Positions 1-32,000 of a DNA stretch of 32,000 nucleotides are shown here, piece by piece. The position numbers and the translations under genes are program-made. The DNA is from Candidatus Methanoperedens sp. Lineage in GTDB: Archaea; Halobacteriota; Methanosarcinia; Methanosarcinales; Methanoperedenaceae. Where the stretch lies: NCBI GenBank assembly GCA_027460535.1, contig JAPZAR010000030.1, forward strand, positions 1 through 32,000, in the 5' to 3' direction. How positions within the stretch are numbered: the first letter of the stretch is position 1; every line of letters starts with the position of its first letter. The notes beneath the pieces are model-generated. The model did no database searches, had not been told where the DNA came from, and saw nothing but the letters and a program-made list of their open reading frames with translations.

Positions 1-2
1 TA

Positions 3-344
3 ATGAAACTGGGTGGAGCAAATGTCATACTTTGCACTGCTCCAAACAGCAAATCAATGGCAGAACTTGTAAATGGTTTAGCCAGAAATGGTCAGATGAT
101 TATAGTCACCTTTTCAAACGAACCAATGACCATACCGCCTGTTATATTAATGATGGGTCAGAGATCAATTAGCGGATGGGTTGGAGGAACTCCTGAAGAC
201 GCATTAAGGTTTAGCGTCGTTTCTAAAATAAAGCCAATGGTTGAGGTTTTCCCGCTGGAGCAGGCCGCTTTAGCTTTTGAAAAGATGATGACTGCAAAAG
301 TTCACTTTAGGGCTGTTTTGAAAATTGGAAGTGATAAAGAATGA
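3..344 (+). CDS. Zinc-type (MDR family) alcohol dehydrogenase, C-terminal fragment; the 5' end lies outside the window
   Basis: The ORF is open to the window edge. The translation (GGANVILCTAPN...GWVGGTPEDALRFS...VHFRAVLKI) resembles the C-terminal Rossmann part of MDR alcohol dehydrogenases. Its stop overlaps the next start (ATGA at 341-344). Confidence 0.7.
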   Translation: MKLGGANVILCTAPNSKSMAELVNGLARNGQMIIVTFSNEPMTIPPVILMMGQRSISGWVGGTPEDALRFSVVSKIKPMVEVFPLEQAALAFEKMMTAKVHFRAVLKIGSDKE

Positions 345-1051
345 CAGATATAATTAATCTAATCCAGGAAAGACATTCCAGCAGAGGCCAGTTTGATCCA
401 AAAAAGCTTGTTCCAAAGGATAAATTAAAGATGATAATAGAGGCAGCACGTTGGGCCCCAACAGCACACAACATGCAGAACTTTGATATTATTGTAATTG
501 ATGATAAAAAGGTTATCGAAACTCTTGGAAAAATCGAATCCATTATATCACAAGAATTTATTAAAGAAAACTTTGAGCAGCTATCTATGTCAGAAGAAGA
601 GCTGAAAAGAAAAAAAGTAGGGATTTTAGGAACCCAATTTCCACCAAAATGGAGAGAAGCTTCTAAACTGGATGAAGCAATTAAGGAAAGAACCCCTGCT
701 CCTCTTAGCGATACCATCAGGGGAGGGAATACTATACTTTTAATTATTTATGATAGAAGAAAAAGAGCTCCGGCATCCGAGGGTGACGTTCTGGGTTTCT
801 TAAGCCTCGGTTGTGTGATGGAAAATATATGGTTAATGGCTCAGTCATTAGGTGTAAGCGTGCATATAATGAGTGCGTTTGGTGGTGTGCAGAAAGAATT
901 AAAGAGGATACTTAATATTCCTGAATTTATGGAACTTGGATTTGCATGCAAATTAGGCTATCCTGTTTCAGAAACAAAATATCTGAGGGTAAGACGGGAT
1001 ATAGGGTCTTTCACGCATCATAATAAGTTTGGGGAAAAATGGTTAGCCTGA
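341..1051 (+). CDS. Nitroreductase family protein
   Basis: 236-aa ORF. The N-terminus RHSSRGQF...IIEAARWAPTAHNMQNFDIIVI matches the nitroreductase-fold signature (RRS-R-F ... AP-S--N-Q-). It has a 4-nt overlap with the upstream gene. Confidence 0.8.
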   Translation: MTDIINLIQERHSSRGQFDPKKLVPKDKLKMIIEAARWAPTAHNMQNFDIIVIDDKKVIETLGKIESIISQEFIKENFEQLSMSEEELKRKKVGILGTQFPPKWREASKLDEAIKERTPAPLSDTIRGGNTILLIIYDRRKRAPASEGDVLGFLSLGCVMENIWLMAQSLGVSVHIMSAFGGVQKELKRILNIPEFMELGFACKLGYPVSETKYLRVRRDIGSFTHHNKFGEKWLA

Positions 1052-1369
1052 AAATTTTTCATTTCTTTTTTTTCTAATGGATGTTTTAATCGAAATTTTA
1101 TTGTTCTTATCGATAAAACCACAGCATCCATCGGCTCAAGAAGTGGCGTAACTGTGAATGAATAAGCATAAAGGCATAAGATAAATGTGGGAGACAAAGC
1201 CAGAATCAATATTAAATGAATTATTTCTATAAGTAGCGATACAAAGCATATTAAATAAGTTTAATCGTGCCTATGATCTCGCTGATATAATGGCAAAATT
1301 CAAGTAATCTGGCAGAAATTACATCCTATACATTGAAATTAAGGTCATGCTTTGAAAAAGGTGAACAAG

Positions 1370-1921
1370 ATGTATTTTGAAAAAGCAGGTAAAGAGAATA
1401 CCCAAAGAACTTTGCAAATTGCTAAAGAAGAGGCATTAAAGCGTGGAATAAATCACATAGTTGTAGCATCAACATTTGGAGATACAGCACTTGCTGCTGC
1501 TGAGATGTTGAAAGGCACAGGAATAAAACTTGTTGTGGTTACGCATAATACAGGCATTAGAGAGCCGGATCTTCAAACTTTTGACCAGGAAATAAAAAAG
1601 AAAATCGAGAATATGGGTGGAAAGGTTCACACTGGAACAATGGTTTTAAGAGGTCTTGGTACTGCACTTAAGGAAAGAGGCAATCAGTCTTATGAACAGA
1701 TAGTGGCTGATGCCCTGAGAATCTTTGGTCAGGGAACAAAAGTTGTAGTTGAGATTGTGGCTATGAGTGCGGATGCTGGATTGATTCCATTCTCAGATGT
1801 TATTGCAGTAGCTGGAACAGGCAGGGGAGCAGATACTGCTGCCGTAATTTCGGCAAATTCCTCAAATAAATTTTTTGACATTAAACTGAGGGAATATCTG
1901 GTTAAGCCCTATGATTTTTAA
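1370..1921 (+). CDS. Pyruvate kinase alpha/beta (C-terminal) domain-like protein
   Basis: The ORF track starts at TTG 1352; the in-frame ATG at 1370 (MYFEKAGKENT...) is the more likely start. The sequence pattern (VVASTFGDTA...VVVTHNTG...AGTGRGADTA) is typical of the small archaeal PK_C-like family. Confidence 0.65.
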   Translation: MYFEKAGKENTQRTLQIAKEEALKRGINHIVVASTFGDTALAAAEMLKGTGIKLVVVTHNTGIREPDLQTFDQEIKKKIENMGGKVHTGTMVLRGLGTALKERGNQSYEQIVADALRIFGQGTKVVVEIVAMSADAGLIPFSDVIAVAGTGRGADTAAVISANSSNKFFDIKLREYLVKPYDF

Positions 1922-2060
1922 ACAACTCAGGATAGGAGTATTGAAAACCAAAGCGCGATCTCAAGACCGGCAGAGGAATATTCGGTTTTGATTCGATTAT
2001 AAAGTATGACTGGCAGATCGCACTTGGCGGTGAGCCGATAAGTGCAGAGGAATTATACTC

Positions 2061-2274
2061 TCAGAAAAGGGAAGTATTCATGCAATTCCTGAACTTGAAG
2101 GGAAGGTTAATAATATTGATATGTCCCATGAGATAGCGGTCGGCAAGATTGCGGAGGAAGAAATTCAGTATCTGATGGCAAGATAGCGGGAAGGCAACCT
2201 CCGTAATAGTCGGGGGTTTTCTGGATGTCGGAATAAATAGCATCCCTGAACACCTGAAGAGGGAAATAAAATAG
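2061..2274 (+). pseudogene. Frameshifted C-terminal remnant of a SufB/SufD-family Fe-S assembly gene
   Basis: One frame reads [41 protein letters not shown] and stops at 2184-2186. Shifting the frame at 2182 continues [30 protein letters not shown], stopping at 2272-2274. Together these resemble the SufB/SufD C-terminus (PELEI..DV.CSHGAT.G.I.EEQLFYLMSRG..EEA..LIV.GF). No N-terminal part or start codon is present. Confidence 0.5.
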
Positions 2275-2415
2275 GGGATGGGAGCGCCTTATGTGAGTAA
2301 GAATCTCAGAGTGAGGGGATATTTAAATCAAATCTACAATGCGCCGGCTCTCACCGAAAGTCTTATCATTTAAGAAAGCCTATATTATTATGGATAACGG
2401 GAGGTAAGTGAAGTA

Positions 2416-2688
2416 ATGGGAGAATTTGTAGATACGTTCGCGGAGATATATCGGGAAAGAGAAAGGTATCTATTAAATATAGATGAATTGCTGGAAGAAA
2501 TGCATGGCAAAACTGATAGTGAGATAACCGACAATATAAAAGTAGAATTTGGTTGGAATGCAGGGACAGTATGTTGCGGTGCGGTGGTTGATATAGATGA
2601 AGCGCAAGGGTCTGAAATAAAAAAAGGTGAACAATTACTGGTATGCAGTAATAATTGCAGAAAATTTATTGAAATAGCAACATCTTAA
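2416..2688 (+). CDS. Hypothetical protein (90 aa, Cys-containing)
   Basis: ORF only, with GGAGG-like gggaggtaagtg upstream. I recognise no family. Confidence 0.35.
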   Translation: MGEFVDTFAEIYRERERYLLNIDELLEEMHGKTDSEITDNIKVEFGWNAGTVCCGAVVDIDEAQGSEIKKGEQLLVCSNNCRKFIEIATS

Positions 2689-2736
2689 AATAAAATAATT
2701 TGTGTGTTTCAAATTATGGGAATGGGGGTATAAATT

Positions 2737-3021
2737 ATGGCAAGATATATCATAATCTCTAACCTGACAGATGAAGGTGCTAAGACTCTCAAGAAGAATC
2801 CCGGCAGAGTGAAAGAAGTCAATGCCGAGCTCAAAGACATGGATGTAAAAGTGCTAGATCAGTACGCTATCTTAGGAAATTTTGACTTTTTGACCATCGT
2901 GGAAGCCGATGATGAAACTACGATCGCCAAGGCAATTGTTGAAATTGCATCACGTGGCAGCATCAAAACAGCGACATATAAAGCGATACCTATCGACGAG
3001 TTCATCGAATCACTTAAGTGA
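2737..3021 (+). CDS. GYD domain-containing protein
   Basis: 94 aa: MARYIIISNLTDEGAKTLKKNPGRVKEV...LGNFDFLTIVEADDETTIAK. Length and motif layout fit the GYD family. Confidence 0.75.
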   Translation: MARYIIISNLTDEGAKTLKKNPGRVKEVNAELKDMDVKVLDQYAILGNFDFLTIVEADDETTIAKAIVEIASRGSIKTATYKAIPIDEFIESLK

Positions 3022-3092
3022 TTTCCGAAGAATAAATTTATAAAAACGTTTGCAATAGCTTATGGTATGAAAAATAAAAAGAGTGATATAAT

Positions 3093-4199
3093 ATGGTCAA
3101 GAAAAGTGAAGGAAGAAAAGAAGGACTAAAAGAAGACAGCGTGGAAAAGAAGGATATTTTCAAGACATGGGTTGACAGTTATACAGCAGTATCAAAAATG
3201 TGGGAGGATTCCTACCTAAATCTATACAAGCCATGGATTGAATCCACAGGGGAGATGCTTGAGAAGACATCTCTTCTCTCAAAAGAAGCTACTCCACAGA
3301 AATACAAAGAATTCTATGATGAATGGATTAAAACATACCAGAATACCTTTGGTAAATTTTATCCAATCCCAACACTGAATTCCAATAAAGAAACGCTTGA
3401 AAAATTCCTCTTAAGCGCAGAGGAATCCAATAAACTCTACAGATCCTGGATTGCTGAGTTAGAAGAGAATTCCCGGAAGACAAAAGAGATACTCCAGGGC
3501 GAACCAGATCCGGCAAAGCATAAAGAATGCTATGATATGTGGATGAAGTCTTATGAAAAAATATTCGATGAGCTTTTAGAACTACCTGCTCAAGAAAGTA
3601 CAAAAGAGATATTTGGAAATTACATGGGCATACCAGATATCTACTCAAGGAGCTTTTTGCAGATGTCAAAACTATGGAAGAAATCATACGCGCAGCCATT
3701 GAATGAATCCATGCTGAAACTTTCCGAGAAAATGGCAGAAATCTCTCGGGGAGATACAGGCCCCGAAGCCTATAAGGAATTTTATACCTTATGGGTGGAT
3801 ACATATCAGGAAATCTATGGAAAGCATATCCAGTCCATGGAACCTACTAAAGAAATGTTTGAGCATTTTGTTCAGAGCACCAATATTTATGTGAACATAT
3901 ACAAGTCCTGGATAGCTGCACTTGAAAAAATGTCAGAAAAGGCTAAGGAGCTGTCGAAACAAACCTCTGATCCAGAGGCATATAAAGAATTCTATAATCT
4001 ATGGGTAAAGATGTATGGAAAGGCTTTCGATAGCTTTTTTGAGGACATGCCGACAGTAGGTGGCCCTATGAAAGATATCATGGAGTCAGTAAAGGTCATG
4101 GCTAAGATGTACGCTGACACGTTTAATAAGATGTCAAAGATGTGGGTGAAATCGGGCGTTCGTTCAGCGTCAGCATATCCGGGAAAGAATAAAAAATGA
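3093..4199 (+). CDS. Helical W/Y-rich repeat protein (four internal repeats); possibly phasin/PhaE-like
   Basis: 368-aa ORF. The motif P-x-x-(Y/H)-K-E-(F/C)-Y-x-x-W-(I/M/V)-x-x-Y occurs four times (aa ~68, 139, 224, 294), interleaved with three copies of Y(K/R)(S/P)WI(A/E). Confidence 0.6.
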   Translation: MVKKSEGRKEGLKEDSVEKKDIFKTWVDSYTAVSKMWEDSYLNLYKPWIESTGEMLEKTSLLSKEATPQKYKEFYDEWIKTYQNTFGKFYPIPTLNSNKETLEKFLLSAEESNKLYRSWIAELEENSRKTKEILQGEPDPAKHKECYDMWMKSYEKIFDELLELPAQESTKEIFGNYMGIPDIYSRSFLQMSKLWKKSYAQPLNESMLKLSEKMAEISRGDTGPEAYKEFYTLWVDTYQEIYGKHIQSMEPTKEMFEHFVQSTNIYVNIYKSWIAALEKMSEKAKELSKQTSDPEAYKEFYNLWVKMYGKAFDSFFEDMPTVGGPMKDIMESVKVMAKMYADTFNKMSKMWVKSGVRSASAYPGKNKK

Positions 4200-4305
4200 G
4201 TGATTCAGACGGGTTAAAGTGTGGAACCTGGTGTTTTCACCTGCATCTAGGACGCCCTGTACCCGAAGTATCTTGCATGCACCTGAGTAAAGATGTTTGG
4301 CGGGG

Positions 4306-4950
4306 TTAATCGGTAATTGGTTCATAGGGCTTCGCATTTGTTAGATGCTCAAATTTGACCTTCAACAGGGTCTTCTTACCGTTTTTAAATCTAACTTTTG
4401 CACCATCCTTCTGAATCACTTTTGGAACCCGCACAATCCCGCTACTATTTGGTTCAATTCTTTTTTCATAATAGGGTTTGTCGTTATCCCACCATGGGAG
4501 GGGAGTGTTGTTATACAAAATGATACACTTCTCAATAGGTCTATTAGGGTAGAAAATCCTTATTCCCCAATCGCTATCCACAGGTTTTTTTGTGGGCTCG
4601 TAGAACTTCTCTTTAATGAACTCAATCTTGTGCTTATTGGCCCTCTGGAGGAGGGCTATGAAAGCTACGATAACCACTAAAATTGGGGCTATGCGAGTCG
4701 CAATGACTACTAAAATTGATATACCTCGTGTAAGAAGATCTACTTTTGTATAAGGACTGGTATCTACAAAAATATGTCCTGTTCCATTTGTGACAATAAC
4801 ACGGGCGCTAAGAATCCCTTCTTCTCCATTATCTGGAATTCTATACATTACCAATGGATTTGTGAAACCATTTTCAAGTGCATGGACGTTATTTATTACA
4901 AGAATAGAAATATACACCAAAAATATTGTTAATATAATTTTCTTTTTCAT
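4306..4950 (-). CDS. Hypothetical secreted/membrane protein
   Basis: 214-aa ORF with an N-terminal hydrophobic signal-like segment (KKKIILTIFLVYISILVINNVHA) and a central TM stretch (ISILVVIATRIAPILVVIVAFIALL). Confidence 0.5.
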   Translation of the reverse strand: MKKKIILTIFLVYISILVINNVHALENGFTNPLVMYRIPDNGEEGILSARVIVTNGTGHIFVDTSPYTKVDLLTRGISILVVIATRIAPILVVIVAFIALLQRANKHKIEFIKEKFYEPTKKPVDSDWGIRIFYPNRPIEKCIILYNNTPLPWWDNDKPYYEKRIEPNSSGIVRVPKVIQKDGAKVRFKNGKKTLLKVKFEHLTNAKPYEPITD

Positions 4951-5200
4951 TTGTCCTATTATATCGTAAGTTTTGCGTTACTTAAAAGTTACGCTGGCAT
5001 GATTCTGGAATCAGTATATCTTAAAGCGATCGAACAGGTAACAGGAAAAAAATATCATGATATTGAGATTGATGATGACTATATCGCAGCTTTCAATAAC
5101 AGCATAAAGGAAGAAATCGAAAGGCAGTCAACAGGGGGAAGGGTAGATTTTAATCGGCTTTACTACATAGGCAAGAAGTAATAACCATGGGATTGATAGA

Positions 5201-5788
5201 GTGACAATCATGAATTTTTTTGATTCTGCATACAAGGGCACTCCGCCGTGGGATATCGGGCGCCCACAGAAGGAAACCATCCAGCTTGCGGAAGAAGGAG
5301 AAATAAGCGGAAAAGTGCTTGATGCGGGATGTGGAACGGGAGAGAATGCTTTATATCTTGCCGGTCTGGGTTTTGAAGTTTGGGGCATAGATGCAGCGCC
5401 TTCTGCCATCAAAAAAGCAAAAGAGAAGGCCAAAAAACGCGGCTTAACGATAAACTTTCTCGTTTTCGACGCTCTTAAACTTCATTTACTTCAGAATAAG
5501 TTCGATACCATAATCGACTGCGGCCTGTTTCATGTGTTCTCGGATGAGGAGCGCCCGATTTATGCTGCAAGTTTATCTTCGGTGCTCTATCCCGGTGGCC
5601 AGTATTTCATGCTCTGTTTCAGTGAGCATGAGCCGGGATCCTACGGGCCAAGGAGGGTAACTCAGGCTGAGATACGGGCCGAGTTCAGCAAAGGTTGGAA
5701 GATTAATTATATAAGGGAAGCGGAGTTTGAAACAATGTTTGGTGCAGAAAGTGTGAAAGCCTGGCTATCCTCTATCACTTGTTTGTAG
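5201..5788 (+). CDS. Class I SAM-dependent methyltransferase
   Basis: SAM-binding motif I VLDAGCGTGENALYLAGLGFEVWGIDAAPSAI and the post-I acidic residue are present. GTG 5201 or ATG 5210 could be the start. Confidence 0.85.
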   Translation: MTIMNFFDSAYKGTPPWDIGRPQKETIQLAEEGEISGKVLDAGCGTGENALYLAGLGFEVWGIDAAPSAIKKAKEKAKKRGLTINFLVFDALKLHLLQNKFDTIIDCGLFHVFSDEERPIYAASLSSVLYPGGQYFMLCFSEHEPGSYGPRRVTQAEIRAEFSKGWKINYIREAEFETMFGAESVKAWLSSITCL

Positions 5789-5969
5789 ATTATCGCCTGA
5801 TTACATGCGTACTAAACCGTCACAAGAAAAGGAAAGGCAAGGGAAGACCCTGTAAATGAAGAGCCAGATTACTTCTTTTGTTTCCAAGGTCAGTTTCTTC
5901 TATGATTTTACTGGTCATTAGAAAGGTGTTTAATCAACTAAGGCTTTATAAATGATATTTTAAAAGTAT

Positions 5970-6218
5970 TCATCCACTATCATATTCAGGAAAAATAATC
6001 TGTCTGATTTTTTCGCTATTATTTCTCAAAAATCCTGACACATCTTTCAGATGGGGTTCTTTTCCCGGAACAATAACTGCACGGTTTTTACCCCAGATAT
6101 TTATGCAATTGTCTTTACCGCCTTTTATCCGATCCTTATTCTCGCATATATTATCGACAGCAAGATGCAGATAGTAGCACCTTATATATTCTTTTCTCGT
6201 TGTCAGTAACCATTTCAA
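5970..6218 (-). CDS. Hypothetical protein (82 aa)
   Basis: ORF only; no recognisable family. Confidence 0.25.
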   Translation of the reverse strand: MKWLLTTRKEYIRCYYLHLAVDNICENKDRIKGGKDNCINIWGKNRAVIVPGKEPHLKDVSGFLRNNSEKIRQIIFPEYDSG

Positions 6219-6400
6219 GTCCTCTTTTTGTAACCATTCTTTTTTCCCTTCTCGTTTAACTTCTTTTCACATGAAACCAGATCCCCAAAGCATCCCAAAG
6301 ATAATCACAATTATCTTCCCTGCACGAGGGACCTTATTGGTTTTCGATAGAGATACCCAGAATTATCTCACTTTGCCACGTAAAATTAAAGCCGAAAAAG

Positions 6401-6480
6401 GTTATTAAGCGATAGATTTACATACATTTTTGTTATTAACCGATAGATTTACGTACCTTTATGTAATAAGCGAATAGAAC
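6401..6480 (+). repeat. Three tandem ~31-bp direct repeats upstream of the CcmD-like/CoA-binding genes
   Basis: GTTATTAAGCGATAGATTTACATAC (6401-6425), GTTATTAACCGATAGATTTACGTAC (6432-6456) and the degenerate GTAATAAGCGAATAGAAC (6463-6480). The starts are spaced exactly 31 bp apart. Confidence 0.7.
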
Positions 6481-6488
6481 TGGCTATC

Positions 6489-6611
6489 ATGAGTTACTTA
6501 CAGGCTGCATTTATAATTGTGTGGGTTGTACTGATCGCTTATATTTTAAATCTTATCAGGCTGCGAAGAGCCCTGAATAATGAACTTAAAGCCCTGGAAA
6601 ATATAACGTGA
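6489..6611 (+). CDS. CcmD-like small membrane protein (40 aa), absent from the ORF track
   Basis: ATG 6489 to TGA 6609-6611 encodes MSYLQAAFIIVWVVLIAYILNLIRLRRALNNELKALENIT. A single TM followed by R-rich and coiled segments is the typical CcmD-family layout. It ends 1 nt before the next start codon. Confidence 0.45.
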   Translation: MSYLQAAFIIVWVVLIAYILNLIRLRRALNNELKALENIT

Positions 6612-6612
6612 T

Positions 6613-7002
6613 ATGAGCATTGAGACGATCCTTAATTATAAGAACATAGCAGTGGTAGGCATTTCGGATGACCCGGAAAGGCCGAGCTATTTCGTGGCAA
6701 CCTTCCTTGCCAGGCATGGTTTTAACATCATCCCTGTCAATCCCAAGCTGCAAGAGTGGGAAGGCAAACAATGCTTTCCAGATCTTCGATCGATACCTGT
6801 TAAAGTGGATGTGGTGGATATCTTCAGGCGCTCGGAGGCAGTGCCGCCTATCGTGGATGAGGCGATAGCAATAAGAGCAAAAGTAGTCTGGATGCAGGAA
6901 GGCATCGTGAACGAGGAGGCTGCTGCGAAGGCAAGGAAAGCGGGTATCGAGGTCGTCATGGACAGGTGCATGAAAAAGGAATATGCCAGACTGAAAGGTT
7001 AG
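6613..7002 (+). CDS. CoA-binding domain protein (YccU/YneT-like)
   Basis: 129 aa: YKNIAVVGISDDPERPSYFVATFLARHGFNIIPVNPK...VDVVDIFRRSE...VWMQEG matches the CoA_binding_2 pattern. Confidence 0.85.
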   Translation: MSIETILNYKNIAVVGISDDPERPSYFVATFLARHGFNIIPVNPKLQEWEGKQCFPDLRSIPVKVDVVDIFRRSEAVPPIVDEAIAIRAKVVWMQEGIVNEEAAAKARKAGIEVVMDRCMKKEYARLKG

Positions 7003-7070
7003 CTCGATTGCGAAAGTAATCGTTGGCATACGCTTAATGGTGTCAAGATACTTCAAACGGGGGAAAGAAT

Positions 7071-7685
7071 ATGGAATATGATACATTAGCATCAAAAGAA
7101 ACAGTTGATAAAACAATTAAGGCTTTGAGACCGCGTGGCATCAATGCTGAATTTTTGAATAAGAAAGAAGATGCACTCAATAGATTAAAAAAAATGATCC
7201 CGGCAGGCGCGGAGGTAATGACGGGCGGCTCGACAACTCTTGACCAGATTGGCTTTACGGAAATGCTCAAATCAGGAAGACATCCCTGGAAAAACCTGAA
7301 AGATGCAATACTGGCAGAAAAAGACCCTGCCAAACAGATGGAGCTTCGAAAGAAAAGTGTGACCGCAGAATACATGATCGGCAGCGTGCATGCGGTTGTG
7401 GAGACAGGGGAAGTTCTGGTAGTGAACGCCAGCGGCAGCTCAATTCCCGCATACTCCTTCTCATCTGATAATGTTATCTGGATAGCGGGGACGCAAAAAA
7501 TAGTGCCCGCAGTGGAAGAGGGTTTCAAGCGCCTCCGTGAGTATTGTTTCCCCCTGGAAGACAAAAGAATGAAAAGCGTCGGATATCCGGGAAGCACATT
7601 AGGAAAATTTTTGCTATTTGAGAAGGAAACGAATCCAAGCCGAAAAGTGACTCTCATTTTTGTAAATGAGAAGTTGGGATTTTAG
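7071..7685 (+). CDS. LUD (lactate utilisation, LutC/YkgG-like, DUF162) domain protein
   Basis: 204 aa. The segments ...AGAEVMTGGSTTLDQIGF... and ...GSVHAVVETGEVLVVNASGS... are typical of LUD-domain proteins. Confidence 0.65.
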   Translation: MEYDTLASKETVDKTIKALRPRGINAEFLNKKEDALNRLKKMIPAGAEVMTGGSTTLDQIGFTEMLKSGRHPWKNLKDAILAEKDPAKQMELRKKSVTAEYMIGSVHAVVETGEVLVVNASGSSIPAYSFSSDNVIWIAGTQKIVPAVEEGFKRLREYCFPLEDKRMKSVGYPGSTLGKFLLFEKETNPSRKVTLIFVNEKLGF

Positions 7686-7887
7686 CAATACCGAATATCG
7701 TTTATTTCATTGACATCAAAAAATGGATTTACCAAATATATAAAGAATATTTATGTTATTCTTTTTTCTGGCCGGGTTACTTCACAGGCTTAATGTCTGA
7801 TTTTTTTCATAAAGCACTTGGATGGTCATAATCCACTCTTAACTTATTGAATTTTTGTGAATTATTTCATAAGACATAGAATTGAAT

Positions 7888-7908
7888 GGGGAGTTCAACT
7901 CCCCTTTT
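7888..7908. terminator. Hairpin plus T-run between convergent genes
   Basis: GGGGAGT-TCA-ACTCCCC (7-bp stem, 7888-7904) is followed by TTTT (7905-7908). It lies between the convergent 7071-7685(+) and 7916-9094(-) genes. Confidence 0.4.
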
Positions 7909-7915
7909 CAGAATT

Positions 7916-9094
7916 TCAGTCCTTATCCTTTTTGTCTTTATGAGAAATCGGTGTAATGGTGCCGAACAACCCATGCTGCTCCTTCTTGATTCCCGCGGCA
8001 AAGAAGAGTGTATTAACAGGTCCTGCCCTCGCGCCGTTGCCGAAGCCCAGTCCCCAGAGCCCGTCGATGCTGATAGGCTTTCCATGATCTCCACTCAGCA
8101 AACCTTTGAAATTTCCATTCTCGTGCTCAAAAGCTGCTATCTGGCCGCTTCCGAAATTACCCACCAGCAAATCATCGCTGAACTTGCCGAAATCAGATGG
8201 TGCGAGCGCTATTCCCCATGGTGCATCCATCCATTTCCCATGTTCCAGGCGCATCATCAGTTTCCCATTTGGATCGAAGCAATCCACAAAGCCAAGACCC
8301 GGACCGTCCAGGTTGTCGTGCTTCTGTGCATCCTGCTTCGCAAAGGTCACGAATAACTCTCCGTTGACGTTCTGCACATTGAAGGGGGCAAACCCTCTAG
8401 GAATTTTCTTGTCGGTGAAGGCGCCGGCAGCCATCATGACCGGGTTGAAGTCTGTGTCAAAAACGTCCACGCTGCCGCCGCGGAAGTTCGCGACATAGAG
8501 GAAGTCCTGGTTGCCGTTCCGGGCAATCGCTGCACCTTTATAAACTGCGCCGGGTGAGTTGTCCATCATGAGCGTTGCGTTGTTGGGATCAACGGCAGGG
8601 TTCCAGGCCGAGATTGTCCCGTCTTCCGTTACAAAGATGAACCGTGCCGGATTACCGGGCGTAACGTTGAATTCAGGAAGGCCATTGAAAACGATTCCCG
8701 TTGGGGTAGAAGGGCTGCTCCCACCCGGAGGCGGAGGTATCGTAACGATCAGTGAGGAAGGTACACCTGTTCCATTATACAGAGTTGAAACTCCCATACC
8801 GTTATCTGCTACCCACCATGGCGTCGTTGGGCCGTGCACAATGCCCCAGGAGTTCACGAGATTTGGATCGGTAATTTGTGCCATTCCAGGGACATCAGAA
8901 ACAAGATTTGTCTGCTGATACTGCTTCCCTGCCATGGCAGGAGAGGCACTCACGACAGCTCCTAATGCTAGAAACGCCAGTATTGCAAACATTGGCCATG
9001 CTAGCCTTTTTTCAATGGTTCCAGTCATCTCTTTTTCCTTTGATATCCTGACCGGATAGAATTTCATTTCATCGATTTTGTCATTACTAACCAT
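7916..9094 (-). CDS. TIGR03118-like secreted beta-propeller protein
   Basis: 392-aa ORF with a signal-like segment (WPMFAILAFLALGAVVSASPAMA) followed by YQQTNLVSDVPGMAQITDPNLVNSWGIVHGPTTPWWVADNG, which matches my memory of the TIGR03118 family. The real start may be the internal Met at ~9028. Confidence 0.65.
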   Translation of the reverse strand: MVSNDKIDEMKFYPVRISKEKEMTGTIEKRLAWPMFAILAFLALGAVVSASPAMAGKQYQQTNLVSDVPGMAQITDPNLVNSWGIVHGPTTPWWVADNGMGVSTLYNGTGVPSSLIVTIPPPPGGSSPSTPTGIVFNGLPEFNVTPGNPARFIFVTEDGTISAWNPAVDPNNATLMMDNSPGAVYKGAAIARNGNQDFLYVANFRGGSVDVFDTDFNPVMMAAGAFTDKKIPRGFAPFNVQNVNGELFVTFAKQDAQKHDNLDGPGLGFVDCFDPNGKLMMRLEHGKWMDAPWGIALAPSDFGKFSDDLLVGNFGSGQIAAFEHENGNFKGLLSGDHGKPISIDGLWGLGFGNGARAGPVNTLFFAAGIKKEQHGLFGTITPISHKDKKDKD

Positions 9095-9291
9095 ATTCTC
9101 ACCACAGGAACATTAATTCTGAATATTGATAAACTTAATCCTCGAAGGTAACATGAGTAATTTTATCTAAAATTCTGCATTCTTTTTCTTTAATAACTCA
9201 GATTTTTGGATCATTAATTTTCATTTTTTTAACCGGAACCAGCATAAGTAACTATATACTATATTATTCAAAATAAAGTCCGGAGATATCA

Positions 9292-12057
9292 TTGGAAGAC
9301 GTTACCGTTAAAATCAAGGGCATGATGTGCGGCCACTGTGAAAAAACAGTTACTGAAGCTGCAATGAGTGTTAAAGGAGTGACGAAAGCCCGGGCAGATC
9401 ATAAAAAAGGCGAAGTAAGAGTTTCCTATGACACAAAAGTCACGGACCTTGAAGTAATACATAGCGCTATCAGAGCATCGGGTTATGAGGTAATAGATGA
9501 AGAAGAAGCCTGCCCGCTCCCCGCCAGGCAGCCTGTGATACAGTCTGAAGCTGAAGAGAAACCAAAGGGGGAGGGAGGCTTTAGAAAAAGCTCCATCAAG
9601 ATCACAGGGATGACATGCGCTTCCTGTGCCCAGAACATCGAGAAGGCGCTTAATAAGATAGAAGGAGTGGTAAATGCATCTGTTAATTTCTCATTCGAGA
9701 AAGCCGGAATCGAGTACGATTCATCAAAGGTGAACCCAGCAGTTTTCGAGAACACCATAACCTCACTGGGATATGGAGTTGCCAAAAGCGATATAACACT
9801 GAAAGTCGGTGGGATGCACTGCGCCTCCTGTGCTATCAATATCGAGAACGCGCTTAAGAAAACAAACGGGGTGGTTTCCGCGAATGTGAGTTTCCCGCTT
9901 GAACGGGCAAAGATTTCATATGACCAGGAACTCATCTCTGTTTCAGATATTAAAAAAGTAATCGAGAGTGTGGGTTATTCGGCTTCTGAGAAATTGGAGA
10001 GGTCAGATGCGGACAGGGAGCAGAGGGCGCGCGAAGAGGACATAAAGCGGCAGAGAACTAATTTTATCATAGCACTCCTGCTTGCAGTCCCTATCTCACT
10101 GGGCGACATGGGGCGCAATCTCGGATGGACTTTTGTGCCTGACATCCTGAAAAATGATTATGTGCTTTTCATCCTTGCAACTATGGTGATGATGTTCCCC
10201 GGGCGGCAGTTCTTCGAAGGGACGTATAAAGGATTGAGACACGGCATGACGGATATGAACCTCCTGATCGCCACAGGAACAGGAGCCGCTTATGCCATCA
10301 GCGTTGCCGCCACTTTCCTTGATCTTGGCGCGGCTTATAAGCACACCTACTACGACACAGCAGCACTGCTTATTATGTTCATCGTGCTCGGTCGTTATCT
10401 TGAGGCGCTCACAAAGGGAAAGACCTCGGAAGCTATCAGGAAGCTCATGGGGCTTGCGGCAAAAACAGCGCGCATAATCGTGAACGGGGAAGAGAAGGAT
10501 ATCCCTGTTGAGGACGTCAAGGTCAATGATATCGTGGTCGTCCGTCCAGGCGAGAAAATACCAGTGGACGGCAAGGTAGTCGAAGGTCTTTCAGCCGTCG
10601 ATGAATCCATGATCACGGGAGAGAGCATACCGGTTGAGAAACCCGTGGGTTCGGAAGTAATAGGCGCCACAATGAACAAGACCGGCATGATAAAGTTCAA
10701 AGCCACTAAAGTTGGTTCGGACACCGCTCTTGCCCAGATAATCAAGCTGGTCGAGGATGCACAGACACAAAAGGCGCCCATCCAGAAGCTAGCAGACATA
10801 GTTGCAGGACATTTTATACTTGCAGTACACGTTATAGCTCTCGTTGTCTTTTTCTTCTGGTTCTTCATAGGATTTGAGCGCTTCAATGTGCTGTCCACAT
10901 CTCTGGCAATGAACATGGGGCCCACTTCCCCGCTTCTTTTCTCGCTGTTAATATCAATAACGGTGCTCATCATATCCTGTCCGTGCGCGGTAGGACTCGC
11001 TACACCCATTGCGATCATGGTGGGCACAGGTAAAGGGGCTGAGAATGGCATACTCATTAAGGGCGGCGAGGTGCTTGAAAAGGCGCAGAAGCTGGATACC
11101 ATTGTGTTCGATAAGACAGGCACGTTGACAAAAGGCGAGCCTGCGCTGACGGATGTGATAGCCATCAAAGGCGATGAGAATGAAGTCCTGAAGCTTGCAG
11201 CAATAGCTGAGAAGGGGTCTGAACATCCGCTCGGAGAGGCCATACTTAAAGGTGCGAAGGCGCGCGGAATAGACGTGCCGGATGCAAATGGGTTCAGGGC
11301 GATCCCCGGCCGGGGTGTCGAGGCGAGATACGGCGGTAAAAGGATACTAATCGGGACCCGGAAGCTGATGGTAGAGAACGACATGGATACCGCTCACTTC
11401 GCCGGCAAGCTGGAAGAACTCGAACACAACGGCAAGACGGCCGTGCTTGTGGCGCAAGATAATGAGATTGCCGGAATAATAGCAGTTGCAGACACCCTGA
11501 AAGAGAATTCTGCGGACGCTGTGCATGAACTGCATGAGATGGGTTTTTCTGTGGCCATGATAACAGGCGATAACAGGAGGACAGCCGATGCTATCGCAAA
11601 ACAGGTGGGCATCGATAAAGTATTATCAGAAGTCCTTCCTGAGGATAAGGCAGCGGAAATAAAGAAACTGCAGGCAGAGGGCAGGAACGTGGCGATGGTG
11701 GGCGACGGTATCAACGATGCACCCGCACTTACGCAATCGGACGTTGGCATAGCCATTGGAAGCGGCACCGATGTTGCCATCGAATCAGCCCAGATCGTGC
11801 TGATAAAGAACGACGTGCGCGATGTGGCAAAAGCCATACGCCTTAGCAGACTCACGCTGAATAAGATAAAGCAGAACCTCTTCTGGGCATTCTTCTATAA
11901 CTCGGTGGGGATACCCATTGCTGCCGGTATCCTGTATCCATTCACGAACCCGCCGTTCCTGCTCAATCCGGCAATTGCGGCAGCAGCCATGGCCGCCAGC
12001 TCTGTCACCGTGACGATTAATACCCTTCGCATGAAACGGATCAGGTTAAAGGAGTGA
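9292..12057 (+). CDS. copA: Copper-translocating P1B-type ATPase with three N-terminal HMA domains
   Basis: Three GM(M/T/H)C(G/A)(H/S)C metal-binding motifs, the CPC motif ([11 protein letters not shown]), DKTGTLT, the HP dipeptide (SEHPLG) and GDGINDAP are all present. The start is TTG. Confidence 0.95.
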
Positions 12058-12061
12058 AAAA

Positions 12062-12283
12062 ATGGATAAAAAGCTCGGGTATTACAGCGTGCTTGCAAGC
12101 CTTGTTACCTCAATAATAGTTGTGCTCCTGTTCTTTGGTCTTTCCTTGACGAAGATCAGCACCAGTCCCAATGTGTACACAAGAGTTGATGTGTATGCGG
12201 GAATGGTGTATGTATTCATTCTTTCCATGATCGTGTCGGCATCGATATGGCCCGGAATTATCGAGAAAAAATTAATGAAATGA
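12062..12283 (+). CDS. Small two-TM membrane protein
   Basis: 73-aa ORF starting 4 nt after the copA stop, with two hydrophobic helices. Confidence 0.4.
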   Translation: MDKKLGYYSVLASLVTSIIVVLLFFGLSLTKISTSPNVYTRVDVYAGMVYVFILSMIVSASIWPGIIEKKLMK

Positions 12284-12302
12284 TTGCGAAAGGCTGCATA
12301 TC

Positions 12303-13073
12303 CTATCCGTATTTTACAACTTCTGCGACCAGGATGACAGTGTCATATGCAAACCCAAGCTTCCCGTCTTTGAGGTTTACTCCGAGACCTGTGGCATCAT
12401 CTATCGCGCTCTGCCTCATTAAATCCTCAATAAGGTTTGTTTTTGTTTCATCAGTCCCTGCCCTTCTGATCCACTCATCGAAATCCTGAGGTATATCCCA
12501 GTGTGTCAGATCGATGATATCCGCTCCGATATCATTGAACATATTTTTCATTTCGCTCAAAGGATATATCCGGACATGGGATGGGTCGCGCATCTTTTCG
12601 ATCCTGTTGTGAAACTGGCTTTTCCCTGGGTTTTCAGATGAAACGCCATCTACAAGCACGATTCGTCCTTTGGTTACGCGTTTCATTTCGGAAAGAGCTT
12701 TCTTTGGGTCGGGAAAATGATGGAATGCAAATCTGCATGATACGATATCGAATGACCTGTCGGGAAAAGGCAGAGATTCAACGTCAGAAAGAAGAAATCC
12801 GGTATTCTCAAGTCCATAAATTTCTTGCTTTTCAAGGGCAAAGAGCAGCATATTGCGCGTAAGATCACAGCCTATCGCAGTGTTCGCTATTTTGGCATAC
12901 TCAAACGCCAGGAATCCTGAGCCTGTAGCGATGTCGAGAACTATGTGGTTCTTCTTTACCCCGCTTCTTTTGACCACCTCGGAGAGATGAACCCCGTCCA
13001 CAAAAATGTTCCCTTTTGAATATGCTTCGGCTCTCTTCCCGAACTGTTTTATCGCGTTTTCTTTAACTCCCAT
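12303..13073 (-). CDS. Class I SAM-dependent methyltransferase (Methyltransf_11/UbiE-like)
   Basis: VLDIATGSGFLAFEYAK...GCDLTRNML...FDIVSCRFAFHHF gives motifs I, II and III. Confidence 0.85.
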   Translation of the reverse strand: MGVKENAIKQFGKRAEAYSKGNIFVDGVHLSEVVKRSGVKKNHIVLDIATGSGFLAFEYAKIANTAIGCDLTRNMLLFALEKQEIYGLENTGFLLSDVESLPFPDRSFDIVSCRFAFHHFPDPKKALSEMKRVTKGRIVLVDGVSSENPGKSQFHNRIEKMRDPSHVRIYPLSEMKNMFNDIGADIIDLTHWDIPQDFDEWIRRAGTDETKTNLIEDLMRQSAIDDATGLGVNLKDGKLGFAYDTVILVAEVVKYG

Positions 13074-13159
13074 TGCAGCCGGTGGAATACCCTGCGGAGA
13101 TATATAATTTATGTTACTGGCGCGTTGGAAAATCCCGCCATGCCCGGGGGGCGACCGGG

Positions 13160-14410
13160 ATGGATAATAATAATATAATGAAAGGATATAATAAGCTTAC
13201 AATGGACATCATAATAACTATACTCATAATTATAGTGTTAGCAAAGATATTCAGTGGGATCTTTGCGCACTTCAACCAGCCTGTTATCATCGGAGAGGTG
13301 GTCGCAGGGATTGCACTTGGTCCATCTATCCTCAATCTCGTAAGTCCGCAGGCAAACGGGTTGGATGCCCTGGCAGACCTCGGGGTTTTCTTTCTCGTAT
13401 TGTTCGCAGGAATGCAGATGTCCCTGGCGAGCATGAAGGAGTATTATCGCCCCGCCTTTTTTGTTGCTTTTATGGGGAATAATCTGGCCATTATTTCTGG
13501 TTTTGCTGTGGGGAAAATCTATAATATGGATTTTATAGGTTCGTTATTCATCGGCATCGTATTCTCTCTTACTGCTCTGCCCATTGGTGTAAAGATATTG
13601 ATGGATCTTGGGAAATTGGATTCGCCCACAGGGAAAATCATCGTGGCTTCAGCAATACTCGATGATATTTTCAGTATTTTCCTATTTGTTCTTGTCCTAT
13701 TCATTGTGGAAAGTGGTATCAAGAATCTGGAAATTGGTTTTATATTCACAACGCTAATAAAAATAATACTATTCTTATCAGTGGTCTATATTTTAAATAG
13801 ATTCCTGACCATGAAAAGTGGAGATCAGGTACCGTATATCATCAGGTCCCTGGGCAAATTAACCAAGGAATCGCAATTTTTTTATATCCTCGTCTTCGGT
13901 ATCTTTATTGGATACCTTGGAGGAATGCTGGGAATTACTTTCATCATTGGAATCTTTTATGCAGGAACTCTTATAAAAGGTTCAACGATCGGTGAGAAAG
14001 CGTATAGGCATGCTCACGATGTCATATCCTCCGTTACGTTCGGGATATTTTCACCAATTTTCTTTGCGTACATGGGATTGCTGATGAACGTGAAATCGGT
14101 TTTTGACTACACCAATCCATTCACATCTCAAAATCTCTACCAGTTATTCTTTTTCATGAATTCATTATTATTTGCGATGGTAGGGAAAAGCGGCGGGGCA
14201 TTCATCGGTGGTCTGCTCGCCAATATGAAGATCAGGGACGCCGCTGCGGTAGGTATTGGAATGAACGCCCGGGGACTGATGGGGCTTGTGATTCTGGAAA
14301 TCGGACTCAAAAACGGGCTTGTAAGCCAGAGTGTTTATGCCATGCTTGTGGCGATGTGCCTGATCACCACTTTTATGACTCCCAGCCTTCTTAGAAAGAT
14401 CATTAAATGA
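13160..14410 (+). CDS. Cation:proton antiporter (CPA2, Na+/H+ exchanger family)
   Basis: Polytopic membrane ORF. QPVIIGEVVAGIALGPSILNLV is the typical first-helix motif of Na_H_Exchanger proteins. The ORF is open from 13073, but Met codons at 13160, 13178 or 13202 are more plausible starts. Confidence 0.8.
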   Translation: MDNNNIMKGYNKLTMDIIITILIIIVLAKIFSGIFAHFNQPVIIGEVVAGIALGPSILNLVSPQANGLDALADLGVFFLVLFAGMQMSLASMKEYYRPAFFVAFMGNNLAIISGFAVGKIYNMDFIGSLFIGIVFSLTALPIGVKILMDLGKLDSPTGKIIVASAILDDIFSIFLFVLVLFIVESGIKNLEIGFIFTTLIKIILFLSVVYILNRFLTMKSGDQVPYIIRSLGKLTKESQFFYILVFGIFIGYLGGMLGITFIIGIFYAGTLIKGSTIGEKAYRHAHDVISSVTFGIFSPIFFAYMGLLMNVKSVFDYTNPFTSQNLYQLFFFMNSLLFAMVGKSGGAFIGGLLANMKIRDAAAVGIGMNARGLMGLVILEIGLKNGLVSQSVYAMLVAMCLITTFMTPSLLRKIIK

Positions 14411-14519
14411 ATGAAAACTTGACAGATAATCCGTAACCCAATTCAGATTTTATTCACCGAGAAAATCTATATAGTGCGAAACAGGATTAAGTACAATTCA
14501 ATTACCAAGTGAATTCAGT

Positions 14520-15722
14520 ATGAACTTTGAAGAAGTCATCGCTCTTAGGAAAGCCTTTAAGTCGGTGAAAGAAAGGCAGGCACAGAATGTGCCCAGAGAC
14601 TTTAAGGGGAGGAAAAAGAGGCTCAAAGCTGACAGGGAGTTCTGCGTCGGGAATGAAGAGCTTCTTGCGAGGACTATCGACAAGCTCAGGAAAAACGGCA
14701 TAACAGTTCATTATGTAAAGGAAAAAAATGAGGCTATAAACGTAATCCTCGATGAGATAGGAAAGGAAAAACTCGTTGTAAAGTCCAAATCCAATGTCAC
14801 CAAAGAAATAGAATTGACCAAAGCTCTTGAGAAAAAAGGATTGACCGTGGTTGAGACCGATATCGGAGATCGGATCTTGCAGCTGCTACATGCGAAACCT
14901 TCCCATCCTACGGGCCCTGTAACTCACCTTTCGGCTAAAGAAATAGCACATGGACTTTCAAAACACTATGGTACGTCTATAAAGGAAACTCCGGAAGACA
15001 TTGTGAGAATAGTCAGGGAGGATGTGATCCTGAACATCGGGAAGGCAAAGATCGGCATCACCGGGGCCAATGCCATAACAGCCGAGGAAGGGTCCATCGT
15101 GCTGACCCATAATGAGGGGAATATCTACGAGGTCATGAGAAAAGAAAAGCATATAGTTGTGACCTCGATAGATAAGATATATCCCGATATCGAATCGGCG
15201 ATGAACATGCTGAAAATTTTATGCTACAATGCCACGGGTTCGACCATCCCTTCTTTCGTTGAGGTGATAAGCGGGGTCAGCAAGACCGCGGATGTGGAGA
15301 AGAAATTCATAAAAGGCGTTCATTATCCTTCTGAGGTCGTCGTGGTGCTGCTGGATAATAAAAGGAGCGAGCTTGCGGCGAAAGGGTTCAAGGAACTTCT
15401 CCAGTGCGTGGGATGCGGGAATTGCCTGCTCTGCTGCCCGATGTATAATACTGTTGGCAATGAATTCGCTCTGGATAATTACCTCGGAGGGAAAGGGATC
15501 GCATATTATTCCCTCTGCAATAACGAAAAGAACGAGAAGCTGGAACTCTGTCTCACATGCGGTAAGTGCAAAGATAATTGCCCTGTAGAACTTGATATTC
15601 CAGCTCTGATAAAAAAGATCAGAAGTGAGGGAATTTCTTCAGAGATATATTATTTTTTGAAATCGCATGCGATGTGGGTATATTACCAGACCTGTCTTAG
15701 ATTAGGGATGGAAAGCAAGTAG
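14520..15722 (+). CDS. LUD-domain iron-sulfur protein (LutB-like)
   Basis: 400 aa: a DUF162/LUD core followed by two ferredoxin-type clusters (CVGCGNCLLCCP and CLTCGKCKDNCP). Confidence 0.7.
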   Translation: MNFEEVIALRKAFKSVKERQAQNVPRDFKGRKKRLKADREFCVGNEELLARTIDKLRKNGITVHYVKEKNEAINVILDEIGKEKLVVKSKSNVTKEIELTKALEKKGLTVVETDIGDRILQLLHAKPSHPTGPVTHLSAKEIAHGLSKHYGTSIKETPEDIVRIVREDVILNIGKAKIGITGANAITAEEGSIVLTHNEGNIYEVMRKEKHIVVTSIDKIYPDIESAMNMLKILCYNATGSTIPSFVEVISGVSKTADVEKKFIKGVHYPSEVVVVLLDNKRSELAAKGFKELLQCVGCGNCLLCCPMYNTVGNEFALDNYLGGKGIAYYSLCNNEKNEKLELCLTCGKCKDNCPVELDIPALIKKIRSEGISSEIYYFLKSHAMWVYYQTCLRLGMESK

Positions 15723-15723
15723 C

Positions 15724-15746
15724 ATGCACCGATCGAGATTTGAACC
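15724..15746 (-). other. Orphan 3' fragment of tRNA-Gly (att-like direct repeat)
   Basis: ATGCACCGATCGAGATTTGAACC matches 22 of 23 nt at 30217-30239, which is the T-loop, T-stem 3' strand and acceptor 3' strand of the intact tRNA-Gly. The bases that would form the T-stem 5' strand (GGCGG) cannot pair, so this is only a fragment. Confidence 0.75.
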
Positions 15747-15831
15747 GCCGCCCCCGACACTCGACCCCCCGCGCAGCCGTTGCGGACTCTGCGCACTTTG
15801 CGGTGAAGCCTCCTGATTCTTGCACGGAGCC
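15747..15831 (+). repeat. Copy A of a G+C-rich intergenic element (core TTGCGGACTCTGCGCNCTTTGCGGTG...CCTCCTGATTCTTGCA)
   Basis: The 52-nt core aligns with the copy at 22901-22952 with about 5 mismatches. It directly follows the tRNA fragment. Confidence 0.8.
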
Positions 15832-16028
15832 ACACCTCCCACCAAAAATCAAGCTCCGCAGATCACCCCGCTCTCCAGCATGGCGCCGCTCTGAATCCTG
15901 CGCTCCTGTTCGCATATTCATGGTGTTTTTGAAGCCCTCAGCATGTAACAAGGCATATCATCTCGTAAATATACTAAATAACCTGAATAAGCAGAGAAAT
16001 AAAAGAGCGGACGAAGGTTGCGGTTATC

Positions 16029-16220
16029 ATGAAAGACAGGACTCATACCGAGCATATCGAGCGATGGGCCAAATTTATAAAAACACATCCTCGCTCAATC
16101 TGGATCAGGGAGGTTGGACCTCTGATAGACGCGCAGATAATCATGGCAAATACTTTCTATGAGCGCCTCGCTAAAGTTGAAGGTGGAATTGAGAAAATAA
16201 GAAAACTAAGGAGAATCTAA
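16029..16220 (+). CDS. Hypothetical 63-aa protein directly abutting cas6
   Basis: The ORF ends with TAA at 16218-16220 and the cas6 TTG start is at 16221. AGGAG at ~16208 sits inside its 3' end. No family recognised. Confidence 0.4.
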   Translation: MKDRTHTEHIERWAKFIKTHPRSIWIREVGPLIDAQIIMANTFYERLAKVEGGIEKIRKLRRI

Positions 16221-16988
16221 TTGAGAAGTAAAATAACAGTCAGAAACATCTCAAACCTTCCTGTTAATTTCGATTATCAGTATGGTCTGGCATCAATGCT
16301 CTATTTCAAACTTGCCGGCGCGGATGTCAAGCTGGCTAACGAAACTCATGCTCATCAGGGATTCAAGTTCTATACATTCTCCAATCTTGTGTTGATGAAT
16401 AGAAAAACCTGTAAATCAGGTCTTTGTTTTGAGAGGGCATATTTTATCCTGTCCTCACCTGATGACAGATTCATCAAGAGTTTTACCGAAGGTCTTCTCC
16501 AACACTCAGAATTCTATTTAGATGGACCAGACGGCAGAGCAAATTTCGTAATTGAGCGCATCGAAATACTGAAAGAACCATCTTTAGGCGACGAGTGCTG
16601 GTTCAAGACCGTATCTCCAATCTATGTCAAGACCATGCGTAAAGAGAATGAAAGTTTGAAAGAGGTCGATCTCTATCCTACTGAGCCGAAGTTCTACGAG
16701 AACCTCCACAAGAACCTGACAGAACGCTTCACTGAATTTTATGGCAAAGCACCCCTTGATCATTTCGATGTAATTGAAACTGAGGGCATCAAGCCAAAGC
16801 GCATCAAAATATCAGAAGGCTATAGGCGATGCAATCTCATGAGTCTGCGAATCCAGGCAAGTCCTGAGCTTTTGAAGTTCGCTTACGATGCAGGGCTTGG
16901 GGAGAAGAATGCGATGGGGTTCGGATGTGTGGATGTTGTGGATCAGGGTCAACATATGAAAAATTTAACCGCAGATAAACGCAGATGA
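16221..16988 (+). CDS. cas6: Cas6 CRISPR repeat endoribonuclease
   Basis: 255 aa with a typical N-terminus (MRSKITVRN...) and the C-terminal glycine-rich loop GLGEKNAMGFGCVDVV. It holds the first position of a I-B operon. Confidence 0.9.
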   Translation: MRSKITVRNISNLPVNFDYQYGLASMLYFKLAGADVKLANETHAHQGFKFYTFSNLVLMNRKTCKSGLCFERAYFILSSPDDRFIKSFTEGLLQHSEFYLDGPDGRANFVIERIEILKEPSLGDECWFKTVSPIYVKTMRKENESLKEVDLYPTEPKFYENLHKNLTERFTEFYGKAPLDHFDVIETEGIKPKRIKISEGYRRCNLMSLRIQASPELLKFAYDAGLGEKNAMGFGCVDVVDQGQHMKNLTADKRR

Positions 16989-17000
16989 ACGCAGATTTAT
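16971..17000 (+). repeat. Three tandem 10-bp units GCAGAT(AAAC/GAAC/TTAT) spanning the cas6 stop codon
   Basis: GCAGATAAAC GCAGATGAAC GCAGATTTAT read directly from the sequence. An inverted homologue lies at 23332-23363, with a partial one at 22993-23009. Confidence 0.75.
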
Positions 17001-17084
17001 TAATTGGGCTCTACATTCCGATTACCTGCAAGAAAGCCAAACTAAGAGATGTGCGGGAAAATAGTTTCACCCCGCTCCACAAAG

Positions 17085-17092
17085 TTTTATAA
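17085..17092 (+). promoter_or_regulatory. Candidate archaeal TATA box for the Zn-ribbon ORF/cas8 operon
   Basis: TTTTATAA lies ~25 nt upstream of the start-codon cluster at 17111-17122, which is compatible with a leaderless transcript. Confidence 0.3.
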
Positions 17093-17110
17093 CCTCGCAG
17101 TTAATTTAAA

Positions 17111-17557
17111 GTGTTGATGATGGTGGAGAAAAGAGGTGGAAAAGCAAAGAGCACAAAAATGTTGACAGTAGCATGCTCTATCTGCGGCATGGACATGGAC
17201 TGCCCGGAATCGATGCTGGGGGCGGAGCGGCATTTCTGCGCGCAATGTACTGATCTCATGGCTGAAGGCTATGAGCCTGAGGAACTGAAGATGAGCCCTG
17301 AGGATATAGCGCAGCATTTGCCCGGATGCGATGAGGTATCAATGCTGTTGATGGATCTTACCTTCGATGGCTACTGGAATAAAGTGCTGGAATACGGTAT
17401 AGAGCATTTTGATAATGAAAGGCTTGCGAAACAGAGCTATCTCCGGGGGGCAACTTCGATGCTGGGGCTTTTGATAAGTGCGGGGATGCCGCCGGAGTTT
17501 CTGGATGAACTGGCGGAGGGGATAAGGGGGGAGAGGAGGATGGGGGAGGGGAAGTGA
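17111..17557 (+). CDS. Uncharacterised Zn-ribbon protein encoded between cas6 and cas8
   Basis: 148-aa ORF with CSICG-x15-CAQC followed by a helical region. Its stop TGA (17555-17557) overlaps the cas8 start (GTGATGA). It is G+C-rich, unlike the downstream genes. Confidence 0.5.
   Translation: MLMMVEKRGGKAKSTKMLTVACSICGMDMDCPESMLGAERHFCAQCTDLMAEGYEPEELKMSPEDIAQHLPGCDEVSMLLMDLTFDGYWNKVLEYGIEHFDNERLAKQSYLRGATSMLGLLISAGMPPEFLDELAEGIRGERRMGEGK
17507..17556 (-). repeat. Inverted partial copy (E) of the G+C-rich element, embedded in the 3' end of the Zn-ribbon ORF
   Basis: The reverse complement CACTTCCCCTCCCCCATCCTCCTCTCCCCCCTTATCCCCTCCGCCAGTTC aligns with 22855-22899 (CACTCCCCCGCCCCCCATCCTCCCTCACCCCCGCGCCGCCAGTTC). 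About 38 positions match with a few indels. Confidence 0.7.
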
Positions 17558-18948
17558 TGAATAACGATATCGAAATGAGAAATGAATTTGTTGGGGATCC
17601 AATCGTTGATTCCGGTTTGCTCGCAATTAAATTATTGGGAAATAAAGAAATAAATGACTGTTCAAAAGAAGAATTAAAAAAGATTACAGATGAACTTATT
17701 GAGCTTTATCTAACACCTGCTTGGTCAAAAGATATTTTATCCATATTTCCAAATAGCACTTATGTTCAATATGCCAAGAATTATGATAGAGAAGGAAAGT
17801 CCAAAGAGTTTCTATATGAATTAATAGAAGGTTTAGATAAATCTGAAAATGATGGGGATTATTGTATTTTTTGTGGGAAACATGCATACAAGAGGAAAGA
17901 TAATAAACCTTTCGTCAAAACACAAATACCTTTAGTCGGTTCATCTGATTTTACTAATTTTTCCCCATCATTTAAAAATGGCATTGATATTTGTGCAAAA
18001 TGCGCTTTGGCAATTCAATTTGCACCTATTCTATTTTATAAAACTGGTGGAAAACCAAGTTGCATAAGCTGTAACAATACGGACGTTATGAAAACATTTG
18101 GAGAAGAATGTATAGGATATATTACTCAAAAAAAATTACTGGGTGGTTATAAATCCAAAGACGTTTCTGGCATATTTGATGAAGGTTTTAAATCAACACA
18201 AAATGCCTTGTTTCATTTAGCATATAAAACCTCTACAAAATATAAAAAGTTGGGACTTTTAAAACAAAACGAAGAAATTGTAATATATCGCGTTGATAAT
18301 TACAATCAAAATCCGGCCGGAGTTACAATACATAAAATACCGAATAATATATTCAGATTTGTTATCAATGTGATGACAAGTCCTCAATATAAAAAAAATT
18401 GGTATGATTTACTTTCAAAACATTATGCGAAATCTGATGCAAAAAGTGATTTTCCAGTCTGGAAAGTCAGTTATAATAGGATTCATGATTCTTTATTAAA
18501 AAATGAAAGCATATTATGGGCTTTCAGAGATGATAACGAAAAGAAACCAACATTACCATGGATTATAGTTGAGTCCTATATGGAGTTAGTGAGAAATATG
18601 AATAAACAGAGAATTGAGGGTATCAAAAATCTGGCTGATAAAATCGCCATCTGCATCGAAGAGAATAATAATAAAAAGAGAGTTAATGATATTATTTCAG
18701 CCAGAGATTTTCCAACTTTTAGAAATCAATTGAGATTAGTTTTCAGGGATTGGCAAAAATTAGGTAAGGAGCAACCTATGATAACTTATGAAGATTATAT
18801 CTCAGCAATCATCCCGGAAGATTATTCCAATTGGAAAGAAGTTCAGGATTTGATAATTATAAGGTTATACGAAAAATTGCATAATATGCTATCGAGTGGA
18901 GTAATTGATGATGTCGAACAAGAAAAATCAATAGGTGATGAAGAATGA
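17554..18948 (+). CDS. cas8b: Type I-B large subunit Cas8 (Cas8b/Cst1-like)
   Basis: 464 aa, positioned between cas6 and cas7, with a CIFCG...CAKCA zinc-finger pair as seen in Cst1/Cas8b-type proteins. It overlaps cas7 by 4 nt. Confidence 0.75.
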   Translation: MMNNDIEMRNEFVGDPIVDSGLLAIKLLGNKEINDCSKEELKKITDELIELYLTPAWSKDILSIFPNSTYVQYAKNYDREGKSKEFLYELIEGLDKSENDGDYCIFCGKHAYKRKDNKPFVKTQIPLVGSSDFTNFSPSFKNGIDICAKCALAIQFAPILFYKTGGKPSCISCNNTDVMKTFGEECIGYITQKKLLGGYKSKDVSGIFDEGFKSTQNALFHLAYKTSTKYKKLGLLKQNEEIVIYRVDNYNQNPAGVTIHKIPNNIFRFVINVMTSPQYKKNWYDLLSKHYAKSDAKSDFPVWKVSYNRIHDSLLKNESILWAFRDDNEKKPTLPWIIVESYMELVRNMNKQRIEGIKNLADKIAICIEENNNKKRVNDIISARDFPTFRNQLRLVFRDWQKLGKEQPMITYEDYISAIIPEDYSNWKEVQDLIIIRLYEKLHNMLSSGVIDDVEQEKSIGDEE

Positions 18949-19988
18949 AAACTATAATAGGAACTTACTTAATTGATGCGCCTTTTTCGGCGCTGAATAA
19001 TCGAGGAATAGATCAGGGAGCAGCGAACGAGAATGAAGTAGCAACCAAAGTAATTCAATCTCCAGAAGGAATGAGGCCATACGTTTCAGCACAAGCGTTA
19101 AGATACTGGTGGAGAATGGTTTTAGAAAATAAATTTGGATGGAAATGCTCACCTGTGGAAAAAATTGGAAAAAATCAAGCTGTTACTAAAGGTGATCCGC
19201 TGGAATACGATGATGATGATATTTTTGGGTATATGAGTGCCAGAAAAATTGATACGGGAGAGAAGGATAAAAGTGATAAGCCAAAGATGGAAAATGTAAC
19301 CGTGACAAGGGTATCTCCATTAAAATGCTCGCCTTTAATTGGATTTCCAATACGACCTACTTCAGATTTTGGTGTATTAGTGAGAAAACTTGAAACTGAT
19401 CCAATACTTTTTACTCATCAATTTTATAGCAATATCTTTAAAGGTATTTTTGCGCTGGATATTGATTCCGTAGGGAAATTCACAACAATTGATAAACCTG
19501 GTAGCAAAAACTTGTCAAAAGACCTTGCAGAAAAATATGAAAAAAATGGATTAAAAAAAGATGAAAAAACATATTCACTTCCGTTAGAAAAAAAGAAGAC
19601 GCGAATTTCTGATACCATTAAAGCCTTGAAGTTTTTGAATGGCGGGGCAATGCAGACATTGCATCATACTGATGTAACTCCCAAGTTAATTATGCTGGCA
19701 GTATTGAATAATGGAAATAACATATTCATGGATGTAATGCCTCACAATAAATACGATAATGGATTGGTCAATATCGATGCATTATCTGAGATGTTGGAGG
19801 ATTATAAGGAATCACTGTTGAGCAAAGTCTATATCGGTAAATTATCGGGTTTTGGATCAGATAAAGACAAAGAATTAGAGAGTTTCAAAGCACCATCGGG
19901 AGTTAATGTTGTAATTACGACTCCAGTTAAAGCAATAGATCAATTCATAGAGGAGATATTAACTAATAATAAAATTATTGGCGAGTAA
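18945..19988 (+). CDS. cas7: Cas7 backbone subunit (Cst2/DevR-like)
   Basis: The N-terminus GTYLIDAPFSALNNRG...YVSAQALRYWWR is typical of the Cas7 DevR/Cst2 family. Position in the operon fits. Confidence 0.85.
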   Translation: MKTIIGTYLIDAPFSALNNRGIDQGAANENEVATKVIQSPEGMRPYVSAQALRYWWRMVLENKFGWKCSPVEKIGKNQAVTKGDPLEYDDDDIFGYMSARKIDTGEKDKSDKPKMENVTVTRVSPLKCSPLIGFPIRPTSDFGVLVRKLETDPILFTHQFYSNIFKGIFALDIDSVGKFTTIDKPGSKNLSKDLAEKYEKNGLKKDEKTYSLPLEKKKTRISDTIKALKFLNGGAMQTLHHTDVTPKLIMLAVLNNGNNIFMDVMPHNKYDNGLVNIDALSEMLEDYKESLLSKVYIGKLSGFGSDKDKELESFKAPSGVNVVITTPVKAIDQFIEEILTNNKIIGE

Positions 19989-19989
19989 A

Positions 19990-20643
19990 ATGGAAGTTCT
20001 TCGTGTTGAAATACGGGCAATTACAGCCTCATTTAGATACCCCATGTTTGTGGTATCTTATCAGCCTACATATAAAATTCCTCCAATATCTACGATATAC
20101 GGTTTGCTCTCCGCTGCAAAGGGTGAAAAAGTCAGTATTTATGATTTATCCATTGGTTATGATTTTACATCTAGAGGAAGTGGCGTTGATCTGGAGCGCA
20201 TTCTGGAGTTCGGTGGAGGAGACAAAAATAAACCCGTTTCCTATCTTGGTAGCAATATAATACACAGGGAATTTTTATATGATTGTATATTGACATTATA
20301 TATATCTGATCTAGATTTTAAACAATATTTAGAGAATCCACGTTTCACTCTTTTACTTGGAAGGCAATCAGATTTAGCTAAGATAACAAAGATAAAAGAA
20401 GTGAAATTGATTCCAAAAGAAAATGTTGAAATATATAATACAATTATACCTTTCGATGGAAGAGTGCCAGGGCAAATCGTTGCTTTACCCTCTGATTATA
20501 CTGACAAAGCTGAAAGAAAACCAATTGAAGTAAGAACTTATTGTATCGTAGAATCAAAACAACAGATTGAAAGGGGATACTATGATACTGAGCTAAATAA
20601 GGGAGTTTTTATGCATGAGTTCAACAATAAAAGCCAAAAGTAA
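19990..20643 (+). CDS. cas5: Cas5 (Cas5t-like)
   Basis: MEVLRVEIRAITASFRYP...PPISTIYGLLSAAKG matches the Cas5 N-terminal signature. ATG 19990 lies 2 nt after the cas7 stop; the ORF track uses TTG 19978. Confidence 0.85.
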   Translation: MEVLRVEIRAITASFRYPMFVVSYQPTYKIPPISTIYGLLSAAKGEKVSIYDLSIGYDFTSRGSGVDLERILEFGGGDKNKPVSYLGSNIIHREFLYDCILTLYISDLDFKQYLENPRFTLLLGRQSDLAKITKIKEVKLIPKENVEIYNTIIPFDGRVPGQIVALPSDYTDKAERKPIEVRTYCIVESKQQIERGYYDTELNKGVFMHEFNNKSQK

Positions 20644-22795
20644 TGGCGAATCACTTGAAGAACATATAAATAATTGCCTTAATATTTTTGCTCAACTAAA
20701 GGATATTTATCCAGATTTACAAAAATTTACAAATTATCCTTCTTTTTATAGTGATGCTTTTGATGCTTTGTTTTTTCATGATTTTGGTAAAGCTGCAGAA
20801 GGTTTTCAAAAATCATTATCTCCAAAAGGAGAAAAATGGAAGTATAGGCATGAAATTCTTTCAACACCTTTTATTAACTGCCTGAACAAAGAAAATCTCG
20901 ATTTTGTCAAGATCTTAGTGCTAACTCACCATAAAGATATTAATAAATTAGTCGAATATATTGAAGATAATGATTTTTTGGGGATTCGTTATGAAGAACG
21001 ATTAGAGGAAATCAAACCTAATATAAATGCACTGAATGAAATAATAAAGAAATATCCAGAAATCTCTAAAAAGATATTAGGCTCAATAGAATGCAAGGTC
21101 GATATTATAGAGAAAATATCAAAAGATAAGTCGATATGGGAGGAAATAATACAAAAGAAAAGAATGAACTTTTCATCAAAAATAGGAATCTTTGGAAAAG
21201 GGATGATAAATTCTTGTGATTATTTAGCTTCAAGTGGGATAAAAAAGATACTTAAACCACTACCAAGCTTGAGTGAAGTATATAATTTTAAGTCCTTTAC
21301 GAGTGTTCAGGCAAAATGTTTATCAACAAAAGGTAATGCGATAATTATTTCACCAACTGGTTCTGGAAAAACGGAAGCATCTCTGTTCTGGGCTACAAAT
21401 AATCTCGATAAATCACAAGGAAATAGAATATTTTATGTTTTACCCTACACTGCGAGTATAAACGCAATGTATAGGCGATTATTGATGAAATTAAGCCCAT
21501 ATTATTCAGATGATGGTTGTGTATCGCTATTACATGGAAAAGCGACTTATTTTTTATATAAGATGTTCGAGGATGGTGATTTTAGAGAAATACATAATTT
21601 ATCTAAAAAAATTTATAGTCCATACAAAGTAATGACGCCTTTTCAATGTTTAAAACACTTCTTTTCATTGAAAGGATATGAGATGGGATTATTAGAAATG
21701 TACCGCGGGAGATATATTTTTGATGAGATACACTCCTATGATGCCAAAACAGCGGGATTGATATTATCAATGTGCGAGTATTTGATAGAAGAGAATGATG
21801 CTAAGATATTGATAATGTCTGCAACGATGCCATCATTTCTGAAAAATATGTTTTTAGATAATCTTCATATTGAAAATGAAATGGTTATGGATAAAAAAGA
21901 GTTGAGCAAATACCTTCGCCACAAATGCAAGATAATCGATGGAGATATCCTTGAAAATATTGATTTAATAATAAAAAGATTGCAGAATAAAGAAAAAGTA
22001 TTGGTTGTGTGTAATACAGTAAATAGAGCCCAGGATGTTTATAAATTATTGAGAGATGAAGTTAACGACTCTGCTTTGTTGCATGGCAGATTTATCTTGA
22101 AAGATAGAGAAGCAATTGAAAAAAATCTTGAAAATCTGAATTTATTAGTGGGTACACAAGTCATTGAAGTTTCATTGGATATCGATTATGATGTATGTTT
22201 CTCTGAACCAGCTCCAATTGATGCTTTAATTCAGCGATTTGGAAGAATTAACAGACGAAAAAACAGCGATGGATTACCACTCAAAGGCATTTGCGATGTA
22301 TTTGTTTTTTCAAAAGGTTCTGAAAATGATCGATATATCTATGATACAGAGATTGTAAATAAAACTTTAAAAGTTCTCAATGAAATTGATTTATTGTTTG
22401 AAGATAAATTATATGAAGCAGTCGATGAAATATACATTAATGGTTTTGGCGATAAACTAAAAGAATTTGAAGATACCAAAACTTCATTTAGAAAAATGAT
22501 AGATCGTATAGTACCTTTCAATAATTCAAACACAAAAGAATCAGACTTTTATGATTTATTTAATTCCATAGAAGCGGTTCCTGAAAAATATCGGCATGAA
22601 TATCTTGATTGTATCCGAAATAAAAAGTTATTCGATGCTATGCAATATTGTCTGCAATTAACGAACGGTCAATTTCAAAAACTACTCAAAGAAGGACGGG
22701 TTGATTTCGAAAAAAAGATTTTTATAGAGGCAAAGTATGATCCAGAATTGGGATTATTGATAAATGAACATGAAGAGAATCAAAATATAATATAA
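20615..22795 (+). CDS. cas3: Cas3 HD nuclease-helicase fusion
   Basis: HD domain (HDFGKA, HHKD), Walker A SPTGSGKTEA, DEIH box (FDEIHSYD) and SATMP are all present in this 726-aa protein. Confidence 0.95.
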   Translation: MSSTIKAKSNGESLEEHINNCLNIFAQLKDIYPDLQKFTNYPSFYSDAFDALFFHDFGKAAEGFQKSLSPKGEKWKYRHEILSTPFINCLNKENLDFVKILVLTHHKDINKLVEYIEDNDFLGIRYEERLEEIKPNINALNEIIKKYPEISKKILGSIECKVDIIEKISKDKSIWEEIIQKKRMNFSSKIGIFGKGMINSCDYLASSGIKKILKPLPSLSEVYNFKSFTSVQAKCLSTKGNAIIISPTGSGKTEASLFWATNNLDKSQGNRIFYVLPYTASINAMYRRLLMKLSPYYSDDGCVSLLHGKATYFLYKMFEDGDFREIHNLSKKIYSPYKVMTPFQCLKHFFSLKGYEMGLLEMYRGRYIFDEIHSYDAKTAGLILSMCEYLIEENDAKILIMSATMPSFLKNMFLDNLHIENEMVMDKKELSKYLRHKCKIIDGDILENIDLIIKRLQNKEKVLVVCNTVNRAQDVYKLLRDEVNDSALLHGRFILKDREAIEKNLENLNLLVGTQVIEVSLDIDYDVCFSEPAPIDALIQRFGRINRRKNSDGLPLKGICDVFVFSKGSENDRYIYDTEIVNKTLKVLNEIDLLFEDKLYEAVDEIYINGFGDKLKEFEDTKTSFRKMIDRIVPFNNSNTKESDFYDLFNSIEAVPEKYRHEYLDCIRNKKLFDAMQYCLQLTNGQFQKLLKEGRVDFEKKIFIEAKYDPELGLLINEHEENQNII

Positions 22796-22854
22796 AATTG
22801 CATCAAGAAATCTCATCTCTTATTGCGTTTCATATGGTGTCGCCCTGCCACATC

Positions 22855-23170
22855 CACTCCCCCGCCCCCCATCCTCCCTCACCCCCGCGCCGCCAGTTCT
22901 TTGCGGACTCTGCGCCCTTTGCGGTGATGCCTCCTGATTCTTGCATGGCACCGCATGGAAAAACATCCTAGCAAATGCGATATATCCCATGCAATAAATC
23001 CGCGTTCATAAACCGGAACTTCGGTTTACGCAGTGTTGGGGTATGCGAAGCATATCCCTCGTTTGATAAAACTTTCATAAAGTTTTGCGTCCATCTGCGG
23101 TTTCGTTTTTCGCAGAAGCGCCGGAAATTTATCGCATTCTGTTTATAAAATTTCACCTCAAAGACTGTAA
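22855..23170 (+). repeat. Unit 1 (copy B) of a tandem, degenerate ~325-340-bp non-coding unit
   Basis: Blocks shared with unit 2, in the same order: G+C-rich head, TTTGCGGACTCTGCGC-N-CTTTGCGGTG, CCTGATTC-TGCA, TGCGATATAT, TGCAATAAATC-GCGTT, ATCTGCGG-TTCGTTTTTCG, GAAGCGCC-GAAATTTATC. Confidence 0.75.
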
Positions 23171-23470
23171 GGAGCCCGCCCTCCTGCACGTTCTTCCCCG
23201 ACCCGCCGATACGCGCTCACTTCCGCGCCGCCTGCTCTTTGCGGACTCTGCGCGCTTTGCGGTGGTGCTCCCTGATTCGTGCACAGCGCCGCAGAAAAAA
23301 ACAGTCTGAAGAGTGCGATATATGCCCTTGCAATAAATCTGCGTTAATCTGTGAAATCTGCGGATTCGTTTTTCGGAGAGTGATTAACCATTGTTCTCTG
23401 GAATATTTTTTGCGTTTTTGTGGTTGCTCCGGTCTCCATGAAGCGCCAGAAATTTATCTGGTGCTATATA
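23171..23470 (+). repeat. Unit 2 (copy C) of the tandem non-coding unit
   Basis: Same ordered blocks as unit 1. The core starts at 23238 versus 22900 in unit 1, and the last block starts at 23440 versus 23115. Confidence 0.75.
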
Positions 23471-23581
23471 TATAATTCTTTCTAAAAATTTATTGAAGCA
23501 CAGTAAAATTTTGTGATAAGGCGTCTGAGGTTGTTTTGATCCATAACAATGCTTATATAAGACAATATCAAACTATAATAT

Positions 23582-23812
23582 ATGGCTGAATTGAAAGTTA
23601 CCATTCCTGAAGAACTCTGGAGAAAAATGGCAAGCTTTGAAATAGACTGGCATGCGATCACCAGAGATCTTCTCAAAAAGAAAGTCAATGAACTGAGTGA
23701 TTTGAAATCCATTGTTTCCAAAAGCAAGATGACCGACGAGGATGCGTTAGAGCTTGGTAGAAAGGTTAATAAATCACTTGCAAAAAAATTCAAAACTTCA
23801 GCGATGGGATAA
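23582..23812 (+). CDS. Putative antitoxin partner of the PIN protein (VapB-type)
   Basis: 76-aa ORF whose stop (23810-23812) directly abuts the ATG of the PIN gene. Size and position are typical of antitoxins. Confidence 0.55.
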   Translation: MAELKVTIPEELWRKMASFEIDWHAITRDLLKKKVNELSDLKSIVSKSKMTDEDALELGRKVNKSLAKKFKTSAMG

Positions 23813-24235
23813 ATGCTCCTCATTGTTGATGCCAACGTTGTTTTTTCGGTTCTCATAAAAGGTGGGAAAACATTAGACATTTTTTTTTTGAATAAAGCTA
23901 AAAAAAGATTTGATTTTGTAGCTCCTGAATTTCTTATGGTGGAAGTTGAAAAACACACCAGTGAGATTATTAAGAAAACTGGACTTTCAACAGAAGAGAT
24001 TGGAAAGGTGTTTGATTTTCTTGAAAAAGAAATTGAATTTGTTTCATTTGAAGAGTTTGAAGAATTCTATAAAGAAGCAGAGCAAATATCTCCTGATCCC
24101 AATGATGTTCAGTATTTTGCGCTTGCTATGAAATTAAATGGGGCTATTTGGTCTAATGACAAGGCATTAAAAAAGCAGTTTGTAGTTGATGTGCTATCTA
24201 CAGGGGAAATAATAAAATTAATGGAATTTGAATAG
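23813..24235 (+). CDS. PIN-domain ribonuclease toxin (VapC-like)
   Basis: The sequence MLLIVDANVV..., ...EVEKH..., DPNDVQYFALA and WSNDK supplies the conserved acidic residues of PIN domains. 140 aa. Confidence 0.8.
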   Translation: MLLIVDANVVFSVLIKGGKTLDIFFLNKAKKRFDFVAPEFLMVEVEKHTSEIIKKTGLSTEEIGKVFDFLEKEIEFVSFEEFEEFYKEAEQISPDPNDVQYFALAMKLNGAIWSNDKALKKQFVVDVLSTGEIIKLMEFE

Positions 24236-24256
24236 TTCATATTGTATTATTTTGTT

Positions 24257-24353
24257 ATCCCCCGCTCCCCATCCTCCCTCACCCCCGCGCCGCCAGCTCT
24301 TTGCGGACTCTGCGCCCTCTGCGGTGGGTACGATTCGTACCAATCTGTGCAAG
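24257..24353 (+). repeat. Copy D of the G+C-rich element
   Basis: 24257-24325 is identical to 22858-22926 at 66 of 69 positions (hand alignment). It is followed by the hairpin GGTACG-ATT-CGTACC. Confidence 0.85.
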
Positions 24354-24409
24354 GACAAAGAGTCATCTAAAAAGATGAACCCAACCGTATATTTCATTCA
24401 TCCCAAACC

Positions 24410-24439
24410 TTTATAAATTCAAAAATGAATAAATTCATT
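24410..24439 (+). promoter_or_regulatory. Candidate promoter and operator of the wHTH-NTase/cas4-cas1-cas2 operon
   Basis: TTTATAAA (24410-24417) is followed by the perfect palindrome AATGAAT-AA-ATTCATT (24424-24439), about 20 nt before ATG 24459. Confidence 0.4.
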
Positions 24440-24458
24440 CAAAAATGGTTATATAACT

Positions 24459-25058
24459 ATGAAATTCCACAATGTTCTTGACGAGATATTAGGCAATAGA
24501 ACAAAGGTGAAGCTGCTAAGGGCATTTTTCACCTATCTTGAAAAAGAATTCACAGAAAGCGAACTCCAGAGGATAGCGGGGATACCGCAGGCGAGCGTTC
24601 ACAGGAACGTAAAGTTTCTCCTCGCGAATGGACTTCTTGACAGGGAACGCATCGGAAAGGCAAATCTGTATTCGCTGAACAAAGAGCATATTCTTTATGC
24701 TCTTCTACAGAACATTTTTGAGAATGAAAAAAACCTTCTCTCTGAACTTAAAAAGTCGCTTAAAGGTTCGATTGAAAGCTTTTCTGGGATAGAGTTAGCA
24801 GTACTCTTCGGAAGCGTTTTAAAAGGCACTGAGAGAGCGGACAGCGATATAGATATTTTCATCGTCTGTAAAGCAGATAAATCACAGGTGGAAGAAGAGA
24901 TGAAAAACCTGATCCAGGTTATCGGAAATAAATTCGGAAACCCGGTATCGCCGATGATAAAGAATGATACAGAGATGAAAGACATAAGAAGCAGTTCAAT
25001 ATACAAAGAATTAAAAAGAGGTGAAGTACTCTTTAAGCGCGAGGGATTTGAATGGTGA
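24459..25058 (+). CDS. Winged-HTH / minimal nucleotidyltransferase (MNT-like) fusion protein
   Basis: The N-terminus ESELQRIAGIPQASVHRNVKFLLANGLLDRERIGKANLYSLN is wHTH-like. The C-terminus LFGSVLKGTERADSDIDIFIV carries the GS-x9-11-DxD nucleotidyltransferase motif. Confidence 0.75.
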   Translation: MKFHNVLDEILGNRTKVKLLRAFFTYLEKEFTESELQRIAGIPQASVHRNVKFLLANGLLDRERIGKANLYSLNKEHILYALLQNIFENEKNLLSELKKSLKGSIESFSGIELAVLFGSVLKGTERADSDIDIFIVCKADKSQVEEEMKNLIQVIGNKFGNPVSPMIKNDTEMKDIRSSSIYKELKRGEVLFKREGFEW

Positions 25059-25147
25059 AAGGTCTATCAACAAAACCTGCACAGGAAATGTTCAGGGATG
25101 CAGAACGTCTAGTGGAATGGGTTGAAAATAGGAACATGGTGGCATGA
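25052..25147 (+). CDS. 31-aa micro-ORF bridging the NTase gene and cas4 (possible HEPN remnant)
   Basis: It encodes [31 protein letters not shown]. Its ATG (25052-25054) overlaps the upstream gene's final codons before the TGA (25056-25058), and its TGA (25145-25147) overlaps the cas4 ATG (25144-25146). Confidence 0.3.
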   Translation: MVKGLSTKPAQEMFRDAERLVEWVENRNMVA

Positions 25148-25710
25148 ATCCGCAAGATGTAACTTTGGAAGAAAAAGAAAGACCCCAACCTGAAGACATC
25201 ATGGCCGGTGCCATGCGCATCACAGGCATTAAAGTAACATACTACTTCATCTGCCATACCAAACTCTGGCTGTTTTCGCACAATATCACGCTTGAGAAAG
25301 AGAATGACAATGTGAATATTGGAAAACTCCTGCATGAAGACCGCTATAAGCGCGACTCAAAAGAGATAACAATCGACCAGACGATAAGCATCGATTTCAT
25401 CCGGAAGGGTGATACCATTGTTCTCCATGAAATAAAAAAAACAAAAAGCATGGAAGTGGCACATCGCTGGCAGATGCTATATTACCTGTATTACCTGAAA
25501 TCAAAAGGTATCAGCGCCACAGGCGAAATAAATTATCCCCTCGTTAGCAGGAAAGAAGAGATAGTGCTTCTTGAAAAAGATGAATTGGAAATGGAAAATG
25601 TGATAAATGATATCAGGAAGATCGCAATGGGAAGGATGCCGCAACCTAAAAGGATAAAGATCTGCCCGAAATGCGCTTATTTCGAATTCTGTTTTGGAGA
25701 TGAAGTATGA
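25144..25710 (+). CDS. cas4: Cas4 RecB-like exonuclease with a 4Fe-4S cluster
   Basis: 188 aa with an N-terminal Cys ([10 protein letters not shown]) and a C-terminal [10 protein letters not shown] cluster. It has a 4-nt overlap with cas1. Confidence 0.9.
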
Positions 25711-26696
25711 AGGAAGATTATTATATCACACAGGACGGCGGCCTTACAAGGCATGAAAATACGGTATATTTCGAGAACGAAAACACAAAACGCGCCCTTC
25801 CGGTAAATAAGATATACTCAATATACGCATACGGCAGGCTCAGCTTTTCATCCGGGGTCGTGGATTATCTTGCAAAGAGCGGGATACCGATACACTTCTT
25901 TAATTATTATGGTTTTTACGAAGGCTCATTCTATCCGCGCGAAACGCTGATAAGCGGCGATCTGACCGTGAAGCAGGCATCGAATTATCTCGACAGCGCA
26001 AAGAGACTGATACTTGCAAAATCCTTTGTTGAAGGCGCTTGCGGCAATATCCTGAAAAATCTCAACTATTACGCGCGGGAGATGAAAAGTCTTGAAACAC
26101 ATATCAGCGGCATCGAATCCGAGATCGCGAGACTGCCGGGGACAGCAACTATCCCTGAGGTCATGAATGTAGAAGGACGGATAAGGAATATTTATTATAC
26201 GGCGCTTGATGAGATATTCCCTGAGAATTACAGGATAATCAAAAGGTCAAGGATGCCGCCGGCGAACAGGATGAACACGTTAATCAGTTTCGGGAATTCC
26301 CTGATGTACACAACAACTCTTTCGGAAATATACAATACCCAGTTAAACCCCACTATTTCTTTCCTTCATGAGCCATTTGAAAGGAGATTCTCGCTTGCTC
26401 TTGATGTAAGCGAGATATTCAAACCCATAATTATCGACAGGATCATCCTGAAGCTTGTGAATAAGAACATGCTTGACGATGCTTGTTTCAGGGGGGAGAT
26501 AGGAGATATGCTGCTCAGTGAAAAAGGGAAAAAGCTGTTCCTGGCAGAATATAATGAGAAGCTTTCCACAACTATCAAACACAGAGGACTGGAACAAAAT
26601 GTTTCTTTCAAACGGCTTATAAGACTTGAATTGTATAAACTCGTGAAGCATTGCCTTGGTGAAAAGGATTACAAACCTCTCATTATGTGGTGGTAA
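25707..26696 (+). CDS. cas1: Cas1 integrase
   Basis: 329 aa. [14 protein letters not shown]...[10 protein letters not shown]...[12 protein letters not shown] are typical Cas1 motifs. Confidence 0.95.
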
Positions 26697-26962
26697 TCTT
26701 GTATGTAATAATTGTTTATGATGTGGGGGTGGAAAGGGTGAACAAGGTGAGGATTTACCTCAAGCAGTATCTTAATTGGGTGCAGAATAGTGTGCTGGAA
26801 GGGGAGCTTACAGAACCTGAATACATGAAGATAATGAATGGGCTCAGGGATGTAATAGATGAATCCCAGGATAATGTTATCTGTTATAAATCGAGAGATC
26901 GGAAGTATCTCGCTATTGATGAAATAGGAACTAAAAAGGCTGAGATCACAACAATAATCTGA
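26687..26962 (+). CDS. cas2: Cas2
   Basis: 91 aa. [38 protein letters not shown] is the classic Cas2 N-terminus. It overlaps the cas1 end. Confidence 0.9.
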
Positions 26963-27157
26963 TGTCGATGATCTAAAGTCGTGGATCTTTATAAAGCAAA
27001 TACAAAACCTGGGATGCACGACTGAAAATTCTATTTTTGCAAAGGTTTTTGTGGAATGAGTTCTATTTATATTTGAGAGAAAATCAATAGACGATACCTG
27101 AAAAATTGTCTGTTTTTTCAACCAAATTCAACCGAAAATCCAGCTGGAAAAAGCTTG
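26963..27157 (+). promoter_or_regulatory. CRISPR leader with TATA-like box
   Basis: This A+T-rich 195-bp segment lies between cas2 and the first repeat. TTTATATT at 27066-27073 is a candidate TATA box about 85 nt upstream of repeat 1. Confidence 0.55.
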
Positions 27158-29989
27158 GTTAAAATCAGCCCTTGGAGGGATTGAAATCCTGGAGGAAATG
27201 CTCTTGCCTAAATCTGTTATAAAGTTAAAATCAGCCCTTGGAGGGATTGAAATACGTAGATGTACCCGGTGTTCGCGTCAAGGTTTGTCAGTTAAAATCA
27301 GCCCTTGGAGGGATTGAAATACTATATACGTGCATACATACATAGATATGTATGCTGGTTAAAATCAGCCCTTGGAGGGATTGAAATTATTCTGCTCCTC
27401 AGGCGATGCCGCCTTCCTTGAGGTTAAAATCAGCCCTTGGAGGGATTGAAATGGCGGTGATCGTATGAAATGCATCCACGCGATATATCGTTAAAATCAG
27501 CCCTTGGAGGGATTGAAATATGATATGGTGCCTTGTGCGCGAGGGCAGCCTCCTTGGTTAAAATCAGCCCTTGGAGGGATTGAAATGACTCTCCGGCGCT
27601 GAGCCTTTGGCTGCTGTATCACGTTAAAATCAGCCCTTGGAGGGATTGAAATTACTGAGATCGTGAAGCTGCGAACGCCCCTGGGGAGCGTTAAAATCAG
27701 CCCTTGGAGGGATTGAAATGTGTGAGCCCGAACTTTTCCGAGGTCAGTTCCGCCAGTTAAAATCAGCCCTTGGAGGGATTGAAATCGTGGTACCACGTGC
27801 TCCCCTCAACCCCATAGCGTGCGTTAAAATCAGCCCTTGGAGGGATTGAAATACGGAACGAACACGCACAAAATCCGTCGTGGCGTTATGTTAAAATCAG
27901 CCCTTGGAGGGATTGAAATAAGGCAAAACGCTCGAACAGGATCACCTTCATGGACGGTTAAAATCAGCCCTTGGAGGGATTGAAATCTGCGTATGCAGTG
28001 CGTTTCCGATCTTGTTCACGCGTTGTTAAAATCAGCCCTTGGAGGGATTGAAATTCTCTATGATCCTTATGATCGGGGGTTCATACTACCAGTTAAAATC
28101 AGCCCTTGGAGGGATTGAAATTTAAGACTATGTCGTCTTTTGAGCAGATCGGTAAGAAGTTAAAATCAGCCCTTGGAGGGATTGAAATATATCTGTTTTT
28201 TCAGATATAGAAATTTTGAAATATTGTTAAAATCAGCCCTTGGAGGGATTGAAATATCATAATTATTATGTTTTGAGAGTAGATCATAAGGAGTTAAAAT
28301 CAGCCCTTGGAGGGATTGAAATGTCTCAGCACAGACGACAAGCAACCAGACCTACACGAGTTAAAATCAGCCCTTGGAGGGATTGAAATAGCGATGTAAA
28401 GAACATCCAGGGAGCGCACTTCAAATGTTAAAATCAGCCCTTGGAGGGATTGAAATACGCCTAGGCTTTCCTTGCCTCTTCCCTGACTTCTTGTTAAAAT
28501 CAGCCCTTGGAGGGATTGAAATTCACTTGTAGCCCTTGAGGAAGTTGAGCGTATCGAGGTTAAAATCAGCCCTTGGAGGGATTGAAATCAATAAGAACCT
28601 CCTCTACCCTTGGTTGTTATTTCATGTTAAAATCAGCCCTTGGAGGGATTGAAATAGCAAACAACGATACCGAGCAGCCCGGGTAATTCTCGTTAAAATC
28701 AGCCCTTGGAGGGATTGAAATATTCGCCCTCGCTCTCGGTCATGGTTCCCTATAAAACGTTAAAATCAGCCCTTGGAGGGATTGAAATGAAGTGGACGAG
28801 TGCGGATGGAATTGAAGTCACCATGGTTAAAATCAGCCCTTGGAGGGATTGAAATCATCAACTTGCACCTCACACTTAAGATAATGCTCAATGTTAAAAT
28901 CAGCCCTTGGAGGGATTGAAATAAGGAATGGAGATGAAGATTTCTGCAGGCATACAAGTTAAAATCAGCCCTTGGAGGGATTGAAATACGGTTTGATGAG
29001 CTTCTTGATAAAATACAGAACCAAGTTAAAATCAGCCCTTGGAGGGATTGAAATATGCAAGGTGCTGCTACAACTGCGAACCGTGTGAATCGTTAAAATC
29101 AGCCCTTGGAGGGATTGAAATTTATAACTACTTCGACGTTCCCGCTTGCTGTGCTGAGTTAAAATCAGCCCTTGGAGGGATTGAAATCTTGATACTTCCT
29201 GATTGGTGAAGTTCGCCCATCCGTGTTAAAATCAGCCCTTGGAGGGATTGAAATGGGTCTTTAGCAAGCTACCTGAGTATGTGCAAAAGAATGTTAAAAT
29301 CAGCCCTTGGAGGGATTGAAATATTAATCAAGCAAACCGTTCAAGGAGGAAGGCTTCGGTTAAAATCAGCCCTTGGAGGGATTGAAATATTTCGACTGCT
29401 CCATTTGCAAATATCACGAGCGTGGTTAAAATCAGCCCTTGGAGGGATTGAAATGACAATAGTGACATACAACACAAACGGAATTGCAGGTGTTAAAATC
29501 AGCCCTTGGAGGGATTGAAATATAGCGAATCGAGGCACGACACCAAGTCCGTGCGGAAGTTAAAATCAGCCCTTGGAGGGATTGAAATAGATTAGTTAAA
29601 CTAACTAACGGCTCTGTATATGATGTTAAAATCAGCCCTTGGAGGGATTGAAATATGTAACCAAAAAAGAACCAGATGAAATAATCCCGGCGTTAAAATC
29701 AGCCCTTGGAGGGATTGAAATCAATGATATCATAGGGATGTTGTTATATTAATCCCTTGTTAAAATCAGCCCTTGGAGGGATTGAAATCGAATACCTGGA
29801 AACATGCCGTCATGCCCGGACGAGGGTTAAAATCAGCCCTTGGAGGGATTGAAATGTGATCAAGGCGCTCCCGGACCTCAATGCCCTGGTCGGTTAAAAT
29901 CAGCCCTTGGAGGGATTGAAATGCAGACGTAATCTTAGCTGGGGCAAGTATCCCACTTAGTTAAAATCAGCCCTTGGAGGGATTGAAAT
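27158..29989 (+). CRISPR. CRISPR array: 43 identical 30-nt repeats GTTAAAATCAGCCCTTGGAGGGATTGAAAT and 42 spacers of 35-38 nt
   Basis: Every repeat start was located by hand from 27158 to 29960, with periods of 65-68 nt. The repeat ends in ATTGAAAT (the expected 8-nt 5' handle) and contains the CCCT-TGG-AGGG mini-hairpin. Confidence 0.98.
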
Positions 29990-30217
29990 GGAGTATCTAT
30001 CATGTGGGCACCGAGGGCATTAATTTGCATATCTTGATGTTGATTTTGTCCGGTTAACATTTAATAAGAAATCATCAATAAATAACCGCTGTCCATGAAT
30101 ATTTTAATGCTAGAAAGATGATAATAAATAGTGGATTCATTTTAGATTCTTTTGAAGCATTAGGAATCGTTCAAAAGTATCGATAATCTTTTTGCCCGGT
30201 TTTTTTTAAAACCGAAA

Positions 30218-30289
30218 TGCACCGATCGGGATTTGAACCCGAGTTATTAGCTTGGAAGGCTAAAGTCATAGCCGCTAGACCATCGGTGC
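30218..30289 (-). tRNA. tRNA-Gly (anticodon UCC), no encoded CCA
   Basis: The reverse complement folds as a cloverleaf: acceptor GCACCGA/TCGGTGC, anticodon stem TTAGC/GCTAA with loop CTTCCAA, and T arm TCGGG-TTCAAAT-CCCGA. It is 71 nt plus a discriminator A. Confidence 0.9.
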
Positions 30290-30434
30290 TACGATGCCTT
30301 CCTAAGTGAGTAAAAGGATTTAATTGTTTCGTATTGGGAAATCAGCAATTTCCATACAGGATGTTTGCTAATTATAAATAAAATTTTGTGCAGTATGACA
30401 TATGGACTGCACAGAGTTGATATGGTGAAATTCC

Positions 30435-30713
30435 CTAATCCGGCAACAGCCCCTCCCCCTTGAATATCTTCTTAGCCTCCTCGATCGTGATATCCCCTGG
30501 CGGTATTATCACATCGCTCGGCTTCAGGATCTCATGCGGAATCGGCTTCCCGTACTTTCGCACATAATCGTTGAGCTTCTTGAATTCGCTTTTAAAGACC
30601 TTCTCATTCCCTTTGTTAACGATCTTCACAATATTATTGTCTATTTTATTTATCTCATCCACATGCTTCTTATCGATCTCAAACTGTCCTTCTCCCATTA
30701 ATCTCACTATCAT
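30435..30713 (-). CDS. PspA-associated protein (PspAA-like)
   Basis: 92 aa. MIVRLMGEGQFEID...IPPGDITIEEAKKIF.GEGLLPD matches my memory of the PspAA family. It overlaps the pspA stop by 4 nt. Confidence 0.7.
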   Translation of the reverse strand: MIVRLMGEGQFEIDKKHVDEINKIDNNIVKIVNKGNEKVFKSEFKKLNDYVRKYGKPIPHEILKPSDVIIPPGDITIEEAKKIFKGEGLLPD

Positions 30714-31411
30714 TTTCCCATCTCCTTCTTCAGCGCCTCAAGCTGCGCATCCACATCTCCCTTGGATTTTATCTTTGAAAGCTCCCTGTCAATATCATCC
30801 TTCGTTCCTCCAGTCACATCCTCAAGCGTTCCTGCATCAACAAGTTCATCCAGCGCATCCGCGCGCGCTTTCATGGTCTCTGTCTTATCCTGCGCCCGCT
30901 GGACTGCAAGGCCCACATCGCTCATCTCTTCCCCGATGCCGCTGACGGCTTCCGTGACCTTGACCTGCGCCTCTGCCGCGCTGTACTGGGCTTTTATCGT
31001 TTCTTTTGTGGAGCGGAAGGATTCTATCTTCGTGGAGAGTCGCTTTTCAGTTGCTGTAAGCTTCTCCTGCTGATTTGCAATATCTGCGATCTGCTGGGTG
31101 AGGCTTGCGATTTCGCCCTGCGATGTGCTCTTCCTCTCAAGCGCGATCCTGGCAAGGTCCTCCCTTCCTGCTTTTACCGCCTCTCGCGACTGATCGTCCA
31201 GTTTCTGCACGTTTTGCTCGAGTTTTACTTTCTGGATTTCAAGCCGTTTCTTCGAGGTCGTGACCTCCGCAACGCCTCTCTTTACGTTCTGCAAGAGTTC
31301 AAGCTGTTTCTCATAAGAGTAATCAAGAGTTTCCCTCGGATCCTCGAATTTCCCTAAGATCTTGTTTATTTTTGATTTTATGATCGTACTTGTTCTTTCT
31401 ATTAGCCCCAT
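30710..31411 (-). CDS. pspA: PspA/IM30 (phage shock protein A) family protein
   Basis: 233-aa coiled-coil protein. MGLIERTSTIIKSKINKILGKFEDPRETLDYSYEKQLELLQNVKRGVAEV is the canonical PspA N-terminus. Confidence 0.9.
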   Translation of the reverse strand: MGLIERTSTIIKSKINKILGKFEDPRETLDYSYEKQLELLQNVKRGVAEVTTSKKRLEIQKVKLEQNVQKLDDQSREAVKAGREDLARIALERKSTSQGEIASLTQQIADIANQQEKLTATEKRLSTKIESFRSTKETIKAQYSAAEAQVKVTEAVSGIGEEMSDVGLAVQRAQDKTETMKARADALDELVDAGTLEDVTGGTKDDIDRELSKIKSKGDVDAQLEALKKEMGK

Positions 31412-31503
31412 GATTCTTACCTCATTAATTCAATTTCCTTCTACGGCTAAATACTTTCTCTAAAAGGAAACTATAATACTCAATGGAATAATTCTGATAG
31501 ATA

Positions 31504-32000
31504 ATGGTAAAGGACTCAGTCGGCGTCATATTCGGAAAAACGGATTCTTTAAACTTCAGGTTCGCGGTTTCCAACATCATTAACACAAATAAATCTGATT
31601 ATGTTAAAGTCTGGCACGAATCTGACGGATGGATACTTGCCCAGGTCACATCCATCACAAGTTCCAGCGAGGATTTCGACATAGAGGAAGCCGTTGACGT
31701 AGCCGGGGGCGGTTCCAGGATGGGTGATATGGATGAGAGGATCATTGCCGAGGCAACTGTCATCGGTTCAAGAAGCAAGGAGGGAACCCTGAACGTGCCG
31801 AAATCCCCATTCAGCCCTGGAGATAAGGTCTTCAACGCAGACGAGATGCTCATAAGACAAACGCTGGGTCTGATGCGCGGGGATGTTTACATCGGTCTCC
31901 TTGAAGGGCAGAATATACATGTTAATCTGGATGCCAACAACCTTGTTCAGAAGCACTGTAGCATCCTTGCCAAGACCGGCGCGGGCAAATCCTATACCGG
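31504..32000 (+). CDS. HerA-like / DUF87 ATPase, N-terminal part (runs off the window; absent from the ORF track)
   Basis: ATG 31504 opens a frame that stays open to 32000: MVKDSVGVIFGKTDSLNFRFAV...DYVKVWHESDGWILAQV...LVQKHCSILAKTGAGKSYT. This gives an N-terminal barrel-like region plus Walker A. The minus-strand ORFs listed here are its shadows. Confidence 0.65.
   Translation, partial: MVKDSVGVIFGKTDSLNFRFAVSNIINTNKSDYVKVWHESDGWILAQVTSITSSSEDFDIEEAVDVAGGGSRMGDMDERIIAEATVIGSRSKEGTLNVPKSPFSPGDKVFNADEMLIRQTLGLMRGDVYIGLLEGQNIHVNLDANNLVQKHCSILAKTGAGKSYT

Follow-up and report, generated by a model that had tools for sequence, protein, structure and literature searches.

The window analysed here, 32,000 nucleotides in length, is part of the chromosome of a methane-oxidising archaeon, Ca. 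Methanoperedens. Between two short direct repeats it holds a complete type I-B CRISPR-Cas locus with a toxin-antitoxin pair, a wHTH-nucleotidyltransferase (NTase) gene, an array, a 63-aa ORF and GC-rich repeats. The features, left to right, are these:

14520-15722, plus strand: LutB-like gene (LUD domain and 4Fe-4S dicluster, Pfam), the conserved left flank
15724-15746, minus strand: orphan 3' fragment of tRNA-Gly(UCC), the attL-like repeat copy (repeat search; no tRNA call)
15747-15850, plus strand: GC-rich dispersed element, copy 1, a C-rich tract followed by a TTTGCGG-N11-TTTGCGG core, beginning right at the repeat boundary
16029-16220, plus strand: 63-aa DUF8150-like ORF
16221-16988, plus strand: cas6 (Pfam Cas6 N- and C-terminal domains), 73-75% nt identity to L029 and L031
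17111-17557, plus strand: 148-aa ORF, no family match in a Pfam search
17554-22795, plus strand: effector module, 31.6% GC, 88-95% nt identity to L029, L031, L075, L077 and L079, comprising cas8b (17554-18948), cas7 (18945-19988), cas5 (19978-20643) and cas3 (20615-22795), all by Pfam
22850-23540, plus strand: two tandem units of ~338 nt, with one GC-rich element in each (22850-22965; 23190-23300)
23582-24235, plus strand: toxin-antitoxin pair, RHH-type antitoxin (23582-23812) and PIN_2 toxin (23813-24235; Pfam)
24255-24345, plus strand: GC-rich element, copy 4
24459-25058, plus strand: wHTH-nucleotidyltransferase, a conserved member of this locus type
25144-26962, plus strand: adaptation module, cas4 (25144-25710), cas1 (25707-26696) and cas2 (26687-26962), by Pfam
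27158-29989, plus strand: CRISPR array of 43 identical 30-nt repeats (GTTAAAATCAGCCCTTGGAGGGATTGAAAT) and 42 spacers
29990-30216, no strand: AT-rich stretch (31.7% GC) from array to tRNA, closing with the palindrome CGGTTTT..AAAACCG at 30197-30214
30217-30239, minus strand: right repeat copy, attR-like, the last 22 nt of the intact tRNA plus 1 nt (repeat search; divergence from L021 at 30217/30216)
30218-30289, minus strand: intact tRNA-Gly(UCC) (ARAGORN, Rfam)
30435-31411, minus strand: right flank, PspAA (30435-30713) and PspA/IM30 (30710-31411)

The sequence-only reading had described the segment as exactly the I-B cas operon, the toxin-antitoxin genes, the wHTH-nucleotidyltransferase and the 43-repeat array. 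All of these are present; the 63-aa ORF and the four GC-rich repeats had been missed. The type I-B locus is complete, apparently intact, and belongs to a Methanoperedens-specific lineage.

What marks the two ends of this segment? By pattern search, ATGCACCGATCGRGATTTGAACC is found at only two places in the window, the repeat copies at either end, both on the plus strand; they are identical at 22 of 23 nt and 14,470 nt apart, and none of 100 dinucleotide shuffles matched the pattern, so that no match is expected by chance. ARAGORN and Rfam each call a single tRNA in the whole window, the tRNA-Gly(UCC) at the right end (66.3 bits), and neither makes a tRNA-like call at the left copy. In the sense of the tRNA, the repeat consists of GG (the end of the 5' T-stem strand), the T-loop, the 3' T-stem strand, the 3' acceptor strand, the discriminator A and 1 nt of trailer, and its sole mismatch lies in the T-stem of the orphan (CCCGA to CTCGA). 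The orphan begins 1 nt after the LutB stop codon. On all these points, the same-orientation repeat, the intact right copy, the orphaned left copy and its distance from LutB, the sequence-only reading was borne out. Its concern that the 23-mer might be a common dispersed sequence is allayed: in the window and the metagenome loci searched the 22-mer is no dispersed repeat, and across 43 metagenome loci every classifiable match is either tRNA-Gly proper or an orphan at the same locus (three, at contig ends, are unclassifiable).

Related genomes help to locate the original tRNA gene. The upstream order CopA-methyltransferase-(Na/H exchanger)-LutB is kept in Methanoperedens MAGs, and a LutB-tRNA-Gly junction without CRISPR-Cas exists in six other species. 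In L001, L004, L042, L047 and L056, loci spread across the LutB tree, the tRNA-Gly 3' end lies 0-10 nt past the LutB stop; in L036 tRNA-Gly likewise adjoins LutB, which is only partial on that contig. About 50 nt of the upstream promoter region of tRNA-Gly is also conserved in common with other Methanoperedens species. The LutB stop codon shows where the 3' end of tRNA-Gly lay ancestrally. Because related genomes have an intact tRNA-Gly exactly where the window has the orphan, the segment is a true insertion at a tRNA gene. The nearest relative, L083 (LutB 94%), shares the TAG-C-ATGCAC junction and continues into the tRNA body where the window turns to island DNA; since its contig breaks off after 37 nt of the tRNA, with one substitution in the acceptor stem, this may be a longer orphan and not an intact gene.

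On the right, L021 is 99.84% identical to the window across PspA-PspAA-tRNA-Gly and parts from it exactly at 30217/30216, entering the trailer TACTGTTTTTC common to most species. PspAA and PspA are near tRNA-Gly in no other species examined, and the right-flank context is thus specific to this lineage. Of the empty site that the sequence-only reading proposed to look for, other species show the left junction; no contig joining LutB, tRNA-Gly and PspAA without the island was found.

Could the orphan be an old relic or a chance match, with CRISPR-Cas native to this position? Every contig with an identical LutB already has the island junction, and the right flank is not comparable with other species, as such a history would allow. 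It is nevertheless very improbable, and is largely refuted by the shuffles, by the adjacency of LutB and tRNA-Gly, which puts the orphan exactly at the tRNA position of six other species, and by the CRISPR-free site there: the sequence-only reading had considered that close relatives might all have the locus in identical context, and no other species examined has CRISPR-Cas at the LutB-tRNA-Gly site.

Other Methanoperedens genomes have homologous I-B loci at different places on the chromosome. Upstream of cas6 in L029 and L031 is a thioredoxin-reductase-like gene, in L077 CDC48 follows the array, and none of these sites has a tRNA. The closest relatives of the island reach 92% aa identity for Cas8b, 98% aa for Cas1 (many Methanoperedens Cas1 proteins are at 95-98%) and 94.6% nt for cas8b-cas3; the Cas proteins are closer to their relatives than is the flanking LutB, at 82% or less save for the one match at 94%. 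The gene order of the island is that of the loci elsewhere, so that arrival of the whole locus as one piece is the simplest reading. A stepwise history, in which a small element first produced the repeat and CRISPR-Cas modules came or were exchanged later, for example at the GC-rich repeats, appears improbable, even if several features are in keeping with it. The locus is a mosaic whose modules differ in history (nt identities to relatives of 73-75% for cas6, 88-95% for cas8b-cas3, about 91% for the NTase gene and 78-86% for cas4-cas2), and in all related loci variable toxin-antitoxin cassettes lie between GC-rich direct repeats, one such repeat abutting the orphan here. Moreover, the left end of the island (the 63-aa ORF with 15950-16012) is what remains of a "187 aa + DUF8150" cassette, one that in L079 is internal to the locus, between cas3 and the NTase gene, and small repeat-flanked remnants without large cargo exist at the same tRNA site in L039 and L002. 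Against this, the repeats enclose nothing beyond the canonical locus and end DNA of about 0.7 kb.

As the sequence-only reading had stated, no island ORF has a recombinase domain by Pfam or recombinase similarity search; neither an integrase, whole, split or fragmentary, nor any other backbone gene lies between the repeats. Might the Cas machinery have moved itself? The island has a cas1 gene, and casposons go into the 3' ends of tRNA genes, duplicating their target. Casposon-like Cas1 integration with target-site duplication, or a CRISPR-associated transposon, is still the least probable origin considered and was rejected: terminal inverted repeats are absent at 15747 and 30216, there are no PolB or Tns genes, cas1 belongs to an ordinary cas4-cas1-cas2 operon, and the locus includes cas3.

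The best explanation of the whole, favoured with modest confidence, is that 15747-30216 was acquired horizontally by Campbell-type integration into the 3' end of tRNA-Gly(UCC). A single reciprocal crossover would have joined the last ~22 nt of the tRNA gene, from T-loop to discriminator, to an identical stretch on circular donor DNA. Such an att-site event would rebuild an intact tRNA at the right end, its 3' part and trailer derived from the donor, while the original 3' end, now displaced, would persist as the 23-nt orphan at its old distance of 1 nt from the LutB stop. The stretch at 29990-30216, which has no homologue among the fetched loci, would then be donor DNA beside the crossover. The catalyst was most likely a tRNA-targeting tyrosine integrase from a Methanoperedens plasmid or extrachromosomal element (ECE). 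In this genus, ECEs use tyrosine integrases to enter tRNA genes and swap CRISPR-Cas loci with chromosomes (PMC13444090), and plasmids encode phage-type integrases (PMC9674854). The integrase gene may have gone with the rest of the backbone, perhaps when DNA between the GC-rich direct repeats was deleted (one of these repeats lies against the orphan), or it may never have been carried in cis, the enzyme acting in trans. Any backbone deletion must have been very clean, since the DNA outside the canonical locus amounts to just 472 nt at the left end and 227 nt at the right. The earlier proposal of site-specific integration thus stands as to the insertion itself; a donor circle, an integrase and a subsequent deletion are what we infer. 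No sign of present mobility was found, and the island now serves simply as a chromosomal immune locus.

Three other lineages (L039, L002 and L016) have orphan tRNA-Gly pieces at the same site with other cargo, such as AbiTii, and the LutB-tRNA-Gly site is a tRNA hot spot for insertion. No integrase or recombinase, complete or split, was detected in them; the 22-mer, the right junction and the GC motif matched no viral contigs, and no element with this att core was found. Orphan length varies between lineages. The window has 23 nt, L016 a degenerate piece of about 29-38 nt, L039 43-49 nt followed by a diverged trailer of ~20 nt, and L002 at least 59 nt. The L016 orphan is joined without a gap to an internal piece of LutB and is followed by AbiTii.

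These orphans also fit recombination without an integrase, a serious rival that we nonetheless consider unlikely. A fragment of another Methanoperedens chromosome or ECE, ending in its own tRNA-Gly, would have been end-joined to a circle and entered by one homologous crossover on a tRNA sequence identical genus-wide (the 3' part is 100% conserved across about 50 loci); the repeat length would merely reflect where the donor fragment ended. The variable orphan lengths agree with this, four of four insertions at the site lack an integrase, and the L016 fusion is the outcome expected of a circularised chromosomal LutB-tRNA fragment. On the other side, 22-23 nt is short for RadA-mediated recombination, even if Sulfolobus is able to recombine on short homologies. 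The span of the repeat from T-arm to 3' end is the classic att geometry of integrases (PMC8371274). Such an origin also moves the question back one step, because the donor itself would need CRISPR-Cas beside tRNA-Gly.

The island is a clear example of a known route by which defence genes move, not a new type of system. Cryptic integrated elements of Thaumarchaeota were reportedly classed as iMGEs on grounds that include integrase genes, and are said to carry further element genes. Two of them, NitVie-E4 and NitEve-E4, are likewise archaeal, chromosome-integrated and equipped with a full I-B adaptation and effector suite and an array (Krupovic et al. 2019, PMC6563490). The present island differs in having only the CRISPR-Cas locus between its att-like repeats, without an integrase. 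In archaeal tRNA-gene capture, including that by suicidal SSV/pT26-2-type integrases, which also occur in Methanosarcinales (PMC8371274), an intact tRNA and a direct repeat of its 3' part likewise surround foreign DNA unable to excise (She et al. 2001, 2004 as cited in PMC8371274; PMC7253208). After integration of the suicidal type, int(N) and int(C) halves stay beside the att copies, whereas no such ORFs or recombinase similarity were detected in the island. In Vibrio, CRISPR-Cas islands are said to keep integrases or transposition genes in most cases. Those islands, tRNA-linked and bacterial, unlike the present host, likewise bring CRISPR-Cas cargo to chromosomal hot spots and are patchy among relatives (PMC6360697). 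The structural class that the island fits best is the bacterial cis-mobilizable element (CIME), likewise att-flanked and devoid of recombination or transfer genes (PMC5704250, PMC6323972); CIMEs are defined by a cognate ICE or IME with the same att site able to mobilise them, whereas the island has an archaeal host, no cognate element was found for it, and any mobility is hypothetical. Within the genus, a 409-kb ECE at tRNA-Asp shares the tRNA target, short direct repeats (14 bp) and ECE-chromosome exchange of CRISPR-Cas (PMC13444090); it keeps a tyrosine integrase by its att site and a full backbone, whereas the 14.5-kb island at tRNA-Gly has neither.

Some smaller variations among the related loci may be added. 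The HEPN partner of the wHTH-nucleotidyltransferase, absent from the window, is present in L075 and L079. An ORF at the position of the 148-aa ORF also exists in related loci, with 148 aa in L031 and 104-118 aa in others. L077 has the same toxin-antitoxin pair, 85% identical in nucleotide sequence, and its antitoxin matches RHH_12.

The 14,470 nt between the two repeat copies (15747-30216) are well supported as a real insertion on the 3' side of tRNA-Gly(UCC). The ends of the island are marked by the 23-mer ATGCACCGATCG(A/G)GATTTGAACC, which occurs twice in the window, both times on the + strand, with 22 of 23 nt matching; none of 100 dinucleotide-preserving shuffles gave such a match, even with 3 mismatches allowed, and none is expected by chance. 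ARAGORN and Rfam agree on a single tRNA in the window, the tRNA-Gly(UCC) on the minus strand. Read in the tRNA sense, the repeat spans the last 2 bases of the 5' T-stem strand, the T-loop, the 3' T-stem strand, the 3' acceptor strand, the discriminator, and 1 trailer base. The sole difference between the copies is a T-stem substitution in the left one, which stands without tRNA context just past the LutB-like ORF (LUD domain plus 4Fe-4S dicluster; end at 15722). The repeat, the intact tRNA on the right, and the orphan on the left had been proposed by the sequence-only reading, and the pattern scan with its shuffles and the two tRNA predictions bear all of them out. A tRNA-integrated element is recognised by an intact tRNA on one side and, on the opposite side, a direct repeat of that tRNA's 3' part; the island has both.

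Features of the island and its flanks, in order of position
14520-15722: LutB-like gene (left flank)
15724-15746, + strand: orphan copy of the 23-mer
15747-15850, + strand: first GC-rich repeat
16029-16220: 63-aa DUF8150-like ORF (orf63)
next: cas6, then a 148-aa ORF whose position is kept in related loci
next: cas8b, cas7, cas5, cas3
22850-22965 and 23190-23300, + strand: two further GC-rich repeats, within a 338-nt tandem duplication
next: RHH/PIN toxin-antitoxin pair
24255-24345, + strand: fourth GC-rich repeat
next: wHTH-nucleotidyltransferase (NTase gene)
next: cas4, cas1, cas2
27158-29989: array of 43 identical repeats
up to 30216: AT-rich DNA, 227 nt
30217-30239, + strand: right copy of the 23-mer
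30218-30289, minus strand: tRNA-Gly(UCC)
30435-31411: PspAA and PspA (right flank)

How did this site look before the island was there? A LutB protein search of species-representative genomes returned 16 loci, all from Ca. Methanoperedens, at 70-82% identity, and the upstream order CopA, methyltransferase, (Na/H exchanger), LutB is kept across the genus. In five loci (L001, L004, L042, L047, L056), an intact tRNA-Gly(UCC) 3' end lies 0-10 nt past the LutB stop codon, and a sixth (L036) has the same adjacency, with a LutB that is partial on its contig. The genomes with an abutting tRNA are scattered over the LutB neighbour-joining tree, including a deep branch, so this arrangement is probably ancestral; one clade carries 0.6-2.6 kb of other DNA between LutB and tRNA-Gly, followed by the conserved tRNA trailer TACTGTTTTTC. 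That six species have the tRNA at the very position of the orphan supports the earlier proposal of a true insertion at the tRNA gene. The 22-nt core of the repeat, in 59 other loci (43 from metagenomes, 16 from genomes), is almost always the tRNA gene itself, 3 matches at contig ends being unclassifiable, and a second copy is found among the 43 metagenome loci only in L039; contrary to the earlier concern, it is not a dispersed sequence. A relic or a chance match is essentially excluded as an origin of the repeat.

A large protein collection holds a single LutB closer than 82%, namely P0191 (94%). Its contig (L083, 1.7 kb) reads ...TAG-C-ATGCACAGATCGGGATTTGAACC-CGAGTTATTAGCTT and then ends. 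The LutB junction is identical to that of the window, and the tRNA body goes on where the window turns to GCCGCCCCCGAC; with 1 acceptor-stem substitution and a stop after 37 nt, this may be an intact gene or a longer orphan. Window 4520-15957 is 100% identical to a contig of NCBI assembly GCA_027460495.1, and same-strain short-read contigs break near 15957, 16996, and 29960, i.e., at repeats.

On the right side, the tRNA and ~50 nt of upstream promoter region are kept in other Methanoperedens species. Beyond this region come PspAA and PspA, then HerA-like, ThiC, and Hel308 genes; as PspAA/PspA stand near tRNA-Gly in no other species examined, a lineage-specific rearrangement lies on this side. 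One 1.4-kb contig (L021, 1-1413) follows window 30217-31486 for 1270 nt at 99.84% identity, from upstream of PspA to the tRNA, and departs from it exactly at 30217/30216, into the common tRNA trailer, tactgtttttctaatatcag..., which is homologous to the trailer of locus L012 and to the orphan's flank in L039. A near-identical PspA-tRNA segment therefore exists without the island junction. At its other end, L021 has a SurE-like C-terminus (a 44-aa partial ORF, assigned by reading alone) in place of the HerA-like gene, so it cannot be read simply as the isogenic empty site. In this other population the small PspA-PspAA-tRNA-Gly segment thus has a different context on both sides, which suggests either mosaicism among strains or transfer of the segment. 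Of the empty site that the sequence-only reading proposed to look for, the two junctions were seen only apart, the left one in the six species (and shared by L083), the right one without the island in L021. No contig joining LutB, tRNA-Gly, and PspAA without the island was found, and those with identical LutB, PspA, PspAA, or orf63 are in the integrated state or break at repeats, none of them being an empty site or having a circular junction.

The cargo is a complete type I-B CRISPR-Cas system: cas6, cas8b, cas7, cas5, and cas3 with cas4, cas1, cas2, and an array (Pfam, repeat analysis); the source names for homologues of its proteins are Cas8b1/Cst1 and Cas1b. In the contigs of the nearest homologues of Cas8b (92% and 77% aa identity), cas6 comes right after a thioredoxin-reductase-like gene. 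The neighbourhood of that site is kept (DUF5788 in L029, an acetyltransferase, a GFO/IDH oxidoreductase, UDP-glucose dehydrogenase) and holds no tRNA. The locus in L077 ends in an array of 104 repeats, with CDC48 next to it. The window and the related loci have their genes in one common order, toxin-antitoxin slot and NTase gene included. Nucleotide identity varies by module: 73-75% for cas6, 88-95% for cas8b-cas3, ~91% for the NTase gene, and 78-86% for cas4-cas2. At the protein level, Cas1 reaches 98% and Cas8b 92% identity to other Methanoperedens, versus flank maxima of 82% for LutB (apart from the single 94% match), 88% for CopA, and 75% for the methyltransferase. The higher cas identities suggest, for genomes that are unmatched in this comparison, that the cas modules spread recently between species. 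The GC content of cas8b-cas3 (31.6% vs ~43% in the left flank) is common to the relatives and is thus uninformative on the insertion in the window.

All 43 repeats of the array are identical, including the last, without a degenerate terminal repeat, and differ at 2 positions from the repeat of L075 and L077. No spacer is common with the arrays of these two loci or has a match in the fetched loci, so co-transfer of the array finds no support here. The wHTH-nucleotidyltransferase stands without a HEPN partner (gap 25059-25143 before cas4); L075 and L079 have a HEPN gene of 137-138 aa between the nucleotidyltransferase and cas4. The window seems to have lost ~0.3 kb at this point, so that its MNT-type gene is now an orphan.

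Homology to L029 begins at 16219, and the canonical locus runs from the cas6 start codon to the end of the array. In the left 472 nt of the island, a GC-rich element is joined by what remains of a "187 aa + DUF8150" cassette, which in L079 sits between cas3 and the NTase gene. The right 227 nt have no homologue among the fetched loci, and a scan of this end for sigma-70 promoters and terminators, with a sigma-70 model ill-suited to archaea, gave nothing. That the locus is a mosaic speaks for its stepwise assembly within a hot spot, an origin that is nevertheless rather unlikely.

Another question is what moved the island. Pfam searches of its cas and non-cas ORFs on both strands, including the ten remaining ORFs, found no tyrosine or serine recombinase and no transposase, as had been read from the sequence between the repeats, and no integrase gene beside the att site. 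Split "suicidal" integrases are a known concept (PMC8371274, PMC7253208). The left repeat copy is crossed only by ORFs 15740-16162 (+) and 15697-15951 (-), neither with a family match, and the right copy by no ORF of at least 60 aa; a split integrase of the SSV/pT26-2 type was rejected because no integrase-like ORF spans either copy. A casposon was rejected on the grounds that the island ends are not inverted repeats, that PolB is absent, and that Cas1 lies within a cas4-cas1-cas2 operon, and a Tn7-like CRISPR-associated transposon because there are no Tns genes and cas3 is complete. Mobility driven by Cas1 or a transposon is essentially excluded. Among the 43 metagenome and 16 genome loci with exact 22-mer matches, none has an integrase beside the tRNA-Gly 3' end. 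Viral contigs gave no exact match to the GC-rich motif, the right junction (attP-like), or the 22-nt core, and hence no cognate element with the same att core. A circular form of the island would read ...AAAACCGAA-ATGCACCGATCGGGATTTGAACC-GCCGCCCCCGAC... across its junction; contigs bearing orf63 hold the integrated junction only, and none a circular one.

The same tRNA has received other DNA. L039:5564-6958, from another species, is an independent insertion: an orphan of 43-49 nt with a diverged ~20-nt trailer, then 1.3 kb in which the only ORF encodes a 323-aa membrane protein without a family match and no integrase is present, then the intact tRNA. L002:3304-3365 is a pseudo-tRNA-Gly of at least 59 nt, with 3 substitutions at the acceptor end, 0.9 kb 3' of an intact tRNA-Gly. 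In L016:12491-13854, a degenerate orphan runs directly into a C-terminal LutB fragment of 79 aa, and an AbiTii-like gene and the intact tRNA come next. Such a structure resembles what would remain after a piece of another strain's chromosome had circularised and entered by one crossover. L063:2364-5167 has a similar LutB fragment and AbiTii beside tRNA-Gly, with no orphan detected. Pfam found no recombinase among the tested cargo ORFs of the other species, and PADLOC, on an overlapping set, found defence-related families only, e.g., AbiTii. All four insertions at this site (the window and three others) are without an integrase.

The geometry of the island, with the orphan at the ancestral position, the intact tRNA with a different trailer at the far end, and a repeat running from the T-arm to the 3' end, is the one expected if the 3' end of the tRNA had undergone one reciprocal crossover with an identical stretch of a circular DNA. 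An integrase-catalysed event is the most likely cause, at somewhat better than even probability; the integrase would have been lost through deletion or have acted in trans. tRNA genes are typical integration sites of archaeal integrases (PMC8371274), the extrachromosomal elements (ECEs) of Methanoperedens use tyrosine integrases to enter tRNA genes and trade CRISPR-Cas loci with the chromosomes (PMC13444090), and Methanoperedens plasmids encode phage-type integrases (PMC9674854). The main rival needs no integrase at all: a circularised fragment would have entered through homologous recombination with the invariant sequence of the tRNA. The orphan lengths, which vary between insertions, the structure of L016, and the lack of an integrase in each of the four insertions argue for it, and it is unlikely rather than negligible. 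Do integrases act in trans at this site, or does short homology at conserved tRNA sequences suffice for recombination? The four integrase-less insertions raise this question, and this repeated integrase-less use of tRNA-Gly in the genus is the most interesting aspect of the island.

Ca. Methanoperedens is a genus known for its large extrachromosomal elements, and the island offers a clean case, dated by comparison, in which an entire CRISPR-Cas locus has come to lie at another chromosomal position within it. Defence cargo has repeatedly been inserted on the 3' side of tRNA-Gly(UCC) beside the LutB-like gene, CRISPR-Cas in the window and AbiTii elsewhere. As concepts, defence islands at tRNA hot spots and archaeal gene capture are established, and CRISPR-Cas on tRNA-linked islands is reportedly known in bacteria from a Vibrio study. 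Complete I-B loci on integrated archaeal elements are already described (PMC6563490), as is gene capture at archaeal tRNA genes (references in PMC8371274). With an att site at each end and neither recombination nor transfer genes, the island fits bacterial cis-mobilizable elements (CIMEs) structurally (PMC5704250, PMC6323972), although no cognate element was found for it and its mobility is only putative. It is decidedly unlikely that the island is an archaeal counterpart of a CIME, a bare CRISPR-Cas cassette with att-like ends moved between Methanoperedens chromosomes and ECEs by trans integrases or by integrase-free tRNA-Gly recombination of circularised fragments; if so, tRNA-Gly would be a genus-wide exchange point for defence genes.

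The GC-rich element consists of a ~35-nt C-rich tract and the core CTCTTTGCGGACTCTGCGCNCTTTGCGGTGA (TTTGCGG-N11-TTTGCGG, heptads 18 nt apart), and its four copies in the window lie 150-400 nt upstream of genes. In all related I-B loci it stands on both sides of the variable toxin-antitoxin cassettes that separate cas3 from cas4. It also occurs in L029, L031, L075, L077, and L079, and upstream of LutB at L039:3203-3310. As a dispersed Methanoperedens repeat, it was rejected as an island-specific recombination site, and its position at the island boundary is only suggestive. It may act as a promoter or bind a regulator, or it may be a repeat prone to recombination; since all four window copies share one orientation, recombination between them could delete the intervening DNA.

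Some smaller features complete the picture. A G-rich 26-mer just before the cas8b start (17526-17551) is the inverted complement (77%) of a C-rich tract after cas3 (22861-22886, also 24267-24286); the effector module, with its 31.6% GC, is thus bracketed by inverted GC-rich stretches, which could be a low-complexity coincidence. Between cas3 and RHH/PIN, the non-coding ~338-nt unit is duplicated in tandem over 22865-23540, with ~77-92% identity between segments, and holds short palindromes such as ATCTGCGGTTTCGTTTTTCGCAGA. Far from the island, an intergenic 31-nt tandem repeat (2.5 copies, 83% matches) lies at 6401-6478.

Follow-up and report, generated by a model that had tools for sequence, protein, structure and literature searches.

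The CRISPR-Cas locus of Candidatus Methanoperedens sp. studied here, contained in a 32-kb stretch of DNA (the window), raises the question of what a short repeat is doing at the seams between its gene modules. The core of this repeat, GCGGACTCTGCGCNCTNTGCGG, is matched on the + strand at 15782, 22903, 23241 and 24303, and the rest of the window (the other 23 kb) is free of it even with up to three mismatches allowed. Core matches were found in 0 of 100 dinucleotide shuffles; four exact cores are thus seen versus none expected. The four sites, referred to as A to D, are direct copies with an identical 27-nt core. The preliminary description had read it as two TTTGCGG half-sites about 19 nt apart, but it is formed by three heptamers phased at 9 nt, CTTTGCG-GA-CTCTGCG-Cn-CTYTGCG-GTG (CTYTGCGnn three times, with the end GGTG). 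Conservation across 23 distinct Methanoperedens copies amounts to 95% in the core as compared with 48-66% in the flanks, and in the copy alignment the heptamers are conserved and the 2-nt spacers between them variable. The arrangement is seen in three independent assemblies (L169-L171) and is therefore not an assembly artefact. Assemblies break at the repeats.

The core belongs to a unit of ~330 bp, which consists of a C-rich head, the 27-nt core, a tail and a BRE/TATA-like block, in this order. The tail harbors a second triple repeat (ATCTGCGnnn three times) followed by oligo-T runs, and a TATA-like block is located ~25-30 nt ahead of each head. The copies in the window are as follows:

15747..15834, + strand: copy A, with a weak C-rich head (15747-15778), the core (15779-15805) and the first 29 nt of the tail (CCTGATTCTTGCAC...)
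22857..23204, + strand: unit B, full length, with head (22857-22899), core (22900-22926), tail (22927-23009), a nested foreign insert of 75 nt (23010-23085), the remaining tail (23086-23112, containing ATCTGCGG...TTTTTCG) and a promoter-like block (23115-23156, GAAGCGCCGGAAATTTATC / TTTATAAAA)
23205..23480, + strand: unit C, full length, with a head variant (23205-23237), core (23238-23264), tail (23265-23430, containing AATAAATCTGCGTTAATCTGTGAAATCTGCGG) and a promoter-like block (23440-23477) ~105 nt upstream of vapB
24258..24341, + strand: copy D, truncated, with head (24258-24299), core (24300-24326) and the small hairpin GGTACGATTCGTACC (24327-24341)

B and C are complete tandem units of ~330 bp each with further blocks in common, and A, like D, is truncated. 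Copy A is 94% identical to unit positions 115-162, and unit C is 86% identical to positions 99-307. The head CCCCATCCTCCCTCACCCCCGCGCCGCCAG is indeed common to B and D, A, B and C, but not D, carry the follow-on CCTGATTC(T/G)TGCA, and the GAAGCGCCGGAAATTTATC / TTTATAAAA block is kept at the unit ends. Generally, units stand as tandem arrays in the cas3-cas4 gap, which separates the interference module (cas3) from the adaptation module (cas4-cas1-cas2), and truncated head/core copies at the other seams. Two of the identities raised earlier are not supported: the window copies have no terminal inverted repeats, which does not fit a classical MITE, and the absence of a preferred reading frame and of Pfam matches speaks against the remnant of a duplicated coding gene. 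The repeat bears no attC or CreTA signature, and no published description of it was found by sequence.

The surroundings of the copies are outlined by the following features of the cas island:

15723..15746, - strand: 24-nt copy of the 3' end of tRNA-Gly(TCC), an att-like direct repeat at the left edge of the island, directly before copy A
15901..16028, + strand: conserved promoter block with the first ~9 codons of a 187-aa gene that is deleted here, running into orf63
23582..24235, + strand: cassette of vapB (RHH_12) and vapC (PIN_2), assigned by Pfam and bracketed by the direct copies C and D
30216..30289, - strand: tRNA-Gly(TCC), found by ARAGORN and Rfam, whose 3' 24 nt are the right att-like copy closing the island

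The two att-like copies (15723-15746 and 30216-30239) match at 23 of 24 positions. The block at 15901-16028 shares 80-83% identity with L180 17287-17393 and L181 1518-1629; its N-terminal remnant matches the 187-aa protein of L018 (E = 7e-4), and orf63 is a DUF8150 homologue with 94% identity to the L180 DUF8150 protein. The arrangement at copy A has a homologue in L181 (1437-1506), upstream of the 187-aa, DUF8150 and cas6 genes. Copy D lies 130 nt ahead of MNT-cas4-cas1-cas2, and its core-hairpin junction recurs with 90% identity at L180 18228-18269, where the head is different. The window contains no recombinase or integrase. The copies do occupy module seams, both here and in other Methanoperedens cas loci, but not every one, as had been claimed: the MNT-cas4 and cas2-leader junctions are free of them.

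The recurrence in other loci is most regular in the cas3-cas4 gap, which carries units or cores in all six independent loci where it is visible: the window, L179 (at least four units), L180 (a D-like core), L181 (unit fragments flanking a DUF3368/UPF0175 pair on both sides), L182 (one unit) and L185 (a core of two nonamers). In addition, copies follow cas3 in L047 and are placed between a PIN pair and a CRISPR leader in L010, and a pair of direct copies surrounds a DUF3368/UPF0175 pair in L018. The position of vapBC holds different toxin-antitoxin families in other Methanoperedens loci, and at least five different families adjoin copies (RHH_12/PIN_2, AF2212/PIN, UPF0175/DUF3368, RHH_8/PIN_3, MJ0235/TumE, HEPN/MNT). 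An integrase is located upstream of the cas locus in L180. In the DNA sampled the full head-core-tail unit occurs only in cas/CRISPR or toxin-antitoxin contexts; four comparison loci were retrieved via the cas-linked zinc-ribbon (ZnR) gene, and because of this they test whether cas loci have units rather than whether units occur only in cas loci. About 42 kb of other Methanoperedens DNA, retrieved via an unrelated gene, is devoid of the core at up to five mismatches.

Two sequences at the ZnR gene resemble parts of the unit:

16967..17001, - strand: fragment F, an inverted copy of the unit tail block, whose + strand reads CGCAGAT three times with a phase of ~10 nt
17507..17556, + strand: E, the G-rich 3' coding end of the ZnR gene, overlapping the ribosome-binding site and start of cas8

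Fragment F, which is missing from the earlier list of copies, is 94% identical to an L053 unit over 35 nt (blastn, E = 6e-10). It shares bases with the cas6 stop codon and precedes the ZnR promoter; L179, L180 and L184 have kept the block in their cas6-ZnR spacers, and it is nearly unchanged in loci where the surrounding spacer has diverged. E had been counted as an inverted partial copy of the head next to the four direct ones. Its similarity is statistically real (the reverse complement reaches a Smith-Waterman score of 41 vs 21.3 +/- 3.7, and 0 of 1000 shuffles reach 41), but E encodes the conserved C-terminal tail of the zinc-ribbon protein family (...DELAEG[IM]RGAKR[RG]MGEGK), kept in 23 homologues, and is therefore native gene sequence and not an insertion. 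The four direct copies with their exact core stand. The E-equivalent sequence of L179 contains a recombination breakpoint.

Comparison of the loci reveals a mosaic. Its flanks are conserved (identity of Cas6 80-87%, DUF8150 90-94%, Cas4 86%, Cas1 97% and Cas2 99%) and the interference modules are replaced, either by type I-D in L179 or by modules of merely 24-30% identity. Window positions 17403-23009 (the 3' part of ZnR, cas8 to cas3 and unit B) are 94% identical to L182, as compared with 83% for cas6 and 78% for the adaptation module outside this block. The similarity to L182 stops at ~23205, which is the end of unit B and the start of head C; the left edge of the block lies inside the ZnR gene and not at a repeat. 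Around the constant core, the pairings of heads and tails vary (H1-T1, H1-T2, H1-T4, H2-T1, H3-T1 and H5-T2), and similarity is lost at most a few bases away from GCGGTG in D, L010, L018+1355 and L180+18229. Breakpoints and repeats coincide at these places, and of the options considered in the preliminary description, recombination scars or junctions fit best, as the identity mosaic breaks at units and heads and tails are recombined around the core. The head and core of B are 94.3% identical to those of D vs 87.7% to the positional counterpart in L182, the neighbouring 3' region of cas3 being 95.8% identical between the window and L182; these values, which reflect a handful of differences, give a hint of within-locus exchange (gene conversion). 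Among the compared loci, no structural variant with a breakpoint inside the core was directly observed.

The features are best explained by a single non-coding repeat family that regularly forms part of Candidatus Methanoperedens CRISPR-Cas loci. That its units are recombination joints for module and cassette exchange has, in our estimate, about an even chance of being correct. The copies would serve as portable homology patches, crossovers being favoured in the near-invariant core. Recombination at the patches would swap entire interference modules; between loci as well as inside a single locus, it would also capture, delete or swap toxin-antitoxin cassettes. In this reading the repeats would cause the exchange rather than merely gather at the seams. 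Counting against it, the core is so strongly conserved that sequence-specific recognition is indicated, which plain homologous recombination does not need; the lack of a recombinase or integrase in the window and the left edge of the L182 block inside the ZnR gene also speak against it. The association could also be a consequence and not a cause, as intergenic gaps between modules tolerate insertions.

In archaeal CRISPR-Cas systems adaptation and interference cassettes are exchanged as modules with vapBC pairs interspersed (Vestergaard, Garrett and Shah 2014, PMC3973734; Garrett et al. 2015, PMC4390879). The present loci share the conserved adaptation modules, the varied type I interference modules and the toxin-antitoxin pairs between cassettes. 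In contrast to them, these papers name no dedicated DNA element at the seams ("intergenic" and "repeat element" occur nowhere in PMC3973734), whereas here a specific repeat family marks them. Dispersed recombination motifs at which variants arise are described for Sulfolobus conjugative plasmids of the pNOB8/pING family in section 2.2 of PMC4390879. As presented in that section, they are likewise short conserved motifs scattered in archaeal DNA, but they are plasmid-borne and differ in sequence and host, while the present core is chromosomal, situated within cas loci and part of a larger unit.

The units may instead be selfish passengers, i.e. REP/REPIN- or MITE-like non-autonomous elements mobilised in trans, which pile up in the tolerant gaps of defence islands and contribute neither to module exchange nor to expression; this is possible but rather doubtful. 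In at least eight bacterial phyla the 27-nt core is present as an intergenic motif of REP-like kind that often forms a hairpin doublet, and it has no common neighbouring gene there. It is found mostly downstream of genes (74 upstream neighbours on the same strand vs 36 on the opposite one), convergent gene pairs being the commonest setting. Inverted doublets with covarying arms (26:2 and 46:11) make up about half of the sites, 27 of 168 loci have several copies, palindromic doublets exist in Methanoperedens too (L180 9827-9898, L184 1240-1311), and the breaking of assemblies at the repeats agrees with such elements as well. The suspicion of a generic intergenic repeat is thus borne out for the core alone, but not for the full unit with its restricted contexts, which also argue against passengers. 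Furthermore, the window copies lack a partner arm, terminal inverted repeats and a fold signal, no Y1/HUH transposase is present in the window or among the common neighbours of the core, and identical junction types at homologous positions of diverged loci look inherited or recombined rather than independently inserted. REPs are individually palindromic, largely lineage-specific and vertically inherited, and REPINs are mobilised by RAYT transposases (PMC3116915, PMC3337134). The core family resembles REP/BIME/REPIN elements in being short, G+C-rich, extragenic and multi-copy (PMC3116915, PMC3337134) and, outside the window, in commonly forming imperfect hairpins from inverted doublets, in its placement after genes and between convergent ones, and in its lineage-specific flanks. 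It differs in that one 27-nt sequence of three direct nonamers crosses domains, the window copies are solo and form no hairpin, no RAYT was found, and in Methanoperedens the unit is composite, 330 bp long and linked to cas and toxin-antitoxin loci. The core may have originated from a REP-like hairpin motif widespread in bacteria and archaea, as a local form that mostly stands without a partner.

A cis-regulatory role is likewise conceivable, though we consider it improbable. In this case a DNA-binding protein, for which the zinc-ribbon protein, the HTH-MNT protein and an unlinked factor are candidates, would recognise the triple heptamers as operators or enhancers. With a BRE/TATA promoter supplied by each unit, the copies would have the cas6-cas3 operon, vapBC and the adaptation operon transcribed in a co-ordinated manner. 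Consistent with this, each of the four copies precedes a transcription unit and shares its coding strand (A ahead of orf63-cas6, C of vapBC, D of MNT-cas4-cas1-cas2), and the conserved heptamers between variable spacers, the preserved block at unit ends and the persistence of F ahead of the ZnR promoter would be expected. The HTH of the MNT protein, moreover, matches Csa3 models weakly. On the other side, the ZnR model gave no informative fold match, the distances to start codons differ widely, arrays of 4-5 units have no gene to control (L053, L179), a unit faces a convergent gene in L047 and L182, and the bacterial core is mostly downstream of genes.

Quite improbable is a site-specific platform in which the core is the crossover site of a putative recombinase, similar to an integron attC or att core, and toxin-antitoxin and cas modules move as cassettes. 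In integrons, variable cassettes, among which toxin-antitoxin pairs are frequent, alternate with direct copies of the conserved attC site, and the system comprises IntI, attI and the R''/L''-L'/R' palindrome. Here, too, direct copies bracket cassettes (vapBC between C and D, the L018 pair, the fragments in L181) and similarity ends on either side of a constant core of ~30 nt; the tRNA att-like repeats around the whole island and the L180 integrase would also fit. Nevertheless, no recombinase is encoded in or near the window locus, IntI, attI and the palindrome are lacking (the window copies, unlike attC sites, are not palindromic), cassettes stand in either orientation, units also form empty tandem arrays, the bacterial copies are not in cassette arrays, and the L182 breakpoint is at a unit boundary and not in the core.

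Finally, it is very unlikely that the units are small-RNA genes. The TATA block ahead of each unit would then drive an RNA of ~190-250 nt, and its C-rich, anti-Shine-Dalgarno-like head would pair with G-rich ribosome-binding regions such as E. The TATA-like blocks and oligo-T runs are suitably placed, and the head has 77% complementarity to positions 17526-17551, which shortly precede the cas8 start. However, fold z-scores of -1.55 to +1.32 without a common structure among the window copies and the lack of an Rfam match do not support the structured RNA proposed earlier, the heads are the least conserved part of the element, and common descent with the ZnR gene end explains the complementarity at least as well.

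In Candidatus Methanoperedens, interference modules as well as toxin-antitoxin cassettes have been swapped at the seams where this repeat sits, and the repeat may be the joint enabling such swapping.

The conserved core of the repeat comprises 27 nt in register (CTTTGCG-GA-CTCTGCG-Cn-CTYTGCG-GTG) and is built of three heptamers in a 9-nt phase with free 2-nt spacers, and not of the two half-sites read in the preliminary description. The four direct copies claimed there are confirmed: the window contains GCGGACTCTGCGCNCTNTGCGG at four positions, always on the + strand (15782, 22903, 23241 and 24303), with no further copies at up to 3 mismatches, and none of 100 dinucleotide-preserving shuffles gave a match. 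Copies B and D indeed have the quoted C-rich head in common, and the follow-on CCTGATTC(T/G)TGCAC is common to A, B and C. B and C each form the beginning of a ~330-bp unit; the two units stand in tandem and also share GCGATATAT.CC..GCAATAAATCTGCGTT, ATCTGCGG.TTCGTTTTTCG and GAAGCGCC.GAAATTTATC, the last followed by a TATA-like run. All four window copies are intergenic. The inventory below was obtained by blastn with a clean unit from metagenome contig L053 (in which five or more units are arrayed) as the query; the genes are given in the order found by Pfam.

Features of the cas locus in window order
15723-15746: 24-nt 3' fragment of tRNA-Gly, left edge, followed by copy A
15780-15827, + strand: copy A, match to the L053 unit
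15901-16220 region: orf63, a DUF8150 homologue, after A
next: cas6
17001-16967, inverted: F, a 35-nt fragment matching the L053 unit at 94%
17111-17557: ZnR, a 148-aa zinc-ribbon ORF with E at its 3' end
next: cas8b, cas7, cas5 and cas3
22857-23009 plus 23087-23156, + strand: copy B, match to the L053 unit
23223-23430, + strand: copy C, match to the L053 unit
next: vapBC
24258-24326, + strand: copy D, match to the L053 unit
24459-25058: HTH-nucleotidyltransferase gene (MNT)
next: cas4, cas1 and cas2
next: leader and 43-repeat CRISPR array, then tRNA-Gly(TCC)

Fragment F, which was absent from the preliminary list, reads CGCAGAT three times on the + strand and overlaps the cas6 stop codon. Copy B is interrupted by a 75-nt foreign insert (23010-23085) that the other units do not have. 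Two small hairpins (AAACCG...CGGTTT and GGGGTATGC...GCATATCCC) lie within the insert, which has related copies in tandem at 6182-6411 of locus L179, beside oapB; it is a second small repeat family, unrelated to the units.

Element E had been presented as an inverted copy of the head, and the similarity itself stands. The alignment of its reverse complement to the head of B scores 41 by Smith-Waterman, against 21.3 +/- 3.7 for dinucleotide shuffles (0 of 1000 reached 41), and E is the best match to the head within the window outside the repeat family. An inserted copy it is not: E forms the 3' end of ZnR, the 51 homologues of which keep the encoded tail ...DELAEG[IM]RGAKR[RG]MGEGK, so that E is native coding sequence. 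Where these homologues carry names, they are assigned to Candidatus Methanoperedens or to uncultured Euryarchaeota. If the similarity reflects homology, the head would have come from an inverted ZnR 3' fragment, not vice versa. The ZnR family consists of ~145-aa zinc-ribbon plus helical proteins and is located between cas6 and the large-subunit gene in every locus examined, with type I-B-like or I-D modules alike; the gene is often duplicated in the form of fragments surrounding HEPN-MNT insertions (L179, L182, L183). The ZnR protein was set aside as a candidate core binder; its AlphaFold model (pLDDT 83) gave no PDB fold match with E < 1.

The arrangement is identical in three independent assemblies (GCA_027460495.1 and two Logan runs), which argues against a chimera, and the host assignment rests on the source names of homologues, which are Candidatus Methanoperedens. 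The 14.5-kb CRISPR-Cas locus is flanked by a 24-nt direct repeat (15723-15746 and 30216-30239, 23 of 24 positions identical) that equals the 3' end of tRNA-Gly(TCC). A bracket of this kind is typical of elements that have inserted into a tRNA gene. Related cas loci are found at unrelated chromosomal sites, and that of L180 adjoins tRNA-Arg, tRNA-Thr and a Phage_integrase gene. The protein of orf63 is 94% identical to its L180 counterpart. The 187-aa gene that precedes the DUF8150 gene in L180, L181 and L018 is deleted in the window, where a promoter block and ~9 N-terminal codons remain, with the start ATG changed to ATA. The window gene at 24459-25058 represents the MNT half of the MNT-HEPN pairs of relatives, with the HEPN partner missing; in L185 such a pair stands directly before cas4. 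In PADLOC the MNT protein is matched to the candidate system PDC-M05A; Csa3 models give a weak match to its HTH. Copy D does not precisely abut the MNT module, as the upstream similarity of MNT begins ~40-60 nt past the core. The G+C content is ~28-35% in the cas8-cas3 module (17560-22800), 41-52% on the cas6/ZnR side and ~40% in the adaptation genes, and the shift is abrupt at the ZnR/cas8 overlap.

For comparison, L047, L010, L018 and L031 were found by DNA pattern in representative genomes, and L179, L180, L181, L182 and L185 were fetched via ZnR or MNT homologues.

Layout of the repeat family in other Methanoperedens loci
L047: a cas7-cas5-cas3 operon other than that of the window, with a copy 310 nt past its cas3
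L010: copy flanked on one side by an AF2212/PIN pair and on the other by the leader of a CRISPR array whose repeat is nearly identical
L018: two copies, either side of a DUF3368/UPF0175 pair
L031: copy adjoining a Mokosh-like helicase-nuclease
L179: cas6, F, ZnR, two HEPN-MNT pairs, ZnR 3' fragment, type I-D module (926-aa large-subunit candidate, csc2, csc1, cas3), at least four units, cas4
L180: F and a palindromic core doublet (9827-9898) between cas6 and ZnR, a different type I module, 187-aa/DUF8150 genes, core and GGTAYGATTCGTAC hairpin as in D, MNT, cas4
L181: PIN pair, F block, head/core, promoter block as after A, 187-aa gene, DUF8150, cas6, ZnR, another type I module, unit fragments flanking a DUF3368/UPF0175 pair, cas4-cas1-cas2
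L182: interference module as in the window, one unit, UPF0175 remnant, cas4-cas1-cas2
L185: cas3, shortened two-nonamer core, TumE/MJ0235 pair, MNT-HEPN, cas4

On the question of whether copies elsewhere also flank cas or defence modules, the family occupies the cas3-cas4 gap in all six loci where this gap is visible, each time beside a different cassette, with four comparison loci ascertained through a cas-linked gene. No core was found at up to 5 mismatches in ~42 kb of other Methanoperedens DNA (fetched via MNT-HEPN pairs in housekeeping contexts), which contained one lone ATCTGCG triple. Four Methanoperedens representative genomes have 1-2 copies of the exact pattern apiece; these are genome fragments, on which the copy number and enrichment figures rest. 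In L185 (~7050-7090) the core between cas3 and the TumE/MJ0235 pair has only two nonamers (TTTGCGGATTCTGCGGTG); the number of nonamers is thus variable, and slippage or unequal exchange is the presumed cause. The tail motif AATCTGCGTTCATCTGCGTTCATCTGCGG (ATCTGCG three times in a 10-nt phase) also stands alone, in L079 (4451-5045, three copies at a spacing of 281 nt), in L153 and in L174 (8591-8627, one copy between housekeeping genes).

Comparison of these loci demonstrates a repeat unit associated with cas loci that recurs both upstream of cas6 and where the interference and adaptation modules meet, with variable cassettes between its copies. The flanking and adaptation modules are closely related between the window and its relatives (Cas6 80-87% protein identity, with 87% to L179; DUF8150 90-94%; ZnR 52-87%; Cas4 86%, Cas1 97% and Cas2 99% to L181) and are joined to unrelated interference modules: Cas7, Cas5 and Cas3 are 24-30% identical, Cas8 of the window has no detectable match among the relatives, and L179 has type I-D genes instead. 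Window 17403-23009 (ZnR 3' part, cas8 to cas3, unit B) is 94% identical to L182 at the DNA level, as against 83% for cas6 and 78% for the adaptation module. The boundaries of this mosaic coincide with units. The alignment with L182 is nearly identical up to the cas3 end, falls to unit level inside B and is lost at the head of C (~23205). The ZnR of L179 follows the window sequence as far as mid-E, where the two part, and a second, L180-like ZnR 3' fragment precedes the type I-D large-subunit gene. Among 23 distinct copies the core is conserved far above the flanks (95% versus 48-66%), and head and tail types are found around it in many combinations. The head and core of B are 94.3% identical to D and only 87.7% to the positional counterpart in L182, while the adjoining cas3 3' end is 95.8% identical between window and L182; this gives a weak hint of exchange between copies.

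We put it at about an even chance that the copies serve as joints for recombination, crossovers taking place within the core or beside it. One candidate pathway would be homologous recombination over stretches of 70-330 bp that are 80-95% identical, and a putative site-specific activity would be an alternative one. The direct copies C and D would allow vapBC to be lost or gained, and the units shared between loci, together with the conserved cas6-ZnR side, would allow the interference module to be replaced by a double crossover. Modular exchange and interspersed vapBC pairs are established for archaeal cas loci (PMC3973734, PMC4390879), where a repeat at the seams is not described; among archaeal systems, the nearest in function are the recombination motifs found in conjugative plasmids of Sulfolobus (PMC4390879, section 2.2).

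The core extends far beyond Methanoperedens. The exact 22-mer pattern was found on 48 contigs in one-genome-per-species GTDB, with ~1 expected by our own estimate from the pattern information. The carriers include Acidobacteriota, Chloroflexota, Planctomycetota (10 contigs, one MAG), Verrucomicrobiota, Nitrospinota, Thermodesulfobacteriota, Bacteroidota, Proteobacteria, Thermoplasmata and Methanoperedens. The TTGCGG variant was found in at least 120 metagenome stretches, with a G+C content from 34% to 68% among the matches listed. Each lineage has its own flanks around the core. A reverse-complement triple lies within 120 nt on either side at 26 of 49 genome sites and at 64 of 110 metagenome sites among the matches listed, and the arms of these doublets co-vary (CTCTGCG/CGCAGAG 26:2; CTTTGCG/CGCAAAG 46:11). 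A second tandem triple was rejected as a general partner, being present at 5 of 130 sites, the background rate. The core is essentially absent from viral contigs, plasmids and phages (0 and 1 match in two scans of viral contigs), and unit B had no match in phage and plasmid databases. The 150 nearest ORFs belong to 172 Pfam families, none of them in more than 3 ORFs, so that no common neighbour gene was found.

In a high-G+C bacterial family (L063, L083, L089, L106, L124 and others; 60-68% G+C) the element is ~135 nt long, with a conserved upstream part TTTCCGGCCCTCGAAAGTG...CGAGAG.GG... followed by the core and AAATATTTGGGYT. This upstream part forms an apparent hairpin with compensating changes, and the element may be a structured RNA. 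RNAalifold gave no supported structure for 26 members and is uninformative here, because the untrimmed alignment included unrelated flanks. The repeats also mislead, break and chimerise metagenome assemblies: in the chimeric contig L103 a bacterial segment of 72-80% G+C (1-1750) is fused to Methanoperedens units (1750-2937) at the repeat head/core, and in two further assemblies, L170 and L171, the window locus breaks off exactly within repeats F and B.

Several identities were rejected for the units. The MITE-like element proposed initially finds no counterpart in the copies: no inverted repeat pairs the unit ends, and no target-site duplications appear in alignments of copies and flanks. An integron attC/cassette array is set aside, as the copies have no hairpin and the window no integrase. 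A CreTA-type module is likewise set aside, since outside the array no window sequence matches the 30-nt CRISPR repeat with fewer than 12 mismatches (the three matches with 12 all lie outside the repeat units). Nor are the copies remnants of one coding gene, as had been considered: across the core, five of the six reading frames are open to a similar extent (medians 44-72 codons), and Pfam gave no match for ten overlapping ORFs. The exception to this non-coding result is the resemblance of the head reverse complement to the ZnR 3' end at the DNA level. String and keyword searches of the literature returned no publication or annotation of the core; those on Methanoperedens intergenic repeats and CRISPR yielded only Borg, plasmid and other extrachromosomal-element topics and unrelated software.

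A regulatory role of the triple heptamers plus the putative unit promoters is rather unlikely. The units carry putative promoter-like TTTATAAAA blocks and terminator-like oligo-T runs, assigned by reading the sequence. The upstream neighbour of core sites lies on the same strand in 74 cases and on the opposite strand in 36, with 35 convergent and 11 divergent pairs; the sites stand mostly after genes and between convergent ones.

Passive accumulation of a selfish REP-like element is a minor possibility as well. REPs/REPINs (PMC3116915, PMC3337134) are the closest class for the core, and outside Methanoperedens its placement, doublets and lineage-specific flanks are the behaviour of a REP-like element, including an extragenic position biased to gene 3' ends; what is unusual is a single sequence common to both domains. 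Unlike REPs/REPINs, the window copies have no hairpin, with no partner arm in the unit and single-sequence folds of A-D on both strands no better than shuffles (z from -1.55 to +1.32). No RAYT (Y1 transposase) was found in the 32-kb window or among the 25 commonest families of the 150 flanking ORFs.

It is distinctly doubtful that the 27-nt triple-nonamer is a cross-domain site for a widely transferred, putative recombinase, HUH-type nuclease or binding protein, recruited in Methanoperedens for an integron-like CRISPR-Cas platform that swaps interference modules and captures toxin-antitoxin and defence cassettes. A genuine cassette platform served by its own recombinase is very unlikely; the tRNA-bracketed 14.5-kb locus contains no integrase, and the Phage_integrase gene occurs in L180 only, ~5 kb upstream of cas6. 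That the units are genes for small RNAs headed by an anti-Shine-Dalgarno sequence is highly improbable: for the early suggestion of a small RNA, window 22700-24500 gave only chance Rfam matches inside vapC at E <= 5, the folds of A-D do not exceed shuffles, and 38 core-bearing loci had, at the gathering score, no matches other than two tRNAs and one cobalamin riboswitch.

To our knowledge, no DNA feature has so far been tied to the seams of module exchange. The core is nearly identical from archaea to at least eight bacterial phyla across a genome G+C range of 34-68%, and is either a REP-like element of very wide distribution that has been overlooked or else a site for a conserved factor. The platform reading, if true, would mean that the modular exchange long known for CRISPR-Cas has a mechanism dedicated to it. 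In several Methanoperedens loci a defined repeat unit stands at the seams of different type I interference modules, and this offers a concrete, testable handle on the rebuilding of defence loci.

Follow-up and report, generated by a model that had tools for sequence, protein, structure and literature searches.

In situ exchange of effector modules beside 'attractor' genes (cas6, cas1/cas2/cas4) has been described in CRISPR-Cas loci (Koonin and Makarova 2019, PMC6452270), and modular CRISPR-Cas exchange has likewise been described in the Sulfolobales (PMC4390879). The Candidatus Methanoperedens locus considered here, contained in a 32-kb window (the whole stretch of DNA that was analysed), very probably received its type I-B operon through such in situ exchange of an effector module within a resident CRISPR scaffold. 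The scaffold would comprise cas6, a conserved promoter and the gene orf148, a variable toxin-antitoxin stretch with a repeated intergenic element, cas4-cas1-cas2 and the array; it is host-like in composition, and lineages differ far more in it than in the cassette.

At capsule and O-antigen loci, and in defence hotspots, variable clusters are replaced by homologous recombination in conserved flanks. In Pyrococcus furiosus, the Csa, Cst and Cmr complexes share Cas6-processed crRNAs with one 8-nt 5' tag.

Composition and gene content of the locus

The AT-rich block spans 5.24 kb of the plus strand and constitutes an intact type I-B interference operon, comprised of cas8b1/cst1 (17554-18948; TIGR01908, 111.5 bits), cas7/cst2 (18945-19988; TIGR02585, 181.5 bits), cas5t/cas5b (19978-20643; TIGR01895, 139.9 bits) and cas3, with its HD nuclease and helicase domains (20615-22795; TIGR01587, 275 bits, and TIGR01596, 70.5 bits). 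It is under purifying selection (dN/dS 0.05-0.19). The resident genes lie on the same strand: cas6 upstream (16221-16988; TIGR01877, 153.9 bits) and the adaptation module downstream, consisting of cas4 (25144-25710; TIGR00372), cas1 (25707-26696; Cas1b family TIGR03641) and cas2 (26687-26962), followed by an array of 43 identical 30-nt repeats, GTTAAAATCAGCCCTTGGAGGGATTGAAAT (27158-29989, plus strand). All cas gene names rest on scores above NCBIfam cut-offs, except Cas2, which is a match to Pfam PF09827. Between cas3 and cas4, again on the plus strand, are an AT-rich toxin-antitoxin pair of RHH and PIN_2 genes (23582-23812 and 23813-24235; PF10130, 87 bits, with an RHH_12 annotation in L001 and L003; GC3 of the PIN gene 0.255) and, preceding cas4, a gene combining an HTH with a minimal, MntA-like nucleotidyltransferase (24459-25058), the first 37 residues of which are 95% identical in L028. 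The locus is chromosomal, being flanked by P-type ATPase, Na+/H+ exchanger and PspA genes, and in different genomes the whole CRISPR locus is found in differing chromosomal neighbourhoods.

The cassette (17557-22795) has a G+C content of 0.316, against 0.431 in the remainder of the window, where any other 5.2-kb stretch has at least 0.383. The original prediction was that composition switches abruptly at both ends of the cassette, beside a pair of inverted motifs; its five 60-nt G+C counts (12, 15, 37, 27 and 26 of 60) are exact, and maximum-likelihood change points were computed at 17552, where the orf148 stop codon overlaps the cas8b start, and at 22836, which lies 41 nt beyond the end of cas3 and 19 nt short of the right-hand motif, such that the boundary does adjoin both. 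The contrast sits in third codon positions, with GC3 of 0.24-0.29 in the cassette (cas8b 0.237, cas7 0.287, cas5 0.257, cas3 0.237) compared with 0.46-0.51 in cas6 and the adaptation genes (cas6 0.457, cas4 0.476, cas1 0.509, cas2 0.457), which are host-like as had been proposed, and 0.617 in orf148. Hence the low G+C of the cassette is not an amino-acid effect.

A mosaic of this kind might be generated by a chimeric assembly, in which contigs of a low-G+C organism and of Methanoperedens had been joined at shared repeats. The window probably derives from a metagenome-assembled genome, short-read contigs often end at repeats (L001 and L004 begin at 16971/16972) and many Cas7 relatives are found on contigs of about 5.4 kb. 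Such an origin is nevertheless barely credible: over the junctions, three independent assemblies match the window at 100% identity (L001 and L004 over both, L002 over the right), which means that the compositional mosaic is not an assembly artefact; L003 agrees with the window as far as the array; the same architecture recurs in four diverged loci, which come from other samples and other continents; and the left junction is an overlapping stop and start codon in a continuous operon.

Divergence of cassette and scaffold

The same cassette is present in four further Candidatus Methanoperedens loci (L005, L006, L028 and L036), from which it differs by a dS of only 0.13-0.68 (cas8b 0.27-0.68; cas7 0.13-0.52, with 94-97% amino acid identity). 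In the same locus pairs, dS ranges from 0.82 to saturation in cas6 and from 0.72 to more than 2 in cas4, cas1 and cas2, so that synonymous divergence is 3-10 times lower in the cassette than in both flanks, the yardstick being the flanking cas genes of each pair rather than the genome background. The incongruent histories for which a check had been suggested are therefore found in all four pairs, with flanking dS of 0.72 to saturation. Although composition slightly compresses dS in AT-rich genes, third-position identity in the cassette (0.71-0.93) is still far above the level of about 0.32 expected at saturation. Along the alignment with L028, nucleotide identity is 75-90% in cas6, rises sharply at around 17550 to 91-99% for the bulk of the cassette, with a few stretches at 83-90%, and collapses at around 22800, to approximately 50% past the cas3 stop. 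The breakpoints differ by locus, falling within cas8b in L005 and within orf148 in L036; the former, as well as extra partial copies of orf148 in L033, L035 and L036, look like recombination scars in these alignments.

Across Methanoperedens genomes, at least four unrelated effector cassettes are found in the exchange slot, which extends from the orf148 stop codon to the first repeated-element copy: three type I-B variants and one of type I-D. For instance, L037, in which Cas1 is 97%, Cas2 99% and Cas6 80% identical to the window's proteins, has a type I-B cassette of Cas8b with a Csh2-type Cas7 in the slot, a degraded version of which is found in L030; L035 (Cas6 88%, Orf148 84%) has a type I-D set (Cas10d-Csc2-Csc1-Cas3'), and L033 a further type I-B set of Cas8b and DevR. 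Cas1 of the window is 97-98% identical both to that of L036, which has the same cassette, and to that of L037, which has another, and Cas6 is 79-88% identical among Methanoperedens loci bearing various cassettes, with Cas1 and Cas2 (97-99%) likewise retained wherever the contig extends that far. These alternative occupants bear out the proposal of modular effector replacement around resident cas6 and adaptation genes. Outside the genus, relatives of the cassette (53-83% amino acid identity) are carried by ANME-1, Methanomicrobiales and a G+C-rich host (L040), alongside unrelated Cas6 (22-25%) and Cas1 (44-51%) proteins.

In principle, the AT-richness could have arisen in place through selection or mutation bias, associated for example with low expression, in a cassette inherited vertically with its flanks. 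In Methanoperedens, ANME-1, L040 and several Methanomicrobiales loci, the adaptation genes have a higher G+C content than the effector genes beside them, which could hint at a general constraint, and the purifying selection on the cassette would fit this. Yet cassette and neighbouring genes are equal in GC3 in the Methanoculleus and Methanospirillum loci L012, L014 and L016, and thus AT-richness is not intrinsic to the cassette's proteins; moreover, the low synonymous divergence relative to both flanks, and the unrelated cassettes that occupy the same slot, including one of another subtype and that of L037 beside nearly identical cas1 and cas2, make descent without transfer highly improbable.

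Under the favoured reading of effector-module exchange, the most likely mechanism, as judged from the patterns of identity, would be homologous recombination of incoming DNA with conserved sequences flanking the slot, on the left cas6 and orf148 and on the right either the repeated element or the adaptation genes. The donor would be another genome, or an extrachromosomal element, bearing the same scaffold. All slot cassettes have low GC3 (0.19-0.37, against 0.38-0.68 in adjoining scaffold genes), and this uniform AT-richness suggests circulation in a low-G+C mobile gene pool. Methanoperedens genomes have G+C contents of 40.6-44.1%, and Borgs of around 33% (PMC13444090). A search for relatives of the cassette among IMG/VR viral contigs, PLSDB plasmids and GenBank phages found none.

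The borders of the exchange slot

Upstream of the slot, the 3' end and flank of cas6 contain three tandem 10-nt units of the AACGCAGAT type (16966-16996), and a BRE/TATA-like box, AAAGTTTTATAA, is found on the plus strand at 17081-17092, some 25-30 nt before the start of orf148. A by-eye alignment of upstream regions (the window, L005, L028, L030, L035 and L037) found the box to be kept across differing cassettes, and it may represent the resident promoter of the effector operon. orf148 itself (17111-17557, plus strand; probable start ATG at 17117) encodes a zinc-ribbon and helical protein with invariant residues C22, C25, C43 and C46, for which searches of Pfam, NCBIfam, PADLOC and PDB, together with fold comparison, found no match. 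Its homologues form 50 clusters, and every named one belongs to Methanoperedens or Methanoperedenaceae; the gene is Methanoperedenaceae-specific. It lies immediately upstream of the first effector gene whatever the cassette type, and marks the left border of the slot, its 3' end (...GGATGGGGGAGGGGAAGTGA) adjoining the first gene of Cst-type, I-D (L035) and L033-type I-B cassettes. A newly arrived cassette would be transcribed from the orf148 promoter and translationally coupled to orf148. The breakpoints are very sharp, and in several cassette types fall exactly at the orf148 stop; such sharpness could also have arisen from a site-specific process, or been maintained by selection for the coupling of stop and start.

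The right border is formed by a repeated intergenic element, of which the window contains four direct copies on the plus strand. E0 (15740-15830; core GTTGCGGACTCTGCGC at 15779) is upstream of cas6; E1 (22855-23152) has the core TTTGCGGACTCTGCGC at 22900 and a tail with a TATA-like TTTATAAAA; E2 (23200-23477) shares 77% identity with E1 across 124 nt; and E3 (24259-24390; head TCCCCATCCTCCCTCACCCCC, core at 24300) precedes the nucleotidyltransferase-cas4-cas1-cas2 genes. Copies of the element also bracket unrelated toxin-antitoxin genes, the RHH and PIN_2 pair sitting between copies. In cassettes of the Cst, I-D and Csh2 types alike, cas3 is followed by a C-rich element head or an equivalent element.

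The inverted motifs at the cassette ends correspond to these two features. The left arm (17507-17556, plus strand) consists of the G-rich last 16 codons of orf148 (ELAEGIRGERRMGEGK) together with the Shine-Dalgarno-like region ahead of cas8b; its conservation is that of a protein-coding sequence, and it holds a relaxed G4-type motif (17518-17551). The right arm (22855-22899) is the C-rich head of E1, whose minus strand carries a canonical G4-type motif (22859-22886). The left arm matches the reverse complement of the right at about 38 positions with three gaps, a local score of 40 that none of 1000 dinucleotide shuffles reached (21.5 ± 3.5, maximum 37), and is the best inverted match within the window to the C-rich arm. 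Between tails and heads of the window and L036, complementarity is likewise above chance (z 3.1-5.7). Thus the prediction of inverted motifs at the cassette borders holds insofar as the match is real and marks the borders, the type I-D cassette of L035 being likewise bordered by this G-rich orf148 tail and C-rich element head; it does not extend to most of the other loci with this cassette, L028 and L006 showing no more complementarity than chance once base composition is allowed for, and L005 only weak complementarity.

Such arms might be the recombinase-recognised ends of a discrete mobile element, whether transposon-like or site-specifically integrated. As in transposons and insertion sequences with terminal inverted repeats, there is a discrete compositional block with an inverted match at its ends; composition switches beside both arms, the match exceeds chance, both motifs recur around the L035 cassette and the orf148 junction falls at an identical nucleotide in several cassette types. 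By contrast with those elements, no transposase, integrase or recombinase was found in the cassette or in the rest of the 32-kb window, and no target-site duplication beside the arms. Nor are the two arms kept together as a pair: the left is part of a coding sequence, whereas the right is a member of a direct-repeat family with copies around unrelated toxin-antitoxin genes. Furthermore, breakpoints vary between loci, inverted sites would flip the segment between them and not exchange it for another, and all cassettes share one orientation. A mobile element is consequently very unlikely. Given the absence of complementarity in L028 and L006 and its weakness in L005, the arms are not terminal repeats; the inverted repeat is a pair of slot borders, composed of an orf148 coding tail and an element head.

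A G4 upstream of pilE stimulates recombination in Neisseria, and the slot could similarly be a dedicated platform for exchange and expression, in which border G-runs (plus strand on the left side, minus strand on the right) form quadruplexes that stimulate recombination and the orf148 promoter and gene express any cassette landing there. Within the window, G4-type motifs occur solely at 17518-17551, 22859-22886 and 24259-24286, nearly all of those in related loci lie within orf148 tails or element heads, and the putative promoter and coupled stop and start are kept before every cassette type. However, the motif count is only modestly above that of shuffled sequences (3 against a mean of 0.72, with 10 of 200 shuffles reaching 3), element heads are homologous copies rather than independent events, and the left-border motif is absent in L005, L006, L030 and L037, leaving a specialised platform distinctly improbable.

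Compatibility with the resident repeat and comparison with known systems

Effector-module exchange raises the question of whether an incoming cassette suits the resident repeat and Cas6. In arrays adjoining relatives of the cassette, every repeat ends in ATTGAAA[C/T], the 5' handle, and L038, a compositionally uniform, low-GC locus, pairs the same cassette type with a repeat of the window's family, so a match is expected. Cas6 processing would leave the 8-nt 5' handle ATTGAAAT, common to all relatives of the cassette, and it is proposed that an incoming cassette could use resident crRNAs because of this shared handle. Tag sharing of the kind seen in P. furiosus explains how one cas6 and one repeat family can serve different class 1 effector sets; the effectors of that species coexist in one cell, whereas those of Methanoperedens alternate at one locus across strains.

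The locus resembles Cst or 'Tneap' type I-B systems of Methanosarcinales and Clostridia (Cas8b1/Cst1, Cas7/Cst2, Cas5t, Cas3) in gene content, gene order and overlapping frames, and in having a 30-nt repeat ending in the same handle with Cas6 processing. It differs from them in its mosaic composition, in the presence of orf148 between cas6 and cas8b, and in the toxin-antitoxin genes and repeated elements between cas3 and cas4; L038 represents a compact Cst-type version that has none of these additional features. A type I/III-A locus from the same host genus is likewise assembled from parts closest to different Methanoperedens genomes, but is found on an extrachromosomal element and has host-like G+C, whereas in the window one type I effector set has probably replaced another on the chromosome. 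As at capsule and O-antigen loci, the slot has conserved and mosaic flanks, inserts that are AT-rich and unrelated, and abrupt breakpoints in identity, although its content is a CRISPR effector operon and its hosts are archaea.

A literature search for such a slot in Methanoperedens found no description, and the locus is a well-resolved, fresh example of the in situ effector exchange already described. As in exchange beside 'attractor' genes (PMC6452270, PMC4390879), the adaptation module, array and cas6 are fixed while effectors vary, here among type I-B variants and type I-D, and effector and adaptation genes have had incongruent histories (PMC6452270). The present case is distinguished from that described previously (PMC6452270) by being nucleotide-resolved within one genus, by a slot bounded by the lineage-specific orf148, with its own putative promoter, and a repeated element, and by the G+C content of every slot cassette type, which is 8-15 points lower than that of the scaffold.

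The locus and its AT-rich block

The window carries a type I-B interference module of the Cas8b1/Cst1 variant, with large subunit, Cas7, Cas5 and Cas3 all represented. After cas6 (16221-16988) and a small gene, orf148 (17111/17117-17557), come the four effector genes: cas8b1/cst1 (17554-18948; TIGR01908, 111.5 bits, cut-off 19.4), cas7/cst2 of the Cst2/DevR family (18945-19988; TIGR02585, 181.5 bits, cut-off 72.75), cas5t of the Cas5t/Cas5b family (19978-20643; TIGR01895, 139.9 bits, cut-off 96.7) and cas3 (20615-22795), which matches both the helicase core TIGR01587 (275 bits, cut-off 102.45) and the HD nuclease TIGR01596 (70.5 bits, cut-off 43.45). The reading frames of this cassette are intact and overlapping. 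Two copies of a repeated element (22855-23152 and 23200-23477) separate cas3 from an RHH-PIN_2 toxin-antitoxin pair (23582-24235), itself located between cas3 and cas4, and a third copy in this order (24259-24390) follows the pair. Directly upstream of cas4 (25144-25710) is a minimal, MntA-like HTH-nucleotidyltransferase gene (24459-25058), which may regulate the adaptation operon or serve it as an accessory gene and is also found in the Methanoperedens locus L028 (first 37 residues 95% identical). The locus is completed by cas1 (25707-26696), cas2 (26687-26962) and a CRISPR array of 43 identical 30-nt repeats ending in ATTGAAAT (27158-29989); the module is thus linked to cas6, adaptation genes and a repeat that ends in the 8-nt handle ATTGAAA[C/G/T]. 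When 11043-13873 of the otherwise identical locus L003 (GCA_027460495.1) is compared with 27158-30850 of the window, the two differ within the CRISPR array through alignment breaks and indels, as would fit turnover of spacers among closely related strains.

The DNA is chromosomal and belongs to a Candidatus Methanoperedens-like archaeon. The best named relatives of Cas6 and orf148 all come from Methanoperedens or Methanoperedenaceae, and the CRISPR locus is surrounded by ordinary cellular genes, encoding a heavy-metal P-type ATPase, methyltransferases, a Na+/H+ exchanger, LUD-domain proteins and PspA with PspAA.

The original prediction was of a sharp compositional boundary around the effector genes, based on five hand counts of G+C that all proved exact on recounting. 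The block 17557-22795 has a G+C content of 31.6%, versus 43.1% in the rest of the window, and every other 5.2-kb stretch reaches at least 38.3%. Likelihood change points place the two switches as follows: the first, at 17552, falls in the overlap of the orf148 stop with the cas8b start, and the second, at 22836, lies 41 nt past the cas3 stop. Low G+C might instead have reflected amino-acid bias, with no boundary at the repeats. As well as conflicting with the change points, this is contradicted by the location of the contrast at third codon positions, where G+C (GC3) is 0.24-0.29 across the four effector genes versus 0.46 in cas6, 0.62 in orf148 and 0.46-0.51 in cas4, cas1 and cas2. A chimeric assembly is ruled out by junctions identical in independent assemblies: the window matches three of these at 100% identity, two across both junctions (L001 and L004) and one across the right junction (L002). 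A second anomaly, in the opposite direction, is the G+C-rich stretch 7900-12100 (0.50-0.55), which holds the heavy-metal P-type ATPase gene (9292-12057) and a 392-residue minus-strand ORF (7916-9094) lacking a Pfam match.

A younger cassette between older flanks

The same cassette is present in four other Methanoperedens loci (L005, L006, L028 and L036). Compared pairwise with the window, these give a dS of 0.13-0.68 for cas8b, cas7, cas5 and cas3, as against 0.82 to saturation for cas6 and 0.72 to above 2 for cas4, cas1 and cas2. This contrast cannot be explained by compositional compression, because third-position identity within the cassette (0.71-0.93, or 0.75-0.93 without the recombinant cas8b of L005) far exceeds the level of approximately 0.32 expected at saturation for this composition. 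The identity profile agrees. Between L028 and the window, nucleotide identity is 75-90% in cas6 and lower, with indels, in orf148; from around 17600 it is 91-99% over most of the cassette, with a few stretches at 83-90%, and beyond 22800 it is about 50%. In L005, cas8b (8610-10001, equivalent to 17554-18948 of the window) has a breakpoint near 18550, with identity of 73-81% in the first ~1000 nt and approximately 95% thereafter, indicating that Cas8b is itself a mosaic between lineages. All cassette genes are under purifying selection (dN/dS 0.05-0.19). The incongruent histories that had been anticipated are therefore borne out by both the dS contrast and the identity profile: the cassette is younger than its own flanks, and a separate history for it is highly probable.

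Relatives of the cassette outside the genus (53-83% amino acid identity) were found in ANME-1 (L007), Methanohalophilus (L009), Methanomicrobiales (L008 and L010-L016), a G+C-rich host (L040) and a further locus, L038. The partner cas6 in ANME-1, Methanomicrobiales and L040 shares only 22-25% identity with that of the window, or no cas6 was detected in the DNA examined, and the partner cas1 is 44-51% identical and often on the opposite strand. The cassette is AT-richer than its neighbours in ANME-1, L040 and several Methanomicrobiales loci; for instance, GC3 is 0.26-0.36 in the L040 cassette (8583-13835) versus 0.75 in cas1, and 0.32-0.39 in that of ANME-1 (L007, 1804-7011) versus 0.54-0.70. 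In the Methanoculleus and Methanospirillum loci, cassette composition equals that of the neighbouring genes. The AT-rich cassettes of L040 and ANME-1 suggest repeated recent import into unrelated archaea. L040 also carries a distant orf148-like gene (27% amino acid identity) around 1.5 kb upstream.

L038 is a compact, uniformly low-G+C locus (GC3 0.28-0.44) with cas6 and cas1 products 56% and 65% identical to those of the window. Its Cas8b, normally a fast-evolving protein, is 72% identical and so closer than Cas1, a pattern that fits derivation of the Methanoperedens cassette from a low-G+C lineage of this kind. Methanoperedens chromosomes have a G+C content of 40.6-44.1% and Borg elements one of around 33% (PMC13444090). 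Neither the IMG/VR viral contigs, searched for cassette relatives, nor a phage collection, searched for DNA matches, yielded any, and matches among PLSDB plasmids did not exceed 37% identity.

A polymorphic slot with conserved borders

Contigs encoding close relatives of Cas6 and orf148 were surveyed for the contents of the slot, the space between the orf148 stop and the first element copy after cas3. In L037, cas6, cas4, cas1 and cas2 are 80%, 87%, 97% and 99% identical to the window at the amino acid level, and the effector set comprises a 637-residue Cas8b, a Csh2/Csd2-type Cas7, Cas5 and an 883-residue Cas3; L030 has the same type of cassette in degraded form. L033 (cas6 81%) encodes a different Cas8b/DevR-type set with a 900-residue Cas3. 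The exchange also crosses a subtype border, as cas6 and orf148 of L035 (88% and 84% identical) are followed by Cas10d, Csc2, Csc1 and Cas3', a type I-D set. Between these four loci and the window, cas6 and/or the adaptation genes are conserved while effectors differ. The adaptation genes of L037 lie no further from the window (dS 0.40-0.66) than those of L036 do (0.72-1.34), even though L036 has the window-type cassette, which is direct evidence that the effector module was replaced in place. Replacement of the effector genes as a unit, as originally proposed, is thus supported by both the dS contrast and the alternative cassettes; the slot is polymorphic and its borders are conserved. All alternative cassettes are AT-rich (GC3 0.19-0.37 versus 0.38-0.68 in adjoining scaffold genes).

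The interval between cas3 and cas4 also varies. The RHH-PIN_2 pair of the window equals the cassette in AT-richness (PIN GC3 0.255), and other loci have HEPN/nucleotidyltransferase pairs, DUF3368/UPF0175, Fic or acylphosphatase genes or, in L006, a CRISPR array.

At the left border, the stop of orf148 overlaps or abuts the first effector gene in every cassette type (homologues in L005, L028, L030, L033, L035, L036 and L037). The orf148 tail, ...GGATGGGGGAGGGGAAGTGA, is nearly identical before Cst-type, I-D and L033-type cassettes, orf148 sub-groups do not follow cassette type, and a TATA-like box upstream of the gene (17081-17092) is conserved in loci with different cassettes. The family comprises around 50 sequence clusters, all named members of which are from Methanoperedenaceae. 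In these proteins a zinc ribbon built on four invariant cysteines precedes a helical part. Searches with orf148 matched nothing in Pfam, NCBIfam or PADLOC, nor any sequence or fold in the PDB: the lowest E-value was 0.07 in a profile search of PDB sequences, and 0.58, to the YacG zinc finger, when an AlphaFold2 model (mean pLDDT only 65) was compared with the PDB using Foldseek. The dN/dS of orf148 is about 0.3, and L006 and L028 have decayed or truncated versions of the gene. It may encode an unrecognised CRISPR-linked regulator or accessory protein, making it a candidate new CRISPR-linked gene. L033, L035 and L036 have a second, partial copy, set apart by HEPN/nucleotidyltransferase genes, and the cassette-proximal copy in L036 has a low, cassette-like dS of 0.26; these partial copies look like scars of crossovers within orf148. 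Upstream, three tandem 10-nt units (AACCGCAGAT, AAACGCAGAT and GAACGCAGAT) span the last cas6 codons and 3' flank (16966-16996), exactly where the short-read contigs L001 and L004 break, and the inverse of their motif, ATCTGCGTT, recurs in the repeated element.

The element marking the right border consists of a C-rich head, an invariant core TTTGCGGACTCTGCGC, a conserved middle and a TATA-like tail, and has four direct copies in the window (15740-15830, 22855-23152, 23200-23477 and 24259-24390). It is also present in L005, L006, L028, L035, L036 and L037, where copies follow cas3 whether the cassette is Cst-type, Csh2-type or I-D, flank the toxin-antitoxin inserts of the cas3-cas4 interval and lie upstream of cas6. 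In most loci its head follows cas3, and in the comparison of the window with L036 the head lies on the scaffold side. In the Methanoperedens DNA examined, approximately 170 kb, the element is confined to cas loci and to the cas strand, which does not support the C-rich arm being part of a genome-wide dispersed repeat. A metagenome scan with the 16-nt core returned at least 120 chance matches in G+C-rich soil contigs; none among the matches listed had the extended element or cas genes. An Rfam search of 15600-27300 gave no match to the element, only weak sub-threshold hits to the array repeat plus a single chance sRNA match, and a scan for promoters and terminators, using bacterial-type models not suited to archaea, remained at the level of shuffled sequence.

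The cassette had been described as bracketed by inverted repeats. The match between 17507-17556 and 22855-22899 is real as sequence, scoring 40 against 21.5 ± 3.5 (maximum 37) in 1000 dinucleotide shuffles, and the arms mark the borders of the slot; it is as the ends of a mobile element that they do not qualify. The left arm is formed by the last 16 codons of orf148 and the ribosome-binding region of cas8b, and the right arm is the C-rich head of the element. The head might be an inverted pseudogene remnant derived from the 3' end of orf148; the two are similar over around 50 nt only, with no extension upstream. In relatives, the expected flanking motifs are present as orf148 tail and C-rich head, but not their complementarity, which exceeds base composition significantly just for the window and L036 variants (z 3.1-5.7), is at chance level in L028 and L006 and is weak in L005, with most tail-by-head pairs at z < 3. 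Scanning ORFs of at least 80 residues against Pfam and NCBIfam revealed no transposase or other recombinase inside or next to the cassette; a DDE transposase follows cas3 in L033 only. Neither is there a target site duplication, as the arm flanks ...TTTCTGGAT and TTTGCGGAC... share no direct repeat. A transposon with terminal inverted repeats is rejected on these grounds, the arms not being kept as a pair, and their coding and element identity, patchy pairing in relatives and lack of recombinase or duplication identify them as exchange-slot borders. Quadruplex-type runs of G or C occur at just three sites in the 32-kb window, 17518-17551, 22859-22886 and 24259-24286, all at the slot borders. 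This count is only modestly above that in shuffles; relatives have motifs of this kind almost exclusively in orf148 tails and element heads.

Proposed exchange mechanism and known systems

An exchange of effector modules is the probable history of this locus, and one we hold with good confidence. Homologous recombination is somewhat favoured as the mechanism: the left-hand crossover would fall in cas6 or orf148 and the right-hand one in the element or the adaptation genes, with the incoming cassette putatively expressed from the resident orf148 promoter and translationally coupled to orf148. Wherever relatives of this cassette adjoin an array, its repeats terminate in ATTGAAA[C/T], from which an incoming cassette would be expected to be compatible with the resident array. 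The repeat family of the window (GTTAAAATCAG...GGGATTGAAAT) is also found next to the cassette in L006, L009, L036 and L038, where changes in the short stem are compensatory.

An elaborate alternative, which we consider improbable, is a dedicated Methanoperedens 'hot-swap' platform for class 1 effectors, in which the orf148 promoter and gene together with the C-rich quadruplex-type element would form a specific recombination and expression site. AT-rich effectors of different subtypes would be exchanged there from a low-G+C extrachromosomal reservoir, for instance Borg-like elements (~33% G+C), while spacer memory, Cas6 and adaptation genes were kept, and orf148 would count as a novel Cas component, either accessory or regulatory.

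The locus offers an unusually clean natural example of archaea changing their CRISPR interference machinery with the spacer record kept: within one genus, at least four effector sets lie behind a single cas6 and repeat family, with borders resolved to the nucleotide and a cassette clearly younger than its flanks. It could serve as a test bed for which effector complexes can share one Cas6 and crRNA handle, whether anti-CRISPR pressure drives effector turnover, and where the pool of AT-rich cassettes resides in a host known for large extrachromosomal elements.

The literature searched contained no report tying Methanoperedens to type I-B or to cassette exchange at cas6, and four aspects appear to be new: the presence of at least four cassette types within one genus, the mapping of the borders to the orf148 stop codon and the repeated element, the lineage-specific orf148 with its promoter as a constant leader, and the uniform AT-richness of all cassettes. 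A chimeric type I/III-A locus is known from a Methanoperedens extrachromosomal element (PMC13444090), and modular exchange has been documented in Sulfolobales (PMC4390879). An integron-like platform would have a resident promoter driving promoterless cassettes that all point one way; here the TATA-like box and orf148, which could play this role, precede every cassette, and all cassettes share one orientation. Such a platform is also expected to have an integrase beside it, and no tyrosine or serine recombinase was found in the 32-kb window. Koonin and Makarova (PMC6452270) have already described how effector modules are exchanged in situ beside 'attractor' genes, namely cas6 and those for adaptation, with array and cas6 staying fixed and subtype crossing possible. 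Since this principle is established, the present finding refines existing knowledge rather than overturning it; the locus matches every feature of attractor-gene exchange that could be tested.

Follow-up and report, generated by a model that had tools for sequence, protein, structure and literature searches.

A gene for a 199-aa protein and a 31-aa open reading frame (the micro-ORF) stand at the head of cas4, cas1, cas2 and a CRISPR array in a 32,000-nt stretch of Candidatus Methanoperedens DNA, the whole of which was analysed and is called the window here (Table 1). The initial annotation had described the frames of the 199-aa protein, the micro-ORF and cas4 as chained, and both overlaps were located in the sequence: the micro-ORF begins with an ATG (25052) within the final codons of the 199-aa frame (GAATGGTGA), giving the overlap ATGGTGA, and its TGA (25145-25147) overlaps the cas4 ATG (25144-25146) in ATGA. 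At a short distance, cas4 is preceded by its own Shine-Dalgarno-like motif, GGTGG. An Rfam search of the window gave a tRNA as its sole match.

Table 1. Positions of the features discussed, numbered from the first letter of the window
Feature	Position	Strand	Description
Cassette promoter/operator	24400-24458	+	BRE/TATA (aAAcCTTTATAA), then two direct 14-nt boxes
TATA box	24410-24417	+	TTTATAAA; present in the sequence
Box 1	24417-24430	+	ATTCAAAAATGAAT; 14 nt
Palindrome AATGAAT-AA-ATTCATT	24424-24439		Perfect 7-2-7; right arm of box 1 plus the lead into box 2
Box 2	24437-24450	+	ATTCAAAAATGGTT; 14 nt; direct copy 20 nt from box 1
wHTH + minimal nucleotidyltransferase (MNT) gene	24459-25058	+	199 aa; includes ...FGSVLKGTERADSDIDIF...
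Micro-ORF	25052-25147	+	31 aa; putative HEPN toxin gene relic left by an in-frame deletion
cas4	25144-25710	+	Pfam Cas_Cas4, E 8e-56
cas1	25707-26696	+	Pfam Cas_Cas1, E 8e-85
cas2	26687-26962	+	Pfam CRISPR_Cas2, E 9e-20
CRISPR array	27158-29989	+	43 identical 30-nt repeats (GTTAAAATCAGCCCTTGGAGGGATTGAAAT)

The 199-aa protein and its HEPN partner

The reading of the 199-aa protein as a fusion of a winged helix-turn-helix (wHTH) and an MNT-type nucleotidyltransferase (NT) held up in Pfam, in an AlphaFold model, in Foldseek and in a match to the PADLOC model PDC-M05A. Polbeta (41.8 bits against a cutoff of 26.9) and NTP_transf_2 (37.2 against 21) passed their Pfam thresholds; by sequence the HTH stayed below its own (HTH_20, 22.9 bits against 27). 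A winged HTH is visible in the AlphaFold (AF2) model (pLDDT 86.5), whose N-terminal half matches ArsR, SqrR, MarR and TrmBL2 structures (Foldseek). Because PDB sequence searches with the NT protein gave only marginal matches, a fold search was needed; the best Foldseek matches of the C-terminal half were the MNT antitoxins 8xeo/8xeh (TMt 0.73) and 7ae9 and MntA 7aer/6m6u/7bxo. An MNT is defined by a Pol-beta fold and the motif hG[GS]x9-13Dh[DE]h, and the protein has both, the motif reading G118-S119...D128-S-D130-I-D132 with its GS...DxD residues invariant in 14 homologues. Pfam, PDC-M05A and the fold, which resembles antitoxins of HEPN-MNT complexes with solved structures, agree on the MNT identity. 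PDC-M05A aligned at E 2.7e-26 (residues 7-174 against model positions 6-167 of 201), and the initial annotation's failure to recognise a described arrangement is superseded by this full-length match to a PADLOC candidate. The NCBIfam MntA_antitoxin equivalog model (NF047752) covered residues 110-163 only and scored 35.8 bits against a cutoff of 60; judged by sequence, the protein is a relative of that family and not an equivalog. Proteins built as wHTH+MNT are common (485 clusters at 50% identity, E<=1e-10), and among the best 150 of the matches listed nearly all are ~200 aa long and aligned almost end to end.

The micro-ORF matched no family in Pfam, NCBIfam or PADLOC, and it could be identified only by comparing it with related loci (denoted L001, L002 and so on). 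In relatives, the wHTH-MNT gene is followed by a 137-aa HEPN gene, of which the micro-ORF keeps codons 1-10 and the final 21, in agreement with the earlier suggestion of a HEPN relic. Alignment to L001, L005, L020 and L021 reveals an in-frame loss of 318 nt, or 106 codons with L021 as reference, whose junction lies within GCA at 25079-25081, ahead of CAGGAAATG at 25082. The missing part includes the R64-x5-H70 catalytic motif and the conserved Y106, and the conserved C-terminal helix AQEMxxDAxRLVEWVE is kept. An independent metagenome contig, L019 (94.8% nt identity), has the identical junction, CCTGCA joined to CAGGAAATG, and its micro-ORF differs by 1 aa. From these alignments, the micro-ORF is the putative HEPN toxin gene after the in-frame 318-nt deletion. 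The micro-ORF had also been expected to be conserved, and no homologue elsewhere has one of this form.

The cassette was found in 56 related loci as a conserved promoter/operator, the wHTH-MNT gene and an overlapping HEPN gene of 135-138 aa; the conserved block runs from ~55 nt upstream of the ATG to near the HEPN stop codon. Intact HEPN genes of relatives start at an ATGGTRA overlap, as the micro-ORF does in the window, and in L021 and L047-L049 an intact HEPN gene is fused to cas4 in the same way. The relatives' HEPN protein passes the Pfam HEPN model (PF05168) with E 7e-9 and 36.2 bits against a cutoff of 22, and the partners conserve R64-x5-H70 (Rx5H) and Y106 (AEYED). The HEPN partner of close relatives had no match in PADLOC, including PDC-M05B, and PDB sequences yielded marginal matches only, whether searched with the HEPN protein or with a HEPN profile. 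By its sequence and by analogy, the intact partner is a putative toxin-type gene of the type VII kind. Directly downstream of the MNT gene, the window has only an overlapping relic in place of a HEPN gene with an Rx4-6H motif. We classify the window as a degenerate member of the MNT-HEPN group because this relic lacks the motif and HEPN is intact in most relatives whose sequence extends past the NT gene.

Decay of the toxin gene with the antitoxin gene kept recurs in L002, which has a different in-frame deletion (114 aa). Further HEPN decay was seen as frameshifts in L005, L033 and L039, as a truncated gene in L034 and as absence of HEPN from L012. NT copies are degenerate in L018, L041 and L044. 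More distant paralogues lie in L017 and L046.

Promoter, operator and genomic context

Both the TATA-like box and the perfect palindrome noted initially are present in the sequence. Four perfect 7-2-7 palindromes occur in the window against 2.6 in shuffles, no excess over chance. Of 39 distinct homologous promoters, only 7 have this one in perfect form, and its sole G:C pair (24427/24436) is not conserved, the 24436 column holding G 20, C 12, T 5 and A 2. We rejected the palindrome as operator and prefer the two direct boxes as the conserved cis element. Both boxes sit between the TATA and the start codon, each has an internal dyad (ATTCA-N4-TGAAT), and their direct repeat was recovered independently, as D5. 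A consensus built from 38 distinct upstream regions shows >90% conservation of the TATA and of each box, and box 1 is identical in 37/39 distinct homologous promoters. The operator boxes keep this >90% conservation while synonymous sites of the coding sequence are saturated (dS 1.4). Of the proposal that the protein is an autoregulator acting through the palindrome, the first part remains plausible, since the region next to the TATA box, where the operator would lie, is >90% conserved across all homologues; the palindrome itself is not what is retained. A search for the box elsewhere in the window, including other cas promoters and the array leader, gave only 2-mismatch matches at chance level, and on this result a wider box regulon was rejected.

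The promoter/operator is common to all 41 related loci that have sequence 5' of the gene, homology among them starts at ~24400-24405 whatever the flanks, and loci in non-cas contexts have an identical promoter and operator. The wHTH-nucleotidyltransferase had been proposed as an accessory, signalling or modifying enzyme of the adaptation operon, for which homologues should be enriched next to adaptation genes. We found cas4 downstream in 4 of 39 informative loci and no cas gene nearby in the other 35. With no enrichment of homologues beside adaptation genes, the proposal fails by its own measure. The 227 neighbour proteins form 169 unrelated clusters, none present in more than four loci and only one containing Cas1; they are mostly housekeeping, restriction-modification or other toxin-antitoxin (TA) genes, and in L020, L022, L050 and L052 the gene after the cassette is ParA-like. 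With this many neighbour clusters and block bounds independent of the flanks, the cassette has the patchy, context-independent distribution of a mobile module and not the consistent placement beside cas genes of a cas accessory.

Linkage to cas genes was seen in a sub-lineage in which the cassette is fused to cas4 in L001, L019, L021 and L047-L049 and linked to it in L005 across a large divergence. The dS of ~1.4 between the NT genes of the window and L005 indicates that this linkage has persisted for long, and in L047 the cassette accompanies the adaptation module beside a different effector module. This could mean that selection, and not accident, maintains the association. L053 and L054 have a Cas1 96% identical to that of the window, yet neither cassette nor boxes; other TA-like pairs occupy their cas3-cas4 gap.

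Comparison with known systems

PDC-M05 combines a nucleotidyltransferase with HEPN in a TA-like, archaea-enriched arrangement (PMC12988326). It is catalogued as a candidate defence system, its defence role being putative. The 199-aa protein matches PDC-M05A across both domains and intact relatives have the same two-gene form; they differ in that the window copy is without 106 of the 137 HEPN codons and the relatives' HEPN is without a PADLOC match. The likeness extends to the HepT/MntA systems (S. oneidensis SO_3165/3166, Aphanizomenon flos-aquae, Legionella HEPN-MNT), with which the cassette shares overlapping genes in the order MNT first and HEPN second, the MNT motif GSx(n)DxD, a fold whose nearest matches are the MNT antitoxins of their solved complexes, and a HEPN that has a conserved Tyr as well as Rx4-6H. 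The S. oneidensis HepT/MntA antitoxin binds its own promoter (PMC4621449). An N-terminal wHTH of ~75 aa is fused to the MNT here, whereas SO_3165 is without a predicted DNA-binding domain (PMC4621449). The HEPN belongs to PF05168 (HEPN-T) and not to the HepT/DUF86 of biochemical studies, and the NCBIfam MntA score of the 199-aa protein is below cutoff; toxicity and AMPylation are putative in the present family. To our knowledge, the MNT antitoxins studied to date are without a recognisable DNA-binding domain.

Csa3-type cas regulators consist of an N-terminal CARF domain and a C-terminal wHTH. The 199-aa protein resembles them as a wHTH protein at the head of cas4-cas1-cas2 that probably controls their promoter, and it is weakly similar to the wHTH portion of the Csa3 model. 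It differs in that its second domain is an MNT and not CARF, that the gene and its operator are mostly found away from cas genes, and that the cas linkage here is a lineage-specific insertion. No CARF domain was found in the protein with Pfam or PADLOC, and a weak match to the CARF3--CARF model lies over the HTH region. AbiE, a type IV TA system of a wHTH antitoxin (AbiEi) and a nucleotidyltransferase toxin (AbiEii), is likewise a mobile module of two genes in which a wHTH occurs together with a Pol-beta-type nucleotidyltransferase. AbiE, however, divides the two domains between two proteins and has the nucleotidyltransferase as its toxin, whereas the partner here is a HEPN; AbiEi and AbiEii models (Pfam, PADLOC) gave no match to the window protein.

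Origin of the cassette and expression of cas4-cas1-cas2

MNT-HEPN modules are abundant mobile TA modules of archaea (PMC2701414, PMC3710099). In our judgement, 24400-25147 is very probably a degenerate mobile two-gene MNT-HEPN TA cassette of the type VII HepT/MntA kind and not a dedicated adaptation factor, the 199-aa protein being an MntA-like antitoxin and presumed repressor of such a PDC-M05-type cassette. HEPN RNase toxicity and its neutralisation through tyrosine AMPylation by the MNT are described in PMC7641770 and PMC3710099, and an MNT antitoxin that binds its own promoter also represses it (PMC4621449). By analogy with the characterised HepT/MntA systems, the HEPN protein would act as a toxic RNase, its neutralisation would come about when the MNT AMPylates the conserved tyrosine (Y106 in AEYED), and the two boxes would be the sites through which the wHTH represses the cassette promoter. 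Insertion of the cassette would have taken place between cas3 and cas4, where sister loci have different TA pairs. A deletion in one sub-lineage would then have joined it directly to the cas4 start, removing an AT-rich promoter-like block, and a later 318-nt in-frame deletion between two GCA codons would have taken 106 codons of the toxin gene and left the 31-aa ORF. Insertion followed by successive deletions would make the chain of overlapping frames a historical by-product.

The AT-rich promoter-like block (AACATTATTAATATATGNATTGATAATATGAAT) is present upstream of cas4 in L005, L054 and L055 and absent 5' of cas4 in the window, L001 and L047; no TATA-like motif was found between 24819 and cas4. 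With the block lost, cas4 in this lineage probably depends on the cassette promoter, as these alignments suggest, and cas4-cas1-cas2 would likely be transcribed from it under repression by the orphan wHTH-MNT. A further, tentative reading is that the adaptation operon lost its own promoter and was captured by the TA cassette, and that the wHTH-MNT, orphaned by toxin loss, stayed on to repress cas4-cas1-cas2; as a nucleotidyltransferase it may, in addition, act on a new target. Comparison of the NT gene in the window with that in L019 gives a dN/dS of 0.38, from only 33 differences; it is the highest value among comparisons of similar or greater divergence, the rest giving 0.12-0.29 (the near-identical pair L020/L022, with 12 differences, gives 0.78). 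These ratios suggest purifying selection on the NT gene after toxin loss, which fits a retained function of whatever kind; the differences are a small sample from which to judge whether selection relaxed once the toxin was lost.

A dedicated adaptation accessory (regulator, signalling or modifying enzyme) selected for co-translation with Cas4-Cas1-Cas2 would account for the tight overlaps between the frames, for the repeated cassette-cas4 fusions with L005 still linked despite its divergence, and for the weak similarity of the wHTH to that part of a Csa3 model (PADLOC PDLC01438, E 6.7e-7). The context survey largely refutes it: 35 of the 39 informative homologous loci are without a nearby cas gene, the same promoter and operator serve in non-cas contexts, modules with a 96% identical Cas1 do without the cassette, the partner is a HEPN toxin-type gene and not a cas gene, and CARF was not found in Pfam or PADLOC. 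We consider this explanation highly improbable. Unlikely too is an inert, decaying remnant, with cas4-cas1-cas2 expressed by read-through from cas3 or the PIN pair upstream or from a cryptic internal promoter. Loss of the toxin deprives the antitoxin of its primary role, NT copies have degenerated elsewhere, and the dN/dS of the two deletion-bearing copies tops those of comparably or more divergent pairs. That ratio is nevertheless well below 1, the ORF is intact with all family-invariant residues, including GS...DxD, the promoter and boxes are intact as well, and there is no other TATA-like motif near cas4.

The micro-ORF could itself encode a functional small protein, either a peptide that has kept its binding to the MNT or a translational coupler that selection maintains because it delivers ribosomes to cas4. 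Its deletion is in frame and preserves both overlaps, two independent samples keep the ORF with 1 aa difference, and the conserved C-terminal helix is retained; an in-frame outcome, however, has a 1-in-3 chance, the two copies derive from one recent event, homologues elsewhere show no such micro-ORF, it matches no family, and cas4 has a Shine-Dalgarno-like motif of its own. The chance of this being right seems very small. That the deletion is an assembly artefact can practically be dismissed, as the same junction stands in L019, an independent contig differing at ~5% of positions.

Reading the segment as a common mobile TA cassette in mid-decay guards against taking it for a new accessory factor. 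The PDC-M05-type wHTH-MNT + HEPN family has an unusually well-defined putative operator, two ATTCAAAAATGAAT boxes 20 nt apart adjoining the TATA. In these Methanoperedens CRISPR loci, TA pairs alternate in the cas3-cas4 gap, which serves as their landing pad. The native cas4 promoter of one lineage appears to have given way to the inserted cassette, a natural example of selfish modules rewiring the expression of adaptation genes. If promoter capture is true, a former TA module would set the logic by which spacer acquisition is controlled.

In-frame deletion within the HEPN gene of an MNT-HEPN-like cassette

The initial annotation placed a TATA-like box, a palindrome, a 199-aa ORF and a 31-aa ORF overlapping cas4 upstream of the adaptation genes, where we also found them all (table below). 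They lie within a type I-B CRISPR-Cas locus, identified with NCBIfam and Pfam, in which a 2.3-kb gap separates cas3 from cas4. The flanks are ordinary chromosomal genes (P-type ATPase, Na/H exchanger, PspA, tRNA). Candidatus Methanoperedens and relatives account for all of the closest homologues. The 148-aa ORF of the locus had no match in Pfam or NCBIfam. With its 43 repeats, the array shows past activity of the adaptation module in this lineage.

Features of the window and their nucleotide positions
Feature	Positions	Remark
cas6	16221-16988	NCBIfam/Pfam
148-aa ORF	17111-17557	between cas6 and cas8b; overlaps cas8b start
cas8b	17554-18948	NCBIfam/Pfam
cas7	18945-19988	NCBIfam/Pfam
cas5	19978-20643	NCBIfam/Pfam
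cas3	20615-22795	NCBIfam/Pfam
GC-rich repeated element, three copies	22865-22988, 23203-23326, 24265-24388	between cas3 and cassette
Companion repeats of GC-rich element	22986-23152 / 23325-23477	
76-aa ORF	23582-23812	second TA-like pair in gap
140-aa PIN_2 protein	23813-24235	second TA-like pair in gap
TATA-like box	24410-24417	TTTATAAA
Perfect 7-2-7 palindrome	24424-24439	spans junction between boxes
199-aa ORF (NT gene)	24459-25058	
31-aa ORF	25052-25147	ATG within GAATGGTGA at end of 199-aa ORF
cas4	25144-25710	
cas1	25707-26696	
cas2	26687-26962	
CRISPR array	27158-29989	43 identical 30-nt repeats

The 199-aa protein (NT) joins a winged HTH (wHTH) to a minimal nucleotidyltransferase (MNT). 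Polbeta and NTP_transf_2 both matched its C-terminal half above their Pfam thresholds, with HTH matches under threshold. An AlphaFold2 model built from 14 homologues (mean pLDDT 86.5, pTM 0.75) predicts a winged HTH at residues 3-73, a long connecting helix at 80-106 and an alpha/beta nucleotidyltransferase core. Foldseek comparison of this model with the PDB ranked MNT antitoxins first (8xeo and 8xeh, target-normalised TM 0.73), with further MNT matches to 7ae9 and the Shewanella MntA entries 7aer, 6m6u and 7bxo; the N-terminal half was matched by ArsR/SqrR, MarR and TrmBL2 wHTH proteins. The motif G118-S119...D130-x-D132 is invariant among homologues. This architecture is common (485 clusters at E<=1e-10 in a search of 1.84 billion representatives), and nearly all of the best 150 matches are ~200 aa long and align almost end to end. 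PADLOC PDC-M05A models match NT across both domains (E 2.7e-26). Two related loci each encode a second, distant wHTH-NTase paralogue (~26% identical; L052 4055-4585 (-), L017 321-731 (-)) no more than a few kb from the cassette.

We compared the window with 46 related loci drawn from collections of genomes and metagenomes, plus 10 obtained by exact look-ups (L001-L056). In most, a 135-138-aa gene follows the NT gene with the same ATGGTRA overlap and matches Pfam HEPN (PF05168; E 7e-9, 36.2 bits with a cutoff of 22, positions 4-116 of 117), and precomputed annotation assigns the partner to this family in L047-L052. Aligned partners share a near-invariant R64-H-x-G-x-D-H70 (Rx5H) and a conserved tyrosine, Y106, in AEYED. 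The micro-ORF of the window, whose TGA overlaps the cas4 ATG, consists of HEPN codons 1-10 (MVKGLSTKPA) joined to the last 21. Relative to L021, 318 nt (106 codons) are missing, with the break between two GCA codons (3 nt microhomology) and with both Rx5H and Y106 lost. The earlier guess of a HEPN relic thus held up, and the comparison identifies the micro-ORF as the remnant left by a deletion in the partner toxin gene. Assembly error is ruled out as the source because a contig from a different metagenome, L019 (94.8% nucleotide identity), has the identical junction, its 31-aa ORF differing by one residue. Four close relatives (L021, L047, L048 and L049; NT 88-90% identical) combine an intact HEPN gene with the same ATGA overlap with cas4, so the cassette lay beside cas4 first and lost its toxin afterwards. 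HEPN decay beside an intact NT gene recurs independently among the related loci, as a different in-frame deletion (L002, 114 aa), frameshifts (L005, L033, L039), truncation (L034) or absence (L012). Recurrent toxin decay with NT kept is the pattern expected of a toxin-antitoxin (TA) pair.

The cassette descends from an MNT-HEPN TA module of the type VII HepT/MntA kind and would, by analogy, work like one. Such modules have been known for a long time as abundant and mobile in archaea (PMC2701414, PMC3710099, PMC3632139). The wHTH-fused form matches the PADLOC candidate PDC-M05, a TA-like pair of nucleotidyltransferase and HEPN-domain protein with 59% of instances archaeal and an antiviral role not yet demonstrated (2026 survey, PMC12988326). 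The window copy is a degenerate member of the MNT-HEPN kind because its HEPN is a relic, leaving it without the two intact genes that define these systems. Other assignments were weighed. The NCBIfam MntA equivalog was rejected, as NT scores 35.8 bits against 60, and the PF05168-type partner differs from HepT/DUF86. The region 24459-24870 (residues 10-138) weakly matches the wHTH part of the PADLOC Csa3 model PDLC01438 (E 6.7e-7, model positions 144-267 of 305); a Csa3-type regulator was rejected, the PADLOC comparison revealing no CARF domain in NT. The cassette was also judged not to be an AbiE system.

Neighbours of the cassette and contents of the cas3-cas4 gap

NT had been proposed as a novel cas accessory, to be checked by surveying homologues for linkage to cas4/cas1. 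That survey, run on the 39 of 46 loci whose sequence extends at least 250 nt past the downstream end of the cassette, speaks against the proposal: cas4 follows the cassette only in L001, L005, L019 and L021. The 227 neighbour proteins form 169 clusters, none in more than four loci and only one of them Cas1. They include SHMT, glutamate synthase, ThiC and Lys-tRNA synthetase, as well as type I R-M methylases, AbiEi, PIN proteins and a UvrD helicase. Cas1 of L053 and L054 is 96% identical to that of the window, yet their adaptation modules have neither the cassette nor its operator-like boxes. Two loci with the same cas3 type, L055 and L056 (Cas1 87.5% identical), also have no cassette in the cas3-cas4 gap. 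Judged from these loci, the cassette is not tied to adaptation genes. In L055 and L056 (356-4000), the CRISPR leader lies between cas3 and cas4, not after cas2, and the array is presumably in that gap.

In four closely related loci (L020, L022, L050, L052; NT 86-89% identical), the cassette has a ParA-family ATPase gene nearby instead of cas4. This gene, accompanied by a small 112-132-aa gene (L020 6181-7354, L022 1531-2704, L050 8477-9650, L052 1498-2674), is directly downstream in L020, L022 and L052 and ~2.9 kb downstream in L050. Such an arrangement is reminiscent of a partition locus, and these copies may therefore reside on Methanoperedens plasmids or other extrachromosomal elements.

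In the second TA-like pair of the window gap, the 140-aa protein is a PIN_2 match (Pfam E 1.4e-24) and the 76-aa ORF had no family match. The L053 and L054 gaps hold other small TA-like pairs (DUF3368/UPF0175, a 187+65-aa pair, a PIN pair, MJ0235). Gap contents differ per locus (L053 1956-3980; L054 2298-3768; L047 4146-4783; L005 4448-5731), with pairs that include DUF3368/UPF0175, PIN, TumE/MJ0235, AF2212-like and one of 187+64/65 aa, in which the larger protein carries an NTase-like GRSRGTEDVDII motif. Because different pairs occupy each locus, this suggests that the cas3-cas4 gap of the Methanoperedens CRISPR lineage is an insertion hot spot, or landing pad, for varied TA modules. The GC-rich repeated element (core ...CCCCATCCTCCCTCACCCCCGCGCCGCCAGCTCTTTGCGGACTCTGCGCC...), set in AT-rich DNA, brackets the PIN pair with its copies, of which the first two are part of a ~340-nt tandem unit. 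Fragments of it or its companion repeats also occur in L001, L005, L054 and L055; it had no Rfam match and could be MITE-like.

Nearly the same cassette and cas4-cas1-cas2 block is joined to different interference modules in L047 (1-3888), the window (17554-22795) and L005 (1321-4005). L047 has a 96.7% identical Cas1 with Cas5d-type genes and an 834-aa Cas3 only 24% identical; the 894-aa Cas3 of L005 is ~30% identical. This points to module shuffling. At the closest genome locus, L001 (2883-4152), the cas4 match stops at residue 169 and the cas1 match starts at residue 78 in the same place, a deletion that fuses and damages both genes.

Proposed operator and probable present expression

In every related locus, homology to the window at the nucleotide level starts at ~24400-24405, irrespective of the sequence further upstream. 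The consensus of 38 distinct upstream regions, aAA.cTTTAT..ATTCAAAAATGAATaAaTT.ATTCAAAAATG.a.AgaT.a..ATG, comprises a BRE/TATA and then a 14-nt box that occurs twice, 20 nt apart, and was also recovered as direct repeat D5. Box 1 (ATTCAAAAATGAAT) is itself a dyad, ATTCA-N4-TGAAT, identical in 37 of 39 distinct promoters, and box conservation spans lineages with saturated synonymous sites (e.g. dS 1.4 for the window and L005). Elsewhere in the window the box did not recur above chance. The palindrome suggested earlier as the operator is present and perfect, but it is kept in only 7 of 39 promoters, and its sole G:C pair involves 24436, the one variable column (G 20, C 12, T 5, A 2). Perfect 7-2-7 palindromes are also not enriched (4 in the window versus 2.6 in shuffles). 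Both boxes sit between the TATA box and the NT start codon, the usual site for an archaeal repressor, and we infer that the wHTH binds them. The S. oneidensis MNT antitoxin SO_3165, which has no recognisable DNA-binding domain, was shown to bind and repress its own promoter (PMC4621449).

In L005, L054 and L055, the cas4 ATG is preceded at 20-60 nt by an AT-rich promoter-like block (AACATTATTAATATATGNATTGATAATATGAAT). In the window, L001 and L047 alike, HEPN coding sequence reaches the cas4 ATG and this block is absent. Because no TATA-like motif was found between 24819 and cas4 either, the most economical reading is that the cassette promoter would drive transcription of cas4-cas1-cas2, which would then share any control of that promoter by the wHTH-MNT protein. 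The NT ORF is intact, keeps all family-invariant residues and has a dN/dS of 0.38 in comparison with L019, calculated from just 20 non-synonymous and 13 synonymous differences; these features are compatible with a retained role and do not prove it. Of interest to specialists may be that a TA cassette seems to have brought an adaptation operon under its own promoter, and that this archaeal wHTH-MNT family has a well-defined operator.
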